Positions 1 to 44,134 of a stretch of 44,134 nucleotides of DNA are shown here, piece by piece (positions within the stretch are counted from its first letter, which is position 1; the number at the start of each line of letters is the position of its first letter). The stretch is from the sequence record OZ035745.1, one strand, 5' to 3'. The notes beneath the pieces were generated by a model. The model was not told the origin of the DNA, did not search any database, and saw nothing but the letters and a program-made list of their open reading frames with translations. The stretch is from Wanchaivirus PDP110P2. A program made the translations under genes and the position numbers.

Positions 1-29
1 CTCGATAATGTCAAGGCGAGGACAAAATT

Positions 30-806
30 ATGGCAAAACCGGACTGGGAGGCCATCGAATCGGCATACCTGGCCGGAGTCCTTAGTCTCCGTGATATAGG
101 CGATAAATACGGTGTTACTGAAGGGGCTATCAGGAAGAGGGCTAAAAAGTTTGACTGGGTACGCAATAGCGGTACGCAGGTACGCAAAAATGGTACGCAA
201 AGTGGTACGCAAAAGAGTAAGGCGCGTACCAGCGAAAAGCCTGCCAGCGCTGGCCGCACGCAAAAAAGTACGCAACCAAAAGCCGAGTCTCCACCAGATA
301 CGAAACCGATACGCGGGGTGCGTACCGATCCGCCGACCAACCCATTCCAACCCGGCAACCAGCAGGCGTTAAAGCATGGTGGTTACGCCCGGCGCCTTCT
401 GCTCAAAGATGAGGTCATTGAAGACGCGAAAGCGTTGACACTCGAAGACGAATTATTTCGCCTTCGGGCTAACAACCTCGTCGCGGCAGAGAATATTGGC
501 CGGTGGCTGACCAAGCTGGAAGATGCTGAAGGGGACCAGGAAAGAGAGGTGCTGATGGAAAATATCAGCGCCGCCGAGAAGGCGATGATGCGCAATACCG
601 TTCGTATTGAGTCCATCGTTGGGACGCTTGCGACGGTAGGCAAAATATTTGCTGATACAGACTATCGCAAGGCTGCTACTGATAAGGTGTCGCTGGAGGC
701 CGATCGTCTTCGCCGTGATGCAGGTATTGATGATGGCAACGGAGAGCGTGACCTCAATGACTTCTACTCTGACATCCAAACCGACGCTGAATCCGGTCCT
801 GCGTAG
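30..806 (+). CDS. terminase small subunit (putative)
   Basis: First ORF of the window, GAGGA RBS upstream of ATG 30, overlaps start of large terminase; assignment by position. Contains GTQ-repeat segment encoded by GTACGCA heptamer repeats. Confidence 0.6.
   Translation: MAKPDWEAIESAYLAGVLSLRDIGDKYGVTEGAIRKRAKKFDWVRNSGTQVRKNGTQSGTQKSKARTSEKPASAGRTQKSTQPKAESPPDTKPIRGVRTDPPTNPFQPGNQQALKHGGYARRLLLKDEVIEDAKALTLEDELFRLRANNLVAAENIGRWLTKLEDAEGDQEREVLMENISAAEKAMMRNTVRIESIVGTLATVGKIFADTDYRKAATDKVSLEADRLRRDAGIDDGNGERDLNDFYSDIQTDAESGPA
158..330 (+). repeat. cluster of about 7 direct/inverted GTACGCA heptamer repeats inside terS (candidate pac/terminase recognition site)
   Basis: ggtacgca recurs at 158, 171, 180, 192, 204, 268; inverted copies gcgtacc at 223 and 320. 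Confidence 0.55.
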
Positions 807-2157
807 CTTCTGGACGACGCAGGCGCGTAACAAAGTGCTTTATGGTGGCCGGTCATCGTCAAAATCATGGGATGCCGCTGGCATCGCCATATTTCTGTCG
901 AATAAATACAGCCTGCGCTTTTGCTGTGCACGTCAGATCCAGAACAAAATTGAAGAGTCGGTGTATACCCTGCTCAAAATTCAGATTGACCGCTTTGGCC
1001 TGCGGCATCGTTTCCGCATTCTGAACAACAAAATCATTAACCGGGTGACCGGGTCTGAATTCGTGTTTTATGGGCTCTGGCGTAACATTGAAGAGATTAA
1101 GTCTCTGGAAGGTATCGACGTTCTGTGGCTTGAAGAGGCCCACGCGCTGACGGAATACCAGTGGAAGATACTGGAGCCTACCATCCGTAAAGAGGGCTCA
1201 GAGTGCTGGTTTATCTTTAACCCTGGACTGGTGACTGATTTCGTGTGGCGTAACTTTGTGGTCGATCCGCCAGAAGATACGCTGATACGCAAAATCAACT
1301 ACGATGAAAACCCATTTTTGTCCGACACCATGCTGAAGGTTATCGAGGCCGCTAAGCGTCGGGATCCGGATGGGTTTAAGCATGTCTACGAAGGCGTGCC
1401 AGAGTCGGATGATGATGCGGCCATTATCAAGCTGTCATGGATTGAGGCGGCCGTTGATGCCCATAAAGTCCTTAATTTCGAGCCGAGCGGGCGCAAGCGT
1501 ATTGGCTTCGACGTTGCTGATAGCGGCGCCGATAAGTGCGCTAACGTCTATCGTCACGGCTCCGTCGTGTACTGGGCGGATGAGTGGAAGGCGAAAGAAG
1601 ACGAATTGCTGAAGAGCTGCCAGCGTACGTATCAGGCAGCACTGGAGCGCGATGCTGATATCGTCTACGACTCAATCGGCGTTGGGGCATCTGCTGGCGC
1701 GAAATTCTCAGAAATTAATGAGGATCGTAAGCGCGAAAACATGAACGCATCCCGCATCAACTATCAGCGTTTCAACGCTGGCGCTGGTGTGAATGAGCCG
1801 GACTACGAATACATTGGCATCCCGAACAAAGATTTTTTCGCCAACCTCAAAGCGCAAGCCTGGTGGTTGGTAGCGGATCGCTTCCGTAACACCTTCAACG
1901 CGGTAAAGAACGGCGAGCAGTACCCGGTAGATGAGCTGATAAGCATCGACTCATCCTGCCCGCTGCTGGAAAAGCTCAAGCTGGAACTTACCACCCCGCA
2001 CCGTGATTTTGACAAAAACGGTCGCGTGATGGTGGAAAGCAAGAAAGACCTCGCAAAGCGTGACGTACCATCGCCGAACGTGGCCGACGCGTTCATCATG
2101 GCGTTTGCTCCAACCGATACGGCAATGGATATCTGGGAAGCGCTGGGAAACAGCTAA
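757..2157 (+). CDS. terminase large subunit
   Basis: Long ORF (frame opens at 649); N-terminal ATPase-like motif VLYGGRSSSKSW (Walker A-like) and acidic nuclease-like C-terminal half. Start ambiguous between ATG 730/733/757; 757 gives MTSTLTSKPTLNPVL. Confidence 0.85.
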   Translation: MTSTLTSKPTLNPVLRSFWTTQARNKVLYGGRSSSKSWDAAGIAIFLSNKYSLRFCCARQIQNKIEESVYTLLKIQIDRFGLRHRFRILNNKIINRVTGSEFVFYGLWRNIEEIKSLEGIDVLWLEEAHALTEYQWKILEPTIRKEGSECWFIFNPGLVTDFVWRNFVVDPPEDTLIRKINYDENPFLSDTMLKVIEAAKRRDPDGFKHVYEGVPESDDDAAIIKLSWIEAAVDAHKVLNFEPSGRKRIGFDVADSGADKCANVYRHGSVVYWADEWKAKEDELLKSCQRTYQAALERDADIVYDSIGVGASAGAKFSEINEDRKRENMNASRINYQRFNAGAGVNEPDYEYIGIPNKDFFANLKAQAWWLVADRFRNTFNAVKNGEQYPVDELISIDSSCPLLEKLKLELTTPHRDFDKNGRVMVESKKDLAKRDVPSPNVADAFIMAFAPTDTAMDIWEALGNS

Positions 2158-2394
2158 ATACCTGGAAATAACCGTTTCACGCAAAATTCACGCTATTCAT
2201 TTTTCGACCCTGTTTATGCATGTTTTATTCACGCGCTTTTAGCCACTTAACCCAGATAAATAAGCCTTTGGCGGACATTTCATCATGGGAGGGATCCGGC
2301 TGGTGCGGGTAACAGTCATTATGTTAAATCGGGTCGTTTTTTAACAAATTATCCTATCCGCCACGAGTACCGAAAAAGCCGGAGAATAGTCACC

Positions 2395-3846
2395 ATGGCG
2401 AAGAAAACAGGACGAGTCGCCACGGCGGATTCGTACGATAACTTTGTTGCCCGTGTCGGAATGCAGCAGCCTAACCAGCATGCCGCATCGACCTACAGGG
2501 CGAACTATACCAGCCGCAACCGCCTGCTCATCGAGTGGGCTTATCGTTCCTCCTGGATTATTGGTGCCGCAGTCGATTCGAAAGCGGACGATATGACCAA
2601 AAAGGGCGTGCGGATCACCAGTGAGATTGACCCGAAACGTCGTGGCATTCTGGAATCACGGTTCGATGAGCTTCAGCTTTGGGATTGCATCAACGAGACG
2701 CTGAAATGGTCCCGGCTGTATGGCGGGGCGGTGGCGCTGATTCTGATTGAAGGTCAGGCACCGCTGACGCCGCTGGTGCTGGATAAGGTTGGCAAGGGCA
2801 GCTTTAAAGGTCTGGCTGTACTTGACCGCTGGATGATTAACCCACAGCTCACCAGGCGCATTAAGGCGCTTGGCCCCAATCTCGGCAAGCCAGAATTCTA
2901 TGACATCGTGACGACGGCGCAGGGGCTTCCTGCGTGGACCGTTCACCACAGCCGACTGATTCGCATGGATGGTGTGAAACTGCCCTACCAGCAGAAAATC
3001 ACCGAAAACGAGTGGGGCATGTCCATTGTCGAGCGCATCTTCGATCGCCTGACTTCCTACGATAGCACCAGCGTCGGCGCCGCCCAGCTTGCCTACAAGG
3101 CACATCTGCGAACGGCAAAGATTAAAAAGCTGCGTGAAATTATCGCCATGGGCGGTAAACCATTCGAAGCGCTGGTTAAACAAATGGAGTTAGTTCGCCA
3201 GTACCAGACGAACGAGGGTATGTCCCTGTTTGATTCGGAGGACGAATTTGAAACACATTCCTATTCTTTCGCGGGCCTGTCTGACCTGCTTAGCGAGTTT
3301 AAAGAGGATATCGCGGGTGCTGTTGGCATTCCTCTTGTCCGTCTGTTCCGCCAGTCACCGAAGGGTTTTTCAACCGGTGACGCTGACCTCGCGAACTACT
3401 ACGACGACGTTGGAACGCTTCAGGAGCGAGATTTACGGCCTCACATCCGCCTGTTATTCGATGTACTGCATCGCTCAGAGTTTGGCGAGCCGTTGCCGCA
3501 AGATTTCACCTTTGAGTTTAACCCCCTGTGGCAGATGAGCGACACCGATCGCTCCACGGTGGCAACCAACACAACTACCGCTCTTGCAACCGCGGTGCGT
3601 GATTTGGGCATGTCGCCGGCTGCTGCTCTGACTGATTTGCGCGAGCTGTCTGACGTTACCGGCATCGGTGCTTCAATTAGCGATGAGGATATCCAGAATG
3701 CGGCGAAACAGTGGCAGGAGACTGAATCTGAAACCAGCCCTCCGCCGCCGATCGGAGGTCCAGTATCAGAAAAGCCTACTGGCGATAGTCGACCAGATAA
3801 ATCAAATCGTCACGGGTTCCTACGATGGTTCACAGGCAAGCGCTGA
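2395..3846 (+). CDS. portal protein (putative)
   Basis: 483-aa ORF directly after terminase with GGAGA RBS; size and position typical of portal; acidic C-terminus. Confidence 0.65.
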   Translation: MAKKTGRVATADSYDNFVARVGMQQPNQHAASTYRANYTSRNRLLIEWAYRSSWIIGAAVDSKADDMTKKGVRITSEIDPKRRGILESRFDELQLWDCINETLKWSRLYGGAVALILIEGQAPLTPLVLDKVGKGSFKGLAVLDRWMINPQLTRRIKALGPNLGKPEFYDIVTTAQGLPAWTVHHSRLIRMDGVKLPYQQKITENEWGMSIVERIFDRLTSYDSTSVGAAQLAYKAHLRTAKIKKLREIIAMGGKPFEALVKQMELVRQYQTNEGMSLFDSEDEFETHSYSFAGLSDLLSEFKEDIAGAVGIPLVRLFRQSPKGFSTGDADLANYYDDVGTLQERDLRPHIRLLFDVLHRSEFGEPLPQDFTFEFNPLWQMSDTDRSTVATNTTTALATAVRDLGMSPAAALTDLRELSDVTGIGASISDEDIQNAAKQWQETESETSPPPPIGGPVSEKPTGDSRPDKSNRHGFLRWFTGKR

Positions 3847-4450
3847 GAGCATTGCTAAATCGCTTGTTGACTACTCCGGGGTGATCGACGACTGGGCAGA
3901 AATGGTCGGTCGAAAGATGTTTGCCCAGGTGGAGCGAGAAGAGTGGAATCAGTGGCGCTCTGTTTCGGAAGAAATATCCGCTGGTCTGCGTGACGTGATT
4001 GGTAACACTCCTGTCGGCATGGTGGCGCAAGACATCGTTTATCGGCAGATTCGCTACATGAAGTCTCTGCCATTAGAGGCGGCCGGAAGAATAAGAGAAA
4101 TTCAGGAGCGTGCGATACAGGCTGTCATCCATGGTGAGCGCCCCGATCAGCTTTACGAGATGATCATGCAGTCCGGTGACGTGGCGGCCAGCAGGGCGCG
4201 GATGATAGCCCGCACTGAGATAGGGCGTGCAACCGGCGCATTAACTCAGGCTCGGGCGTTATCCGTTGGCTCTGAGGGTTACTGGTGGCGTATTGAGGGT
4301 GCTGGTACCCGGCCCTCACACCGCAAAATGAAAGATAAATTTGTCAGGTGGGATAACCCGCCAACGCTGGACGGTATGACCGGCCATGCCGGATGCCTCC
4401 CGAACTGCAAATGCTGGGCGGAAGTGCATATCCCGGATCCACAGAAATAA
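3698..4450 (+). CDS. head morphogenesis protein (Mu F / SPP1 gp7-like)
   Basis: ORF frame opens at GTG 3668; ATG 3698 has GAGGA RBS 8 nt upstream; overlaps portal 3' end; position after portal and composition typical of F-like minor head protein; followed by terminator hairpin. Confidence 0.6.
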   Translation: MRRNSGRRLNLKPALRRRSEVQYQKSLLAIVDQINQIVTGSYDGSQASAESIAKSLVDYSGVIDDWAEMVGRKMFAQVEREEWNQWRSVSEEISAGLRDVIGNTPVGMVAQDIVYRQIRYMKSLPLEAAGRIREIQERAIQAVIHGERPDQLYEMIMQSGDVAASRARMIARTEIGRATGALTQARALSVGSEGYWWRIEGAGTRPSHRKMKDKFVRWDNPPTLDGMTGHAGCLPNCKCWAEVHIPDPQK

Positions 4451-4452
4451 CA

Positions 4453-4475
4453 GGCCGCCAGTGGGCGGCCTTTTC
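4453..4475 (+). terminator. rho-independent terminator-like hairpin after head morphogenesis gene
   Basis: ggccgcc-agtg-ggcggcc stem-loop followed by ttttc. Confidence 0.5.
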
Positions 4476-4501
4476 AATGCCCGCAATTCAGCAGGTAACC
4501 C

Positions 4502-5704
4502 ATGAAATATTTCTTTAAAACCCGCCTGGGTAATACCCGCTTTCAACTTGCTGATGGGTCAGTCCTGTTTAAGGACGTCCCGATCGCAAGGACTGGTGAG
4601 CAGGAGTACGACGCCACAGAGCGGCCTGAGCTTGTCCCAAACGACAGAGGGAAAGTCATCGTACGCCGGATGCCAGAAGAGGTGTTCAGCGAGCGAGCCA
4701 TGGCGTCATTCGAAGGAATGGCAGTCACTATCGGCCATCCGCGAGATTTTGACGGGCAGATCATCTTTGTTACCCCTGATAACTGGCGCCAGCTGGCTCA
4801 CGGGCACATCCAGAACGTACGACGTGGCACGGACGATAAAACCGATCTGCTGCTGGCTGATGTCATCGTCAAAACCCCGGAAGCCCTGCAGGCAATTGAT
4901 GATGGTGATGACGAGGTCAGCTGCGGGTACGACGCCGATTACGAACAGATTTCACCTGGTCTCGCAAAGCAATCTGCGATTACCGCTAACCATCTGGCCC
5001 TTGTCCCTAACGGGCGGGCCGGTTTCCGTTGTGCAATAGGGGATTCTATGCCAAGCACTACTAAAAACTGGTTTACCCGGCTCCTGAAGGCCCGTAAAAC
5101 CGGGGACGCTGCCGAAATGGCAAGTCTCATTGATAACCCGCCTGATGATGTCACGGGCGATAACGACGTATCGACCTCTATGACACCTGGCGGAGTGGTC
5201 ATCAACCTTGCGCCGCAAAATCCGCTTCCCGGCCCGGCATTGCCTGGTACCGGCGATGCCGAGGAAGAAATTCCTGCATGGGGTAAGGCGCTGATTGAGG
5301 CGGTGGCCAAACTCACGCCTGCGGCAACTGCTCCTGGAACCGGCGATGCCGAGGACGAAGAGGAGAAAAATGAAGAAGAGGGTAAGGTTACTGGCGACGC
5401 CGCTTACCGTGCCGATCTGATTCAGCCAGGCATCCAGTTGCCAGAGAAGGCGAAGCCGACAGCATTCAAGCGTCAGGTGCTCGCCTCTGCAGATCAATCT
5501 CTGGTGCGCTCTATTGTCGGTGATGCCGATATCAGCAAGCTGAAAAAAGCCACGGTGGATATGGCTTTCACGGCTGTTTCTGAGCTGGCGAAAAACCGCA
5601 ATACCAAAACCGTCGACAGCCTGCAAACGCAGACTGCCACCACTGTTAAAACCATTGCCGGTATGAATCAGGCCGCGCAGGAATTCTGGTCTAAACGAGG
5701 CTAA
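4502..5704 (+). CDS. putative scaffolding / head maturation protein (DUF2213-like)
   Basis: 400-aa ORF between F-like and capsid genes; Pro/Gly/Asp/Glu-rich repeated segment PGTGDAEEE x2; position-based assignment. Confidence 0.45.
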
Positions 5705-5707
5705 CCA

Positions 5708-6202
5708 ATGGGTAATACATTTCTTTACCGGATGCCAGCGGGCATCGCCGGGGCAATTTCTCGTCCGCAGGATCTGACGGTTGAACCTCAGCTGCTGGAC
5801 TCCTCCAACCTTTTCCCCGCTTACGGCCTTGGCGGCAAGATTTCCTCCGGGAAATTTGTGCCAATCGCTGCGAGCGATACAGCGTCGGAGCTGGTGGGCA
5901 TTTATGTTCGTCCGTATCCGACCGCCAGCCAGCCGGATAAAGTCCAGCAGGTAGGCAGCGGTAAAAACTTCACCGGCGATTGCCTGGTACGTGGTTACGT
6001 CACGGTAAACATCGGCGCGGATGCATCCAGCGTTGCTCTGCATGGCCCGGTCTACATGCGAGTGGCCACACCATCCGCCTCAAGCCCTCTCGGCGCGTTC
6101 CTTGCCGCCGCTGATGGCTCGAATACCGTCCAGATCACTAACGCTTACTTCAATGGCCCTGGCGACACCAGCGGCAACATTGAGCTGGCCTTCAATATTT
6201 AA
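5708..6202 (+). CDS. putative capsid-associated (decoration/cement-like) protein
   Basis: 164-aa ORF with GAGG RBS immediately upstream of major capsid gene. Confidence 0.4.
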   Translation: MGNTFLYRMPAGIAGAISRPQDLTVEPQLLDSSNLFPAYGLGGKISSGKFVPIAASDTASELVGIYVRPYPTASQPDKVQQVGSGKNFTGDCLVRGYVTVNIGADASSVALHGPVYMRVATPSASSPLGAFLAAADGSNTVQITNAYFNGPGDTSGNIELAFNI

Positions 6203-6213
6203 GGAAATCGCAA

Positions 6214-7155
6214 ATGCCAATGACATTTGACCAGGCGACAGTCGACGGCACTGGTGCCTTTCTTGTCCATGAGCTGGAGCGTCTCGATCAGACACTGAAT
6301 CTGCCGCTGGTGAATTTCACCTGGTCGCGCGATATCCAGTTGCGTGAAGACGTGTCTATTGCTGATGAGATCAGCTCGTTCACTAACACCACTTTTGCTG
6401 CTGCCGGTACGCCGAATGCTAACGGTAAAAACTGGCTTAGCAAAGCCGCGACCGCGATGGCTGGCCTTAACGTCGACATCGCAAAAACTGGCTTCCCGCT
6501 CACACTGTGGGGTATGGAGCTTGGCTGGACCGTTCCTGAATTGCAGGCAGCTGCGCAGGTTGGTCGCCCGATCGACACGCAGAAGTACGACGGCATGCAG
6601 CTGAAGTGGAACATGGACACGGACGAGCAGGTTTATATCGGCGATTCCGGTCTGAACGTTAAAGGCCTGCTGAACCTGACGCAGGTAACGCCGACCAACG
6701 CCGCGAAGACCTGGGCGACCTCCACCGCTGACGAAATCCGGGCGAGCATTAATGCCGGGTTGAGTGCTGCGTGGGCCAACTCAGCTTACTCCATGGTACC
6801 GACGGACCTGCTGATCCCGCCGGAGCAGTTCTCTCTGCTGGCAAGCACCATCGTATCCAGCGCTGGTAACCAGTCCCTGCTGACCTATCTGGAAACCAAC
6901 ACCATCGCATACCACCAGAACGGGCGTCCTCTGAACATCCGTCCGGTGAAATGGGCGAAAGGTCGTGGCGTGTCGAACTCTGATCGCATGATGTTCTACA
7001 CCAACGACAAGAAATACGTTCGCTTCCCGATGGTTCCGCTGATGAGCGTGCCGATCCAGTATCGCGGCCTGTATCAGCTCGTAACCTATTACGGCAAGCT
7101 GGGTGCAGTAGAGCCGGTTTATCCGGAAACTCTGGCCTACGTCGACGGCATCTAA
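6214..7155 (+). CDS. major capsid protein (putative, DUF2184-like)
   Basis: 313-aa ORF with AAGGA RBS, in canonical capsid position, followed by a stable GNRA-loop hairpin. Confidence 0.6.
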   Translation: MPMTFDQATVDGTGAFLVHELERLDQTLNLPLVNFTWSRDIQLREDVSIADEISSFTNTTFAAAGTPNANGKNWLSKAATAMAGLNVDIAKTGFPLTLWGMELGWTVPELQAAAQVGRPIDTQKYDGMQLKWNMDTDEQVYIGDSGLNVKGLLNLTQVTPTNAAKTWATSTADEIRASINAGLSAAWANSAYSMVPTDLLIPPEQFSLLASTIVSSAGNQSLLTYLETNTIAYHQNGRPLNIRPVKWAKGRGVSNSDRMMFYTNDKKYVRFPMVPLMSVPIQYRGLYQLVTYYGKLGAVEPVYPETLAYVDGI

Positions 7156-7158
7156 CCT

Positions 7159-7179
7159 GCGGCGGCCCGAAAGGGCCGC
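7159..7179 (+). promoter_or_regulatory. stable stem-loop (GAAA tetraloop) downstream of capsid gene, no T-run
   Basis: gcggccc-gaaa-gggccgc perfect 7-bp stem. Confidence 0.45.
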
Positions 7180-7185
7180 TCATGA

Positions 7186-8357
<1,172 letters not shown>

Positions 8358-8358
<1 letters not shown>

Positions 8359-8744
8359 TGCCGTTTCTCGATGTGACTGATGTTCTGCTTGATCCGGACT
8401 TTGTCGACCTGTCTCTGGTGTGTTATCGACAGGTGCAGACAGTGGACGAAGATAATTTTCCAACCAATACCGTGCAGGCTATTCCGTTCTCTGGTGTCGT
8501 AACCGTCGACCGTTCACTGGAAGCGAAGCGTATGGCCGCCGGACAGAGCATCAACGGGGCCATTCTCATCGTGACGCAGTTCAGGCTGACTCAGGGGCAA
8601 CCCGGATTAGATGCCGATATCGTAACCTACCGCGGGCGAGATTATCGTGTGACGTTTGTCGACCCGTATACGGCGTACGGTGCCGGGTTCGTTCAGGCGC
8701 ATTGCGAGCTTCTGGAATTCGACGGGGGAACGCCAATTGAGTAA
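8358..8744 (+). CDS. hypothetical virion protein
   Basis: 128-aa ORF starting where the previous gene stops. Confidence 0.45.
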
Positions 8745-9279
8745 CGACAGCACAACGGCGGGATATCTGACCCCCGTCGGTGATTCACCGCCCTACGATG
8801 AGGATCTGGAACGGCTAATCAGCCGCTGGATACGGGGTGTGACAGGGCTGGCTGCCACGCTGGTTTACCCACGCTGGACTGACCCGCAAAAGCAGATACC
8901 CAAAAACGGCACCACCTGGTGCGCGTTCGGTATCACCGGCATTCAGGAGGACTTCAACCCGGCGTACGTGCAGGGCGAAGAGAATACCGAACAGTGGTCG
9001 CATGAGACCGTGAGCCTGATCTTGTGCTTCTATGGCCCGCAGGGGCTGGCAATGGCCACGCGCTTTCGTGACAGTCTGCTGGTCTCGCAGAACAATGACG
9101 AGCTCAACCGCTCAGGCCTGACATTTCTGCAGCATGGGCGGATCCTCAATCTGCCCGAACTCATCAATAACCAGTGGGTGCGCCGGTACGATATCAGCGT
9201 TGACCTGCGCCGCAAAATCATCCGCCAGTACGGCATTCAATCGCTGGTCGACGCGCCAGTGCAATTTTTTGGAGATTAA
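8737..9279 (+). CDS. hypothetical virion protein (neck/tail completion region)
   Basis: Frame opens at TTG 8656; in-frame TTG 8737 overlaps previous stop; no ATG until far downstream, so start uncertain. Confidence 0.4.
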   Translation: MSNDSTTAGYLTPVGDSPPYDEDLERLISRWIRGVTGLAATLVYPRWTDPQKQIPKNGTTWCAFGITGIQEDFNPAYVQGEENTEQWSHETVSLILCFYGPQGLAMATRFRDSLLVSQNNDELNRSGLTFLQHGRILNLPELINNQWVRRYDISVDLRRKIIRQYGIQSLVDAPVQFFGD

Positions 9280-9282
9280 AAC

Positions 9283-10428
9283 ATGGCACAGGGCTTACCT
9301 GTTTCCAATGTCGTTAACGTTGACGTCATCATGTCACCGGTAGCGGCAACGGGGCGAAACTTCGGTGCGCTCCTCATTCTGGGAACCTCTACCGTTATTC
9401 CGGTTACCGAGCGCATTCGCCAGTATTCGGCCATTGAAGATATCGGCGATGATTTTGGCGTTGACTCCCCGGAATACGAAGCAGCGACCATCTTCTTTTC
9501 ACAATCACCAAAACCCACGCTGGTCTATATCGGCCGTTGGGCGAAGACGCTGGCGGACGAAGAGGCCGGGGCGGTGGAAACCTTGCTACAGGCCGTTAAT
9601 GCCTGCCTTCAGTATACCAACTGGTACGGGCTGGCAATTGCCGACAGCGCCGATCTGGTTGAGGCTGACGTGATTTCCGTTGCTGCTGCTATTGAGGCAT
9701 CCAGCTTAAGCCGCATTCTGGCCGTTACCACTGCTGATGTGAATGTGCTGGTGGCCGGAAATACCGACAATATCGGCTACAAACTGAAAGCCGCTGGCTA
9801 TGCCCGCACATTCTGGCAGTACAGTTCCAGCAGCAAATACGCCGCTATCTCGGCCTTTGGCCGCGCATTCACGGTGAATTTCACCGGCAGCAATACCACG
9901 ATCACACTGAAGTTTAAAACCGAGCCTGGTATTACCTACGAGACGCTGACAACCGCACAGGCCGCAGCCATTGATGCCATTAACGGTAACGTCTACGTCT
10001 ACTACGCCAACGATACGGCAATTATCCAGCAGGGTGTGATGGCGAACGGTGATTTCTTTGATGAGCGGCATGGCCTGGACTGGCTGCAGAACTACGTTCA
10101 GACCAATCTCTATAACCTGCTTTACACCTCGGCCACCAAAATCCCGCAGACCGACGCAGGCGTAACCCGGTTAATGACCAACGTCGAAGCCTCACTGGAT
10201 CAGGCGGTAAATAACGGCCTCATTGCTCCGGGTGTCTGGAACGGTGGCCCGATTGGCCAGATTGAATCCGGGGATACCCTGACCAAGGGTTACTACGTCT
10301 ACGCCGACGCGGTAGCTAACCAGGCTCAATCCGACAGGGAAGCGCGTAAGTCGCCGGTAATTCAGGCGGCGATCAAGCTGGCTGGCGCTATTCATTATGG
10401 CGACGTGCAGATCAATGTGGTGCGATAA
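9283..10428 (+). CDS. putative tail sheath-like protein (DUF3383-like)
   Basis: 381-aa ORF with GGAGA RBS, immediately followed by a 147-aa tube-like gene, chaperone and tape measure; identity from gene order, weak. Confidence 0.5.
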
Positions 10429-10437
10429 GGAGCGACC

Positions 10438-10881
10438 ATGAGCGGAACCTATAGTTTTATTGACGTCTCGGCATCCCTGACGGGCCCAACCGGCAGTATC
10501 GATCTGGGCTGCGGCTCGGCGAACTCCGAAGAAGGTATTACGGTTGCGATGACCGAGGCAAAAAACACCATGACCGTCGGCGCCGATGGTGAGGTGATGC
10601 ACAGCCTGCACGCCGGTAAGAGCGGCACTATCACGGTAACTTTGCTGAAAACCTCCCCGGTAAACAAAAAGCTCTCGCTGATGTACAACGCACAGAGCCT
10701 GTCCTCGGCGACGTGGGGCAATAACGTCATCGTCATTCGCAACAAAGTATCAGGTGATACCACTACAGCGCGTTCTTGTGCTTTCCAGAAGCAACCCGAT
10801 CACGCTAACGCCAAAGTCGGCAATACGGTTTCCTGGGTCTTTGACTGCGGCAAGATTGATCAGCTGCTTGGGGAGTTTTAA
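10438..10881 (+). CDS. putative tail tube protein (DUF3277-like)
   Basis: 147-aa ORF with AAGGAG RBS between sheath-like gene and chaperone. Confidence 0.5.
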   Translation: MSGTYSFIDVSASLTGPTGSIDLGCGSANSEEGITVAMTEAKNTMTVGADGEVMHSLHAGKSGTITVTLLKTSPVNKKLSLMYNAQSLSSATWGNNVIVIRNKVSGDTTTARSCAFQKQPDHANAKVGNTVSWVFDCGKIDQLLGEF

Positions 10882-10884
10882 CGG

Positions 10885-11304
10885 ATGGAATTTGAAATCA
10901 AAGGGGTTAATTACCGAACCGCCAAACTTGACGTATTCCAGCAACTGAAGGTCAGCCGTAAGCTGCTGCCGGTGCTGGCCGGGCTCGTTAGTGAATTTTC
11001 CACGCTGAAAGCGCAGGCCGCTGCGGGTAACTCTGGTGCAGTGCTGGAAAGCGTACTGCCGAAAATTGCCGATACGCTGGCCGCGCTGCCGGATGAGGAC
11101 GTTAACGCGGTGATTCATCCGTGCCTGGGCGTTGTTATGCGCCAGCATGAAAAAGGGTGGGTGAAAATTTTCGATCAGGGCGCGCTGATGTTCGACGATA
11201 TCGACCTGTTCACGATGCTGCAGTTGGTGGCGCGGGTGGTCGCCGACAGCCTGGGAAATTTTTTGAAAGAACTCCCCGGCAGCGGGACGCCTACCCAGCC
11301 ATAG
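10885..11304 (+). CDS. tail assembly chaperone (short form)
   Basis: 139-aa ORF immediately upstream of tape measure; contains slippery heptamer T TTT TTG at 11259-11265. Confidence 0.6.
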   Translation: MEFEIKGVNYRTAKLDVFQQLKVSRKLLPVLAGLVSEFSTLKAQAAAGNSGAVLESVLPKIADTLAALPDEDVNAVIHPCLGVVMRQHEKGWVKIFDQGALMFDDIDLFTMLQLVARVVADSLGNFLKELPGSGTPTQP

Positions 11305-11498
11305 GTCCTGTCCTGGAATCCATGCCAGAAGGTGAGGATTTCCTGATGCGCCCGGTGGATGCCGGGCTTATCCCTTACACCGCCCTGAAAGATGGATCAG
11401 TAGACCTGGCTGATATTGCCCGTATGAATGACTGGCTGGACCTGAAAGCCGATAACGAAAACCGTATAGCGAAATGGAGAGAGGCTAATGAACGCTGA
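10885..11498 (+). CDS. tail assembly chaperone, programmed -1 frameshift fusion product
   Basis: -1 frame is open from the slippery site through 11498 (peptide continues ...KFFERTPRQRDAY...), ending at the tape measure start; classic G/GT-like arrangement. Confidence 0.5.
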
Positions 11499-13404
11499 AA
11501 CGCTCAAGGACTTTCTGATCTCGCTTGGGTTCAAAGTTGATGAGGCTGGCGCCAGAAAATTCGATGCCGTCGTTGCCGGGACAACGCTTAAAGCGATTGA
11601 ACTGGGCGTCAAAGTTGAGGCGGCGGCACTTTCCGTCGTTGCATTCACCGCGAAAATTGCCAGCGGTCTCGACGACCTGTACTGGGCCTCTCAGCGCACA
11701 GGCGCGACGGTGGAGGGCATTAAGCAGATTGGGTATGCGGTTAGTCAGGTTGGCGGCAGTGTCGACGGGGCCCGCGGCTCTCTCGAAAATCTTGCCAGGT
11801 TCATGCGTAACAATCCCGGCGCTGAGGGTTTTCTGAACCGGCTGGGGGTTCAAACGCGTGATGCCAGCGGTAACATGCGGGATATGGCGACGATCTTTAC
11901 CGGCGTCGGCCAGCGTCTTAGCAGCATGCCGTATTACCGCGCGAACCAGTACGCTCAGATGCTGGGTCTGGATGAAAACACCCTGATGGCAATGCGTCGC
12001 GGTATCGGCCAGTTTAGTGGCGAATACACCGCGATGGCGAAGGCGATCGGCTATAACGCTGATGTGGCCGCCGTCAGCTCCAATAAATTCATGACCTCGC
12101 TGCGCTCCTTTGGGCTGATGGCAGGCATGGCGCGGGATAAAATCGGCTCCAGTCTCGCTGATGGACTTGCTGGCTCTCTGGACAGGCTGCGTCGCCAGAT
12201 CCTGGAAAACTTCCCGAAAATTGAAGGCGCTATAACCGGTACCGTGAAAGGCATTCTCTGGGCTGGCGAGATGGTAGGCAGGGTAATTTACCGCCTTATT
12301 CAGCTGGGTCAGAGTATCAGCGACTGGTGGGACTCTCTTGATAAGCAGTCGCAGCAGCTGATCGAACTAATTGGAGCGCTAACCGCAGCGTGGTGGATGC
12401 TCAACCGCGCTATGCTCGCATCGCCGATTACGTGGGTTCTCGGTCTTGCCGCTGCCATAGCTTTGCTATGGGAGGATTACCAGACCTGGAAGGAGGGCGG
12501 TAAGAGCCTCATTGACTGGGGTAAATGGAAGCCTGAAGTAGACGCAGCACTGAAGATGGTCGGTGACCTGAAACAGACTGTCCTCGATCTCGGAAAAGCG
12601 CTGGCAAAGCTGCTCAATATCGACCCTAAATCCTGGTCTTTGAAATGGGATTTCAGCAACTTCATTACCCAGATGGGTGAGTTTAGCAAGATGCTGAGTA
12701 TGATCGGCGACCTGATTAACGCTATCAAGGACGGTCGCTGGTCGGATGCTGCAAGCATTGGCAGGGCTCTTCTCAAACAAGGCAGTAACCAGCCTGATGC
12801 GCTGCCCGGCGTTTCTGACAGTGCCAATAGCGCTGCTGACTGGATAAAGGATAAGACAGGATTTGACCCGCGCAGCATAGGCCGTTTCTTCCGTGGCGAG
12901 GGTAATACGCTTGCAGATCGCAACAATAACCCCGGCAATATTCGGCCAGTAGGCGGTGGTGGCTTTCGTACGTTTGGTTCTGCGCTGGAAGGCTGGGAGG
13001 CCATGAAAAACCAGCTCATGCGGTACTTTACTGGTAAAACGACCGGGCGCCGCCTGCAGACTATCATGGATATCGTCAGCACCTGGGCGCCTGCGGCCGA
13101 TAACAACGATCCTGCCAAATATGCCCGTGATGTTGCTGGCTGGATGGGTGTATCGCCGACGGCAGCATTAAACCTGTCCGACCCCAATACGATGGCTATG
13201 CTCATGCAGTCTATGGCCCGCAAAGAGGGATATTCGAACTGGAATAGCCCACTTGCCCATCAGGCTGCTGGAGCGCAGGTGAATCAGCAAAACACCTACA
13301 ACATCTATGGCGGTAATGCTCAGGAGATTGGGCAGGAAGTCAGTCGCCGCCAGCTTGATGCTAATGCCAGGGTGCTGAGAAATAACCAAACTGGAGCAGG
13401 ATGA
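11488..13404 (+). CDS. tail tape measure protein
   Basis: 638-aa ORF after frameshifted chaperone; Ala/Gly-rich helical N-half and hydrophobic segment (ITWVLGLAAAIALLW). Confidence 0.7.
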   Translation: MNAETLKDFLISLGFKVDEAGARKFDAVVAGTTLKAIELGVKVEAAALSVVAFTAKIASGLDDLYWASQRTGATVEGIKQIGYAVSQVGGSVDGARGSLENLARFMRNNPGAEGFLNRLGVQTRDASGNMRDMATIFTGVGQRLSSMPYYRANQYAQMLGLDENTLMAMRRGIGQFSGEYTAMAKAIGYNADVAAVSSNKFMTSLRSFGLMAGMARDKIGSSLADGLAGSLDRLRRQILENFPKIEGAITGTVKGILWAGEMVGRVIYRLIQLGQSISDWWDSLDKQSQQLIELIGALTAAWWMLNRAMLASPITWVLGLAAAIALLWEDYQTWKEGGKSLIDWGKWKPEVDAALKMVGDLKQTVLDLGKALAKLLNIDPKSWSLKWDFSNFITQMGEFSKMLSMIGDLINAIKDGRWSDAASIGRALLKQGSNQPDALPGVSDSANSAADWIKDKTGFDPRSIGRFFRGEGNTLADRNNNPGNIRPVGGGGFRTFGSALEGWEAMKNQLMRYFTGKTTGRRLQTIMDIVSTWAPAADNNDPAKYARDVAGWMGVSPTAALNLSDPNTMAMLMQSMARKEGYSNWNSPLAHQAAGAQVNQQNTYNIYGGNAQEIGQEVSRRQLDANARVLRNNQTGAG

Positions 13405-13979
13405 TGGATATTCTTTCTACTCTCTTTCAGCAGCAGAGCAGGCGGATCGGGCTGATAGTCCCCAGTGTTGTTATTTCGGAAAAGCACGATGACTCTCTTG
13501 AAATAACCGAGCATCCCGTAGAGGTTGGCGCAGCAATTTCCGACCATGCATTTCGACGCCCTTCGGAAGTGGTAATGCAGGTCGGTTTCGCTGGTGGCGG
13601 TTCCTTGCTTGACTTTGTAGATACGTCTTCTCTTGGGCTGAGCGTAGGTATTGGCCCGAAGGAGACGTATCAGGAACTGTTAAATCTGCAGAGCAGCAGG
13701 GTGCCTTTAGATGTGGTGACCGGTAAGCGTATTTACACCAATATGCTGATCCGTGCGCTTGAGGTCACTACCGACAGGACGTCGGAAAATATTCTATCTG
13801 CCGTGCTGACGCTCCGGGAAGTGATTATCACAAGCACAACCACCACACATGTGGCTCCAAAGTCCAATATGAAGTTAGGGGCGAATACCTCTGCCGTGCA
13901 AAACTCCGGGGTGAAAACGCCAGTGCAAAAAAATGAATCAATACTGAGCCGGTTAAGTGGCTTTGTAGCGGGAGGGTAA
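13401..13979 (+). CDS. tail/baseplate assembly protein (hypothetical)
   Basis: 192-aa ORF overlapping tape measure stop. Confidence 0.45.
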   Translation: MMDILSTLFQQQSRRIGLIVPSVVISEKHDDSLEITEHPVEVGAAISDHAFRRPSEVVMQVGFAGGGSLLDFVDTSSLGLSVGIGPKETYQELLNLQSSRVPLDVVTGKRIYTNMLIRALEVTTDRTSENILSAVLTLREVIITSTTTTHVAPKSNMKLGANTSAVQNSGVKTPVQKNESILSRLSGFVAGG

Positions 13980-14282
13980 ATGACGATCAGCGAAATCCCT
14001 CTTTCCCCGGAAAACCAGCGATTCTCCATATCCGTGGCAGGTCGAAGTCTGCAAATGGCTGTGACCTGGCGCGCTGCTTTCTGGTGTCTGGATATTATGG
14101 ATAGCAGTGGTGCGGACCTGATAAAGGGGATCCCGCTTATCACCGGCGCCGACCTGCTGGCGCAGTATCGCTATCTCGGGCTTGGCTTTTCGCTTTATGT
14201 TGGCTGTGACAACCAGTCCAGCGAAAATCCCACTGAGGCCGATCTGGGGATTTACAGCCATCTTTATGCGGTAACGGAGTAA
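13980..14282 (+). CDS. hypothetical tail protein
   Basis: 100-aa ORF, RBS GGGAGGG upstream. Confidence 0.4.
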   Translation: MTISEIPLSPENQRFSISVAGRSLQMAVTWRAAFWCLDIMDSSGADLIKGIPLITGADLLAQYRYLGLGFSLYVGCDNQSSENPTEADLGIYSHLYAVTE

Positions 14283-14284
14283 AA

Positions 14285-15352
14285 ATGTCTCAGAACTGGA
14301 TGCGGCACTTCGAATTGCAGTTAGTCGATTCGAAGGGGAACGCTACTGATTTTGGTAGCTTCAAGGTCACTTTTACTATCGACTGGTTTAACCTCAGCAG
14401 CGAAACGCGAGTAGGTACTTTCAAAATCTATAACCTTTCAGCTGATACCGTAAACCGGATCGTCGGTGAGGAATTCTCCCGGATTAGGGTTATCGCTGGA
14501 TACGATGGCATTGCAGCTGACGTTCCCGCCAGTCAGGTAGGCGTAGCCAGGACAGTAAACCCCGATGAAGTCGGGCAGATGGACGGTCGAAATTATGGGC
14601 TGATTTTCGACGGGGAAATCCGGTACACCATCACAGGGAAAGATAACCCCGTTGATAGCTTTGTCCTCATTCAGGCGGCTGATTCTGACCGGGCATTCGC
14701 TACCTCGATCACTGCGCAGACGCTGGCGGCTGGCTATACGGTCTCTGACGTCAATGCAGTGCTAATGAAGGACTTCAACGCTAACGGGGCCACGGAAGGG
14801 AATACCCCTACCATGCCTGCAACGGTGTTTCCTCGCGGCAGGGTGCTTTTTGGTATGACCCGGCATCTGATGGATAACGTCGCCGAGCAATGCAAGGCTG
14901 ACTGGATGTTTGTCGACGGCAAGCGGGAAATGGTGGCGAAAAATGAGTTTGTTCACGAAGCCATTAAACTGAACAGCGCCACCGGCCTTGTAGGTATGCC
15001 TCAGCAGACCATTGGTAGTGGAGTTAACGTCCGCTGCCTGATTAACCCTAACATCCGCGTTAATGGCCTGATCGAGCTGAATCAGGCTTCTGTATTCCGT
15101 ACCGTGCTGGGAAATAACGATATCGCCATGACGCAAGGGCGTATCACTGACCAGAACAACAACGGAAACATCACCATTGAAGGCACAACTGCGCAGCCTG
15201 CCAGTATTGCGACTGACGGCGTTTATATTGTCCGTGGCATTATGTACACTGGCGACACAAGGGGCCAGGCGTGGTACATGGATATGATGTGTGAAGCGCG
15301 TGGCGCGATGGATCTAAAAACTCAATCAGCACTGGAGAGAGGCGCTGGGTGA
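14285..15352 (+). CDS. putative baseplate hub / tail protein
   Basis: 355-aa ORF in tail module following tape measure-proximal genes. Confidence 0.45.
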   Translation: MSQNWMRHFELQLVDSKGNATDFGSFKVTFTIDWFNLSSETRVGTFKIYNLSADTVNRIVGEEFSRIRVIAGYDGIAADVPASQVGVARTVNPDEVGQMDGRNYGLIFDGEIRYTITGKDNPVDSFVLIQAADSDRAFATSITAQTLAAGYTVSDVNAVLMKDFNANGATEGNTPTMPATVFPRGRVLFGMTRHLMDNVAEQCKADWMFVDGKREMVAKNEFVHEAIKLNSATGLVGMPQQTIGSGVNVRCLINPNIRVNGLIELNQASVFRTVLGNNDIAMTQGRITDQNNNGNITIEGTTAQPASIATDGVYIVRGIMYTGDTRGQAWYMDMMCEARGAMDLKTQSALERGAG

Positions 15353-15681
15353 AAAAATTATTGATATTGATCGCTTTATTTTCTGCACCGGCACTTTCTG
15401 CCATCCAATGTGGCGGTTACAAGCTAACTATTAACGATTCTGAGGGTCTGGTAAGAATCAATGGAGAATTGGTTACCAGTCAAAAGGTTAAATATCTCGG
15501 AAAGAAAGGTGACGAATCAAATGCCAAATGGGATATGGGTATAATGCCTTCCCGTGATGGAAATAATTACGGATTTCAATTCATCAAGCGGGATGGCAAA
15601 TCTTGGCTCAATGTTCAACTGCTACAGAACAGTATGGATGCGCCTAAATTGATTGGTTCATATCCATGCAAAACAGTATAA
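15349..15681 (+). CDS. secreted small protein (signal peptide; moron candidate)
   Basis: GTG start overlapping previous stop, GGAGAGAGG RBS; N-terminus MKKLLILIALFSAPALSA is a signal peptide; two Cys; locally AT-rich. Confidence 0.5.
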   Translation: MKKLLILIALFSAPALSAIQCGGYKLTINDSEGLVRINGELVTSQKVKYLGKKGDESNAKWDMGIMPSRDGNNYGFQFIKRDGKSWLNVQLLQNSMDAPKLIGSYPCKTV

Positions 15682-15684
15682 AAA

Positions 15685-15705
15685 AGCCCTGAGTTAATCA
15701 GGGCT
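15685..15705 (-). terminator. bidirectional terminator hairpin between convergent genes
   Basis: agccctga-gttaa-tcagggct flanked by A-run (T-run on - strand). Confidence 0.55.
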
Positions 15706-15711
15706 AAAATC

Positions 15712-16029
15712 TCACTGCTTAAATATTTGCGATAGAACTATGGCGGCAATGATGAAAACTGCAAGCCTCCACCAATGGATCCCTTCCCTTTGAGCCGTTG
15801 GTTCCTGTTCTGAAAATTCCTCTTCCGATGTAGCTTTTCCAGATTTTTTCCCTGGGCCAACGGTGTATGACAAACCGGATCCCGGAATTCCAACGGTGGT
15901 TTTTATTCCTCTTCCACTTATGTTGGTAGTGGCGCCTTTTGGGCCAATCGACGTACTAACGCCACTCTTGCTGATATTGATTGCTAGGCCTGGAGCTATG
16001 CGTATCCGCTTCCTAAATCTGAAGCCCAT
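15712..16029 (-). CDS. DUF4236-like small membrane protein (opposite-strand moron)
   Basis: ATG with AGGAG RBS; N-terminus MGFRFRKRIRIAPGLAINISKSGVSTSIG and C-terminal hydrophobic helix; only minus-strand gene in the tail module, with its own terminator. Confidence 0.55.
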   Translation of the reverse strand: MGFRFRKRIRIAPGLAINISKSGVSTSIGPKGATTNISGRGIKTTVGIPGSGLSYTVGPGKKSGKATSEEEFSEQEPTAQREGIHWWRLAVFIIAAIVLSQIFKQ

Positions 16030-16078
16030 AGGTATCTCCTGTAGTCAAAAATACTAAGTAATTAAATTTTTATTCTAC

Positions 16079-16095
16079 CCCTCACTAAGTGAGGG
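16079..16095. promoter_or_regulatory. perfect 7-bp palindrome hairpin (ccctcac-taa-gtgaggg) in moron promoter region
   Basis: Seen directly; lies between divergent gene starts 16029 (-) and 16117 (+). Confidence 0.4.
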
Positions 16096-16116
16096 TAATC
16101 ATTATCTGGAGAAAAC

Positions 16117-16848
16117 ATGGGCGTATCAAGCCAAACCCGTAGTGGGGCGCTGGCGGAGGTTCTGGCGTCTGAGCGAAAGACGCTTAGCGAGCAAATGCGC
16201 GTAGCACTGCCGGGGATCATCCAGTCATTCGACCCAGAATCTTTGACGGCTGTTGTTCAGCCAGCGATCCGCTACATCGAGCGCGACAACGACGGCAACA
16301 AAAGCACGAAGGATTATCCGCTGCTGGTGGATGTTCCAGTTGTATTCCCCCGCGGGGGCGGCTGTACGCTCACTTTTCCCGTTAGCGAAGGCGATGAGTG
16401 TCTGGTGATATTTGCCGACCGCTGCATTGATTTCTGGTGGCAAAGCGGGGGTGTACAGGAGCCGGTAGACGGGCGCATGCATGATTTATCGGATGCGTTC
16501 TGTATCGTGGGCCCGCAGTCGCAGGCGAAGAAAATCGGCGGCATCAGCACTACGGGAGCGCAGCTGCGTACCGATGATGGTTCGGCTTTCATTGAGGTGG
16601 CCGCCGGAGGGGATATCACTGCCACCACCGCCGGCAGCGCGACTATTAACGCCCCGGAAATCGTCCTTAACGGCAACGTGACGATCAACGGCAACCTGTC
16701 GCAAGGAATGGGTGAGAGAGGAGGCACGGCCACAATGCACGGCCCGGTCACCGTAACCAACGATGTGACAGCAGGCGGTAAGAGCCTGATGACGCACATG
16801 CATGGTGGGGTTGAGCATGGTAACGACAGCACCGGGGGGCCTGAATAA
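16117..16848 (+). CDS. putative baseplate central spike protein (Gp138_N-like)
   Basis: 243-aa ORF; C-terminal repetitive beta-helix-like segment (ITATTAGSATINAPEIVLNGNVTINGNL). Confidence 0.55.
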   Translation: MGVSSQTRSGALAEVLASERKTLSEQMRVALPGIIQSFDPESLTAVVQPAIRYIERDNDGNKSTKDYPLLVDVPVVFPRGGGCTLTFPVSEGDECLVIFADRCIDFWWQSGGVQEPVDGRMHDLSDAFCIVGPQSQAKKIGGISTTGAQLRTDDGSAFIEVAAGGDITATTAGSATINAPEIVLNGNVTINGNLSQGMGERGGTATMHGPVTVTNDVTAGGKSLMTHMHGGVEHGNDSTGGPE

Positions 16849-17201
16849 TGCGATACCGACGTGAAGACGATGACGGTGATTACACCTTTGGACAGGGTGA
16901 TGATACCTGGCTGGTAAACTCTCCTGAGGCCGTAGCGCAGGCCATTAAAACGCGCTTTCTGCTTTGGTACGGGCAGTGGTTTCTGGACACCACAGAAGGT
17001 ACGCCGTGGATTCAGTCCGTTCTGGGTAAGCAAAAGCCGGATACCTACAACCTCGCTATCCGTAAGCGGATCCTAGAAACGCAGGGGGTTAGCTCAATCA
17101 CTGCATTTAACACCACCGTTGACGGTACCACGCGCCGTGTAACGTTCACAGCAACGGTGGAAACCATCTACGGGACAACCACAGTAACTTCGGAGGCGTA
17201 A
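16848..17201 (+). CDS. small baseplate protein (hypothetical)
   Basis: 117-aa ORF, ATGA overlap with neighbours. Confidence 0.45.
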   Translation: MRYRREDDDGDYTFGQGDDTWLVNSPEAVAQAIKTRFLLWYGQWFLDTTEGTPWIQSVLGKQKPDTYNLAIRKRILETQGVSSITAFNTTVDGTTRRVTFTATVETIYGTTTVTSEA

Positions 17202-18397
17202 TGGCTCTGGACCTCGACACACTCGGCTTATCGGCAACGGTAACCGCTGAGGGGATAAGTGCGCCTGATTATCAGACGATACTCAGCACCCTGATTAGCT
17301 ATTTTCAGCAGATTTATGGCAGTGATGCCTATCTCGACCCGGACAGCAAAGACGGCCAGATGGTCGCTCTGGTGGCTCTGGCCATTCACGATGCCAACAA
17401 CACGGCCATTTCTGTTTACCGGTCATTTTCTCCGTCGACGGCGCTGGACGATGCATTAACCAGTAACGTCAAAATTAACGGCATCACTCGCCGTGCTGCG
17501 ACAAACTCTACGGTCGATGAGCTGATTGAAGGCGAAGCCGGAACGTTGATCACAAACGGGTCTGTGAAAGATGCCAACGGTATCATCTGGAATCTTCCTG
17601 CTCAGGTGACAATTGGTATTGATGGGACGGTTATTGCTACAGCGACGTGTTCTGTTGCTGGTGCTGTGGCCGCCCCTGCCGGGTCAGTCAATAAGATAAA
17701 CACCCCGACACGTGGTTGGGTATCAGTAACTAACCCGCAAGCGGCTACGGTAGGCGTTGCTGCCGAAACAAATGCTGAATTGCGTGTCCGGCAATCACAG
17801 AGCGTTGCTTTACCCTCTCTGACGCCGTTTGAGGCGGTAGATGGTGCGATAGCAAACATCAGCGGCGTAACCCGTCACAAGCTGTATGAGAACGATACAG
17901 ATAACACTGATGCAAATGGCCTGCCGCCGCACTCAATCGCGGCCATTGTAGAAGGTGGTGATGCGACGGTCATTGCAAACAGCATTCGTGGTGTGAAAGG
18001 GCAGGGCGTCACACCCTACGGTAGTACGGTGATTGTTGTGCCTGATAAGTACGGAAACCCTCACCCGGTAGGTTTTTCAAGGCCGGTCGATGTACCCATC
18101 TACGTCAAAATCACTATCGAACCTCTTACGGGCTATACATCCCAGGTTGGCGAAGAGATAAAGGCGGCTGTATCTGCCTACATTAACTCTCTGGCAATCG
18201 GCGCCAGCGTTCTTCTCAGTCGCGTTTACTCACCGGCTAACCTTGGTGTTGTCAGTGGAGGTAATGCCAGGTATTACGACATTACCGAGTTGCTGATCGG
18301 GACGTCTGCCGGTGGCGTAGCCGCGGCAAACGTGGATATTGCCTTTGACCAGTCAGCATCCTGTGCCGTCAGCAATATTAATCTGGTGGTCTCATGA
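17201..18397 (+). CDS. baseplate J-like protein
   Basis: 398-aa ORF in baseplate block, overlapping start/stop with neighbours. Confidence 0.55.
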   Translation: MALDLDTLGLSATVTAEGISAPDYQTILSTLISYFQQIYGSDAYLDPDSKDGQMVALVALAIHDANNTAISVYRSFSPSTALDDALTSNVKINGITRRAATNSTVDELIEGEAGTLITNGSVKDANGIIWNLPAQVTIGIDGTVIATATCSVAGAVAAPAGSVNKINTPTRGWVSVTNPQAATVGVAAETNAELRVRQSQSVALPSLTPFEAVDGAIANISGVTRHKLYENDTDNTDANGLPPHSIAAIVEGGDATVIANSIRGVKGQGVTPYGSTVIVVPDKYGNPHPVGFSRPVDVPIYVKITIEPLTGYTSQVGEEIKAAVSAYINSLAIGASVLLSRVYSPANLGVVSGGNARYYDITELLIGTSAGGVAAANVDIAFDQSASCAVSNINLVVS

Positions 18398-19167
18398 GCA
18401 GATACACTGACCGCATAACAAACTACCACGCCGGTAAACCAAAGTTCTTTGCCCACGTCGACCTGTCCACCAGGCCACTGAGTGATGTTTCCGATGCCAT
18501 GTCACGGCTAATACCCGATTTTGATATTGATACCGCCGTAGGCGTGCAACTCGACGTTGTGGGCGAATGGGTTGGTCGTTCCCGTCGCGTGGCTACACCG
18601 GTAACCGGGATTTATTTTTCGTGGGACACCGAACGGGTTGGCTGGGACCAGGGGATTTGGCAGGGCCCATATGACCCAAACGATGGGTTTATCGATCTCA
18701 GTGATGAAATATATCGGCTAATGCTGAAGGTGAAAGTGGCGATAAACAACTGGGATGGACAGAACGACTCGCTTCCTCCAATTCTTGATACCGCCCTTGC
18801 CGGGTCCGGGATCCGGATGGCTATTGTCGACAACCAGGATATGTCGATTTCTATCTGGATACTCGGTGACCCATCGGTAGCTCTAAGTGAAATAGACCGG
18901 TTAATTCTGGATAGCGCCGTCAATAAAGGCCCCTTTATCGCATTACCGGCAGGTTACGTACCATCGCGCTATGACATTAACCCGATTGACCAGGTTAACA
19001 GCGAGCTATGGTGGGCGATTCAGAACGGTTATATGACGGTTAAGGCCGCAGGGGTTCGTGTCCGTGAAATAGAGACCGTTAGTGATGGTTATCAGTTTTT
19101 TGGCTTCGATATCGAAAATGACTATATCGCTGGTTTCGACCGCGGGTCATGGGGAGAGCAATTTTAA
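18394..19167 (+). CDS. tail protein (DUF2612-like, putative)
   Basis: 257-aa ORF between baseplate J-like gene and tail fibre. Confidence 0.45.
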   Translation: MSRYTDRITNYHAGKPKFFAHVDLSTRPLSDVSDAMSRLIPDFDIDTAVGVQLDVVGEWVGRSRRVATPVTGIYFSWDTERVGWDQGIWQGPYDPNDGFIDLSDEIYRLMLKVKVAINNWDGQNDSLPPILDTALAGSGIRMAIVDNQDMSISIWILGDPSVALSEIDRLILDSAVNKGPFIALPAGYVPSRYDINPIDQVNSELWWAIQNGYMTVKAAGVRVREIETVSDGYQFFGFDIENDYIAGFDRGSWGEQF

Positions 19168-20048
19168 TGGCGACTAACGATTTTAAGCCCTTCGCTACTG
19201 GTAGCGGGGCAAACGTATTATCACAAGCTGATTATGATGCACTGTCGGCCAGAACAACTGGCTTTTTAAGTGGCAAAGCGTCTTCGGCCCAGGTCAACAA
19301 AGCTTTAAGGCAGGCATCAACTATTGCGGCGGTTGTGGCGCAGTTTATTTCGGATAACAGCGGCGATGACACCCTTGATAACGGTAATTTACCTACCTTA
19401 CTGGCTAGTCTCGAAAGCGCCCTCCTCAAGTCCTCCCCTGGGCGGTTACAGAATATCGTTATCTTTACCGCAAATGGGACCTACACCCCATCGCCAGGAA
19501 CCAAACATGTAAAAGTTATTGTTACTGGCGGTGGCGGCGGTGGTGGTGGTTGTCAGGGAACTTCCGGATCTGAATCAGTTTCAGGTGGCGGCGGCGGTGC
19601 TGGTGGTACGGCCATTGGTTATTTTGCTGTAACTGAATCCAGCTATGCAGTCACTGTAGGTGCTGGTGGTTCTGCTGGCGTTGGTGCTGTCCAGGGTGGA
19701 ACAGGCGGAACCTCAATCATTAACGGCATTAGCGGATTGGGCGGAGATGGTGGTCAGAAATCAGGGATCACTACGCTGGCTGGCGGGAAAGGCGGTGTTT
19801 CTATTGGTGGCTCGGTTAACCTTCCCGGAGGTTACGGTACCGATGGGCAAAATGGCTCCCTGATTATCCCCGGCAATGGAGGATCATCATATTGGGGCGG
19901 CGGTGGTCGTGGGGGCGCACGCGGGGGCGTGGCGGGGGATTGTTATGGTTCCGGTGGTGGTGGTGCATATGATGCTGCCATGTCTGGTAACTCCTACAAT
20001 GGCGGACAGGGGAAAGCAGGGATTGTATATATTGAGGAATATTCTTGA
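19167..20048 (+). CDS. tail fibre protein with glycine-rich C-terminal domain (paralog 1)
   Basis: ATG 19167 overlaps previous TAA with GGGGAGAG RBS (frame opens at 19149); poly-Gly block GGGGGGGGCQG; C-terminal domain similar to gene 23829..24860. Confidence 0.6.
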   Translation: MATNDFKPFATGSGANVLSQADYDALSARTTGFLSGKASSAQVNKALRQASTIAAVVAQFISDNSGDDTLDNGNLPTLLASLESALLKSSPGRLQNIVIFTANGTYTPSPGTKHVKVIVTGGGGGGGGCQGTSGSESVSGGGGGAGGTAIGYFAVTESSYAVTVGAGGSAGVGAVQGGTGGTSIINGISGLGGDGGQKSGITTLAGGKGGVSIGGSVNLPGGYGTDGQNGSLIIPGNGGSSYWGGGGRGGARGGVAGDCYGSGGGGAYDAAMSGNSYNGGQGKAGIVYIEEYS

Positions 20049-20245
20049 TGGTAAGCAAGTATGCAGTCCTTAAAGAAGGCGTGGTAGAAAACATTATTGT
20101 TGCTGATGATAATTACTCTCCTGATGATTTCGAAGTCGTAAAATATAGTGACGAAACATTTTGCCAGCCAGGCATGTTGTACAATAAAGAGGATGGTTTA
20201 TTTTATGATGATAAACAATCATCAAGAATAAATAACATTATCTAA
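20048..20245 (+). CDS. small hypothetical protein (AT-rich; possible fibre-associated chaperone)
   Basis: ATG 20048 overlapping fibre stop; AT-rich; followed by terminator. Confidence 0.4.
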   Translation: MVSKYAVLKEGVVENIIVADDNYSPDDFEVVKYSDETFCQPGMLYNKEDGLFYDDKQSSRINNII

Positions 20246-20265
20246 ATATCTATACATTACCAATC

Positions 20266-20288
20266 AACCGGCTTATGCCGGTTTTTTA
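20266..20288 (+). terminator. rho-independent terminator
   Basis: accggc-ttat-gccggt hairpin followed by tttttt. Confidence 0.6.
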
Positions 20289-20299
20289 TTGGGGCGACC

Positions 20300-22873
20300 A
20301 TGAGTGAATACGATACCGGCAATTCTGTGCCGTCTGCATCAATGCCTGATGCATGGGATAATATGCAGTCTATTGATAAGTTTGTTAATAGCAGCGATGA
20401 AACCATTACAACACGTACAGGCGAAAAGTTAGATACTTTGCATGGCGTTAATGTTAAGGCGGACAACCAGCTAACGCAGCAGCAAGCAGACTTTGAAGCC
20501 TCGCAAGAAGAAAGGGATGCTGTAGTTGAGGAAACCAGGCAGCACCTGATTCCACTCAGCCGCCAGTATATGACACTGGCCGCGGCACAGGCAGATATTG
20601 CTAATATCCCCGAGGGGAGCACTACGTATTACCGAAGCCCTGACGATAGCGCTCTTGCGATTGAGGTTATTAACACTTCAGGAACGCTGCAGCCTACTGG
20701 ACGAAAAATGCCATCCGCAATGCCAATGGGTTACCAGTCTGCTACAGCTGTGAGTAGCGGTGCGGCTAATACCATTGCTATCACTATCCCCGGATTATTA
20801 GTGGATGGCAGTTTGATTTATTTCCTGTCTCCTATTTTGAATACGGCGGCTGTTAGCGTTACCGTGACAGATGCCAGGGGGAACTCGGTTACTCGGGCAA
20901 TACAGAAACAAAATAATGCAGCTTTAGTTGGGAATGAGTTGCTTCTCAATCAGCCCGCACTGATGGAATTCCGCACTGGGACTGCTAACAATTTTGTCCT
21001 TGTGGCATCCGGCCCAGTAGCTGCTGAACTTGCGTCAAGAATTTCCACGCTTGAATTAAATAGCGTAGCGTTATTGTCTGGCGTTGCTAATACTGCGGAC
21101 GCCTACACCGCGTCAGCGTCAGCGATACCAGGCCTGGTTGCCTCTGACCGCGTTTTCCTTTTCACTCCGAGTGCGACGAACACGACACGGACGCCGACCT
21201 TATCCGTGAATGGCGGCACTGCGCGCCAGATCAAACAGGCGAATGGTACCAACGTCGCAGCGGGAGACCTGGTCTCTGGCTACCCTTATTTATTAAAATT
21301 CAATTTTGCATCGGCTGACTTTCGTATGCTCACATACCCAGCGGACCGGACGCGTCTGCTCAGCGGCCAGCAGAAGGCCACCGTAACCAGTGACGCAACA
21401 AGCCCGAACGCTATATCTTTAACAATCCCGGGCCTTATCGCGGACGGCACACAAATCACATTCGAGCCAGCTGTCACCAATACCGGGGCGGTGACGCTGC
21501 TAATCACCAACATGTATGGCGACACCGTGACTCGCACCCTGATGAAAGGGGCTAACACTCCTCTCGTCGGTGGTGAACTGAAGTACGCCATGCCGGTTTC
21601 TATCATGTTCAGGGGGGCTCCACAGAACAACTTTAAGCTCCTATATGCTGGCGACCCTACCACGGATATACAGACCCTATCGAACGACGTTACGACGCTC
21701 AAGGGGTCGCTGACAGACCCTTATGCTGCTCTGGCGGATAAACTCGTGGGCACCGGGGTATTATCAGACCAGTCACCATTCGGTACTATAACTTGGTCCG
21801 CGGGGGTTAAGAGCGTCACTAAGCGGCAGATCATTTGTACGTCTGTCGGGTCTTCTGTTGGCGTTGGGGCCGGCTCTACTGGCGGTGGTGCGGCAGGTGC
21901 CGCTTATGCACCGAACACACTGTTCGTCAACGCCTTGAAGGAAGAGCTTAAACAGTACGGCGAGTTTGACGTCATCGATGACAACCAGTGCATACCAACT
22001 CAGGCGATTCAGCAGTTCGCTGCCCAGCTAGCGAATTCGCCTTATTCAACCTCCGACTTTGTTTTGATTGTAGGGGGGATGAATGATGCGCCAGTTGGTA
22101 ACTTCAACATGGGGCGCACATTCCCCGGTCAACAAACGTCTCTCGAGTCGCTGGTAGACTTGTGTCTGGCACGAGGAGCGATTCCAATCATTTGCACTAC
22201 TCCACATCATAATGTGGAAATGTCTCAGACGTACCCCACAATCCCCGGTGGTAACCCGCTGTTCTGGCCGTTCAGGACATATAATGTCACAAGTACATAT
22301 GTCTTCGACGCCGTTGCAAATACCATCACGCAGAGTAACTTTGCTAACCCGAATTATGGCGGCAATATTCTGAAGCCGGGGCATACTCTGCGCGTAGAAA
22401 GTGGAGACAATATCGGCAACTATACTATCACGGCCATTTCCTCTGACCGGAATACCATAACCGTCCAAGAGACAATCCCGGTAAGTGGAAGCTACTCGAC
22501 AACGGTCAGACACTTTAACCTGCAGTCCATCGCTGAGGATATTCTTTACCCTGCACCGTCGGTTTCCTTTGTAACAAAAGACTGGTCCGGTAGCGGCGTT
22601 AAGGTACAGGGAGATGTGCGGTTCGAAATGGTGAATAATATGCAAAGGGTCGTCGCACGCAAAAAAGGCGCGTTCCTCGCAGACTGTGAAAAGTCGTTCT
22701 TTAAGTATGGTGTAGAGGTTGGTGGTTACTCGTCGGTATATAACGTCCCAGCTGGAAACTACAATCACATGAACGATAACGGGTACACAGTAACTTTCGA
22801 CTACACGCTGAAAGTCGCAGCAAGGAAGATTGCCAATCTCATATTCGGAGATAAATATTACTCTGCAGCATAA
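20300..22873 (+). CDS. large tail fibre/tailspike protein with triplicated domain and SGNH/GDSL-hydrolase-like domain
   Basis: 857-aa ORF; three internally similar segments of about 95 aa (aa ~145-445); downstream region has SGNH-like blocks (VGSSVG, GGMND, TPHH). Confidence 0.6.
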   Translation: MSEYDTGNSVPSASMPDAWDNMQSIDKFVNSSDETITTRTGEKLDTLHGVNVKADNQLTQQQADFEASQEERDAVVEETRQHLIPLSRQYMTLAAAQADIANIPEGSTTYYRSPDDSALAIEVINTSGTLQPTGRKMPSAMPMGYQSATAVSSGAANTIAITIPGLLVDGSLIYFLSPILNTAAVSVTVTDARGNSVTRAIQKQNNAALVGNELLLNQPALMEFRTGTANNFVLVASGPVAAELASRISTLELNSVALLSGVANTADAYTASASAIPGLVASDRVFLFTPSATNTTRTPTLSVNGGTARQIKQANGTNVAAGDLVSGYPYLLKFNFASADFRMLTYPADRTRLLSGQQKATVTSDATSPNAISLTIPGLIADGTQITFEPAVTNTGAVTLLITNMYGDTVTRTLMKGANTPLVGGELKYAMPVSIMFRGAPQNNFKLLYAGDPTTDIQTLSNDVTTLKGSLTDPYAALADKLVGTGVLSDQSPFGTITWSAGVKSVTKRQIICTSVGSSVGVGAGSTGGGAAGAAYAPNTLFVNALKEELKQYGEFDVIDDNQCIPTQAIQQFAAQLANSPYSTSDFVLIVGGMNDAPVGNFNMGRTFPGQQTSLESLVDLCLARGAIPIICTTPHHNVEMSQTYPTIPGGNPLFWPFRTYNVTSTYVFDAVANTITQSNFANPNYGGNILKPGHTLRVESGDNIGNYTITAISSDRNTITVQETIPVSGSYSTTVRHFNLQSIAEDILYPAPSVSFVTKDWSGSGVKVQGDVRFEMVNNMQRVVARKKGAFLADCEKSFFKYGVEVGGYSSVYNVPAGNYNHMNDNGYTVTFDYTLKVAARKIANLIFGDKYYSAA

Positions 22874-22882
22874 GGAATTATC

Positions 22883-23169
22883 ATGGCTTTTAAAATTTCA
22901 GCAGTAAAACTGTCCAGATTTATTATCTCGGAGGATTTCTGTGTGAAAAGGATATCGGTATTGACCTCATTTACTCAGTAGAAAGCGTCAGGCAGGATGA
23001 TGCAGGTCAAGTTAAAGCCTCAGTATCTGTTCGATATAATGATGCGTCCAGAGTTAACGCTGGAGAGTATGCGGTAACTCTGGACACTTCGTCATCAAAA
23101 CCGTGGACAGAACAGGCTGAGCAGCAACTTATGCAAGCTGAAGAGTTTGCTGGGGCAGTTGTCCTGTAA
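22883..23169 (+). pseudogene. frame-disrupted small gene remnant
   Basis: 32-codon ATG ORF (22883..22981) overlaps a 92-codon start-less open frame (22894..23169) in the -1 frame. Confidence 0.25.
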
Positions 23170-23206
23170 CCACAAAAAAAACCTACGCAGACTGAACTGG
23201 GTTGAC

Positions 23207-23256
23207 TGCCCTCCGATAAAACTACTGTATATAACAACAGTGTTTATCGGAGGGCA
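23207..23256 (+). promoter_or_regulatory. LexA (SOS) box CTGT-N8-ACAG flanked by 14-bp perfect inverted repeat; putative SOS-regulated promoter
   Basis: tactgtatataacaacagtg at 23223-23242; inverted repeat tgccctccgataaa / tttatcggagggca contains the RBS; TTGACT at 23202-23207. Confidence 0.65.
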
Positions 23257-23260
23257 GATC

Positions 23261-23500
23261 ATGCTTCGACAGTCAGACATCGCCGCGGCTTTCCGCGAGT
23301 CCATTTTGCGCAGTTCCAAGGGGTTCCAGTACCTCCACACCCGCGACTTCGTTACCGCGCTTCGCCGGCGTGGCATCCATTTTTCCGAGGTGGAGGCGAA
23401 CTCCTGGATCGCACGCGAGCAGACGTATTTCGTCGATAAGACGCCGGACCATAGCGAAAACAGGCTGTGGATGATGGCCAACATGGGGAGGGTGATCTAA
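23261..23500 (+). CDS. small protein, first gene of SOS-regulated cassette
   Basis: ATG 23261 with GGAGGG RBS, 4 nt after the LexA-box hairpin; TAATG coupling to the next gene; track ORF 23147..23500 begins upstream in frame. Confidence 0.5.
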   Translation: MLRQSDIAAAFRESILRSSKGFQYLHTRDFVTALRRRGIHFSEVEANSWIAREQTYFVDKTPDHSENRLWMMANMGRVI

Positions 23501-23817
23501 TGGGATTCCCTTCACCAGCGACGGACTACGTTGAGCAAAGGTTGTCTGTTAACTCGATCTGCAATGTCGGCCCAAACACGCTAGTTTTCGAGCGATCTGG
23601 CGGTTACGTTGTGCTGGATATCTCCCTGAAGCCAAAGCAGGGTAGTCAGGTTCTTATCCAGCACGGCGGCGGGACGGAGCTTGCCACGCTGAGAGGAAAG
23701 TCACTGATTACTGAAGATGGTGAAGCGATCGAGGGCGAAGCCCTGGACGATGTTACTGTCATCGGCGTCGTGACGTTTACTATCTGCGATGTTCGTTCCG
23801 ATAATTCTATTATTTAA
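23500..23817 (+). CDS. UmuD'-like protein (S24/LexA-fold, begins at the UmuD autocleavage point)
   Basis: N-terminus MGFPSPATDYVEQR matches E. coli UmuD residues 25+ (GFPSPAADYVEQR); C-terminal VIGVVTFTI resembles UmuD VFGVVIHVV; catalytic GDSM not evident (ERSGGY). No umuC downstream. Confidence 0.6.
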   Translation: MGFPSPATDYVEQRLSVNSICNVGPNTLVFERSGGYVVLDISLKPKQGSQVLIQHGGGTELATLRGKSLITEDGEAIEGEALDDVTVIGVVTFTICDVRSDNSII

Positions 23818-23828
23818 CTGGGGTATAT

Positions 23829-24860
23829 ATGGCGCTGAAGCTATTAGCCAATAATAACGCAAAGAGTGTTCTCGCTGCGGGTATTAGCGCGTCCGCTACC
23901 GTTATTACCGTGGGTACTGGAGCTGGGTCTTTATTCCCGTCCCCTGTATCTGGGCAGAGTTATTTCAAATTAACGATAACCGACGCGGCCACGAAAACAA
24001 TTTCTGAAATTATGCACGTCACGTCTGTATCCGGTGACGTGATGACAGTAATTCGTGGTCAGGAAGGAACTACGGCACGCGTATGGTCAACGAATGACAT
24101 TGTCGCGAATTTAATGACCGCCGGATCATTGTTGTCGTTCCTGCAGATCAGCAATAACCTGTCAGAAATTAAAGATGCCGGTGAGGATGCGATAAATGAA
24201 GCCCGTTATAACCTCGGAATATCTGATTCCTCTGGTTTTGTCGGGCGTTCACTTGGCGCTCCAAAAGCTTTCTATGCAAACGGAACCTATACGCGATCTC
24301 CTCTGGCCCGTTATGCAAAAGTAACGTTGACCGGTGCCGGTGGCGGCGGTGGCGGCTGCCAGGCCTCCAACAATACAGAAACCTTCTCCGGTGCTGGCGG
24401 CGGCGCGGGCGCGACCATTATCGTATGGGTTGACCTGTCTGCTGCCAGTTCTTATGCGATTACTGTCGGCAAGGGTGGTAAGGGCGGAGTTGGCGCAGTA
24501 AGTGGTGCGGATGGTGGGGCCACCTCGTTTGCCAGCCTGTTCTCAGCTCCTGGCGGGAAAGGAGGAGTGAAGTCAGGCGTGTCCAATACCGCCGGCGGCG
24601 CCGGAGGTACGGCGGCGACCGGAGATATCAGGATCAACGGTGGTACCGGCTCAGATGGACAGACAGGCTCAAGCCTTCTGACGGGCAACGGCGGGGCGTC
24701 GTATTTTGGCGGCGGTGGCCGGGCGGGTTCTCAGGCCGGTATTGCTGGCGCAGCTCCCGGATCCGGTGGTGGTGGCGCGTATGACCTTGGGTTTACCGGT
24801 ACGGCATTTACCGGTGGTGATGGTGCTACTGGCATGGCGATCGTGGAAGAATTCGCGTAA
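23829..24860 (+). CDS. tail fibre protein with glycine-rich C-terminal domain (paralog 2)
   Basis: 343-aa ORF; motif YTRSPLARYAKVTLTGAGGGGGGCQ and Gly-rich C-terminus parallel gene 19167..20048. Confidence 0.6.
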   Translation: MALKLLANNNAKSVLAAGISASATVITVGTGAGSLFPSPVSGQSYFKLTITDAATKTISEIMHVTSVSGDVMTVIRGQEGTTARVWSTNDIVANLMTAGSLLSFLQISNNLSEIKDAGEDAINEARYNLGISDSSGFVGRSLGAPKAFYANGTYTRSPLARYAKVTLTGAGGGGGGCQASNNTETFSGAGGGAGATIIVWVDLSAASSYAITVGKGGKGGVGAVSGADGGATSFASLFSAPGGKGGVKSGVSNTAGGAGGTAATGDIRINGGTGSDGQTGSSLLTGNGGASYFGGGGRAGSQAGIAGAAPGSGGGGAYDLGFTGTAFTGGDGATGMAIVEEFA

Positions 24861-24979
24861 TGGCTTACACTCCTGCACGACCATCGATGTAATCAGCCCA
24901 CCACTGCATCATCTACCTGCGCTTATCGAGATACTGAGCATGGTTGTAAATTCAACTAACCCAGTGCATTGACAAAAAA

Positions 24980-25015
24980 TTAGCGCAAGAAGACAAAAAA
25001 TCACCTTGCGCTAAT
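24980..25015 (-). terminator. sib/tI-like hairpin distal to attP
   Basis: 10-bp inverted repeat ttagcgcaag ... cttgcgctaa; matches my recollection of the lambda sib/tI region. Confidence 0.45.
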
Positions 25016-25250
25016 GCTCTGTTACAGGTCACTAATACCATCTAAGTGGTTGATTCATAGTGACTGGATATGTTGTGTTTTGTAGTATTATGCAGTCTAT
25101 TATTTAGACTAAATCTTTCATAACATATTGATATTTACAGTGTTTTCTGTTTATTGTTCAGCTTTTTTATACTAAGTTGGCATTATAAAAAAGCATTGCT
25201 TATCAATTTGTTGCAACTAACAGGTCACTATCAGTCAAAATAAAACCATT
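25010..25250. other. attP: attP (lambda type), core GCTTTTTTATACTAA at 25161-25175
   Basis: Core plus flanking AT-rich arms closely match lambda attP as recalled; lies directly downstream of int. Confidence 0.8.
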
Positions 25251-26319
25251 ATTTGATTTCAATTTTGTCCCACTCCCTGCCTCTGTCATCACGATACTGT
25301 GATGCCATGGTGTCCGACTTATGCCCGAGAAGATGTTGAGCAAACTTATCGCTTATCTGCTTCTCATAGAGTCTTGCAGACAAACTGCGCAACTCGTGAA
25401 AGGTAGGCGGATCCCCTTCGAAGGAAAGACCTGATGCTTTTCGTGCGCGCATAAAATACCTTGATACTGTGCCGGATGAAAGCGGTTCACGACGAGTAGA
25501 TGCAATTATGGTTTCTCCGCCAAGAATCTTTTTGCATTTATCAAGTGTTTCCTTCATTGATATCCCGAGAGCATCAACATGCAATGCTGTTGGGATGGCA
25601 ATTTTTACGCCTGTTTTGCTTTGCTCGACATAAAGATATCCATCTACGATATCAGACCACTTCATTTCGCATAAATCACCAACTCGCTGCCCGGTAACAA
25701 CAGCCAGTTCCATTGCAAGTCTTAGCCAACATGGTGATGATTCTGCTGCTTGATAAATTTTTAGGTATTCGTCAGCTGTAAGTCTTGATCTCCTTACCTC
25801 TGATTTTGCAGCGCGAGTGGCTGCGACCGGGTTTGTTGTTATATGGCCTTCAGCTATAGCCTCTCGGAATGCATCGCTCAGTGTTGATCTGATTAACTTG
25901 GCTGATGCCGCCTTGCCCTCGTCTATGTATCCATTGAGCATTGCCGCAATTTCTTTTGTGGTGATGTCTTCAAGTGGAGCATCAGGCAGACCCCTCCTTA
26001 TTGCTTTAATTTTGCTCATGTAATTTATGAGTGTCTTCTGCTTGATTCCTCTGCTGGCCAGGATTTTTTCGTAGCGATCAAGCCATGAATGTAACGTAAC
26101 GGAATTATCACTGTTGATTCTCGCTGTCAGAGGCTTGTGTTTGTGTCCTGAAAATAACTCAATGTTGGCCTGTATAGCTTCAGTGATTGCGATTCGCCTG
26201 TCTCGGCCTAATCCAAACTCTTTACCCGTCCTTGGGTCCCTGTAGCAGTAATATCCATTGTTTCTTATATAAAGGTTAGGTGGTAAATCCCGGCGCTCAT
26301 GACTTCGCCTTCTTCCCAT
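25249..26319 (-). CDS. int: integrase (tyrosine recombinase, lambda Int)
   Basis: 356-aa translation matches lambda Int as recalled (MGRRRSHERRDLPPNLYIRNNGYYCYRDPRTGKEFGLG...). Confidence 0.95.
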   Translation of the reverse strand: MGRRRSHERRDLPPNLYIRNNGYYCYRDPRTGKEFGLGRDRRIAITEAIQANIELFSGHKHKPLTARINSDNSVTLHSWLDRYEKILASRGIKQKTLINYMSKIKAIRRGLPDAPLEDITTKEIAAMLNGYIDEGKAASAKLIRSTLSDAFREAIAEGHITTNPVAATRAAKSEVRRSRLTADEYLKIYQAAESSPCWLRLAMELAVVTGQRVGDLCEMKWSDIVDGYLYVEQSKTGVKIAIPTALHVDALGISMKETLDKCKKILGGETIIASTRREPLSSGTVSRYFMRARKASGLSFEGDPPTFHELRSLSARLYEKQISDKFAQHLLGHKSDTMASQYRDDRGREWDKIEIK

Positions 26320-26515
26320 TTCTGATCCTCTTCAAAAGGCTACCTGTTACTGGTCGATTTAAGTCAACCTTTACCGCTGATTCGTGGAACAGATACTCTC
26401 TTCCATCCTTAACCGGAGGAGGGAATATCCTGCACTCGCGTACCCATCGACGAACTGTTTCAAGGCTTCTTGGGCGTCGCTGGCGAGCGTTCCACTCCTG
26501 AAGTGTCAAGTACAT
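26297..26515 (-). CDS. xis: excisionase
   Basis: 72-aa translation MYLTLQEWNARQRRPRSLETVRRWVRECRIFPPP... matches lambda Xis as recalled; overlaps int start. Confidence 0.9.
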   Translation of the reverse strand: MYLTLQEWNARQRRPRSLETVRRWVRECRIFPPPVKDGREYLFHESAVKVDLNRPVTGSLLKRIRNGKKAKS

Positions 26516-26569
26516 CGCAAAGTCTCCGCAATTACTCGCAAGGGAACGAGTAGTGGTTGATTTTTCTCC

Positions 26570-26596
26570 AACAAAAAAGGAGCCGAAGCTCCTTTG
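26570..26596 (-). terminator. rho-independent terminator downstream of antirepressor-like gene
   Basis: On - strand ggagc-ttcg-gctcc followed by tttttt. Confidence 0.55.
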
Positions 26597-26600
26597 ATGA

Positions 26601-27224
26601 TTAAAATTCGAATTGTCTCGCCCGAAGGCTTTTCAACATTGGTCTTGCCCGTTCGAAAACGGCGCTTGTCTGGTCAAGTCGTGTCGCCTCCCTGAGCAGT
26701 ACATCTCTGTTTTTCGTCACCGCATAGAAGGTTTCAAACGCAATGTCATACAGCTTACTCGCGTATGATGAGTTAAGTTCCTTCATTATCGGGTACAGGA
26801 GTTTGCAGATGTCCTGTGCATTCTCCATCTGTACCTGCATGTAGCAGAGGAGGATGATTTCCTCGTCTGTGAATTGCTGCGCTGGTTGCATGCTGCGAAG
26901 TTTCTTTTCGCACTCGATGAAGTATCGGCGTATCTGGCGGCCTTTTTCGTTGCGCTCCACCATAGCCAGTTCTTTGGCTGTATCGAGGGTGAGGTGGTAG
27001 TCCTTGCGGTTGTGACCGCCTCTACCAGATGTTTGCTTTCCCAAATTGGAAAGCAAAATATAGTCTTGATTTTCAATGAATTTGTATTCTGAAATGCGAT
27101 TTGTAATCCATGCCGCAAACACCTTTTTCACGCCTAAAAAAGCATGCAGATCGCGGGCATTGCAGAGTAGGGCTGTTTCGTTGGCGATAGTGCCGTTGAA
27201 TACGGGGATGAGTTGACTGGTCAT
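26601..27224 (-). CDS. antirepressor-like protein (AntA/Bro-N-like N-terminal domain)
   Basis: ATG 27224 with AGGAGG RBS (frame opens at TTG 27254); N-terminal motif LIPVFNGTIANETALLCNARDLHAFLGV. Confidence 0.5.
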   Translation of the reverse strand: MTSQLIPVFNGTIANETALLCNARDLHAFLGVKKVFAAWITNRISEYKFIENQDYILLSNLGKQTSGRGGHNRKDYHLTLDTAKELAMVERNEKGRQIRRYFIECEKKLRSMQPAQQFTDEEIILLCYMQVQMENAQDICKLLYPIMKELNSSYASKLYDIAFETFYAVTKNRDVLLREATRLDQTSAVFERARPMLKSLRARQFEF

Positions 27225-27579
27225 GATGACCTCCTTTGAAGTTTTAGTTAGCAATCACCAGTTAGTGGCTGGTGATCGGGTGTCAACTAGAGCCTTCAAA
27301 GATGCTCCGGGCATATTCCCCTTGCGGGTATTGTATTACGCCTCTCCACCCGACCTTTGTACGGATGTGACTATGCCAAATTGCAGGCATAAAAAAGCCG
27401 CAAAGCTATCGGGTGCGGATGACCGCTTTGAAGTTCTAGTGCGGTCAGTATGCGATAGCTCTGGCGGATTTGTCAAATCATGTGGTCTTTATCTTGCTGT
27501 AAGCCGCGCCATTCGGGATTTTCCCCAAATTTGGGGGAAACTATCTGCGAAGTATTCACCTTTGACGGCAAGTTGCAGG

Positions 27580-27867
27580 TTAGCCACGACCTTCCTCCTT
27601 TGGCTTGTGAATTTGTATCGTCATGCCGCTTTGAGTGGTGACTACAATGACAGAACCAGGCTGAAGGCTGTTAAGATTGAATGCTTCGTAAAACGAATCC
27701 AATGCCAGTGCTTTTTTATTCTTTCGGTTCCACCAACGCCATCCCTTGCTACAGGCTACACTGACAATCCACTGCCCACTCCTGTAAGCCATATAAAACC
27801 AGATGAGCAAAACCTGAAGGAAGGCCATCCAGTCAATAATTGTATATTTTGCGAAGGAGTCCATCAT
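27580..27867 (-). CDS. small membrane protein (hypothetical)
   Basis: ATGATGA coupling to upstream gene with AGGAGG RBS; one predicted TM helix (IIDWMAFLQVLLIWFYMAY). Confidence 0.4.
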   Translation of the reverse strand: MMDSFAKYTIIDWMAFLQVLLIWFYMAYRSGQWIVSVACSKGWRWWNRKNKKALALDSFYEAFNLNSLQPGSVIVVTTQSGMTIQIHKPKEEGRG

Positions 27868-28427
27868 TTCGCCTCCTGCGGCGGTTCTGGTAGCGGCATC
27901 CAGTGTGACGGTTTCCACGACGCACCAGGAATTATCCACCCATCATTAGCGTCAGGATGACCCGGGATGTAAGTCGCCCATTTCATTCGCCAGTCACCTT
28001 TCCTGTCAAACTCCACGGCAACAAGAACGGCTGTTTTGGTATCCGGCATACTCTCACTACAGCTTATCCAACCATCCGGAGTTACCGGAGTTGGTCCATC
28101 GAATTCGGGCATGTCAGGACCTTTTCTGATAGCTTTAGCCAGCTCCAGCGGGTCATCGTAAAGCCAGTCGCCAGTTTGTGGGTGATTTGCTTCTGCAAGC
28201 TGCGCAGCCCATTCAAGACCATCTTTTTGACCTTGGAGATAATCAAGCGGCAACTCTTCATGATTACTTGCAGGTTCGGCACTATCAGCTTCGCGCCGCT
28301 TCTGTAGCTCTGCTGCCATTGCTCTCACGACTTCAACTGGTGCCCTTGCAGCAAATTCCATGTTGGTGACCAGCTCATTAAGATATTGCTCGCTGGGATA
28401 CTGTTTCTTATCGGTTATAGTGGCCAT
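27864..28427 (-). CDS. hypothetical protein with DUF551-like C-terminus
   Basis: 187-aa ORF; C-terminal ...SHWMPLPEPP motif; start inside the conserved junction TCACTCTCCTTTGATGC. Confidence 0.5.
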   Translation of the reverse strand: MATITDKKQYPSEQYLNELVTNMEFAARAPVEVVRAMAAELQKRREADSAEPASNHEELPLDYLQGQKDGLEWAAQLAEANHPQTGDWLYDDPLELAKAIRKGPDMPEFDGPTPVTPDGWISCSESMPDTKTAVLVAVEFDRKGDWRMKWATYIPGHPDANDGWIIPGASWKPSHWMPLPEPPQEAK

Positions 28428-28428
28428 A

Positions 28429-28920
28429 TCACTCTCCTTTGATGCGAATGCCAGTGGTACTCATTCTCCTGATTTCCCAGAGCACACGAGGAACACCACC
28501 GTTTCCGACCGGATCGCGTTTACTCCGCAAGGCGACGCTTGATTCCGCCCAGCTTTTTCTTGGAGGAAGCTCTTTCACACGAACAAAACCAGCTGCGCGG
28601 AGAGATGCTCCTGATTCATCTGCCTGGGTGTACGTAATACAACGTTGATAACCCATAGCCTTTGCTGCCCGCCAGACAGCACCATAAAGTGCGCTGTTAG
28701 CGTTGCGTTCTCCTGTGGTACATGTGCGATTTACTTCAAGCGTTAATCCATCGTCCAAATGTCGTGCAACAGGTCTACCGGCTGTCGCCACACCTATCAA
28801 TTCTCCGGCATCATTTCTCAGACCAATGCTGAATTTATGCCCCACCGGGGGTTTATTGTGTCGGTGATGTCTGGATATAAACGCCTTCGCAACACGAAGA
28901 GTAACCGGTGAAATTTGCAT
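28429..28920 (-). CDS. hypothetical conserved early-operon protein
   Basis: ATG 28920 (MQISPVTLRVAKAF...), 2 nt after previous stop; ends IKGE like the upstream gene. Confidence 0.45.
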   Translation of the reverse strand: MQISPVTLRVAKAFISRHHRHNKPPVGHKFSIGLRNDAGELIGVATAGRPVARHLDDGLTLEVNRTCTTGERNANSALYGAVWRAAKAMGYQRCITYTQADESGASLRAAGFVRVKELPPRKSWAESSVALRSKRDPVGNGGVPRVLWEIRRMSTTGIRIKGE

Positions 28921-28922
28921 TC

Positions 28923-36486: not shown

Positions 36487-37378
36487 CATATCTAATCTAG
36501 CCGAAGCCAGAGAGGCCAGAAGGCTACAACAACCGCATCAAAGCAGCGGTAAGGGGTATGCCTTGCTGCACCGTAAAATTATGGATGTGCCGTTTTACAA
36601 GGACGCAGAAGCTGCGCATCTGTGGGTTCACTTAATCCTCAAAGCAAAGCATACGCCTGAGTATGTAATGACTGACGCAGGAGAAATTCTGGTAGGCAGA
36701 GGGAAGCTACTTGGCGGTAGAAACTCTCTGGCGTTTGAAACAGGACTCAAACCAGATCGCGTTCAGTACCTGCTTAGAAAGTTCAAAAAACTCGGCATGA
36801 TTGACTGGGTTTCACACGGTAAATTCTCAGTTTTCTCGGTAGAGAAATATGACGATTATCAGTCAAATTTTGTACCAGCAGATTACCAGCAAATTACCAC
36901 CTCAAAGCCAGCAATACCAATGCCTGCAAGCAATACTGTACCAGCAGATTACCAGCAAATTACCACAGATAAAGAATATAATAATATTATCTCTAATACT
37001 GACGTATTAGAGAGTGCCACAGCAGACAAAAAGTCTGACAAGAAAAAACCTTCCGTTAGCTGTCAGGATGTTGTCGATGCTTACCACGAAATCCTTCCTG
37101 AAGCGCCAAGAATCCGCGCACTGAATGACAAGCGTAAAAACCAGATCCGAACGTTCTGGCGCAAAGCCGGAGTGATAACCCGCCAGCTTGACGGGCATGG
37201 GTTCACGATGCAGGACTGGAGAAATTATTTGAGCTACGTAGGCGAAAATTGCCGATGGATGTTCGAAGAGCGCCCAAACCATCAGCGAGGAACCGTCTGG
37301 CACAAAAAGGGATTTGATTTCCTGCTTAACGATAATACCTACCTGAAAGTTCGTGAGGGTGAACACGATGACCGATAA
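36479..37378 (+). CDS. replication initiator (O-like) containing origin iterons
   Basis: 299-aa ORF upstream of DnaB-like helicase; internal 30-bp direct repeats and AT-rich tract. Confidence 0.65.
36871..36995 (+). repeat. origin-like iterons: two perfect 30-bp direct repeats (tgtaccagcagattaccagcaaattaccac) plus AT-rich tract
   Basis: Copies at 36871-36900 and 36937-36966, each with internal ACCAGCA/ATTACCA sub-repeats; AT-rich 36967-36995. Confidence 0.65.
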
Positions 37379-38804
37379 TTTTTATGCGCCGCCCCATAGC
37401 ATCGAGGCAGAGCAGGCGGTGATTGGTGGATTGCTTCTGGATGATGACAGCAGTGAGCGCGTCCAGAAAGTTCTGGCGATGCTGAAGCCTGATTCATTTT
37501 ACAGCCGACCACACAAAATCCTTTTCGAAGAAATAACCAGAATGCACCGGGAGCAAAAGCCAGTAGATGGCCTGACGCTTTTCGATGAACTGGAGCGTAA
37601 ATCGTTAACGGCGTCTGTTGGCGGTTTTGCTTATATCGCTGAGATCGCAAAGAACACGCCAAGCGCAGCAAACATCGTTGCCTATGCAATGCAGGTTCGT
37701 GAAACCGCAATGGAACGCTACGCCATCAACCGCATGACTGAAGCGACGGAATTGCTCTATTCCCGCAACGGAATGACTGCAACGCAGAAGTACGAAGCTA
37801 TTCAGGCGATTTTCACGCAACTGACAGACCATGCAAAAACCGGATCGCGTCGCGGCCTTCGCTCATTTGGTGAGGTCATGGAAGACTGGGTTAGCGACCT
37901 TGAGAAGCGATTTGACCCGTCAGGCGAACAGCGAGGAATGAGCACAGGGATCCCATCGCTGGACAGGATACTGTCACCGAAAGGTCTGGTGAAAGGCTCT
38001 CTGTTTGTCATTGGCGCTCGCCCTAAGATGGGGAAAACGACGCTATACAGCCAGATGGCAATCAATTGCGCAGTGCATGAGAAAAAGCCCGCTCTGATGT
38101 TCAGCCTTGAAATGCCAGGTGATCAGATACTGGAAAAACTGGTAGGGCAGAAGTCTGGTGTTAACCCGAATATTTTTTACCTTCCGGCGACAAATGACGC
38201 CGATGACGGCTATCAGGGTGATTACGATGGTGACTTCAACAGGGCGATCGAAACAGCCAATCGCTTGAGTGAAATCGACATGCTTTACATCGACGACACG
38301 CCGGGATTATCTCTGGCTCAAATCGTCAGCGAAAGCCGTCGAATCAAGCGAGAAAAAGGATGTGTTGGCATGATTCTGGTCGATTACCTGACACTAATGA
38401 CTGCTGAGAAGGCCGATCGCAACGACCTTGCTTACGGCATGATCACCAAAGGACTGAAGAACCTTGCCAAAGAGCTTGATTGCGTTGTTGTGCTTCTGAC
38501 ACAGCTTAACCGCGCACTGGAAAGCCGAACCAATAAACGCCCATTACCAAGTGACTCACGAGATACAGGGCAGATTGAACAGGATTGCGATTATTGGGTT
38601 GGGATCCATCGTGAAGGCGCTTTTGATGACAGTGTTCCACCTGGTGAAACCGAACTAATCCTTCGTCTCAATCGTCATGGCAATACCGGCACGGTGTATT
38701 GCATTCAGGCAAATGGCGCTATTTATGACACAGACCAACAGTCTGCTGAAATGCGCCGCCGTGAACGCGAGGAACCGCAATCCAAGAAGAAAGGAGGATT
38801 CTGA
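37368..38804 (+). CDS. replicative DNA helicase (DnaB family)
   Basis: Walker A GARPKMGKTT, and DnaB-like motifs; ATG 37368 overlaps O stop (frame opens at 37353). Confidence 0.85.
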   Translation: MTDNFYAPPHSIEAEQAVIGGLLLDDDSSERVQKVLAMLKPDSFYSRPHKILFEEITRMHREQKPVDGLTLFDELERKSLTASVGGFAYIAEIAKNTPSAANIVAYAMQVRETAMERYAINRMTEATELLYSRNGMTATQKYEAIQAIFTQLTDHAKTGSRRGLRSFGEVMEDWVSDLEKRFDPSGEQRGMSTGIPSLDRILSPKGLVKGSLFVIGARPKMGKTTLYSQMAINCAVHEKKPALMFSLEMPGDQILEKLVGQKSGVNPNIFYLPATNDADDGYQGDYDGDFNRAIETANRLSEIDMLYIDDTPGLSLAQIVSESRRIKREKGCVGMILVDYLTLMTAEKADRNDLAYGMITKGLKNLAKELDCVVVLLTQLNRALESRTNKRPLPSDSRDTGQIEQDCDYWVGIHREGAFDDSVPPGETELILRLNRHGNTGTVYCIQANGAIYDTDQQSAEMRRREREEPQSKKKGGF

Positions 38805-38833
38805 TGACCATCTACATCACTGAGCTAATAACA

Positions 38834-38862
38834 GGGGCTATTTACACAGTAGCCCTTTTTTA
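38834..38862 (+). terminator. rho-independent terminator after helicase gene
   Basis: gggcta-N9-tagccc followed by tttttt. Confidence 0.55.
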
Positions 38863-38888
38863 TTGGATTAAGAACGAGGGGGATCCTG

Positions 38889-39101
38889 ATGGACACCGTT
38901 AACGGAATGTGTTCAGACGCACCGCGTGCCAAAAAATGTAAGTGCGGAAAATCACCGACAATATTCGACATGGAGAACGGGTGCCAAATCTACTGCGCTA
39001 ACCACGCTGTTGTGGCGGCCGCGAATTATCGCAGTGCGGTAACGGAGTGGAATAACCTGAAATCTGTTAGAGAGGGAAGTCATGAAAAAACTAACCTTTG
39101 A
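38889..39101 (+). CDS. small Cys-rich (zinc-ribbon-like) protein
   Basis: 70-aa ORF with CKCG...C..YC motif, GAGGGGG RBS. Confidence 0.4.
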   Translation: MDTVNGMCSDAPRAKKCKCGKSPTIFDMENGCQIYCANHAVVAAANYRSAVTEWNNLKSVREGSHEKTNL

Positions 39102-39522
39102 AATTCAATCTCCAGCACATCAGCAAAACGCTATTCACGCGGTACAGCAAATTCTTCCAGACCCAACCAAACCAATCGTAGTAACCATTCAGGAACGCAA
39201 CCGCAGCTTAGACCAGAATCGAAAGCTTTGGGCTTGCCTTGGTGACGTCTCTCGTCAGGTTGAATGGCATGGTCGCTGGCTGGATGCAGAAAGCTGGAAG
39301 TGTGTGTTTACCGCAGCATTAAAGCAGCAGGATGTTGTTCCTAACCTTGCCGGGAATGGCTTTGTGGTAATAGGCCAGTCAACCAGCAGGATGCGTGTAA
39401 GCGAATTTGCGGAGCTATTAGAGCTTATACAGGCATTTGGTACAGAGCATGGCGTTAAGTGGTCAGACGAAGCGCGACTGACTCTGGAGTGGAAAGCGCG
39501 ATGGGGAGATCGGGCTGCATGA
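39082..39522 (+). CDS. ninB: NinB recombination protein
   Basis: MKKLTFEIQSPAHQQNAIHAVQQILPDPTKPIVVTIQERNRSLDQNRKLWACLGDV... matches lambda NinB as recalled. Confidence 0.9.
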   Translation: MKKLTFEIQSPAHQQNAIHAVQQILPDPTKPIVVTIQERNRSLDQNRKLWACLGDVSRQVEWHGRWLDAESWKCVFTAALKQQDVVPNLAGNGFVVIGQSTSRMRVSEFAELLELIQAFGTEHGVKWSDEARLTLEWKARWGDRAA

Positions 39523-40046
39523 CTATCAAATCAAATACGCCGGCACACGACAAGGACTGCTGGCAAACGCCGCTTTGGCTTTTTGATGCACTGGATATTG
39601 AGTTTGGATTCTGGCTGGATTCAGCTGCTAGCGACAAAAATGCTCTGTGCGCTCACTGGCTAACTGAGGCCGACGACGCGCTCAATTCTGAGTGGGTAAG
39701 TCACGGTGCAATCTGGAATAACCCACCGTACAGCAATATCAGGCCGTGGGTGGAAAAAGCCGCTGAGCAGTGCATACAACAGCGACAGACGATAGTGATG
39801 CTTGTGCCAGAGGATATGTCAGTCGGATGGTTCAGCAAGGCTCTGGAGAGTGTCGACGAAGTTCGCATTATCACTGATGGACGGATTAATTTTATCGAAC
39901 CATCGACAGGGCTGGAGAAGAAGGGAAACAGCAAAGGCTCCATGCTGCTGATTTGGCGACCGTTCATCAGTCCTCGACGGATGTTTACTACCGTATCCAA
40001 AGCGGCATTGATGGCGATCGGGCAGGGCGTCAGGAGGGCGGCATGA
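39519..40046 (+). CDS. DNA N6-adenine methyltransferase (phage Dam-like)
   Basis: ATGA overlap with ninB; motifs [13 protein letters not shown] and NPPY. Confidence 0.8.
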
Positions 40047-40225
40047 GGCGACAGCGACGAAGCATCACCGACATCATCTGCGAAAACTGCAAATACCTTC
40101 CAACGAAACGCTCCAGAAATAAACGCAAGCCAATCCCAAAAGAATCTGACGTAAAAACCTTCAACTACACGGCTCACCTGTGGGATATCCGGTGGCTAAG
40201 ACATCGTGCGAGGAAAACAAGGTGA
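40043..40225 (+). CDS. ninE: NinE
   Basis: [53 protein letters not shown]... matches lambda NinE as recalled. Confidence 0.75.
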
Positions 40226-40392
40226 TTGACCAAAATCGAAGTTACGAACAAGAAAGCGTCGAGCGGGCTTTAACGTGCGCTAACTGCGGTCAGAAGCTGC
40301 ATGTGCTGGAAGTTCACGTGTGTGAGCACTGCTGCGCAGAACTGATGAGCGATCCGAATAGCTCAATGCACGAGGAAGAAGATTATGGCTAA
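40222..40392 (+). CDS. ninF: NinF
   Basis: From GTG 40222: [53 protein letters not shown] matches lambda NinF as recalled. Confidence 0.7.
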
Positions 40393-40990
40393 ACCAGCGC
40401 GAAGGAAATGCAAAATATGCAAGGAATGGTTTCACCCGGCATTCTCAAATCAGTGGTGGTGCTGCCCGGAACACGGAACTCAGTTAGCACTCAAACTACA
40501 AAGTAAACAGCGAAAAAAAGCGGAAAAAGCAGCAGAGAAGAAACGACGACGAGAGGAGCAGAAACAGAAAGATAAACTTAAGATTCGAAAACTCGCCTTA
40601 AAACCCCGCAGTTACTGGATTAAACAAGCCCAACAAGCCGTAAACGCCTTCATCAGAGAAAGAGACCGCGACTTACCATGTATCTCGTGCGGAACGCTCA
40701 CGTCTGCTCAGTGGGATGCCGGGCATTACCGGACAACTGCTGCGGCACCTCAACTCCGATTTGATGAACGCAATATTCACAAGCAATGCGTGGTGTGCAA
40801 CCAGCACAAAAGCGGAAATCTCGTTCCGTATCGCGTCGAACTGATTAACCGCATCGGGCAGGAAGCAGTAGACGAAATCGAATCAAACCATAGCCGCCAT
40901 CGCTGGACTGTCGAAGAGTGCAAGGCGATCAAGGCAGAGTACCAACAGAAACTCAAAGACCTGCGAAATAGCAGAAGTGAGGCCGCATGA
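40385..40990 (+). CDS. ninG: NinG (Rap) recombination protein
   Basis: 201-aa translation matches lambda NinG as recalled ([31 protein letters not shown]...). Confidence 0.85.
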
Positions 40991-41193
40991 CGTTCTCAGT
41001 AAAAACCATTCCAGACATGCTCGTTGAAGCATACGGAAACCAGACAGAAGTAGCACGCAGACTGAAATGTAGTCGCTGTACGGTCAGAAAATACGTTGAT
41101 GATAAAGACGGGAAAATGCACGCCATCGTCAACGACGTTCTCATGGTTCATCGCGGATGGAGTGAAAGAGATGCGCTATTACGAAAGAATTGA
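40987..41193 (+). CDS. ninH: NinH
   Basis: 68-aa ORF in NinH position, ATGA-coupled to ninG. Confidence 0.7.
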
Positions 41194-41842
41194 TGGCAGC
41201 AAATACCGAAATATTTGGGTAGTTGGCGATCTGCACGGATGCTACACGAACCTGATGAAAAAACTGGAGACGATAGGATTCGACACCAAAAAAGACCTGC
41301 TTATCTCGGTTGGCGATTTGGTTGATCGCGGTACAGAGAACGTCGAATGCCTGGAATTAATCACATTCCCCTCGTTCAGAGCTGTACGTGGAAACCATGA
41401 GCAAATGATGATTGATGGCTTATCAGAGCGTGGAAACGTCAATCACTGGCTGTTTAATGGCGGTGGCTGGTTCTTTAATCTCGATTACGACAAAGAAATT
41501 CTGGCTAAAGCTCTTGCCCATAAAGCAGATGAACTTCCGTTAATCATTGAACTGGTGAGTAAAGGTAAAAAATATGTCATCTGCCACGCCGATTATCCTT
41601 GTGACGAATACGAATTTGGAAAGCCAGTTGATTATCAGCAGGTAATCTGGAACCGCGAACGAATCAGCAACTCACAAGACGGGGTCGTGAAAGAAATCAA
41701 AGGCGCGGACACGTTCATCTTTGGTCATACGCCAGCAGTGAAACCACTCAAATTTGCCAACCAGATGTATATCGATACTGGGGCAGTGTTCTGCGGAAAT
41801 CTCACATTGATTCAGGTACAGGGAGAAGGCGCATGGGAATAA
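41171..41842 (+). CDS. Ser/Thr protein phosphatase (NinI-like, calcineurin fold)
   Basis: From ATG 41171: motifs GDLHGC, GDLVDRG, GNHE. Confidence 0.85.
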
Positions 41843-42351
41843 GAGAATTAAACCTCACCAAAGAGCAGCACGAGTGGCTGAATGGCTGGCTTGAACTGTG
41901 GGGGGCATGGGTTTATTCAGGTCGTCTGGAAAAGCGCATGAGCAGCGTAATAGCTAAGTTCATGGAGAGCGTAGAGCCGGGAAGAGTTATGACAAGGCCA
42001 ATGTGTAATGATGATGATGGAATGTTGATTTCTCAGGTCGTCGATTCCGTCATGTACATTGACAAGAAAGCCTTTGGCATCCTCCTCAGCTACTACGCTC
42101 ATGGTTCATCTAAGCGAGCAATTGCATCCTACTATCACGCGACTGCAAAGCCACGCAAGATGTGTGGACGTGGTGGCGAGGGATGGAGAAAACCTTCACT
42201 GGCAACCTGTAGAAACGAAATTGACGACATCCTGAAAGCGTCGTTATTTGTTTTGTACCAACCAATGCAAAATGCTTTCAAAATGCGTAAACGTGTTGAG
42301 AAAGTTAAGCATGTTGCTGTTAAAAGCCTTGACATGCAATTAGCCATTTAG
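41833..42351 (+). CDS. Q: late antiterminator Q (non-lambda type)
   Basis: 172-aa ORF at end of nin region, upstream of terminator and lysis genes; Cys-containing; assignment by position. Confidence 0.6.
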
Positions 42352-42371
42352 CCATAATTAGAAGGTAAGCT

Positions 42372-42414
42372 GCCGTTAGTGACTCTTAAGTTGCAACGGT
42401 GGCTTTTTTATTTG
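42372..42414 (+). terminator. tR'-like terminator
   Basis: Imperfect hairpin ccgtt...aacgg followed by ggcttttttatttg, just downstream of Q. Confidence 0.45.
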
Positions 42415-42858
42415 CACAACAGGTAAGAGCATTGAACCCGCAGACCTGCGGAATTGGTGAAAGGTGCCGCGCAGTTCTCTTATCGTTGTGGTGAAGCTCA
42501 ATGGCGAGCTAGCAGATAGGCGATAGTGAAAATACTAGTCATGTAGCTGACCGCCGCGCGTACTGCAATCGGCAGCGCACCGATGGAAGCCGGTTCGATT
42601 CCGGCCGCCACAACCCAAACTGAGCCGTAGCCACTGGCTATCCTGAATTCATCAGTGATAGTTACGCTGCGGCCTTCTACACATGATCTTCGTGAAAGCG
42701 GGTAGCAAGATGCTGCGCTAACAACCTCATGCCGTTTTGCCCGTGCATATCGGTCACGAACAAATCTGATTACTAAACACAGTAGCCTGGATTTGTTCTA
42801 TCAGTAATCGACCTTATTCCTAATTAAATAGAGCAAATCCCCTTATTGGGGCTAAGAC

Positions 42859-43182
42859 ATGAAGATGCCAGAAAAACATGACCTGTTAGCCGCCATTCTC
42901 GCGGCAAAGGAACAAGGCATCGGGGCAATCCTTGCGTTTGCAATGGCGTACCTTCGCGGCAGATATAATGGCGGTGCGTTTACAAAAACAGTAATCGACG
43001 CAACGATGTGCGCCATTATCGCCTGGTTCATTCGTGACCTTCTCGACTTCGCCGGACTAAGTAGCAATCTCGCTTATATAACGAGCGTGTTCATCGGCTA
43101 CATCGGTACTGACTCGATTGGTTCGCTTATCAAACGCTTCGCTGCTAAAAAAGCCGGAATAGAAGATGGTGGAAATCAATAA
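42859..43182 (+). CDS. S: holin S (class I, dual-start MKM)
   Basis: 107-aa translation matches lambda S as recalled; upstream sequence taagacATGaagATG also lambda-like. Confidence 0.95.
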
Positions 43183-43642
43183 TCAACGTAAGGCGTTCCT
43201 CGATATGCTGGCGTGGTCAGAGGGAACTGATAACGGACGTCAGAAAACCAGAAATCATGGTTATGACGTCATTGTTGGCGGAGAGCTATTCACTGATTAC
43301 TCCGATCACCCTCGCAAACTTGTCACGCTAAACCCCAAACTCAAATCAACAGCCGCCGGACGCTACCAGCTTCTTTCCCGTTGGTGGGATGCATACCGCA
43401 AGCAGCTTGGCCTGAAAGACTTCTCTCCGAAAAGCCAGGACGCAGTGGCACTGCAACAGATTAAAGAGCGTGGCGCTTTACCGATGATTGACCGCGGTGA
43501 TATTCGTCAGGCAATCGACCGTTGCAGCAATATCTGGGCTTCACTGCCGGGCGCTGGTTATGGCCAGTTCGAGCATAAGGCTGACAACCTGATTGCAAAA
43601 TTCAAAGAGGCTGGCGGAACGGTCAGAGAGATTGAGGTATGA
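43166..43642 (+). CDS. R: endolysin R (lytic transglycosylase)
   Basis: 158-aa translation matches lambda R as recalled ([35 protein letters not shown]...). Confidence 0.95.
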
Positions 43643-44106
43643 GCAGAGTAACCGCGATTATCTCAGCTCTGGTTATCTGCATCATCGTTTGCCTGTCATG
43701 GGCTGTTAATCATTACCGTGATAACGCCATCGCCTACAAAGAGCAGCGCGATAACAAGGCCAGTGAACTGGAGAAGGTGAACGCCACCATTACTGACATG
43801 CAGCAGCGCCAGCGTGATGCTGATGCACTCGATGCTAAATACACGAAGGAGTTAGCCGATGCAAAAGCTGAAAATGATGCTCTGCAGCGCAAGCTTGATA
43901 ATGGTGGTCGGGTGCTCGTCAAAGGCAAGTGTCCAGTGTCAGCCGCAACCCAAACCACCGGCGCCGCCAGCATGGGCGATGATGCCACCGTCGAACTCTC
44001 TGCAGTTGCTGGACGAAACGTTCTTGGTATCCGATCCGGAATCGTCAGCGACCAAACAGCCCTGAGAGCGCTGCAGGAATACATCACCACGCAGTGCCTG
44101 AAGTAA
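43639..44106 (+). CDS. Rz: i-spanin Rz
   Basis: N-terminal TM helix and coiled coil; lambda Rz-like; overlaps R stop. Confidence 0.9.
43859..44065 (+). CDS. Rz1: o-spanin Rz1 (embedded in Rz, +1 frame)
   Basis: Embedded ORF with lipobox-like VVGC and Pro-rich tail, resembling lambda Rz1. Confidence 0.75.
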
Positions 44107-44134
44107 GGCATTACAGAGCCACTTCCAGAGGTGG

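Follow-up and report, generated by a model that had tools for sequence, protein, structure and literature searches.

A repeated octamer inside a phage small terminase gene as a probable recognition site for the HTH of the encoded protein

Introduction

In phages lambda, 21 and N15, the cosB site is an array of R sequences bound by the winged HTH of gpNu1, and packaging specificity, which is exchangeable between phages, is set by changes to the recognition helix that are matched by changes to the repeats. The pac site of the headful phage P1 comprises seven TGATCA/G hexamers located inside pacA. In Sf6-type systems, the first packaging cut is spread over a broad region. The same holds for ES18, in which it extends over ~1 kb and for which the pac site was still undefined in 2024 (PMC11260489). 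A synonymous 'wobble' mutation in the P22 pac uncouples the site from the protein (PMC11260489), and in SPP1 and SF6 several short boxes are thought to be contacted by the HTHs of an oligomeric small terminase (TerS), with the large terminase (TerL) cutting nearby (PMC9611059). Few pac sites have been defined at all. The way in which a pac-type TerS recognizes the DNA of its own phage remains a matter of dispute: specific in vitro binding to pac has mostly failed, and the wrapping and threading models leave sequence specificity unexplained (PMC9611059). Here we analyze a 44,134-nt stretch of Klebsiella phage DNA (the window) and an array of short repeats enclosed within its small terminase gene.

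Results

Architecture of TerS

The open reading frame at 30–806 (+ strand), directly upstream of terL, encodes the 258-residue small terminase subunit. A profile search matched residues 1–257, the full length of the protein, to phrog_370 ('terminase small subunit', E=2e-99), and a wider set of profiles sharing the N-terminal HTH (phrog_1206, 51, 1889, 509 and 2606) gave matches confined to residues 1 to ~75. An AF2 model built from a shallow 20-sequence alignment (mean pLDDT 57), which is good for domain boundaries only, and HTH profile alignments together delineate an N-terminal three-helix HTH domain spanning residues 1–47 (coding region 30–170, +), with helices at residues 6–14, 20–27 and 31–40 (pLDDT ~70). 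A search for homologous proteins added no depth, as all the TerS proteins listed are at least 91% identical. The HTH domain is followed by a predicted disordered linker (residues 44–102, pLDDT <50), which the array overlaps. This linker is rich in Lys, Thr and Gln.

The TerS N-terminus yields sub-threshold matches to many HTH families (AsnC-type, HTH_50, Sigma70_r4), and in these as well as in the TyrR and LrpA profile matches residues 31–40 line up with the recognition helix. The predicted recognition helix, E31-G-A-I-R-K-R-A-K-K40, is thus encoded at 120–149 (+), an assignment based on this alignment to known HTHs and on the class-variable residues described below. Comparison of the TerS sequence with the PDB returned nothing relevant (best E-value 0.11), and no structural homologue can be claimed because a Foldseek search of the model against the PDB retrieved generic coiled coils alone (E >0.5), with no significant fold match.

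An array of octamers inside terS

The heptamer GTACGCA has eight exact matches on the two strands of the whole window, for 4.74 expected from shuffles of the same sequence. Seven of them fall within 159–325 (167 nt), as direct copies at 159, 172, 180, 193, 205 and 268 and an inverted copy at 319, and the sole match outside the array lies at 16565. The Poisson probability of finding at least seven matches in one given 173-nt stretch is ~1e-16, or ~3e-14 after correction for the number of stretches, which confirms the heptamer cluster pointed out in an earlier reading of this DNA made from its letters alone (hereafter, the sequence-only reading).

The true repeat unit is the octamer GGTACGCA, which is not palindromic and contains no GATC. 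Exact direct copies occupy 158–165 (copy 1), 171–178 (copy 2), 179–186 (copy 3, which abuts copy 2), 192–199 (copy 4) and 204–211 (copy 5), and an exact inverted copy is found at 319–326 (copy 8, −). Two further copies carry one mismatch: the inverted copy 6 at 223–230 (−, GGTACGCG) and copy 7 at 267–274 (+, AGTACGCA), which retains the exact heptamer. A degenerate copy with two mismatches (CGCACGCA) lies at 255–262 (+), where most close relatives have an exact GTACGCA. The array, which we propose as the TerS recognition (pac) site, therefore spans 158–326, with a conserved core at 158–230 and auxiliary copies at 255–274 and 319–326. It is located directly 3' of the HTH-coding part of terS and every copy falls inside the terS frame, at codons 43–99. 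Copy 4 belongs to a 12-nt unit absent from phage ST512-KPC3phi13.5, the genes of SEN34, HK639 and GF-2 as well as that of pAEv1818 also keep an inverted copy at the relative position of copy 6, and the role of copy 8 is uncertain because its conservation does not extend to Chronis or pAEv1818. The irregular spacing indicates that the array is not a tandem repeat, and distances of 8, 12, 13 and 15 bp between copies are a poor fit to simple same-face binding.

Conservation and modularity of the HTH and array

All 62 distinct terS variants examined (85 loci) carry the array between +129 and +290 relative to the ATG, and there are just 0–2 copies in the ~5-kb flanks of the same 85 loci. Phage GZ7 is 97.8% identical to the phage of the window. 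The sequence-only reading had made the fate of its proposal depend in part on the repeat being present in homologous terS genes; indeed, the array is found in 68/68 distinct homologous terS sequences with the same recognition helix, and close relatives have 5–11 copies. The terS of Aeromonas phage pAEv1818 retains five direct copies and one inverted copy, with diverged spacers. In SEN34, HK639, GF-2, Klebsiella phage 2b and EhrS_59, the likeness of TerS to that of the window is limited to residues 1 to ~55–68, and three to four copies of GGTACGCA plus an inverted copy follow just after the HTH.

The HTH-plus-array cassette is modular: it is joined to unrelated TerS cores and several TerL types, and it is found across Klebsiella, Salmonella, Edwardsiella, Erwinia, Aeromonas and Pseudomonas phages in which the neighboring genes are otherwise unrelated.

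Covariation of the octamer with the recognition helix

We compiled 323 distinct terS segments, selected by HTH similarity alone, in which the top repeated 7-mer was found de novo. A different recognition helix is accompanied by a correspondingly different octamer at the same place in homologous terS. EGAIRKR is paired with GGTACGCA (68/68), DTAIRK[KR] with GGTTCGCA (66/68), HATILKR with GGTAACCA (60/62), HGAINKR with GGTATCCA (53/62), HQAISKR with GGTTGCC (32/33), HNTILKR with GTGACCA (10/10), HTAINKR with GGTTTCC (3/3) and HVAI[GN]KR with GGTTACC (4/5), these counts over the 323 segments ignoring kinship. The octamer thus covaries with the predicted TerS recognition helix across about eight classes; since each specificity class is a clade, independent covariation events number about eight rather than hundreds. 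Residues 31, 32, 33 and 35 vary between specificity classes together with octamer bases 4–6, and these class-variable residues map to the helix matched by alignment to the recognition helices of the TyrR, LrpA and sigma region 4 HTHs.

Arrays of three copies are individually not significant (99/300 and 53/300 shuffles reached the observed count), and they were therefore weighed by their conserved position and by the cross-class pattern. The 310-nt region is poorly tested by dinucleotide shuffling, because A-runs in the shuffled sequences inflate the counts of overlapping 7-mers. No obvious repeat was found in the classes represented by Orisa03 (HVSIHKR), AP1 (HGAVNKR) and PdC23 (EGAIRKQ).

A probable packaging signal read by its own TerS

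As the repeat changes with the DNA-reading helix across hundreds of related phages, we read the array as a packaging signal for its own TerS. The GGTACGCA array is probably a cis recognition site for the HTH of the TerS encoded by the same gene, that is, a pac-type packaging signal, and it lies within the small terminase gene, in or next to which pac sites are located. This interpretation agrees with the proposal of the sequence-only reading that the repeats are a candidate site of terminase recognition and packaging initiation, to which the covariation of helix and motif lends strong comparative support.

We envision that TerS would oligomerize via its long helical core (residues ~111–230) and display several HTHs on flexible linkers of ~60 residues, each HTH reading one octamer through E31, G32, A33 and R35. 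The presence of 5 to 11 close-set copies would provide avidity, and a specificity beyond that of one weak HTH–DNA contact. The bound TerS complex would then recruit the Sf6-type TerL, which would make a first cut somewhere nearby before packaging proceeds by headfuls. Physical binding, the geometry of the TerS oligomer, TerL recruitment and the position and direction of the first cut are the parts of this scheme that we infer.

The covariation reveals that the HTH and the motif are matched, not what their binding does, and the site is located inside the transcribed and translated terS, just upstream of terL. The array might accordingly be bound by the TerS HTH but act mainly as an autoregulatory operator limiting terS and terL expression, or as an anchor keeping newly made TerS near its own genome. 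We regard this as improbable, as a roadblock within the gene would be an odd control point and the swapping of the unit among TerS cores and TerL types better fits a specificity determinant. To our knowledge, there is no precedent for a TerS acting as a repressor. The DNA-binding domains of TerS proteins are established as recognizing the genome for packaging, and a pac site inside terS is the norm for P22 and SPP1 (PMC9611059; PMC11260489).

Large terminase and genome ends

The terL gene (754–2157, +; Pfam Terminase_3, E=5e-40) overlaps the end of terS. Its start is uncertain, as annotations of relatives place it at 718, 754 or 814. TerL matches Sf6 gp2 (PDB 4idh) over its full length (E=1e-80), and Sf6 is a headful packager; by homology, the TerL of the window is of the headful type. 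The HTH-plus-array cassette of the window is also present in the relatives EhrS_49 and EhrS_59, which are reported to be headful by experiment (PMC7317114). Because TerL is a close homologue of Sf6 gp2, virion DNA is expected to be circularly permuted and terminally redundant, and of the cuts in a packaging series the first alone would fall near the array; a headful phage would have no unique ends. The expectation of the sequence-only reading that the site would also define the genome ends is thus too strong. The two ends of the window are contiguous in relatives, which suggests that a circular assembly was opened at an arbitrary point, and they do not overlap each other; the window boundaries were dropped as candidate termini on both grounds.

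The first base of the window, 29 nt upstream of terS, lies inside a conserved inverted repeat (GAGCCAC-N8-GTGGCTC; dG −23.7 kcal/mol, z −4.2) positioned 20–60 nt upstream of terS. That the window opens within such a stable element near terS would suit a fixed-end, cos-type packager, in which the array would be a cosB-like TerS site beside a nicking site, possibly the inverted repeat itself. Lambda cosB is indeed an array of TerS-HTH sites adjoining the cut site, and HK639 has a linear record that begins 50 nt upstream of terS. Several observations nevertheless make cos-type packaging unlikely for this phage. Its TerL belongs to Terminase_3 and resembles the headful Sf6 gp2, not lambda gpA-type or HK97-type terminases; the array copies are terS codons instead of occupying a non-coding position before the gene; relatives with the same cassette are reported to be headful (PMC7317114); and the contiguity of the window ends in relatives, together with their lack of terminal overlap, argues against fixed ends. 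No cos site is evident in the sequence of this phage. A conserved 57-nt leader and the hairpin are found upstream of terS in both EGAIRKR genes (56 loci) and HATILKR genes (11 loci), and since they accompany two HTH classes they do not track specificity, whereas the array does. The upstream hairpin was rejected as a specificity determinant for the same reason.

Arrays with and without a cognate HTH

In a reverse test, 80 IMG/VR loci were selected solely by two GGTACGCA copies 3–6 nt apart, and in ~62 of them the same ORF encodes an E[GA]AIRK-type HTH immediately upstream. At L350 and L361, by contrast, a homologous array lacks a cognate HTH upstream; these two loci could be satellites or defective prophages that borrow the TerS of a helper phage. 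Three to four GGTACGCAGCC units are located upstream of a helicase gene, with no TerS HTH, in L341 and L374, and L392 has more than 12 copies of the array motif in a context lacking a TerS HTH. Because GGTACGCA arrays occur without a TerS HTH at these last three loci, other proteins may read similar sequences elsewhere.

The octamers of the window could by extension belong to a different DNA-binding protein, for instance a phage late regulator, a host factor or an enzyme of restriction-modification or methylation, and be tied to the TerS HTH by genetic linkage alone. We deem this very unlikely, given that at least eight motif variants are each paired with a specific helix variant encoded 10–60 bp away and that the HTH is the sole constant partner of a cassette present in phages of six host genera amid unrelated neighbors. 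The lack of a palindrome and of GATC in the octamer also speaks against it.

The array as a DNA-level element

Within the terS frame the octamer occurs in three codon registers, and its copies lie on both strands. Copies 2 (phase 0), 4 and 5 encode GTQ and copy 7 encodes STQ, copies 1 and 3 (both phase 2) encode (W)VRN and (Q)VRK, and the inverted copies 6 and 8 correspond to ART and VRT on the coding strand. The repetitive GTQ peptide described in the sequence-only reading therefore holds for three copies, with STQ in a fourth, but not for the others. Codon choice is fixed throughout: the threonine of TQ is always ACG, the valine of VR always GTA and the glycine of GTQ always GGT (joint probability ~2e-6, from the codon usage of the window itself). 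Several switches between classes are silent in the protein and affect all copies at once, with V-R encoded by GTA-CGC or GTT-CGC, V-S by GTA-TCC or GTT-TCC, and V-T by GTA-, GTG- or GTT-ACC. A protein-level repeat would keep to one frame and strand and leave synonymous sites free, which is not what the array does. We conclude that the array is a DNA-level element under selection as DNA and not a peptide repeat.

The idea that the repeats are a by-product of replication slippage in a low-complexity GTQ/VRK linker, with no function of the DNA itself, draws on the predicted disorder and Lys/Thr/Gln-rich composition of the encoded segment, on copy numbers differing among close relatives by in-frame 12-nt units (5 to 11 copies) and on SEN34-type genes reading all copies in one frame (V-R-K), but it is the least credible reading and was rejected as largely refuted by the occurrence of one octamer in three registers and both orientations in the same gene, the fixed synonymous positions, the silent valine-codon changes that accompany the recognition helix in all copies, and the retention of motifs but not spacers between Klebsiella and Aeromonas phages.

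Discussion

A specificity cassette and its possible code

In the proposed packaging signal, the site would be encoded in codons of the disordered linker, ~10–60 bp downstream of the reading helix. This proximity implies that reader and site would be inherited and exchanged as one specificity cassette. We tentatively extend this to the suggestion that the HTH and its octamer array may together make up a self-contained cassette that is portable, sets packaging specificity and follows a simple recognition code that can be read, a generalization whose chances we put at slightly under even. Such a cassette would be common to temperate phages, lambdoid and others, of Enterobacterales, Aeromonas and Pseudomonas and would fit unrelated TerS cores and TerL motors. 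As to the code itself, helix positions 1, 2, 3 and 5 may specify bases 4–6 of GGT-N-N-N-C-A, a proposal we hold with the same reserve. Arg35 would go with CG, Leu with AC, Asn with TC and Ser with GC, and Glu or Asp at helix position 1 would pair with A or T, respectively, at base 4.

Searching the literature for GTACGCA, GGTACGCA or the variant octamers in connection with terminase or pac brought up unrelated papers alone, so that a prior description of the motif was not found, and searches on phage Mulock yielded nothing on packaging. The HTH-array family supplies a short, countable site and a natural series of at least eight matched helix/site variants, which allows a direct test of whether the several HTHs of a TerS oligomer read their sites in a base-specific way. 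It could serve to locate pac sites from sequence alone in many Klebsiella, Salmonella, Enterobacter and Pseudomonas prophages, to predict the start and direction of lateral or generalized transduction adjoining such prophages, and to design packaging signals for phage-based DNA delivery. If the cassette code is true, pac sites and the specificity of packaging and transduction would become predictable for thousands of prophages and could be reprogrammed by design.

Comparison with known packaging signals

The window array shares features with several described signals. The P1 pac is likewise a cluster of short repeats inside the small-terminase gene, but its elements are Dam (GATC) sites that are regulated by methylation and flank a defined cut, whereas GGTACGCA is devoid of GATC. 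The P22 pac, too, lies among the terS codons of a temperate enterobacterial phage, P22 being headful and the phage of the window probably so; it is, however, a single asymmetric 22-bp sequence in gene 3 (terS) as opposed to a repeat array, and gp3 lacks a canonical N-terminal HTH and is unrelated to the TerS of the window.

The lambda-type cosB resembles the window array in that both are repeated sites read, or in our case probably read, by the N-terminal HTH of TerS. The two differ in setting: cosB is non-coding, lies upstream of Nu1 and beside cosN, uses IHF and belongs to a system generating cohesive ends, whereas the window array is coding and is associated with an Sf6-type TerL.

The pac of SPP1 and SF6 (pacL with its box a repeats, pacC and pacR, recognized by G1P) belongs to headful systems; like the proposed signal of the window, it is situated in and near the 5' portion of terS and has several short repeated boxes. 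The TerS families are distinct, with no sequence or fold match, and the motifs differ. The window and its close relatives have 5–11 copies of one octamer within ~75–170 bp, wholly in linker codons, and the binding reported for SF6 and SPP1 is largely sequence-independent, whereas the arrays described here come with a series of covarying helices and motifs.

An octamer array within the small terminase gene

The product of the ORF at 30-806 (+), terS, belongs over its whole length to the small-terminase family phrog_370 (E=2e-99), and the gene that follows encodes a large terminase (TerL; Terminase_3). The heptamer GTACGCA has eight matches on the two strands of the 44,134-nt window, where shuffles predict 4.74. 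Seven of them fall within 159-325, inside terS, as the sequence-only reading had claimed (P ~1e-16 for at least seven in one 173-nt stretch), and the eighth is at 16565. The true repeating unit is the octamer GGTACGCA, with exact copies at 158, 171, 179, 192 and 204 (+) and at 319 (-), one-mismatch copies at 223 (-) and 267 (+), and a degenerate copy at 255-262, where most relatives have an exact heptamer. Spacings are uneven (13, 8, 13, 12, 19 nt and so on), and the array is therefore not a tandem repeat. The sole octamer of the window outside the array lies at 16565-16572 (-); one outside heptamer versus 4.7 expected by composition is a mild depletion (P ~0.05), perhaps because stray TerS sites are avoided.

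The GTQ peptide of the same reading describes only part of the array: three copies read as GTQ and one as STQ, but two direct copies, one base out of phase, read as VRN and VRK, and the inverted copies read as ART and VRT. Codons are fixed (ACG in 5/5 TQ threonines, GTA in 2/2 VR valines, GGT in 3/3 GTQ glycines), with a joint probability of ~2e-6 under the window's own codon usage. The AlphaFold2 model of TerS, of low overall confidence (mean pLDDT 57) and usable for domain boundaries, comprises a three-helix helix-turn-helix domain (HTH; helices 6-14, 20-27 and 31-40), unstructured residues 44-102 (pLDDT below 50) and long helices from residue 111 on. The array (codons 43-99) coincides with this modeled linker, the part of TerS that would constrain DNA sequence least. 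All this marks the array as an element of the DNA rather than a repeated peptide.

Close relatives comprised 80 IMG/VR loci, selected by similarity to the first 50 TerS residues, and GenBank phages. The array occupies one and the same position in every terS of this set, and only 0-2 copies fall in the ~5 kb that flank it. Copy number ranges from 5 to 11 and changes by 12-nt in-frame units. Phage Chronis is ~93% identical to the window through the HTH and array and diverges sharply after ~nt 316. Among near-identical phages, 12-nt in-frame indels (window 192-203 and 256-267, compared with loci L002 and L046) shift octamer number, from 5+1 copies in ST512-KPC3phi13.5 up to 10+1 in L046, an IMG/VR locus; the array thus tolerates or exploits expansion and contraction.

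The octamer covaries with the TerS recognition helix

Where homologues differ in the recognition helix, the octamer at this position differs as well. Loci were gathered by N-terminal protein similarity only, so that the motif played no part in their choice; after removal of duplicates, 323 distinct 420-nt segments remained. In each, the 310 nt that follow the HTH were searched for the strand-collapsed 7-mer with the most copies. EGAIRKR, the window's helix, was paired with GGTACGCA in 68/68 distinct segments, DTAIRK[KR] with GGTTCGCA in 66/68, HATILKR with GGTAACCA in 60/62, HGAINKR with GGTATCCA in 53/62, HQAISKR with GGTTGCC in 32/33, HNTILKR with GTGACCA in 10/10, HVAI[GN]KR with GGTTACC in 4/5 and HTAINKR with GGTTTCC in 3/3; these helix classes are clades and represent ~8 independent covariation events, and three-copy arrays are individually non-significant by shuffling. 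All octamer variants share the form GGT-N-N-N-C-A, and site offsets from the HTH are conserved (e.g. 161, 176, 188, or 161, 173, 186, 202(-)). The varying residues (31, 32, 33 and 35) fall in the helix that aligns, through sub-threshold but consistent matches, with the recognition helix of the TyrR, LrpA and sigma region 4 HTHs.

Some class differences are silent: V-R is encoded by GTA-CGC or GTT-CGC, V-S by GTA-TCC or GTT-TCC, and V-T by GTA-, GTG- or GTT-ACC. A silent switch in one copy is accompanied by the same switch in all copies of that gene, which is hard to explain other than by selection for a sequence read as double-stranded DNA. The converse search took 80 IMG/VR loci on a single criterion, a pair of GGTACGCA copies separated by 3-6 nt; in ~62 of these the ORF containing the pair encodes an E[GA]AIRK-type HTH immediately before it. 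No obvious GGTNNNCA-type repeat follows the HTH in Orisa03 (L098, HVSIHKR), AP1 (L097, HGAVNKR) or PdC23 (L099, EGAIRKQ); their sites lie elsewhere or are more degenerate, or these phages are exceptions to the rule.

HTH and array on other TerS cores and packaging motors

The TerS proteins of SEN34, HK639, GF-2, Klebsiella phage 2b and Erwinia phage EhrS_59 resemble the window's over residues 1 to ~55-68 only and are otherwise unrelated to it; in their genes, 3-4 GGTACGCA copies and one inverted copy, mostly read as V-R-K, directly follow the HTH-coding part. Aeromonas phage pAEv1818 (TerS 54% identical) has kept 5 direct and 1 inverted copy, with diverged spacers. The partner TerLs form at least four groups with no similarity detectable between groups: the window with GF-2 (Sf6 type), EhrS_59 with 2b (named '933W-type headful'; PMC7317114), SEN34, and HK639 with pAEv1818. 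The same HTH and array are thus found on unrelated TerS cores and TerLs and behave as a module that is recombined onto different cores and packaging motors.

The TerS core of the Edwardsiella phage GF-2 is of the SEN34 type, unrelated to the window's, but its TerL (L086 575-1638, against window 754-1750) is 75% identical, so that two unrelated cores are served by one TerL type. The two cores have only the HTH and array in common.

Arrays also occur away from a cognate HTH. Two IMG/VR contigs, L361 (2597490214_000015; 6690-6834) and L350 (3300029782_000360; 7398-7510), share 72-77% identity with the window's array only, with intact GGTACGCA copies, diverged spacers and no cognate HTH upstream of the array. 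The array of L361 is preceded, at a distance of ~680 nt, by a truncated HTH of another type (phrog_370 N-terminus, 52 aa) and followed after ~400 nt by a TerS-core-like ORF that lacks an HTH; both contigs could be satellites or decayed prophages retaining a helper's packaging signal. GGTACGCA arrays are also present in unrelated GC-rich phage contigs. L341 (~6791-6840) and L374 (~3519-3560) have 3-4 GGTACGCAGCC units of 11-nt period and an inverted copy just upstream of a SNF2-like helicase gene (MSFTPRPYQLD), and L392 (~3270-3480) has >12 copies in both orientations; these arrays resemble operators or iterons that serve a different protein.

Genomic setting and proposed role in packaging

The window is the genome of a temperate Klebsiella phage, with 96-98% identity in the terS region to GZ7, ST405-OXA48phi1.2 and others. 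Its last and first 30 nt are directly contiguous in related contigs, so the sequence is a closed circle whose opening lies 29 nt before terS. The opening point falls inside a conserved, stable hairpin (44100-44134 joined to 1-12, 20-60 nt upstream of the terS ATG; GGCAUUA..GAGCCACUU-CCAG-AGGUGGCUC..UAAUGUC, dG -23.7 kcal/mol, z -4.2). We rejected a classic terminator because no U-run follows the hairpin; it may act in RNA processing, in translation or as a DNA site. The 57-nt leader upstream of terS is conserved irrespective of the gene further upstream and, as an internal control, occurs with the hairpin before both EGAIRKR and HATILKR genes and does not track specificity. The terL start is ambiguous (718-814), relatives being annotated at the equivalents of 718, 754 or 814, all of which overlap or abut the terS stop (806); GenBank records of several relatives (RCIP0034, Mulock) open at these starts, a convention and not a measured terminus.

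The octamers are most simply explained as binding sites of the TerS HTH. Recognition of phage DNA for packaging is what TerS is for, so the array is most probably a pac-type recognition signal. The packaging-recognition reading proposed from sequence alone thus gains comparative support, as the octamer tracks the recognition helix and no close-set terS lacks the repeat. An oligomeric TerS would present several HTHs on flexible linkers, specificity would come from multivalent binding to 5-11 weak sites, and the Sf6-type TerL would be recruited and then cut nearby, probably imprecisely. The window's TerL can be aligned over its full length with Sf6 gp2 (PDB 4idh; E=1e-80), a headful-packaging enzyme. 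Of the ends made in a headful packaging series, only the first is close to pac, so the array would not define unique genome ends, contrary to the initial suggestion.

A cosB-like site in a fixed-end phage is hinted at by the window opening inside a conserved inverted repeat, but the TerL type and the headful relatives make it unlikely. Equally improbable is an HTH site with a role other than packaging, such as an autoregulatory operator, for which we know of no precedent among TerS binding sites. We consider a different reader protein very unlikely, as covariation with the adjacent helix holds across unrelated genomic backgrounds. A pure peptide repeat or slippage is highly improbable given copies in several registers and on both strands, the fixed synonymous positions, and helix-octamer covariation that extends to silent switches.

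Comparison with known packaging sites

In the literature that could be searched, we found neither the motif nor any of its variants described. A 2022 review (PMC9611059) regards sequence-specific recognition by TerS proteins of the pac type as still unresolved. The array is of more than usual interest, as its natural helix-octamer series allows a direct test of this question.

As far as sequence can tell, the array has the testable features of a pac site. Its nearest functional counterparts are the SPP1/SF6 pac region, P22 pac, which lies inside gene 3, the P1 pac hexamers, whose defining GATC is absent from the window octamer, and the cosB sites of lambda, 21 and N15. In the latter, the Nu1 HTH reads an array of R sites, and changes of specificity in reader and sites are matched. 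However, cosB is non-coding whereas the window array is coding, and the array departs from cosB in a further defining feature, its partner being a headful-type TerL.

Follow-up and report, generated by a model that had tools for sequence, protein, structure and literature searches.

The locus and its genomic setting

We analysed a window of 44,134 nucleotides from Wanchaivirus PDP110P2. Between two conserved baseplate genes, it carries the gene of an exported protein (termed sec here) and, on the opposite strand, a gene of the DUF4236 family. The features of this region are the following:

14285–15352, plus strand: baseplate hub gene, the conserved left flank (355 aa; phrog_196 'baseplate hub', E=2.5e-83)
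15349–15681, plus strand: sec, exported protein gene (110 aa), whose GTG start overlaps the hub stop codon (GTGA)
15674–16132, no strand assigned: swappable cassette with the DUF4236 transcription unit; its limits are the points at which homology to relatives with other cargo breaks off
15685–15705, minus strand: predicted intrinsic terminator of the DUF4236 gene (8-bp stem, 5-nt loop, minus-strand T-run at 15684–15680)
15712–16029, minus strand: DUF4236 gene (105 aa, ATG start; Pfam PF14020, E=5.4e-21)
16036–16039, minus strand: Shine-Dalgarno motif GGAG, 6 nt upstream of the DUF4236 ATG, read from the sequence
16079–16095, no strand assigned: perfect palindrome CCCTCACT-A-AGTGAGGG, found nowhere else in the window
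16101–16129, minus strand: candidate sigma-70-like promoter TTGATA-17-GATAAT (10 of 12 consensus matches; predicted start at about 16094–16096)
16117–16848, plus strand: baseplate spike gene, the conserved right flank (243 aa, gpV-like; PF18352, E=3.8e-44)

The phage carries genes for an integrase, an S24 CI-like repressor, Cro, a Q antiterminator, holin/Rz and TerL, and it is a temperate, Q-antiterminated Klebsiella myophage of the SEN34/Mulock type. Its structural half is 87-98% identical to that of the Klebsiella phages RCIP0034, RCIP0098 and GZ7. Concerning the two flanks, the hub scores 24.3 bits against Pfam E217_GP41, slightly under the gathering cutoff, and the spike protein also carries the GpV Apex motif PF18946. 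The DUF4236 gene had been predicted to be the only minus-strand gene of the structural block, and this is borne out by the annotation of the near-identical RCIP0034, in which no other CDS of structural genes 1-30 lies on the minus strand.

The base composition of the region is also particular. The GC content is 0.39 in sec (GC3 0.36) and 0.47 in the DUF4236 gene, versus 0.52 in the hub gene and 0.59 in the spike gene. The stretch 15349–16100 is the sole 752-nt segment of the structural block with a GC content of 0.42 or less, so that the AT-richness relative to the flanking tail genes that had been pointed out earlier is real, this stretch being the most AT-rich of the block. The same trend is found in 58 relatives, where the mean GC of sec lies 5.5 points, and that of the cargo genes 10 points, below that of the hub gene. 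Both genes therefore have the deviant base composition by which morons are recognized.

The exported protein gene sec

The product of sec starts with MKK, followed by a hydrophobic core and then by ALS/A, which together make a cleavable signal peptide of about residues 1-18, as read by eye from the sequence rather than with SignalP. The ORF thus corresponds well to the signal-peptide protein that was expected to be appended to the plus-strand operon. In an alignment of 43 sequences, the N-terminus is hydrophobic and variable and is followed by an invariant QC motif; the two cysteines C21 and C107 are invariant and likely form one disulfide. The mature domain (about 90 aa) is predicted to fold as an 8-stranded beta-barrel, and in some relatives the sec domain constitutes the C-terminus of a lipoprotein. 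No sequence match to sec was found among the Pfam families. Neither sec nor the DUF4236 protein matched any NCBIfam model, no family of the PADLOC-DB v2 defence models matched either of them even at E<=1, and PDB sequence searches with the profiles of the two families returned nothing significant. We infer that the most likely place of action of sec is the periplasm, where it would be a binder or an inhibitor, such as an exclusion or immunity-type protein.

The position of sec is remarkably stable. A homologue lies directly 3' of the hub gene in 80/80 sec-seeded viral loci and in 63 of the 76 informative hub-seeded genomes (83%; one genome per species). The 13 relatives that lack it comprise 8 distant ones in which the hub gene abuts the spike gene, with no cargo, and 5 that have cargo only. 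Since its start overlaps the hub stop codon, sec is presumably expressed with the late operon. A consensus scan found no promoter-like site upstream of it on the plus strand, and the hairpin past its stop has no U-tract and so does not make a proper terminator of its own; sec may therefore stay unexpressed in lysogens. Its synonymous sites are saturated or nearly so, with dN of 0.34-0.71, and the only two pairs that could be computed give dN/dS of 0.12-0.16.

These features do not support the original prediction of a moron island as far as sec is concerned, and sec is not part of a recent island: it follows the hub gene in most species, overlaps its stop codon and has no detectable promoter. 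Judging from its sequence and distribution, sec is a long-resident gene that is accessory only in a deeper sense, and not a fresh insert.

The DUF4236 gene and its product

The minus-strand ORF had been described as encoding a DUF4236-like membrane protein, and both halves of this description hold. Residues 3-56 match PF14020 over model positions 1-55 of 55, with 75.3 bits for a cutoff of 27. The domain sits at the extreme N-terminus, as is the rule in the family: of the best 150 family representatives, nearly all have it starting at residue 1. In the AF2 model, a basic six-stranded beta-meander (1-56) is followed by a polar disordered linker and by a C-terminal hydrophobic helix (85-103), beyond which only about 3 residues remain, and this architecture is common to all 43 homologues that were aligned. 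According to the model and the sequence, we infer that it is a tail-anchored inner-membrane protein with its domain in the cytoplasm. The cytoplasmic side is suggested by DUF4236-TM-SH3_3 fusions and by a DUF4236-FtsK_gamma fusion with no TM segment visible in its sequence. A domain facing the cytoplasm is not an obvious topology for stopping DNA that enters from outside.

Clustering at 50% identity leaves 12,856 representatives of this very large family, which is also present outside obvious prophage contexts. Its commonest fusion partners are extracytoplasmic SH3 domains, found in 24 of the 64 longer members. One paper was found that mentions the family, and it gives nothing on what these proteins do. 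The DUF4236 gene is under purifying selection: compared to the cassettes of other genera, its dN is 0.17-0.55 with saturated synonymous sites. Because of this saturation, purifying selection on sec and on the DUF4236 gene can be stated only qualitatively.

Predicted transcription signals of the reverse unit

Three signals had been assigned to the DUF4236 gene in the original prediction: an RBS of its own, a bidirectional terminator and an upstream palindrome. The GGAG located 6 nt from the ATG supports the RBS, and the CAGGAG motif is kept in the cassettes of loci L165, L167 and L171. As for the terminator, the hairpin at 15685–15705 is confirmed, with -14.7 kcal/mol and z values of -4.4 (plus strand) and -3.0 (minus strand), and a consensus scan recognizes it as a terminator on the minus strand only, where its tail is TTTTTATACT. 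On the plus strand, the hairpin lies just past the sec stop and is followed by AAAATCT. We thus kept a minus-strand terminator and rejected the bidirectional reading, since the T-run is found on the minus strand only. The DUF4236 gene therefore possesses the terminator of its own (hairpin and T-run) that is expected of a moron.

The palindrome at 16079–16095 is indeed exact and is found once in the window. It occupies the position at which most relatives have a plus-strand terminator before the spike RBS, although here it is not followed by a T-run. Of the 139 loci with a usable spike upstream region, at least 102 have a terminator-like hairpin on the plus strand no more than 90 nt before the spike start. 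A weaker homologue, CTCAC-ATA-GTGAG, is present in L171. On the minus strand, where the palindrome is just downstream of the candidate promoter, its sequence would fold into a hairpin at, or close to, the 5' end of the DUF4236 mRNA. We also considered it as an operator, but this reading is not supported, as a search of the window allowing 3 mismatches gave no other copy beyond chance-level matches; its position fits both the terminator of the relatives and the 5' end of a moron transcript.

The candidate promoter at 16101–16129 overlaps, on the opposite strand, with the RBS and the start codon of the spike gene. The same hexamers with the same spacing are found in the L167 and L171 cassettes, the DUF4236 proteins of which are 69% and 75% identical to this one, and the site is conserved in three diverged cassettes. 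In the same region, 121 of the 122 loci lacking DUF4236 score 7/12 or less. The case for this promoter rests on its position and conservation, as the scan found 1 site in 1.8 kb for 2.1 expected by chance, and a part of the conserved site, the one that overlaps the spike RBS and start codon, is constrained for other reasons.

A variable cargo slot between sec and the spike gene

About 150 related loci were surveyed, drawn from the sec-seeded viral loci and from the hub-seeded genomes (one per species); relatives of sec were found in 366 viral contigs, and the species-representative genome set gave 80 hub-related loci. Depending on the locus, 62 to 1873 bp separate sec from the spike gene. The slot is empty in five sec-seeded viral loci, and further empty slots, in which sec abuts the spike gene, occur among the hub-seeded loci. 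Across the two surveys, the cargo falls into 73 clusters, and the content differs wholly between otherwise collinear relatives. Several cargoes are recognizable: PD-Lambda-1 (PADLOC, E=4.9e-85), Imm_superinfect (PF14373, T4 Imm-like), a TM-anchored Mrr_cat nuclease and Fic/Doc, for which Phd-like antitoxin partners of Doc were recognized by eye only. Three cargo proteins taken from relatives gave nothing above the curated cutoffs of PADLOC and NCBIfam.

The limits of the cassette are sharp. With L018, in which hub and sec are about 97% identical to those of PDP110P2, homology stops at 15673 and resumes at 16133, and the cargo is entirely different; with Mulock, it stops at 15304 and resumes at 16133. 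L171, from Pluralibacter, is collinear over hub, sec, DUF4236 and spike, at 72% nucleotide identity. The same slot houses DUF4236 homologues with 46-75% protein identity in E. coli, Pluralibacter, Hafnia and Serratia, in each case on the strand opposite to the tail operon. From these sequence comparisons, the DUF4236 gene is best described as one slot cargo among others, a reverse moron that has co-diverged with its neighbours.

DUF4236 genes in antisense orientation are also found elsewhere: in a lambda-like prophage, with the tape-measure gene and gpM on either side; in a P2-like prophage, following gpD; or beside integrase and repressor genes. The idea that they are specific to tail modules was rejected, since integrase, repressor and HTH neighbours are also common in viral contigs, and the association of DUF4236 is with accessory-gene positions in general. 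Among the best 80 DUF4236-bearing viral loci, about 45 have the gene adjoining sec.

Both genes are extra DNA between genes that are adjacent in relatives, as seen from the empty slots for DUF4236 and from the 13 of 76 relatives that lack sec. Neither is strictly universal at this position, sec being close to it. The original prediction of an accessory moron island made of both genes is supported for the DUF4236 gene, which has a variable slot, a strong promoter-like site, a Shine-Dalgarno motif and an intrinsic terminator in reverse orientation, and defence genes among the alternative cargoes; for sec it is not supported in the form given. The slot itself has what defines a hot spot, namely a fixed site, core flanks and a diverse cargo that includes known defence genes. 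The label of 'defence hot spot' nevertheless generalizes from a minority, since most cargo families have no known function.

Relation to known exclusion and defence loci

The closest parallel is provided by the morons of HK97. HK97 gp15 is a tail-operon moron whose inner-membrane product excludes superinfecting phage (PMC3594210), and the HK97 record also annotates a 'reverse moron', gp23, in the tail operon. Like them, the DUF4236 gene is a small extra gene with deviant GC located between conserved tail genes of a temperate phage, and its product would be inserted in the membrane. [quoted passage not shown] The differences are substantial as well: gp15 lies in forward orientation at the tail chaperone/tape-measure site of a siphophage and has its hydrophobic stretch at the N-terminus, whereas the DUF4236 gene lies in reverse orientation between hub and spike in a myophage and its product has a C-terminal anchor and an N-terminal beta-domain. 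Neither sec nor the DUF4236 protein is similar in sequence to HK97 gp15, gp22 or gp23; the comparison with gp15 gave a BLASTP E of 0.85 over 23 residues and no HMM match at E<=10, which does not place the protein in the gp15 family. Exclusion was demonstrated for gp15; for the DUF4236 protein, it is a conjecture.

Small envelope exclusion proteins such as T4 Imm and Sp and T5 Llp stop the entry of superinfecting phage, and the Cor protein of phi80/N15/HK022 also acts in exclusion at the level of the envelope (PMC3594210). T4 Imm and Sp, T5 Llp and Cor are all small membrane, periplasmic or lipoprotein products, and a gene of the T4 Imm family (PF14373) occupies the slot in some relatives. The analogy of sec and DUF4236 with Imm, Sp, Llp and Cor is one of location and size only, with no Pfam, NCBIfam or PADLOC match behind it. 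Concerning sec, we found no sequence match to the PliC/MliC periplasmic lysozyme inhibitors that includes their conserved inhibitory motifs. Its likeness to them, and to comparable small beta-barrel inhibitor or immunity proteins of the periplasm, is that of a generic fold, as equal or better scores are reached by avidins and unrelated barrels.

At the level of the slot, Rousset et al. (2022, PMC9122126) described hot spots of antiviral systems in P2-like phages and in P4-like satellites. These hot spots share with our slot a fixed site among core genes, a content swapped among relatives and the presence of known defence systems. Our slot belongs to another phage lineage, is located inside the baseplate cluster and mostly holds small genes that occur singly, many of which encode exported or membrane proteins, recognizable defence being a minority. 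An antisense, independently transcribed accessory locus is also reported in the transcriptome paper on ST64B; it could not be placed in this slot, and ST64B is absent among the phage records with sec.

Proposed organization and function

We consider it very probable that the junction between hub and spike is a recombination hot spot, made of a resident sec layer and of a swappable slot that here holds a self-contained reverse DUF4236 moron. The first layer is sec, a long-resident gene at the hub stop codon, for a predicted exported beta-barrel. The second is the slot from sec to the spike gene, holding a minus-strand unit of about 410 nt that reads, in order, candidate promoter (16129–16101), 5' hairpin, Shine-Dalgarno motif, DUF4236 gene and terminator (15705–15685). 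Since it is oriented against the late operon and brings its own signals, the DUF4236 gene would be expressed from the repressed prophage. In the lytic cycle, the Q-modified late transcription would run the opposite way and tend to shut it off. The C-terminal helix would insert the protein in the inner membrane, leaving its basic amphipathic beta-sheet domain on the cytoplasmic face.

As for what the DUF4236 protein does there, the genomic context suggests, as our best but still rather doubtful guess, that it guards the lysogen against superinfecting phage at a membrane step, such as DNA entry, or through abortive membrane damage. Another reading, which we hold just as tentatively, is that it is a lysogenic-conversion or phage-physiology factor acting on the envelope, on lysis timing or on prophage induction, with no anti-phage role, the slot being a merely permissive site. 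This would suit a family of such size that also extends outside obvious prophage contexts, and the SH3 fusions (24 of the 64 longer members) suggest a general envelope-linked role; most of the slot cargo is devoid of defence annotation, and the DUF4236 protein has no PADLOC match. It accounts less well for the recurrence of DUF4236 at classic moron positions in three tail architectures and beside immunity regions, and for the presence of PD-Lambda-1, Imm and Doc in the same slot.

Sec and the DUF4236 gene are adjacent, convergent and both AT-rich, with the hairpin at 15685–15705 common to both, and the frequent neighbourhood of DUF4236 and sec (about 45 of the best 80 loci) could recall a single two-component system, with one part in the periplasm and another in the cytoplasm, anchored to the membrane, both gained jointly as one island, as the original prediction implied. 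We regard this as very unlikely: sec accompanies dozens of other cargoes as well as empty slots, L018 combines a 96% identical sec with an entirely different cargo and a breakpoint at the 3' end of sec, and lambda-like and P2-like prophages, like loci near integrases, have DUF4236 but no sec. It is the position of the slot that explains the pairing, and not co-inheritance. Even harder to credit is that either gene, or both, belongs to the normal tail-assembly or structural parts of this type of baseplate, the 'island' being a compositional quirk. The presence of sec directly after the hub gene in 83% of the species-level relatives, overlapping its stop, would fit such a role, as would its dN/dS of 0.12-0.16 (two pairs) with synonymous sites near saturation. 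But its signal peptide, which would direct it to the periplasm while tails are assembled in the cytoplasm, argues against it, and so do its cysteine pair, its lipoprotein fusions and the relatives without sec, whether the hub gene abuts the spike gene (8) or cargo is present (5); the DUF4236 gene, for its part, is antisense to the operon and missing from most relatives.

Implications for the DUF4236 family and its prophages

The hub/spike slot is a hot spot for accessory genes of a type familiar in phages, and not a new type of system; such an architecture was to be expected, as both morons and defence hot spots carried by phages are well-established notions. A broader reading would make tail-anchored DUF4236 proteins a new and widespread single-gene family of prophage superinfection exclusion or defence, acting at the cytoplasmic face of the inner membrane, and the junction an unmined hot spot, bordered by a sec with its own exclusion or immunity role and holding some 70 mostly unannotated cargo families that are largely anti-phage. 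We think this unlikely as a whole. The hub/sec/spike junction is nonetheless a sharply delimited and easily recognized slot in a common group of Enterobacterales prophages, and with at least 73 cargo families, of which only a handful are annotated, it is a ready source of candidate exclusion or defence genes. Finally, the recurrence of short membrane-anchored DUF4236 members as antisense, self-contained units in three tail types provides a testable first hypothesis for a family of about 12,900 representatives.

Genomic setting of the locus

The window comprises the genome of a temperate phage with a prophage-like gene order, and its structural half shares 87-98% identity with the Klebsiella phages RCIP0034, RCIP0098 and GZ7. 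Its tail genes run in the order tape measure, Dit-like, Pam3_gp18-like plug, hub, sec (encoding a signal-peptide protein), DUF4236 gene, spike, sheath-initiator-like and Baseplate_J. The main features are the following:

649-2157, large terminase
14285-15352, hub
15349-15681, plus strand, sec
15712-16029, minus strand, DUF4236 gene
16117-16848, gpV-like spike
25249-26319, minus strand, lambda-type integrase
34821-35552, minus strand, S24/HTH CI-like repressor
35619-35891, Cro
41833-42351, Q-type antiterminator (PF06530, E=1e-25)
42859-44106, holin and Rz

The tape-measure protein (11488-13404) has no Pfam match and lacks the SLT domain (PF01464) recorded in those of several relatives (loci L165, L167 and L172). 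A second AT-rich spot of the tail module (20047-20292, GC ~0.38) may be a further moron-like or exchange junction. It contains an ORF of only ~66 aa (20047-20245) and, after it, a hairpin of clean terminator-like form on the plus strand, AACCGGCTTATGCCGGTTTTTT (~20266-20290), and it lies directly upstream of the gene, starting at 20300, for an 857-aa GDSL-like tail protein.

A hypervariable slot between hub and spike

In the Q-regulated late operon, a hypervariable slot accommodates a conserved gene for an exported protein and, in reverse orientation, a self-contained unit. Two independent surveys define this slot. The one seeded with sec, in which viral contigs were scanned for sec relatives (366 matches, 80 loci fetched), found hub directly before sec in 80/80 loci and a sec-to-spike distance ranging from 62 to 1873 bp; five slots were empty, and the others carried ~38 unrelated cargo clusters. 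The one seeded with hub, taking one genome per species at 41-92% hub identity, gave 76 informative loci, of which 63 have the hub-sec arrangement (58 of these also with spike in the locus), 8 have hub abutting spike with neither sec nor cargo, and 5 have cargo without sec. The pooled surveys yield 73 cargo clusters, and mean GC is 10 points lower than in hub for cargo and 5.5 points lower for sec. The original prediction had described 15349-16100 as an accessory (moron) island made of both genes. For the DUF4236 gene the moron reading is right, as it is a self-contained reverse unit in a hypervariable slot. For sec the island reading holds only loosely, this gene being absent from 13/76 loci but directly following hub in 63/76.

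The bulk of the cargo is without annotation. The cargo of relatives includes PD-Lambda-1 (PADLOC E=4.9e-85), a T4 Imm-family superinfection-immunity protein (PF14373), a membrane-anchored Mrr_cat nuclease and Fic/Doc toxins; Phd-like antitoxin partners of Doc were spotted by eye in the translated cargo. The commonest cargo is a two-gene cassette (clusters K0 and K1, in 27 and 24 loci respectively; for example L066 ~4400-5642 and L032 4369-5600), which encodes a ~250-266-aa protein and a ~130-142-aa protein with a RAYYGMYHSALR motif, HEPN-like by eye. Neither protein has a match in Pfam or PADLOC, and the cassette may be an uncharacterised toxin/antitoxin or defence pair. In Apirhabdus apintestini (L160 ~6000-7800), IS21-type transposase- and helper-like ORFs were seen by eye in the sec/spike slot.

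The sec family itself varies, with two subtypes marked by DGNNYGF and NQPGxW. In some relatives the beta-barrel domain forms the C-terminal part of a ~290-aa lipoprotein (lipobox VTGC or VAGC), and in others it occurs as two diverged tandem copies (variant loci L107 5599-6489, L126 5575-6441, L131 6135-6962 and L156 1889-2849). In Escherichia phage vB_EcoM-606R2 (L004 3473-4537), the hub gene is interrupted by an in-frame stop and split into two CDSs in the annotation, which points either to an error of sequencing or to a baseplate gene that is defective. A record titled Chryseobacterium sp. 18061 (L094, CACSKA010000001.1) carries an enterobacterial-type hub-sec-cargo-spike prophage whose hub is 76% identical to that of the window, which suggests a mislabelled or contaminated assembly.

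The two genes and their signals

Both predicted ORFs are present, and the original description stands apart from two points that need correction, on the hairpin and on the palindrome. The GTG start of sec shares bases with the hub stop codon (GTGA), and its 110-aa product begins with MKK-hydrophobic-ALS/A. The minus-strand ORF matches Pfam DUF4236 (75.3 bits, E=5.4e-21), ends in a hydrophobic helix and has, as anticipated, its own RBS (GGAG, 6 nt 5' of the ATG). Its proposed status as sole minus-strand gene of the structural block is borne out in the annotated relative RCIP0034, where no other CDS among structural genes 1-30 is on the minus strand. The AT-richness is likewise real, GC being 0.39 in sec and 0.47 in the DUF4236 gene vs 0.52 in hub and 0.59 in spike, and no other 752-nt stretch of the block has a GC as low as that of 15349-16100. 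The hairpin at 15685-15705, which had been put forward as a bidirectional terminator, is stable (z=-4.4), but its T-run lies on the minus strand only; it therefore serves the DUF4236 gene as terminator and does not qualify as a canonical bidirectional one. At 16079-16095 stands an exact palindrome, with no second copy in the window. A signal missing from the original prediction is a sigma-70-like site, TTGATA-17-GATAAT (10/12 match, minus strand 16129-16101), which overlaps the spike RBS and start codon and whose predicted start site falls at the edge of the palindrome.

In at least 102 of the 139 loci with a usable upstream region, the last 90 nt before the spike start contain a terminator-like hairpin on the plus strand, typically ACCCGCC...GGCGGGTTTTTT; only perfect stems were counted, and imperfect versions are present in many of the other loci. 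The main exception is the lineage of the window, where the palindrome and then TAATCATTATC stand at this position, the GATAAT -10 hexamer of the reverse promoter lying within the complement of TAATCATTATC. The same hexamers with the same spacing are found in the cassettes of the window, L167 and the Pluralibacter prophage L171, while the equivalent region scores at most 7/12 in 121/122 loci without DUF4236. Other cassette types (E. coli, 96 aa; Hafnia, 107 aa; Serratia, 99 aa) retain the plus-strand terminator, and their promoter must lie between it and the DUF4236 gene.

Homology breakpoints set the cassette at 15674-16132. In the comparison with L018 (~97% identical in hub and sec), similarity ends at 15673 and returns at 16133. 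Against the related phage Mulock the break comes at 15304, meaning that in this case the exchange involved both sec and cargo. Over hub-sec-DUF4236-spike, L171 and the window are collinear at 72% nucleotide identity, which makes the DUF4236 gene an old resident that has co-diverged with its neighbours. Synonymous sites of this gene are saturated and dN is 0.17, and 0.23-0.55 vs the E. coli, Hafnia and Serratia cassettes, a sequence pattern that indicates purifying selection.

DUF4236 genes in other phages

In E. coli, Pluralibacter, Hafnia and Serratia fonticola, the hub/spike slot is occupied by homologues with 46-75% protein identity that without exception run antisense to the tail operon. 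In Leclercia, the tape-measure gene/gpM interval of a lambda-like prophage has an antisense homologue, and a Serratia marcescens one follows gpD of a P2-like prophage. Of 303 viral contigs that encode DUF4236, the best 80 divide by location into ~45 with the gene in the hub/spike slot, ~14 with it at the lambda-like site and a remainder with it mostly beside integrase, CI/Cro-type regulator or terminase genes; the family is thus associated with accessory-gene positions of temperate phages generally, tail modules being prominent. In the S. marcescens prophage (L174 3911-3963), a pentanucleotide repeat, TTGCA x 10.6 with 97% matches, ends ~40 nt upstream of the DUF4236 gene and looks like a slipped-strand phase-variation switch of that gene.

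The family counts 12,856 representatives at E<=1e-3, and the domain almost always starts at residue 1. Bacterial SH3_3 domains occur in 24/64 longer members, after the TM segment in the sequences inspected, and one longer member (P0060, a single sequence) has an FtsK_gamma domain and no evident TM segment. Together with the basic N-terminus, these architectures argue for an N-in topology, and we infer that in the window this would give a tail-anchored protein whose DUF4236 domain is cytoplasmic.

Proposed behaviour in the host and possible roles

In a lysogen, the DUF4236 promoter would fire away from the silent spike gene and its transcript would end at 15685. The palindrome would form a 5'-terminal hairpin on this mRNA and could stabilise it, as known 5' stem-loops such as that of ompA do for their mRNAs. 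After induction, antiterminated late transcription would cross the unit head-on.

The possible function is read from context, namely the HK97 gp15 precedent (PMC3594210), the 'reverse moron' annotated in the HK97 record, and the Imm and PD-Lambda-1 genes in the slots of relatives. Exclusion or defence at the inner membrane is the tentatively favoured proposal for the DUF4236 protein, and for sec a role as periplasmic binder or inhibitor would be favoured. That the two genes form a functional pair is unlikely, because each occurs widely without the other.

The locus belongs to known kinds, morons and phage-borne accessory or defence hot spots; what is new here is this specific site, together with the uncharacterised DUF4236 and sec families.

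Follow-up and report, generated by a model that had tools for sequence, protein, structure and literature searches.

Among the enzymatic receptor-binding proteins that Klebsiella prophages carry, SGNH esterase fibres are one of the most frequent kinds, and in these prophages they associate statistically with particular K-loci (PMC13123978). One of them, 174_38-KL55 (WP_255896696.1, 839 aa), hydrolyses p-nitrophenyl acetate, a reaction that does not identify the natural substrate, and was inactive as a depolymerase against 118 K-types (Otwinowska et al., PLoS Biol 2026, PMC13123978). A second described system is gp63.1 of E. coli phage G7C, a tailspike that removes acetyl groups from the O-antigen (Prokhorov et al. 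2017, as cited in PMC13123978). Enzymes of this fold can be active without the usual Asp; documented cases that rely on a Ser-His dyad are the CE2 family and SsEst (PMC9487903). With respect to fibre architecture, the shaft of the Pseudomonas phage Pa193 fibre has been described as beads with a helical hinge between them (PMC11456595).

The window that we analysed (the whole 44,134-nt sequence of Wanchaivirus PDP110P2, OZ035745.1) shares 91 to 95% identity over nt 1 to 19,000 with temperate myophages of Klebsiella (Mulock and ST11-VIM1phi8.3, for example) and derives from a Klebsiella-type, lambdoid-regulated temperate myophage of Klebsiella/E. coli. At positions 20300..22873 (+), it contains an ORF with an ATG start and a length of 857 aa, exactly as the first-pass annotation had it, which encodes a tail fibre with an SGNH esterase head. 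This fibre is a further example of the esterase-fibre type recently described in Klebsiella prophages: it resides in the tail/receptor-binding protein module of a temperate phage, and its fibre-type domains are followed by an SGNH domain. We consider it probable that the protein is a virion tail fibre whose distal SGNH acetyl-esterase deacetylates an O-acetylated polysaccharide of the host surface.

Genomic context and transcription of the fibre gene

Assignment of the ORF to the tail fibres, which had first been made from the sequence alone, is upheld by its surroundings and by its N-terminus: genes for baseplate J, a DUF2612 protein, and a glycine-rich fibre lie directly 5′ of it, and its N-terminal residues match PHROG tail-fibre families. 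Bordering the fibre gene on the upstream side is a 66-aa ORF of unknown function (PHROG 18617; 20045..20245, +), and the same small ORF precedes the anchor-bearing fibre gene in all relatives examined (P18-100, EC31, and E. coli 300081). Database searches with the whole protein were less informative: NCBIfam returned no family, a PDB sequence search returned only a low-complexity chance match, and a PDB search with a 36-sequence profile returned no match. An E. coli gene that is 99.6% identical has been named “SGNH/GDSL hydrolase family protein” by PGAP, and the common 845-aa relatives share ~61% identity overall with the 857-aa fibre. Statements on invariant residues below refer to an alignment of 36 homologues with 60 to 91% identity.

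Between the small ORF and the fibre gene, an intrinsic-terminator-like hairpin with a T-run occupies 20266..20290 (+). Its 7-bp GC-rich stem and 4-nt loop (AACCGGC-TTAT-GCCGGTT, 20266-20283) are followed by TTTTTAT and end 10 nt before the fibre start codon; the intergenic stretch has a folding energy of -15.8 kcal/mol (z = -3.0). The hairpin is conserved in four relatives, and in EC31 the stem is kept with a different sequence. The terminator that the first-pass annotation had noted upstream of the gene is thereby recovered as a conserved, terminator-like element, but the separate transcription that it had raised as a possibility does not follow, because the phage encodes, at 41833..42351, a Q-like antiterminator that would allow late read-through of the hairpin.

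The position of the hairpin between the upstream tail genes and the fibre gene bears on whether the product belongs to the virion at all. It could instead be encoded by a separately transcribed lysogenic-conversion gene, deacetylating the surface of its own host against superinfection; a lysogeny module lies nearby (integrase, 25249..26319), and the GC content of the gene is unlike that of the tail operon. We regard such a role as very improbable, given that late transcripts can read through the hairpin, that no promoter-like site was found between the hairpin and the fibre start codon, that no signal peptide is evident by eye in the N-terminal sequence, and that the protein combines fibre-shaft beads with a lineage-specific anchor that is swapped with phage type.

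Anchor, junction, and beaded shaft

The first 140 residues of the fibre constitute an exchangeable baseplate anchor. It is made up of an N-terminal module specific to this phage lineage (aa 1-106; 20300..20617, +), which is mostly helical in an AF2 model of low confidence, and of a conserved junction (aa 107-140; 20618..20719, +) with the motif GSTTYYRSPDD..TGRKMPS, at which anchors and bodies are exchanged. PHROG 3257, 9750, and 14987 match aa 2-141, and the anchor alone matched no Pfam model at E ≤ 10. The P18-100 fibre, despite an unrelated body, shares 90% identity with the anchor over its own aa 1-140, and in other prophages the same anchor is joined to a canonical GDS/DxxH SGNH body, to a SASA esterase body, or to unrelated bodies. 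In the E. coli 20KM2222 homologue, a different N-terminus of ~195 aa takes the place of the anchor. Megablast alignments of the fibre gene break at nt 322 and again at nt 417, both inside the junction, the motif of which is also present in 164_08-KL2. These patterns are evidence that the same fibre body travels between prophages of E. coli and of Klebsiella, joined to different anchors. A search for flanking repeats, indicative of a cassette or an invertible segment, recovered only short Gly-codon repeats between two glycine-rich genes.

The shaft consists of three bead repeats on the + strand: bead A (aa 141-240; 20720..21019), a β-sandwich of ~8 strands; bead B (aa 255-347; 21062..21340), the most divergent copy; and bead C (aa 352-452; 21353..21655). 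A triplicated domain of ~95 aa had been proposed at the outset, and BLASTP comparisons of the excised segments confirm it: A and C share 42% identity over 96 aa (E = 1e-22), B and C share 32% (E = 2e-6), and A and B share 28% (E = 3e-5). The pattern IPGL..DG...F.P..NT....R......L.G.EL....P.....NNF is common to the repeats in a 20-sequence repeat alignment, and all 36 aligned homologues keep three copies. No repeats among the beads were found at the DNA level, so the triplication must be old.

Searched singly at E ≤ 10, the beads matched no Pfam model. Their domain nonetheless occurs in ~2000 protein clusters at 50% identity, with up to 14 copies per protein. Structurally, the best match of the bead is the Pa193 tail fibre gp47 (PDB 9B45 chain 2), such that each copy can be described as a single β-sandwich repeat of the gp47-like type (PHROG 4900/28171), which is arranged in tandem in fibre proteins. 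The shaft also matches the proximal subunit of the long tail fibre of Klebsiella phage KP1 (PDB 9F4A; Foldseek, 8e-6). A helical neck (aa 453-509; 21656..21826, +), with model helices at aa 453-470, 474-483, and 486-490, connects the last bead to the enzyme domain.

A split SGNH domain

The enzyme domain comes in two parts, separated by a β-rich insertion. The N-terminal part (aa 510-648; 21827..22243, +), recognized from Pfam, Foldseek, and invariant residues, ends with IICTTPHH; the insertion of ~120 aa (aa 649-771; 22244..22612, +) belongs to no known family; and the C-terminal part (aa 772-857; 22613..22870, +), which holds block V, is supported by a spliced Pfam match, hhalign, and Foldseek. 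The native protein scores 27.2 bits against PF13472 (Lipase_GDSL_2), for which the curated cut-off is 32.9 bits, with aa 517-645 aligned to model positions 3-107 of 178. When aa 649-771 are excised, the score rises to 40.2 bits, and the alignment takes in essentially the whole model (positions 2-177 of 178); two homologues from which the insertion was likewise removed score 42.3 and 36.6 bits, and many homologues carry a precomputed PF13472 label.

Foldseek matched the AF2 model to more than 30 SGNH structures (probability, 0.97 to 1.00; TM on target, 0.40 to 0.64), which supports a three-layer α/β/α fold with a parallel sheet (mean pLDDT of the model, 68). Many of the matched SGNH esterases reach a probability of 1.00. 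Alignments to TesA and Axe2 span 130 to 150 columns; longer ones, of ~350 columns and including that to AlAXEase (TM on target, 0.64), cross the insertion. With the Pfam match and these structural matches, to TesA, Axe2, AlAXEase, and others, the SGNH/GDSL-like domain suspected in the first-pass annotation is substantiated. Model quality is uneven: the core of the insertion (aa 661-740) has a pLDDT of 85 to 93, and the block V region (aa 799-831) falls below 50. The insertion had no Pfam match at E ≤ 10; on comparison it proved unrelated to the beads, and its interpretation as a fourth bead was rejected. It probably serves substrate binding and specificity.

As to substrate, a PDB search with the spliced SGNH profile yielded a sole, non-significant sequence-level match (E = 0.15) to Neisseria Ape1. 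Weak as it is, this match would accord with an enzyme that acts on O-acetylated peptidoglycan, as Ape1 does, or else on colanic acid or an outer-membrane lipid ester, and that thereby aids penetration instead of primary recognition. The 90%-identity cluster of the fibre, which has 59 members in E. coli and Klebsiella (mostly E. coli records), would also fit a substrate so widely shared. Such a role is nevertheless rather improbable: the fibre is long and carries the enzyme at its tip, well away from the cell wall, and SGNH fibres of Klebsiella prophages associate with particular K-loci.

Within the domain, block I reads QIICTSV-G517-S518-S519-VGVG, a GSS variant in which S519 aligns with the Ser of GDSxxxG; none of G517, S518, S519, and G521 varies among the 36 homologues, and S519 (nt 21854-21856) is the predicted nucleophile. 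Block III, G593-M594-N595-D596, is likewise invariant throughout, and it was the only block recovered, paired with GGND, when the spliced domain was aligned by hhalign to one TesA sequence (by itself too weak a template for this comparison). No block II Gly was found in the expected region (IDDNQCIPTQ, aa 559-568), in which D561, N562, and Q563 are invariant. Block V is N820-Y-N-H823, with N820, N822, and H823 invariant; in an hhalign alignment, NHMNDNGY lies opposite THPNANGY of a canonical SGNH fibre, and His823 (nt 22766-22768) is the predicted catalytic His.

The motif map of the first-pass annotation therefore needs revision in one of its three places: VGSSVG (516-521) and GGMND (592-596) do correspond to blocks I and III, but TPHH (634-637), which it had taken for block V, closes the strand after block III. 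H636 of this motif is invariant in the homologues; true block V lies ~190 residues downstream, past the insertion. Nor does block V contain the catalytic Asp that had been expected, since the residue at -3 from His823 is Asn820 in all 36 homologues, in place of DxxH. Two of these results can be used directly for the design of active-site mutants: the revised location of the catalytic His and the invariable presence of Asn where the Asp would be.

These departures (GSS for GDS, a block II Gly that could not be identified, and Asn820 for the block V Asp), along with a native sequence that falls under the Pfam cut-off, raise the question of whether the domain has lost catalysis and merely binds carbohydrate, such that the fibre recognizes its receptor without modifying it. 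We think this improbable, as no homologue among the 36 departs from Ser519, Asn595, or His823, a homologue of the same architecture (174_38-KL55) is an active esterase, and SGNH enzymes with a Ser-His dyad are known to be active.

Proposed function and comparison with known systems

Under the favoured reading, that of a receptor-deacetylating virion fibre, the 140-aa anchor would fix the fibre, presumably a trimer, to the baseplate of this phage lineage; three β-sandwich beads, with short helices between them, would form the shaft, followed by the helical neck; and the SGNH-fold acetyl-esterase, split by the inserted β domain, would be placed at the distal end. Upon contact with the host, the enzyme would bind O-acetylated capsule or O-antigen and remove acetyl groups while leaving the polymer chain uncut, allowing the phage to recognize the surface layer and to work through it. 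In the predicted active site, Ser519 is the nucleophile, Asn595 belongs to the oxyanion hole, and His823 serves as the base; we propose a Ser-His dyad because the Asp is replaced by Asn820. The analysis establishes the gene, its domain layout and fold, the conserved residues, and the homology to a tested esterase; the activity of this particular protein and the nature of its substrate are our inference. The fibre reveals no new mechanism; what it adds is an anatomical map of one such protein (anchor, junction, three beads, neck, and split SGNH domain). More broadly, SGNH fibres point to deacetylation of capsule or O-antigen as an alternative to depolymerisation during infection.

Set against canonical SGNH/GDSL esterases, the fibre shares its fold and the order of blocks I, III, and V with E. 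coli TesA, Geobacillus Axe2, AlAXEase (7DDY), and PF13472 but differs from them in having GSS instead of GDS, no recognizable block II Gly, Asn in place of Asp, and a β domain of ~120 aa placed after the fourth strand and ahead of the last helices. Its Asn820-x-x-His823 can be likened to the Ser-His dyads of CE2 and SsEst. Conceivably, although we would not lean on the idea, the fibre group forms a distinct SGNH subfamily defined by GSS, the missing block II Gly, the Asn-x-x-His dyad, and the insertion, in which the insertion and perhaps the beads bind polysaccharide and so determine receptor specificity with no part played by the catalytic core, the bead being an uncurated repeat family that is widespread in phage fibres and lacks a Pfam model. 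Pa193 gp47 and the KP1 fibre resemble our fibre in their beads, but their resolved parts are without an SGNH domain, sequence identity is low, and the beads differ in number and spacing.

The closest relative with a tested function is 174_38-KL55, which, like our fibre, has a three-bead shaft followed by an SGNH domain and is encoded in a prophage tail module. The bead region is 65.7% identical to it over 321 aa (compared within the first 399 aa of 174_38), and the 845-aa relatives share 77% identity with it over its aa 17-399. Both proteins display a split Pfam SGNH pattern (487-638 plus 728-818 in 174_38-KL55; 517-645 plus about 772-830 in our fibre), whereas their N-terminal anchors differ, as would result from a module swap. 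The receptor-deacetylating role proposed here fits with the finding that this protein, built to the same plan, is active as an acetyl-esterase and not as a depolymerase.

G7C gp63.1 is the functional paradigm: it is a receptor-binding protein of the virion, it too has an SGNH esterase domain, and it deacetylates the surface polysaccharide without cleaving it. Outside the SGNH fold, however, sequence similarity between the two is undetectable. Tail_spike_N (PF18668), G7C_GBD, and G7C_C, the other domains of gp63.1, are all missing from our fibre in Pfam searches; block I of gp63.1 is a canonical GDSITDG; and its SGNH domain is central, in contrast with the C-terminal, split domain of our fibre. 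The phages also differ: gp63.1 belongs to an N4-like podovirus, whose adsorption apparatus is branched. Our fibre probably works like gp63.1 but stands outside the gp63.1 family.

Genomic setting and transcription of the fibre gene

At 44,134 nt, the window appears to be a complete temperate phage genome. Its first ~19 kb, which carry the genes for terminase, portal, capsid, sheath/tube, tape measure, and baseplate, are 91 to 95% identical to Klebsiella temperate myophages (e.g., Mulock, GZ7, and ST11-VIM1phi8.3). The fibre gene (20300..22873, +) is, as first described, an 857-aa ORF with an ATG start; upstream lie genes for baseplate J (17201..18397), a DUF2612 protein (18394..19167), and a glycine-rich fibre (19149..20048, +), and downstream are a UmuD-like gene, a second glycine-rich protein, a lambda-type integrase (25249–26319, −), and an excisionase-like ORF. 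Farther along are a CI-like repressor (34821–35552, −), O/DnaB-type replication genes, a Nin region, a Q-like antiterminator (41833..42351, +), an endolysin, and a spanin. Lambdoid regulation (Q-like, CI-like, lambda-type integrase) is thus joined to a contractile-tail structural module.

Several small genes flank the fibre gene. A 66-aa ORF (20045–20245, +; PHROG 18617), whose product could be an adaptor or assembly factor, lies 5′ of the anchor-bearing fibre gene in all relatives examined and is retained in the relative EC31, which has no glycine-rich fibre gene. Immediately 3′ of the fibre gene is a 32-aa ORF (MAFKISAVKLSRFIISEDF...) that stops at 22981; a different frame, with no start codon of its own, carries the reading on for ~70 aa (..DIGIDLIYSVESVRQDDAGQ...AEEFAGAVVL); the region (22883–23168) looks like a frameshifted small gene, and the sole phage record of its peptide is PDP110P1 (100% identity). 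At 23261–23817 (+), between the fibre and second glycine-rich genes, a 79-aa hypothetical gene is paired with a 105-116-aa UmuD-like gene (PHROG 3469), for which we found no Pfam match and no UmuC partner; E. coli 20KM2222 and EC31 have this pair 3′ of the fibre as well. The second Gly_rich_2 tail-fibre-like gene (23829–24860, +) sits outside the tail operon, flanked by the UmuD-like gene and the integrase/attP region. Over its C-terminal 196 aa, the product shares 53% identity with the in-operon glycine-rich fibre, and the counterpart of this gene in E. coli 20KM2222 is the final prophage gene before ybhB/bioA.

The terminator said to precede the fibre gene corresponds to a terminator-like hairpin at 20266–20290, 10 nt 5′ of the start codon, with a 7-bp stem, a 4-nt loop, and a T-run (intergenic folding, −15.8 kcal/mol; z = −3.0). 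Hairpin and T-run are kept in four relatives; the EC31 stem differs in sequence yet retains pairing (CTGACC/GGTCGG), evidence in favour of a functional RNA structure. We found no promoter-like site between hairpin and start codon. Given the Q-like antiterminator of this phage, a late transcript reading through the hairpin would be no less likely than transcription of the fibre gene on its own.

A modular anchor and three old beads

The N-terminal anchor (aa 1–140) matches several PHROG families that have only this N-terminus in common. The opening 140 aa of the Klebsiella phage P18-100 fibre match it at 90% identity; the other 867 aa of that fibre are unrelated. The gene from nt 322 to 2574 has 99.6%-identical copies in E. 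coli 20KM2222 and “Lambdavirus PDP110P1,” both behind a wholly different ~195-aa Ala-rich N-terminus. Residues ~107–140 (GSTTYYRSPDD...TGRKMPS) are common to anchor-sharing and body-sharing relatives and look like the exchange junction between anchors and bodies. Other bodies are fused to the same anchor in E. coli prophages, among them a short canonical SGNH domain (FGDSLT/YGRND/DETHPNANGY), a SASA-family sialate O-acetylesterase, and a protein called “TolB family” by PGAP. GC content is 0.44 to 0.47 at 20001–21000 and 22001–23000, whereas the tail operon has 0.52 to 0.57 and the bead-rich central part of the gene (nt 21001–22000) has 0.55; such dips are consistent with a mosaic fibre built from modules of differing origin. 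In E. coli 20KM2222 (NZ_CP151050.1, L001 8422–11253), RefSeq marks only a 654-nt “incomplete” pseudogene; an unbroken 943-aa ORF at this locus covers the entire fibre (different anchor, same body), and the pseudogene itself appears to be an artefact of annotation.

Behind the anchor, the three similar segments reported earlier, here called beads A, B, and C (aa 141–240, 255–347, and 352–452), are significantly related in pairwise BLASTP of the excised segments: A to C with E = 1e-22 (42% identity, 96 residues), B to C with E = 2e-6 (32%), and A to B with E = 3e-5 (28%). The repeat pattern quoted for them is visible in an alignment of 20 repeat sequences from 8 homologues, and all three copies are kept in 36/36 aligned full-length homologues. 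Since we found no DNA-level repeat among the beads within the fibre gene, the triplication is old and maintained by protein-level selection. A dedicated AF2 model of aa 141–452 (mean pLDDT, 83.6) renders each bead as an ~8-strand sandwich, with short helices at bead junctions 1 and 2 (aa 239–253 and 347–354); a modelled helical neck (aa 453–509) follows the third bead. Foldseek against the PDB matches the bead model to the long-tail-fibre proximal subunit of Klebsiella phage KP1 (9F4A; 8e-6), tail fibre gp47 of Pseudomonas phage Pa193 (9B45; 1e-5), and Acinetobacter CpaA (6O38; 4e-5), with weak matches (E, 0.2 to 0.5) to the CBA120 TSP4 N-terminal domains, T4 gp9, and T4 gp10.

A split SGNH domain

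Residues 510–857 form an SGNH domain split by an insertion (aa 649–771) that the first-pass annotation missed. The native protein scores 27.2 bits against Pfam Lipase_GDSL_2 (model length, 178; cut-off, 32.9 bits) and aligns only over aa 517–645 (model positions 3–107), with TPHH at the extreme end; the match stops at model position 107, and the block V-bearing C-terminal half of the fold is therefore absent from the alignment. Foldseek matches to SGNH enzymes are of two classes, one of ~130–150 columns (TesA, Axe2) and one of ~350 columns against ~200-residue targets (e.g., AlAXEase 7DDY; TM on target, 0.64), the latter implying a large insertion in the query. Splicing out aa 649–771 lifts the score above the cut-off, to 40.2 bits over model positions 2–177 of 178, and two divergent homologues spliced likewise score 42.3 and 36.6 bits; together with the Foldseek matches, this supports the SGNH/GDSL-like domain originally proposed. 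The beta-rich insertion, whose core (aa 661–740) is modelled at pLDDT 85–93, matched no Pfam family and may take part in substrate binding. Comparison with the beads showed it to be unrelated to them.

Motifs VGSSVG, GGMND, and TPHH lie at aa 516–521, 592–596, and 634–637, and the initial motif map stands for the first two: block I is G517-S518-S519, a GSS variant with S519 the likely nucleophile, and block III is G593-M-N595-D596. The map fails for TPHH as block V, which is instead N820-x-x-H823, and for the catalytic Asp. In the spliced Pfam alignment, the model end falls just past N820-Y-N-H823-M-N-D-N-G-Y; hhalign pairs NHMNDNGYTVT with THPNANGYAVW, from the canonical block V (DETHPNANGY) of the same-anchor EC31 fibre; and N820, N822, H823, G828, and Y829 are invariant (36/36 homologues). 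TPHH closes strand IPIICTT, downstream of block III; prolines are frequent in SGNH enzymes where this strand closes. H636, within TPHH, is invariant among homologues and may line the substrate site.

All homologues (n = 36) carry Asn instead of the block V acid, and no block II glycine was found in the SGNH domain. Such departures might suggest a catalytically dead SGNH head that only binds, a reading we consider unlikely: active Ser-His dyad SGNH esterases are documented, among them many CE2 enzymes and Streptomyces scabies SsEst (PMC9487903), so the departures are no argument for inactivity.

Proposed function and comparison with tested esterases

Under the deacetylating reading, the fibre is most likely a trimeric virion component: the anchor would dock it onto the baseplate, the beads would provide reach, and the distal esterase would bind and deacetylate O-acetylated capsule or O-antigen, with Ser519, His823, and Asn595 carrying out deacetylation and the chain left uncut. 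In GWAS, Klebsiella prophage SGNH fibres predict several K-loci (Otwinowska et al., PLoS Biol 2026; PMC13123978); alongside this association, a different substrate here, such as peptidoglycan or colanic acid, seems quite improbable. That the protein is a conversion enzyme expressed from the prophage is a reading to which we give very little credence, given its putative baseplate-docking anchor.

The original proposal of a triplicated fibre domain with an SGNH esterase, probably receptor-deacetylating, is right in substance, with a homologue of tested esterase activity. A near-identical E. coli gene is already called “SGNH/GDSL hydrolase family protein” by PGAP, and the 59 members of the 90%-identity cluster, from E. 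coli and Klebsiella, are each named “hypothetical protein.”

Two of the Klebsiella prophage fibres, 164_08-KL2 and 174_38-KL55, cleave p-nitrophenyl acetate, and neither shows depolymerase activity on 118 reference K-types (PMC13123978). Like the window protein, 174_38-KL55 (WP_255896696.1, 839 aa) has a split Pfam GDSL_2 pattern (487–638 and 728–818; PMC13123978). Comparison covered the first ~400 aa of each protein, the portion in the supplementary table of PMC13123978. Over 321 residues, aa 90–399 of 174_38-KL55 are 65.7% identical to the bead region of the window protein (aa 109–427); over its aa 17–399, 174_38-KL55 shares 77% identity with the common 845-aa Klebsiella relatives from the homologue alignment. 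Protein 164_08-KL2, which has a SASA-type body, has only the junction motif in common with the window protein. Those 845-aa relatives have GSS, GGMND, and N-F-N-H. Klebsiella prophage tailspike esterases resembling Neisseria Ape1 have also been described (PMC12115436), and G7C gp63.1 is, as cited in PMC13123978, the functional paradigm for a deacetylating fibre. The window protein joins the recently described, experimentally supported class of Klebsiella prophage SGNH fibres; what is new beyond that lies in its atypical active site, inserted domain, and uncurated bead family.

Follow-up and report, generated by a model that had tools for sequence, protein, structure and literature searches.

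The window analysed here is the whole 44,134-nt stretch of Wanchaivirus PDP110P2 (OZ035745.1), a temperate phage of the lambda-att type showing 100% identity to Lambdavirus PDP110P1. At the end of its late region lies a cassette of two genes, A and B, and the predicted LexA box ahead of gene A lies within the loop of a perfect inverted repeat (Table 1). The gene for the 857-aa tail protein is the final late gene ahead of the cassette, and the 343-aa glycine-rich gene behind it is followed by attP and then int. Morons (accessory genes) are commonly found in such a position, beside attP/int and behind the late genes. The initial sequence-only reading had placed the cassette between tail-fibre genes; this holds for the window phage, but in most relatives no further gene lies between the cassette (one gene or more) and the prophage end. 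In an E. coli lysogen, ybhB/bioA adjoin the int-side prophage end. Searched by tblastn with UmuC of E. coli, the window returned no match below E = 3, in agreement with the earlier statement that no umuC follows; a umuC relic was likewise absent, and umuC was found inside the flank in only 1 of 82 related loci. At E ≤ 0.1, neither cassette gene matched a PADLOC defence model, nor did the glycine-rich protein behind them. Our results support the identification of the two-gene unit as an SOS-wired accessory (moron) cassette of temperate Enterobacterales phages.

Table 1. Features of the cassette and its surroundings, with positions counted from the first nucleotide of the window.
Feature	Position	Strand	Basis or remark
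Upstream tail fibre/spike protein, 857 aa, SGNH/GDSL hydrolase domain	20300..22873	+	Profile searches
-35-like hexamer TTGACT	23202..23207	+	Sequence
Left arm CTGCCCTCCGATAAA of 15-bp perfect inverted repeat	23206-23220	+	100% complementary; overlaps -35 hexamer
LexA (SOS) box TACTGTATATAACAACAGTG, predicted	23223-23242	+	Weight matrix, conservation; CTGT-N8-ACAG core at 23225-23240
Right arm TTTATCGGAGGGCAG of inverted repeat	23243-23257	+	Includes gene A Shine-Dalgarno GGAGGG (23249-23254)
Gene A, 79 aa	23261..23500 (codons 23261-23497, stop 23498-23500)	+	Basic, pI 10
Gene B Shine-Dalgarno GGGGAGGG	23485..23492	+	Inside final codons of gene A
Gene B, 105 aa	23500..23817 (codons 23500-23814)	+	Acidic, pI 4.4
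Downstream tail-fibre-like protein, 343 aa, glycine-rich	23829..24860	+	Pfam Gly_rich_2 and PHROG tail-fibre families
int	25249-26319	-	
AntA/AntB-like gene, separate from cassette	26604-27254		
Phage CI	34824-35552	-	Peptidase_S24 domain

Scored with a 20-mer weight matrix derived from 20 LexA operators of E. coli, the LexA box reached 21.5 bits, within the range of real operators. The runner-up in the window reached 13.2 bits (36314-36333), and beyond this weak 13-bit site the window held no second box that would link the cassette to the immunity region. Among 100 shuffles, the mean maximum score was 12.2 bits and one shuffle attained 21.6, and the CTGT-N8-ACAG pattern alone was not significant (1 match in the window against 0.6 expected). 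Of 65 distinct upstream regions from related loci, 55 retained a box scoring 15 bits or more. In 21 of these 55 the box has its commonest form, which is identical to the umuDC operator; the box in the window differs from that operator by two mismatches. The consensus SOS box that the sequence-only reading had pointed out is thus present by both score and conservation. Furthermore, a TTGATC hexamer was located exactly 17 nt 5' of the box in 45 of the 55 regions, and umuDC of E. coli has the same hexamer at the same 17-nt spacing. The first half of the box, TACTGT (23223-23228), would serve as the -10 hexamer. In the window, the -35-like hexamer lies 15 nt from TACTGT, 2 nt under the 17 of the relatives, which counts against the promoter reading, and a promoter scan missed the cassette promoter. 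The 5' region is nevertheless collinear with that of K-12 umuDC (ATTGATAGCC...TATTGATCTGC-17 nt-TACTGTATATAAAAACAGTA...GGCAGAT..ATG). By this comparison, the predicted promoter and operator of the cassette are clearly umuDC-derived, a homologue of the E. coli umuDC promoter, and LexA would probably bind the predicted box and leave the cassette to be switched on by DNA damage. The box stands 5' of gene A and not directly 5' of the HumD-like gene B.

The perfect inverted repeat had also been recognised from the sequence, with a ribosome-binding site in it; both are present, the latter in the right arm, but the arms measure 15 bp instead of 14, and the ATG of gene A (23261) lies 3 nt past the right arm instead of 4 and opens a frame of 79 codons, not 80. 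RNA carrying both arms had a folding energy of -38 kcal/mol (z = -7.1), in contrast to the inferred own-promoter transcript of the cassette (z = 0). In the hairpin alignment, 84.9% of cells paired in the consensus register compared with 30-52% in slid registers, and a permutation test gave a flank duplex energy of -16.8 kcal/mol versus -7.5 for shuffled arms, a modest signal. The hairpin showed no significant compensatory covariation, 198 of 500 shuffles being equally good, and Rfam gave just sub-threshold chance matches. The E. coli umuDC region shows complementarity of ca. 9/11 nt between its -35 and the region ahead of the ATG, with no long perfect palindrome. The folding results suggest that the hairpin probably silences late transcripts that read through into the cassette, although its pairing could be conserved for reasons other than locking of the ribosome-binding site.

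The stop codon of gene A and the ATG of gene B overlap as TAATG (23498-23502; stop 23498-23500, ATG 23500-23502), as had been noted from the letters alone. The GGAGGG for gene B is retained in the divergent a2-type gene A despite different amino acids, and in HK140, Enterobacter and Lelliottia prophages a gene A homolog likewise lies directly 5' of, and overlaps, a HumD-like gene. Gene B belongs to phrog_3469 'UmuD-like' (profile of 106 aa, E = 1.5e-46) and matched phrog_811 (140 aa) more poorly (E = 2e-11). The UmuD-like assignment made from the sequence was therefore upheld by PHROG, but not by every profile: Pfam Peptidase_S24 (PF00717) gave no match at E ≤ 1, and NCBIfam HumD (NF051876) scored 48.2 bits (E = 1e-12), far below its cut-off of 120 bits. 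The protein starts MGFPSPATDYVEQR and aligns with UmuD from Gly25 on, which bears out the claim that it begins at the UmuD cleavage residue; it has neither the N-terminal pro-peptide nor the Cys24-Gly25 cleavage site, and opens directly with M-G (the equivalent of residue 25) FPSPA. The segment M-G-F-P-S-P was invariant in 30 homologs, although the rest of the sequence is 25-55% identical among them. The absence of the canonical GDSM serine was likewise confirmed by alignment, in which a 12-residue gap across SGDSMIDGGISD removes the Ser60 loop and a leucine occupies the position of UmuD Lys97, so that the Ser60-Lys97 dyad is gone. In tblastn, similarity fell off gradually, from relatives at 90% to mEp390 (51%) and on to N15 gp26 and P1 HumD (ca. 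33% over 95%), the identity to P1 HumD being 32.5% over 95% of the length.

An AlphaFold2 (AF2) model of gene B (pLDDT 79.7, core blocks 81-92) found UmuD' as its top PDB matches in Foldseek (1I4V, 1AY9 and 1UMU; TM 0.59-0.66, probability 1.00), with the C-terminal domains of LexA and lambda CI next best. The predicted fold of gene B is that of UmuD', with the S24 beta-fold core, in line with what had been proposed from its sequence. The short form (ca. 105-109 aa) is a conserved subfamily in its own right, diverse in sequence and conserved in length, and comprises 213 clusters at 50% identity. The dN/dS of gene B was 0.10, denoting purifying selection. By sequence, gene B is a shortened relative of P1 HumD that is predicted to be made ready-cleaved, and its product is hereafter called mini-HumD. 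An AlphaFold model of Pol V places one UmuD' N-terminal arm beside the UmuC active site and has the UmuC C-terminal carboxylate held by UmuD' S36/T71/K73 (PMC11791011). With the 24-residue offset, these residues would correspond to UmuD S60/T95/K97. Productive binding of UmuC by gene B is therefore not assured, because the Ser60-loop deletion and the change of Lys97 to leucine remove carboxylate-holding residues. According to a statement cited in PMC11791011, UmuD' lacking the arm still dimerises and is dead for mutagenesis.

Gene A falls into phrog_3893 (E = 2e-40), which carries the PHROG label "function unknown", and is homologous to HK140 gp27; Pfam, NCBIfam and PADLOC searches gave no match. 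Its AF2 model (pLDDT 91.8) has the topology H-S-H-H-S-S of a winged helix, and the fold search returned only generic winged-helix matches, many of them protein-binding rather than DNA-binding. Eight residues (A46, N47, W49, Q54, D59, K60, N67 and W70) are invariant in gene A subfamilies of just 45-50% identity and, in the model, are putative recognition helix and wing residues. The gene evolves under purifying selection (dN/dS 0.12). It is disrupted in ca. 13 of 79 close loci in which gene B is intact, and it is absent from P1, N15 and some relatives; both points count against the main reading given below. As a guess, gene A might regulate by binding DNA, or act as an adaptor for gene B. The sequence-only reading had been reminded of impC-impA, a likeness that did not survive comparison: no DinI/ImpC match was found in Pfam, hhalign against DinI gave 0.1% probability, and the modelled fold is that of a winged-helix protein. 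Resemblance to the LexA N-terminal domain was rejected at the same hhalign probability (0.1%), and an Xis-like identity gave no hhalign signal, the phage encoding its own lambda-type Xis. A serine invertase relic was also considered, since some gene A homologs are fused in frame to invertase helix E or HTH_7 (P0200, P0125) and the junctions look alike (..WMMANMGR versus ..MAEMEREL). Nevertheless, hhalign against Hin reached only 4.6% over 15 residues, and the winged-helix fold is not that of a resolvase; these chimeras are deletion or recombination products. The notion that the gene A tail ..GRVI mimics the UmuC C-terminal tail ..LRVK was weakened because the Shine-Dalgarno of gene B occupies those codons and because a2-type gene A ends ..NGGL yet keeps GGAGGG.

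The gene pair was found in thousands of prophages of Klebsiella, Escherichia and Enterobacter, and the cassette in 171 of 5426 complete E. coli genomes. Gene B comprises 847 clusters and gene A 360 at 90% identity, some clusters having thousands of members. We propose, with a probability of about 50%, that the cassette is an SOS-inducible moron from a umuD-type operon that supplies ready-made UmuD' to host UmuC. In a lysogen, host LexA would repress the sigma-70 promoter of the cassette until damaged DNA has activated RecA and LexA has undergone self-cleavage, whereupon the translationally coupled proteins of genes A and B would be made at once. Dimers of mini-HumD would use the N-terminal arm to bind a UmuC-type polymerase of the host, so that UmuD' function would be available before host UmuD has undergone its slow, RecA-dependent cleavage. 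Translesion synthesis would then start early, and both the lysogen and the genome of the induced phage would gain tolerance to damage. Gene B may have shed the now-useless S24 active-site loop and lysine while retaining the N-terminal arm. Late tail-operon read-through RNA would contain both arms and be translationally silent because the hairpin (-38 kcal/mol) locks the Shine-Dalgarno and the AUG, whereas transcripts from the cassette's own promoter would begin inside the loop and be open for translation. Both this transcription start, predicted near 23234, and the partnership of gene B with UmuC are deduced from the features described above. The sequence-only reading had favoured a role other than canonical Pol V mutagenesis, with hijacking of host UmuC as one example. 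Such hijacking is a known function of the HumD family, because P1 HumD, a LexA-regulated shortened UmuD, serves host UmuC; given this direct precedent, such hijacking would itself be part of Pol V mutagenesis.

The loss of the Ser60 loop and Lys97 in a distinct conserved subfamily, when Ser and Lys are retained in P1 HumD, as are Thr and Lys in the N15 and HK140 proteins, could also point to a modulator or antagonist of Pol V: the UmuC-directed arm and the dimer core are kept and the docking pocket for the UmuC C-terminus is gone. Mini-HumD would then sit in mixed dimers with UmuD/UmuD' or unproductively on UmuC, with gene A assisting or targeting it, so that host SOS mutagenesis or the UmuD2C checkpoint would be damped or re-timed in induction. 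We consider this unlikely, given that HumD, the closest characterised relative, promotes mutagenesis and that strict conservation of the arm suits productive use equally. Another interpretation starts from the pairing itself. Genes A and B are translationally coupled and always adjacent, one encoding a confidently modelled winged helix of pI 10 with invariant putative recognition helix and wing residues, the other an acidic protein whose next-best folds are the LexA and lambda CI C-terminal domains; together they might form a split LexA-like regulator, DNA-binding and dimerisation on separate chains, that would be produced solely upon SOS induction and, as a non-cleavable complex, re-repress or rewire SOS or phage promoters by way of feedback. 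The UmuD-specific arm GFPSPAxDY would have no role in a repressor, however, and HumD-like genes function without gene A in P1 and N15, which, together with the hhalign result against LexA and the generic, often protein-binding fold matches of gene A, makes such a regulator quite improbable. More broadly, a joint SOS-induced device, either a split LexA-like complex or a UmuC-directed decoy or adaptor, insulated by the palindrome from late transcription, is a tentative idea that we regard as doubtful; if true, it would give temperate phages of Klebsiella, E. coli and Enterobacter control over host translesion synthesis or SOS shut-off.

Gifsy-type prophages carry LexA-controlled antirepressor operons, and phage 186 has Tum. 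The site and LexA control of the cassette resemble these systems, and divergent dinI accompanies the cassette in HK140-type loci, so gene A could be an antirepressor or lysis-lysogeny factor of a LexA-controlled induction helper, with gene B as a passenger. This seems very unlikely: gene A matched no antirepressor family in Pfam or PHROG and is dispensable in many loci, the phage has a separate AntA/AntB-like gene, and its CI is probably self-cleaving because it contains a Peptidase_S24 domain. A non-functional relic of a phage-captured umuDC operon, the disfavoured reading, would explain the umuDC-like promoter/operator, the missing umuC and the lost catalytic residues. Nevertheless, both genes showed dN/dS of about 0.1 over a dS of about 0.5-0.6, the 105-aa frame of gene B was intact in 78 of 79 loci, and a family that is diverse yet length-conserved has thousands of copies across genera. 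A relic is thus highly improbable, and the question of whether the locus is merely a decayed umuDC operon is answered in the negative for its present state, even though the promoter is still clearly of umuDC origin.

In enterobacteria, SOS mutagenesis comes mainly from Pol V, and slow UmuD cleavage normally delays the activity of this polymerase. If the cassette delivers UmuD' as we propose, a prophage-borne, ready-made form could alter the speed and extent of mutation in lysogens exposed to DNA-damaging antibiotics (fluoroquinolones), and such an effect on mutation rate would bear on resistance evolution. The hosts concerned are Klebsiella pneumoniae, E. coli and Enterobacter, in which cassette-bearing prophages are very common. 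The short form could also serve models of Pol V as a natural deletion experiment, in which the entire active-site loop would be dispensable and the N-terminal arm would not, and the conserved winged-helix partner would be an uncharacterised player beside a well-studied pathway. Moreover, the cassette may represent a simple case of a moron shielded from late phage transcription by a hairpin that sequesters the ribosome-binding site.

Compared with known systems, the cassette shares with the LexA and lambda CI repressors a (winged) HTH module and an S24-fold dimerisation core. Unlike in these repressors, the modules lie on two polypeptides and have neither cleavage site nor dyad, and gene A has no sequence similarity to the LexA N-terminal domain. 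In impCAB (TP110), a small gene likewise stands ahead of a UmuD homolog under SOS control, and PMC7092418 mentions this operon; unlike the impCAB/DinI family, the cassette has a winged helix with no DinI match as its small gene and no polymerase gene. E. coli umuDC has a -35 and spacing identical to those of the cassette family, a near-identical LexA box, complementarity between the -35 and pre-ATG regions in part, and UmuD residues 25-139 homologous to gene B. The cassette departs from it in having no umuC, no 24-residue pro-peptide or self-cleavage and no catalytic dyad, and in the winged-helix gene that sits between the promoter and the UmuD' part.

The same gene pair occurs in HK140, where gp27 ('hypothetical protein', 79 aa, 49% identity to gene A) overlaps the HumD-like gp28 ('UmuD-like protein'), both being last ahead of attP behind a LexA box and a TTGATC -35 at the spacing of the cassette relatives. 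It differs from the cassette in that gp28 is of the long HumD type (129 aa), the LexA box has no long inverted repeat, and HK140-type loci have a separate divergent dinI upstream. P1 HumD, together with N15 gp26 and the 'UmuD-like' proteins of phiKO2/HK639, is similarly phage-borne without umuC, has a LexA box a short way upstream, starts M-GFPSPA at the UmuD cleavage point and ends in the acidic DDxP-type C-terminal tail also found in gene B. P1 HumD is longer than gene B (129 aa) and keeps the Ser60/Lys97 equivalents in the alignment, whereas the N15 and HK140 proteins have Thr/Lys at these positions; gene A is missing from both P1 and N15, and P1 carries a divergent lxr instead. HumD is described in the literature as LexA-regulated and, in PMC7092418, as an already-activated UmuD, and the P1 humD record annotates a LexA site 20 nt upstream and complementation of UmuD'. 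Substitution for UmuD' in SOS mutagenesis with host UmuC is reported for P1 HumD only (PMC7092418; P1 record note). The cassette is thus a widespread variant of the known P1 HumD system and not a new kind of system.

All elements of the LexA-box-controlled two-gene cassette described in the sequence-only reading were found, with nothing substantive altered; three of its values (80 aa, 14 bp and 4 nt) were each off by one. In a divergent subfamily of the first gene (a2-type gene A), the stretch holding the Shine–Dalgarno sequence of the second gene (gene B) reads NPNGGL at the amino-acid level, yet GGAGGG is still kept. Part of the conservation of the gene A C-terminus thus reflects a nucleotide-level constraint.

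Cassette elements and neighbouring genes in the window
Feature	Position	Remark
Last large tail gene	20300-22873	857 aa, SGNH domain; precedes the cassette
-35-like TTGACT	23202-23207	sequence
Perfect 15-bp inverted repeat	arms 23206-23220 and 23243-23257	sequence and repeat search
LexA-box 20-mer TACTGTATATAACAACAGTG	23223-23242	in the inverted-repeat loop
GGAGGG (Shine–Dalgarno of gene A)	23249-23254	inside the right arm
Gene A ORF, 79 codons	ATG at 23261	sequence
Shine–Dalgarno of gene B	23485-23492	inside the conserved 3'-terminal codons (NMGRV) of gene A
TAATG overlap of genes A and B	23498-23502	sequence
Gene B ORF, 105 codons	ends 23817	sequence
343-aa glycine-rich tail-fibre-like gene, then attP and int		3' of the cassette

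The cassette region matched, at 100% identity, both the unannotated record ‘Lambdavirus PDP110P1’ and a prophage of E. coli 20KM2222 at the lambda attachment site, beside ybhB/bioA. The phage carries a myovirus-like baseplate and tail set together with lambda-type int/xis, CII, Cro and a CI with a Peptidase_S24 domain. Once integrated, the cassette forms the extreme right end of the prophage, and such ends are the usual site of accessory genes (morons). The SGNH tail gene is an intact ORF in the window; RefSeq gives only a short pseudogene fragment in the identical E. coli prophage (L001:16964-20160), leaving ca. 2.5 kb unannotated. An antirepressor-like gene (AntA/AntB and P22_AR_C; 26604-27254, minus strand) lies just past xis, although the phage CI has an S24 domain.

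Gene B matched the ‘UmuD-like protein’ family phrog_3469 end to end (E = 1.5e-46) and the NCBIfam HumD model (E = 1e-12, well under the model cut-off), and a Pfam search returned no Peptidase_S24 match. Its sequence match to solved UmuD/UmuD' structures was limited to the first 42 residues, and residue 2 was aligned with Gly25, the first residue of UmuD'. In tblastn searches of phage genomes, identity was graded from > 90% in Klebsiella phages through 51% in mEp390 and 49% in phiES15 to ca. 33% over 95% of the length for N15 gp26, HK140 gp28, phiKO2 and P1 HumD, the closest characterised relative. Alignment with HumD, N15 gp26, HK140 gp28 and UmuD showed that the short proteins lack 12 residues including the GDS60M loop, have Leu at the Lys97 position and share an acidic HumD-type C-terminal tail. 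An AF2 model based on 30 diverse homologs (pLDDT 79.7) best matched UmuD' structures (TM 0.59-0.66, probability 1.00), followed by the LexA and CI C-terminal domains, so that the UmuD-like fold proposed earlier for the 105-aa protein was recovered in the model. At 50% identity the family falls into 213 clusters; its members are mostly 104-109 aa long, all begin with MGFPSP, and the N-terminal arm is the most conserved part. The gene B product is acidic (pI 4.4). One homologous protein, P0368, is a chimera of gene B residues 1-58 and the C-terminus of the glycine-rich downstream protein, and is a deletion derivative connecting the two adjacent genes of the window.

Gene A belongs to phrog_3893 (annotated as function unknown) and had no match in Pfam, NCBIfam, PADLOC or a PDB sequence search. 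An AF2 model from 68 homologs in two subfamilies (45%-55% identical to each other) was confident (pLDDT 91.8), and its helix-strand-helix-helix-strand-strand order gives a predicted winged helix; the protein is basic (pI 10). Profile comparison ruled out a DinI/ImpC-, LexA-NTD-, Xis- or invertase-like protein. The homolog in phage HK140, gp27 (79 aa, ‘hypothetical’), overlaps the 129-aa HumD-like gp28 beside attP, and pairing of gene A with a long or short HumD-like gene recurs in Enterobacter and Lelliottia prophages. P1 and N15 have a HumD-like gene without gene A, and mEp390 retains only a 3' remnant. This remnant (L091:2400-2500) corresponds to the last third of an HK140-type gene A (ending in AWIKRYQPDFADKTTDGSDNRYWILRNMGRVF and a stop codon) directly 5' of a 106-aa HumD-like gene; the record annotates instead a 42-aa ORF on the opposite strand. 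In HK140-type cassettes (L092:1910-2262, L094:292-647 and L095:2646-3001), a divergent dinI lies ca. 85 bp upstream, and a single LexA box sits between the two in the intergenic region that they share; these loci are small SOS-modulating islands of DinI, winged-helix and HumD-like proteins. A search for dinI in the window found none.

The loose pattern CTGT-N8-ACAG alone was not significant in the window. Scored with a weight matrix of 20 E. coli LexA operators, the box reached 21.5 bits, mid-range for genuine operators; the runner-up in the window scored far lower (13.2 bits) and was a weak LexA-like site directly after cII (TACTGGATCAATCCACAGGA, 36314-36333). A box of at least 15 bits was kept in 55 of 65 distinct upstream regions (drawn from 79 close loci); in 21 of the 55 it matched the E. 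coli umuDC operator TACTGTATATAAAAACAGTA at every position, and in 45 TTGATC lay exactly 17 nt 5' of it. The window's own -35 is TTGACT, with a spacer of 15 nt, not 17. The sequence upstream of K-12 umuDC runs collinear with the cassette regions (ATTGATAGCC, TATTGATCTGC, 17 nt, box, GGCAGAT, ATG), and this collinearity, with the shared box and spacing, suggests a cassette promoter of the umuDC type. Because the putative -10 coincides with the first half of the box, predicted LexA binding should occlude it. The upstream ATTGATAGCC motif is common to K-12 umuDC (L009:258-370) and many cassette copies, and in K-12 umuDC the -35 region is likewise complementary to the pre-ATG stretch, more weakly than in the cassette (ca. 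9 of 11 nt); we know of no described role for either.

RNA containing both arms of the inverted repeat was predicted to fold at -38 kcal/mol (z = -7.1). In most loci, the -35-proximal TGATCTGCC is complementary to GGCAGATCA, between the Shine–Dalgarno sequence and ATG. Alignment cells paired at 84.9% in the consensus register versus 30%-52% with a slid register, and mean flank pairing was -16.8 kcal/mol versus -7.5 for shuffled left arms, the window being the most extreme (-30.4 kcal/mol). Inner arm sequences vary by lineage and are often still complementary (CCGATAAA/TTTATCGG vs. CCTGAAT/ATTTCAGG), native arm pairs exceeded permuted ones (0/2000 permutations), and arms have been mixed by recombination inside the box. 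A formal column-wise covariation test of the arms was not significant. From the aligned loci, arm complementarity is treated as conserved; selection on the pairing is likely but unproven. Owing to its overlap with the -35, the left arm is necessarily absent from RNA started at the cassette promoter, and this predicted transcript had no unusual structure (z = 0). No terminator was detected at 22873-23200. A late-gene read-through transcript on the same strand would bury the Shine–Dalgarno sequence and AUG in the hairpin, the simplest reading of which may be translational insulation from late read-through.

The dN/dS was 0.12 for gene A (58 distinct alleles) and 0.10 for gene B (64 distinct alleles), with dS ca. 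0.5-0.6 for both. At 90% identity, gene A forms 360 clusters and gene B 847, the largest with thousands of members, in genera including Klebsiella, Escherichia, Raoultella, Enterobacter, Citrobacter, Lelliottia and Shigella; of 5426 complete E. coli genomes, 171 carry the cassette. In 57 of the 79 close loci, gene A was intact and the box present; in nine, gene A was present with a replaced upstream region, and in ca. 13 it was damaged. Gene B was an intact 105-aa ORF in 78 of the 79. Gene A is the more dispensable partner.

Several loci are rearranged. In two (L003:4940-6900 and L006:4920-7370), the LexA-box promoter and first ca. 72-78 gene A codons are duplicated. The first copy continues in frame into the 3' end of a serine invertase (helix E or HTH_7); downstream lie cargo genes (either a 140-aa ORF or a SocA_Panacea pair), as many as three remnants of HTH_7 3' ends and, lastly, a gene A2-gene B2 cassette that is divergent but complete. 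The 5' end of the cassette seems to be a recombination hot spot through which cargo is exchanged at the prophage end. Upstream of gene A in three further loci (L014, L018 and L088; e.g., L014:3690-3765), independent junctions lie within or at the LexA box/palindrome (CGCGAC|ATTTATCGG; AGACCC|ATATAAAAACAGTA; the box joined to gene A near codon 53), and nine loci have lost the box with gene A intact. In one 6.4-kb contig, the sole case among 82 loci, umuC (86% identical to E. coli UmuC) lies ca. 2 kb 3' of the cassette (L065:3161-4423), probably as part of a host umuDC adjoining the prophage end.

Regarding function, according to the GenBank record of P1 HumD, its regulatory region has a LexA site and the protein complements E. 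coli UmuD'. HumD has been termed an already-activated, shorter UmuD (PMC7092418) and described as LexA-regulated (PMC9603915). In a published AlphaFold model of Pol V, one UmuD' N-terminal arm lies against the UmuC palm, little finger and active site (PMC11791011); that paper also cites the finding that UmuD' without its arm forms dimers, yet cannot support mutagenesis. Because of the HumD precedent, the place of the arm in this model and its conservation in gene B, we favour, at a probability of about 0.5, a cassette that upon SOS induction would provide gene B as a ready-made UmuD' surrogate for a host UmuC-type polymerase. The Pol V model also docks the UmuC C-terminal carboxylate on UmuD' S36/T71/K73 (PMC11791011), which by a 24-residue offset would be Ser60, Thr95 and Lys97. 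Two of these three are absent in gene B, and with this loss gene B may instead be a modulator or decoy, a tentative reading of clearly lower probability than the surrogate.

A basic winged helix paired with an S24 core could also represent a split LexA-like regulator, which we consider doubtful, and gene A acting as an induction helper is unlikely. With dN/dS ca. 0.1, the wide spread and an intact gene B in all but one of the close loci, the cassette is not a decaying relic; a dead relic is the most unlikely reading of all.

LexA-controlled HumD-type phage UmuD' proteins have been known since 1999, and the cassette is the same in kind as P1 HumD, a phage UmuD' under LexA control. As far as the literature searched shows, three features have not been described: the short gene B subfamily devoid of the active-site loop, the winged-helix partner, which is conserved and translationally coupled (only ‘hypothetical’ in HK140 and other records), and the RBS-locking palindrome around the operator. 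The cassette is real and common in hosts of clinical importance, and it lends itself to experiments; conceptually it is unsurprising unless the A-B pair does something other than supply UmuD'.
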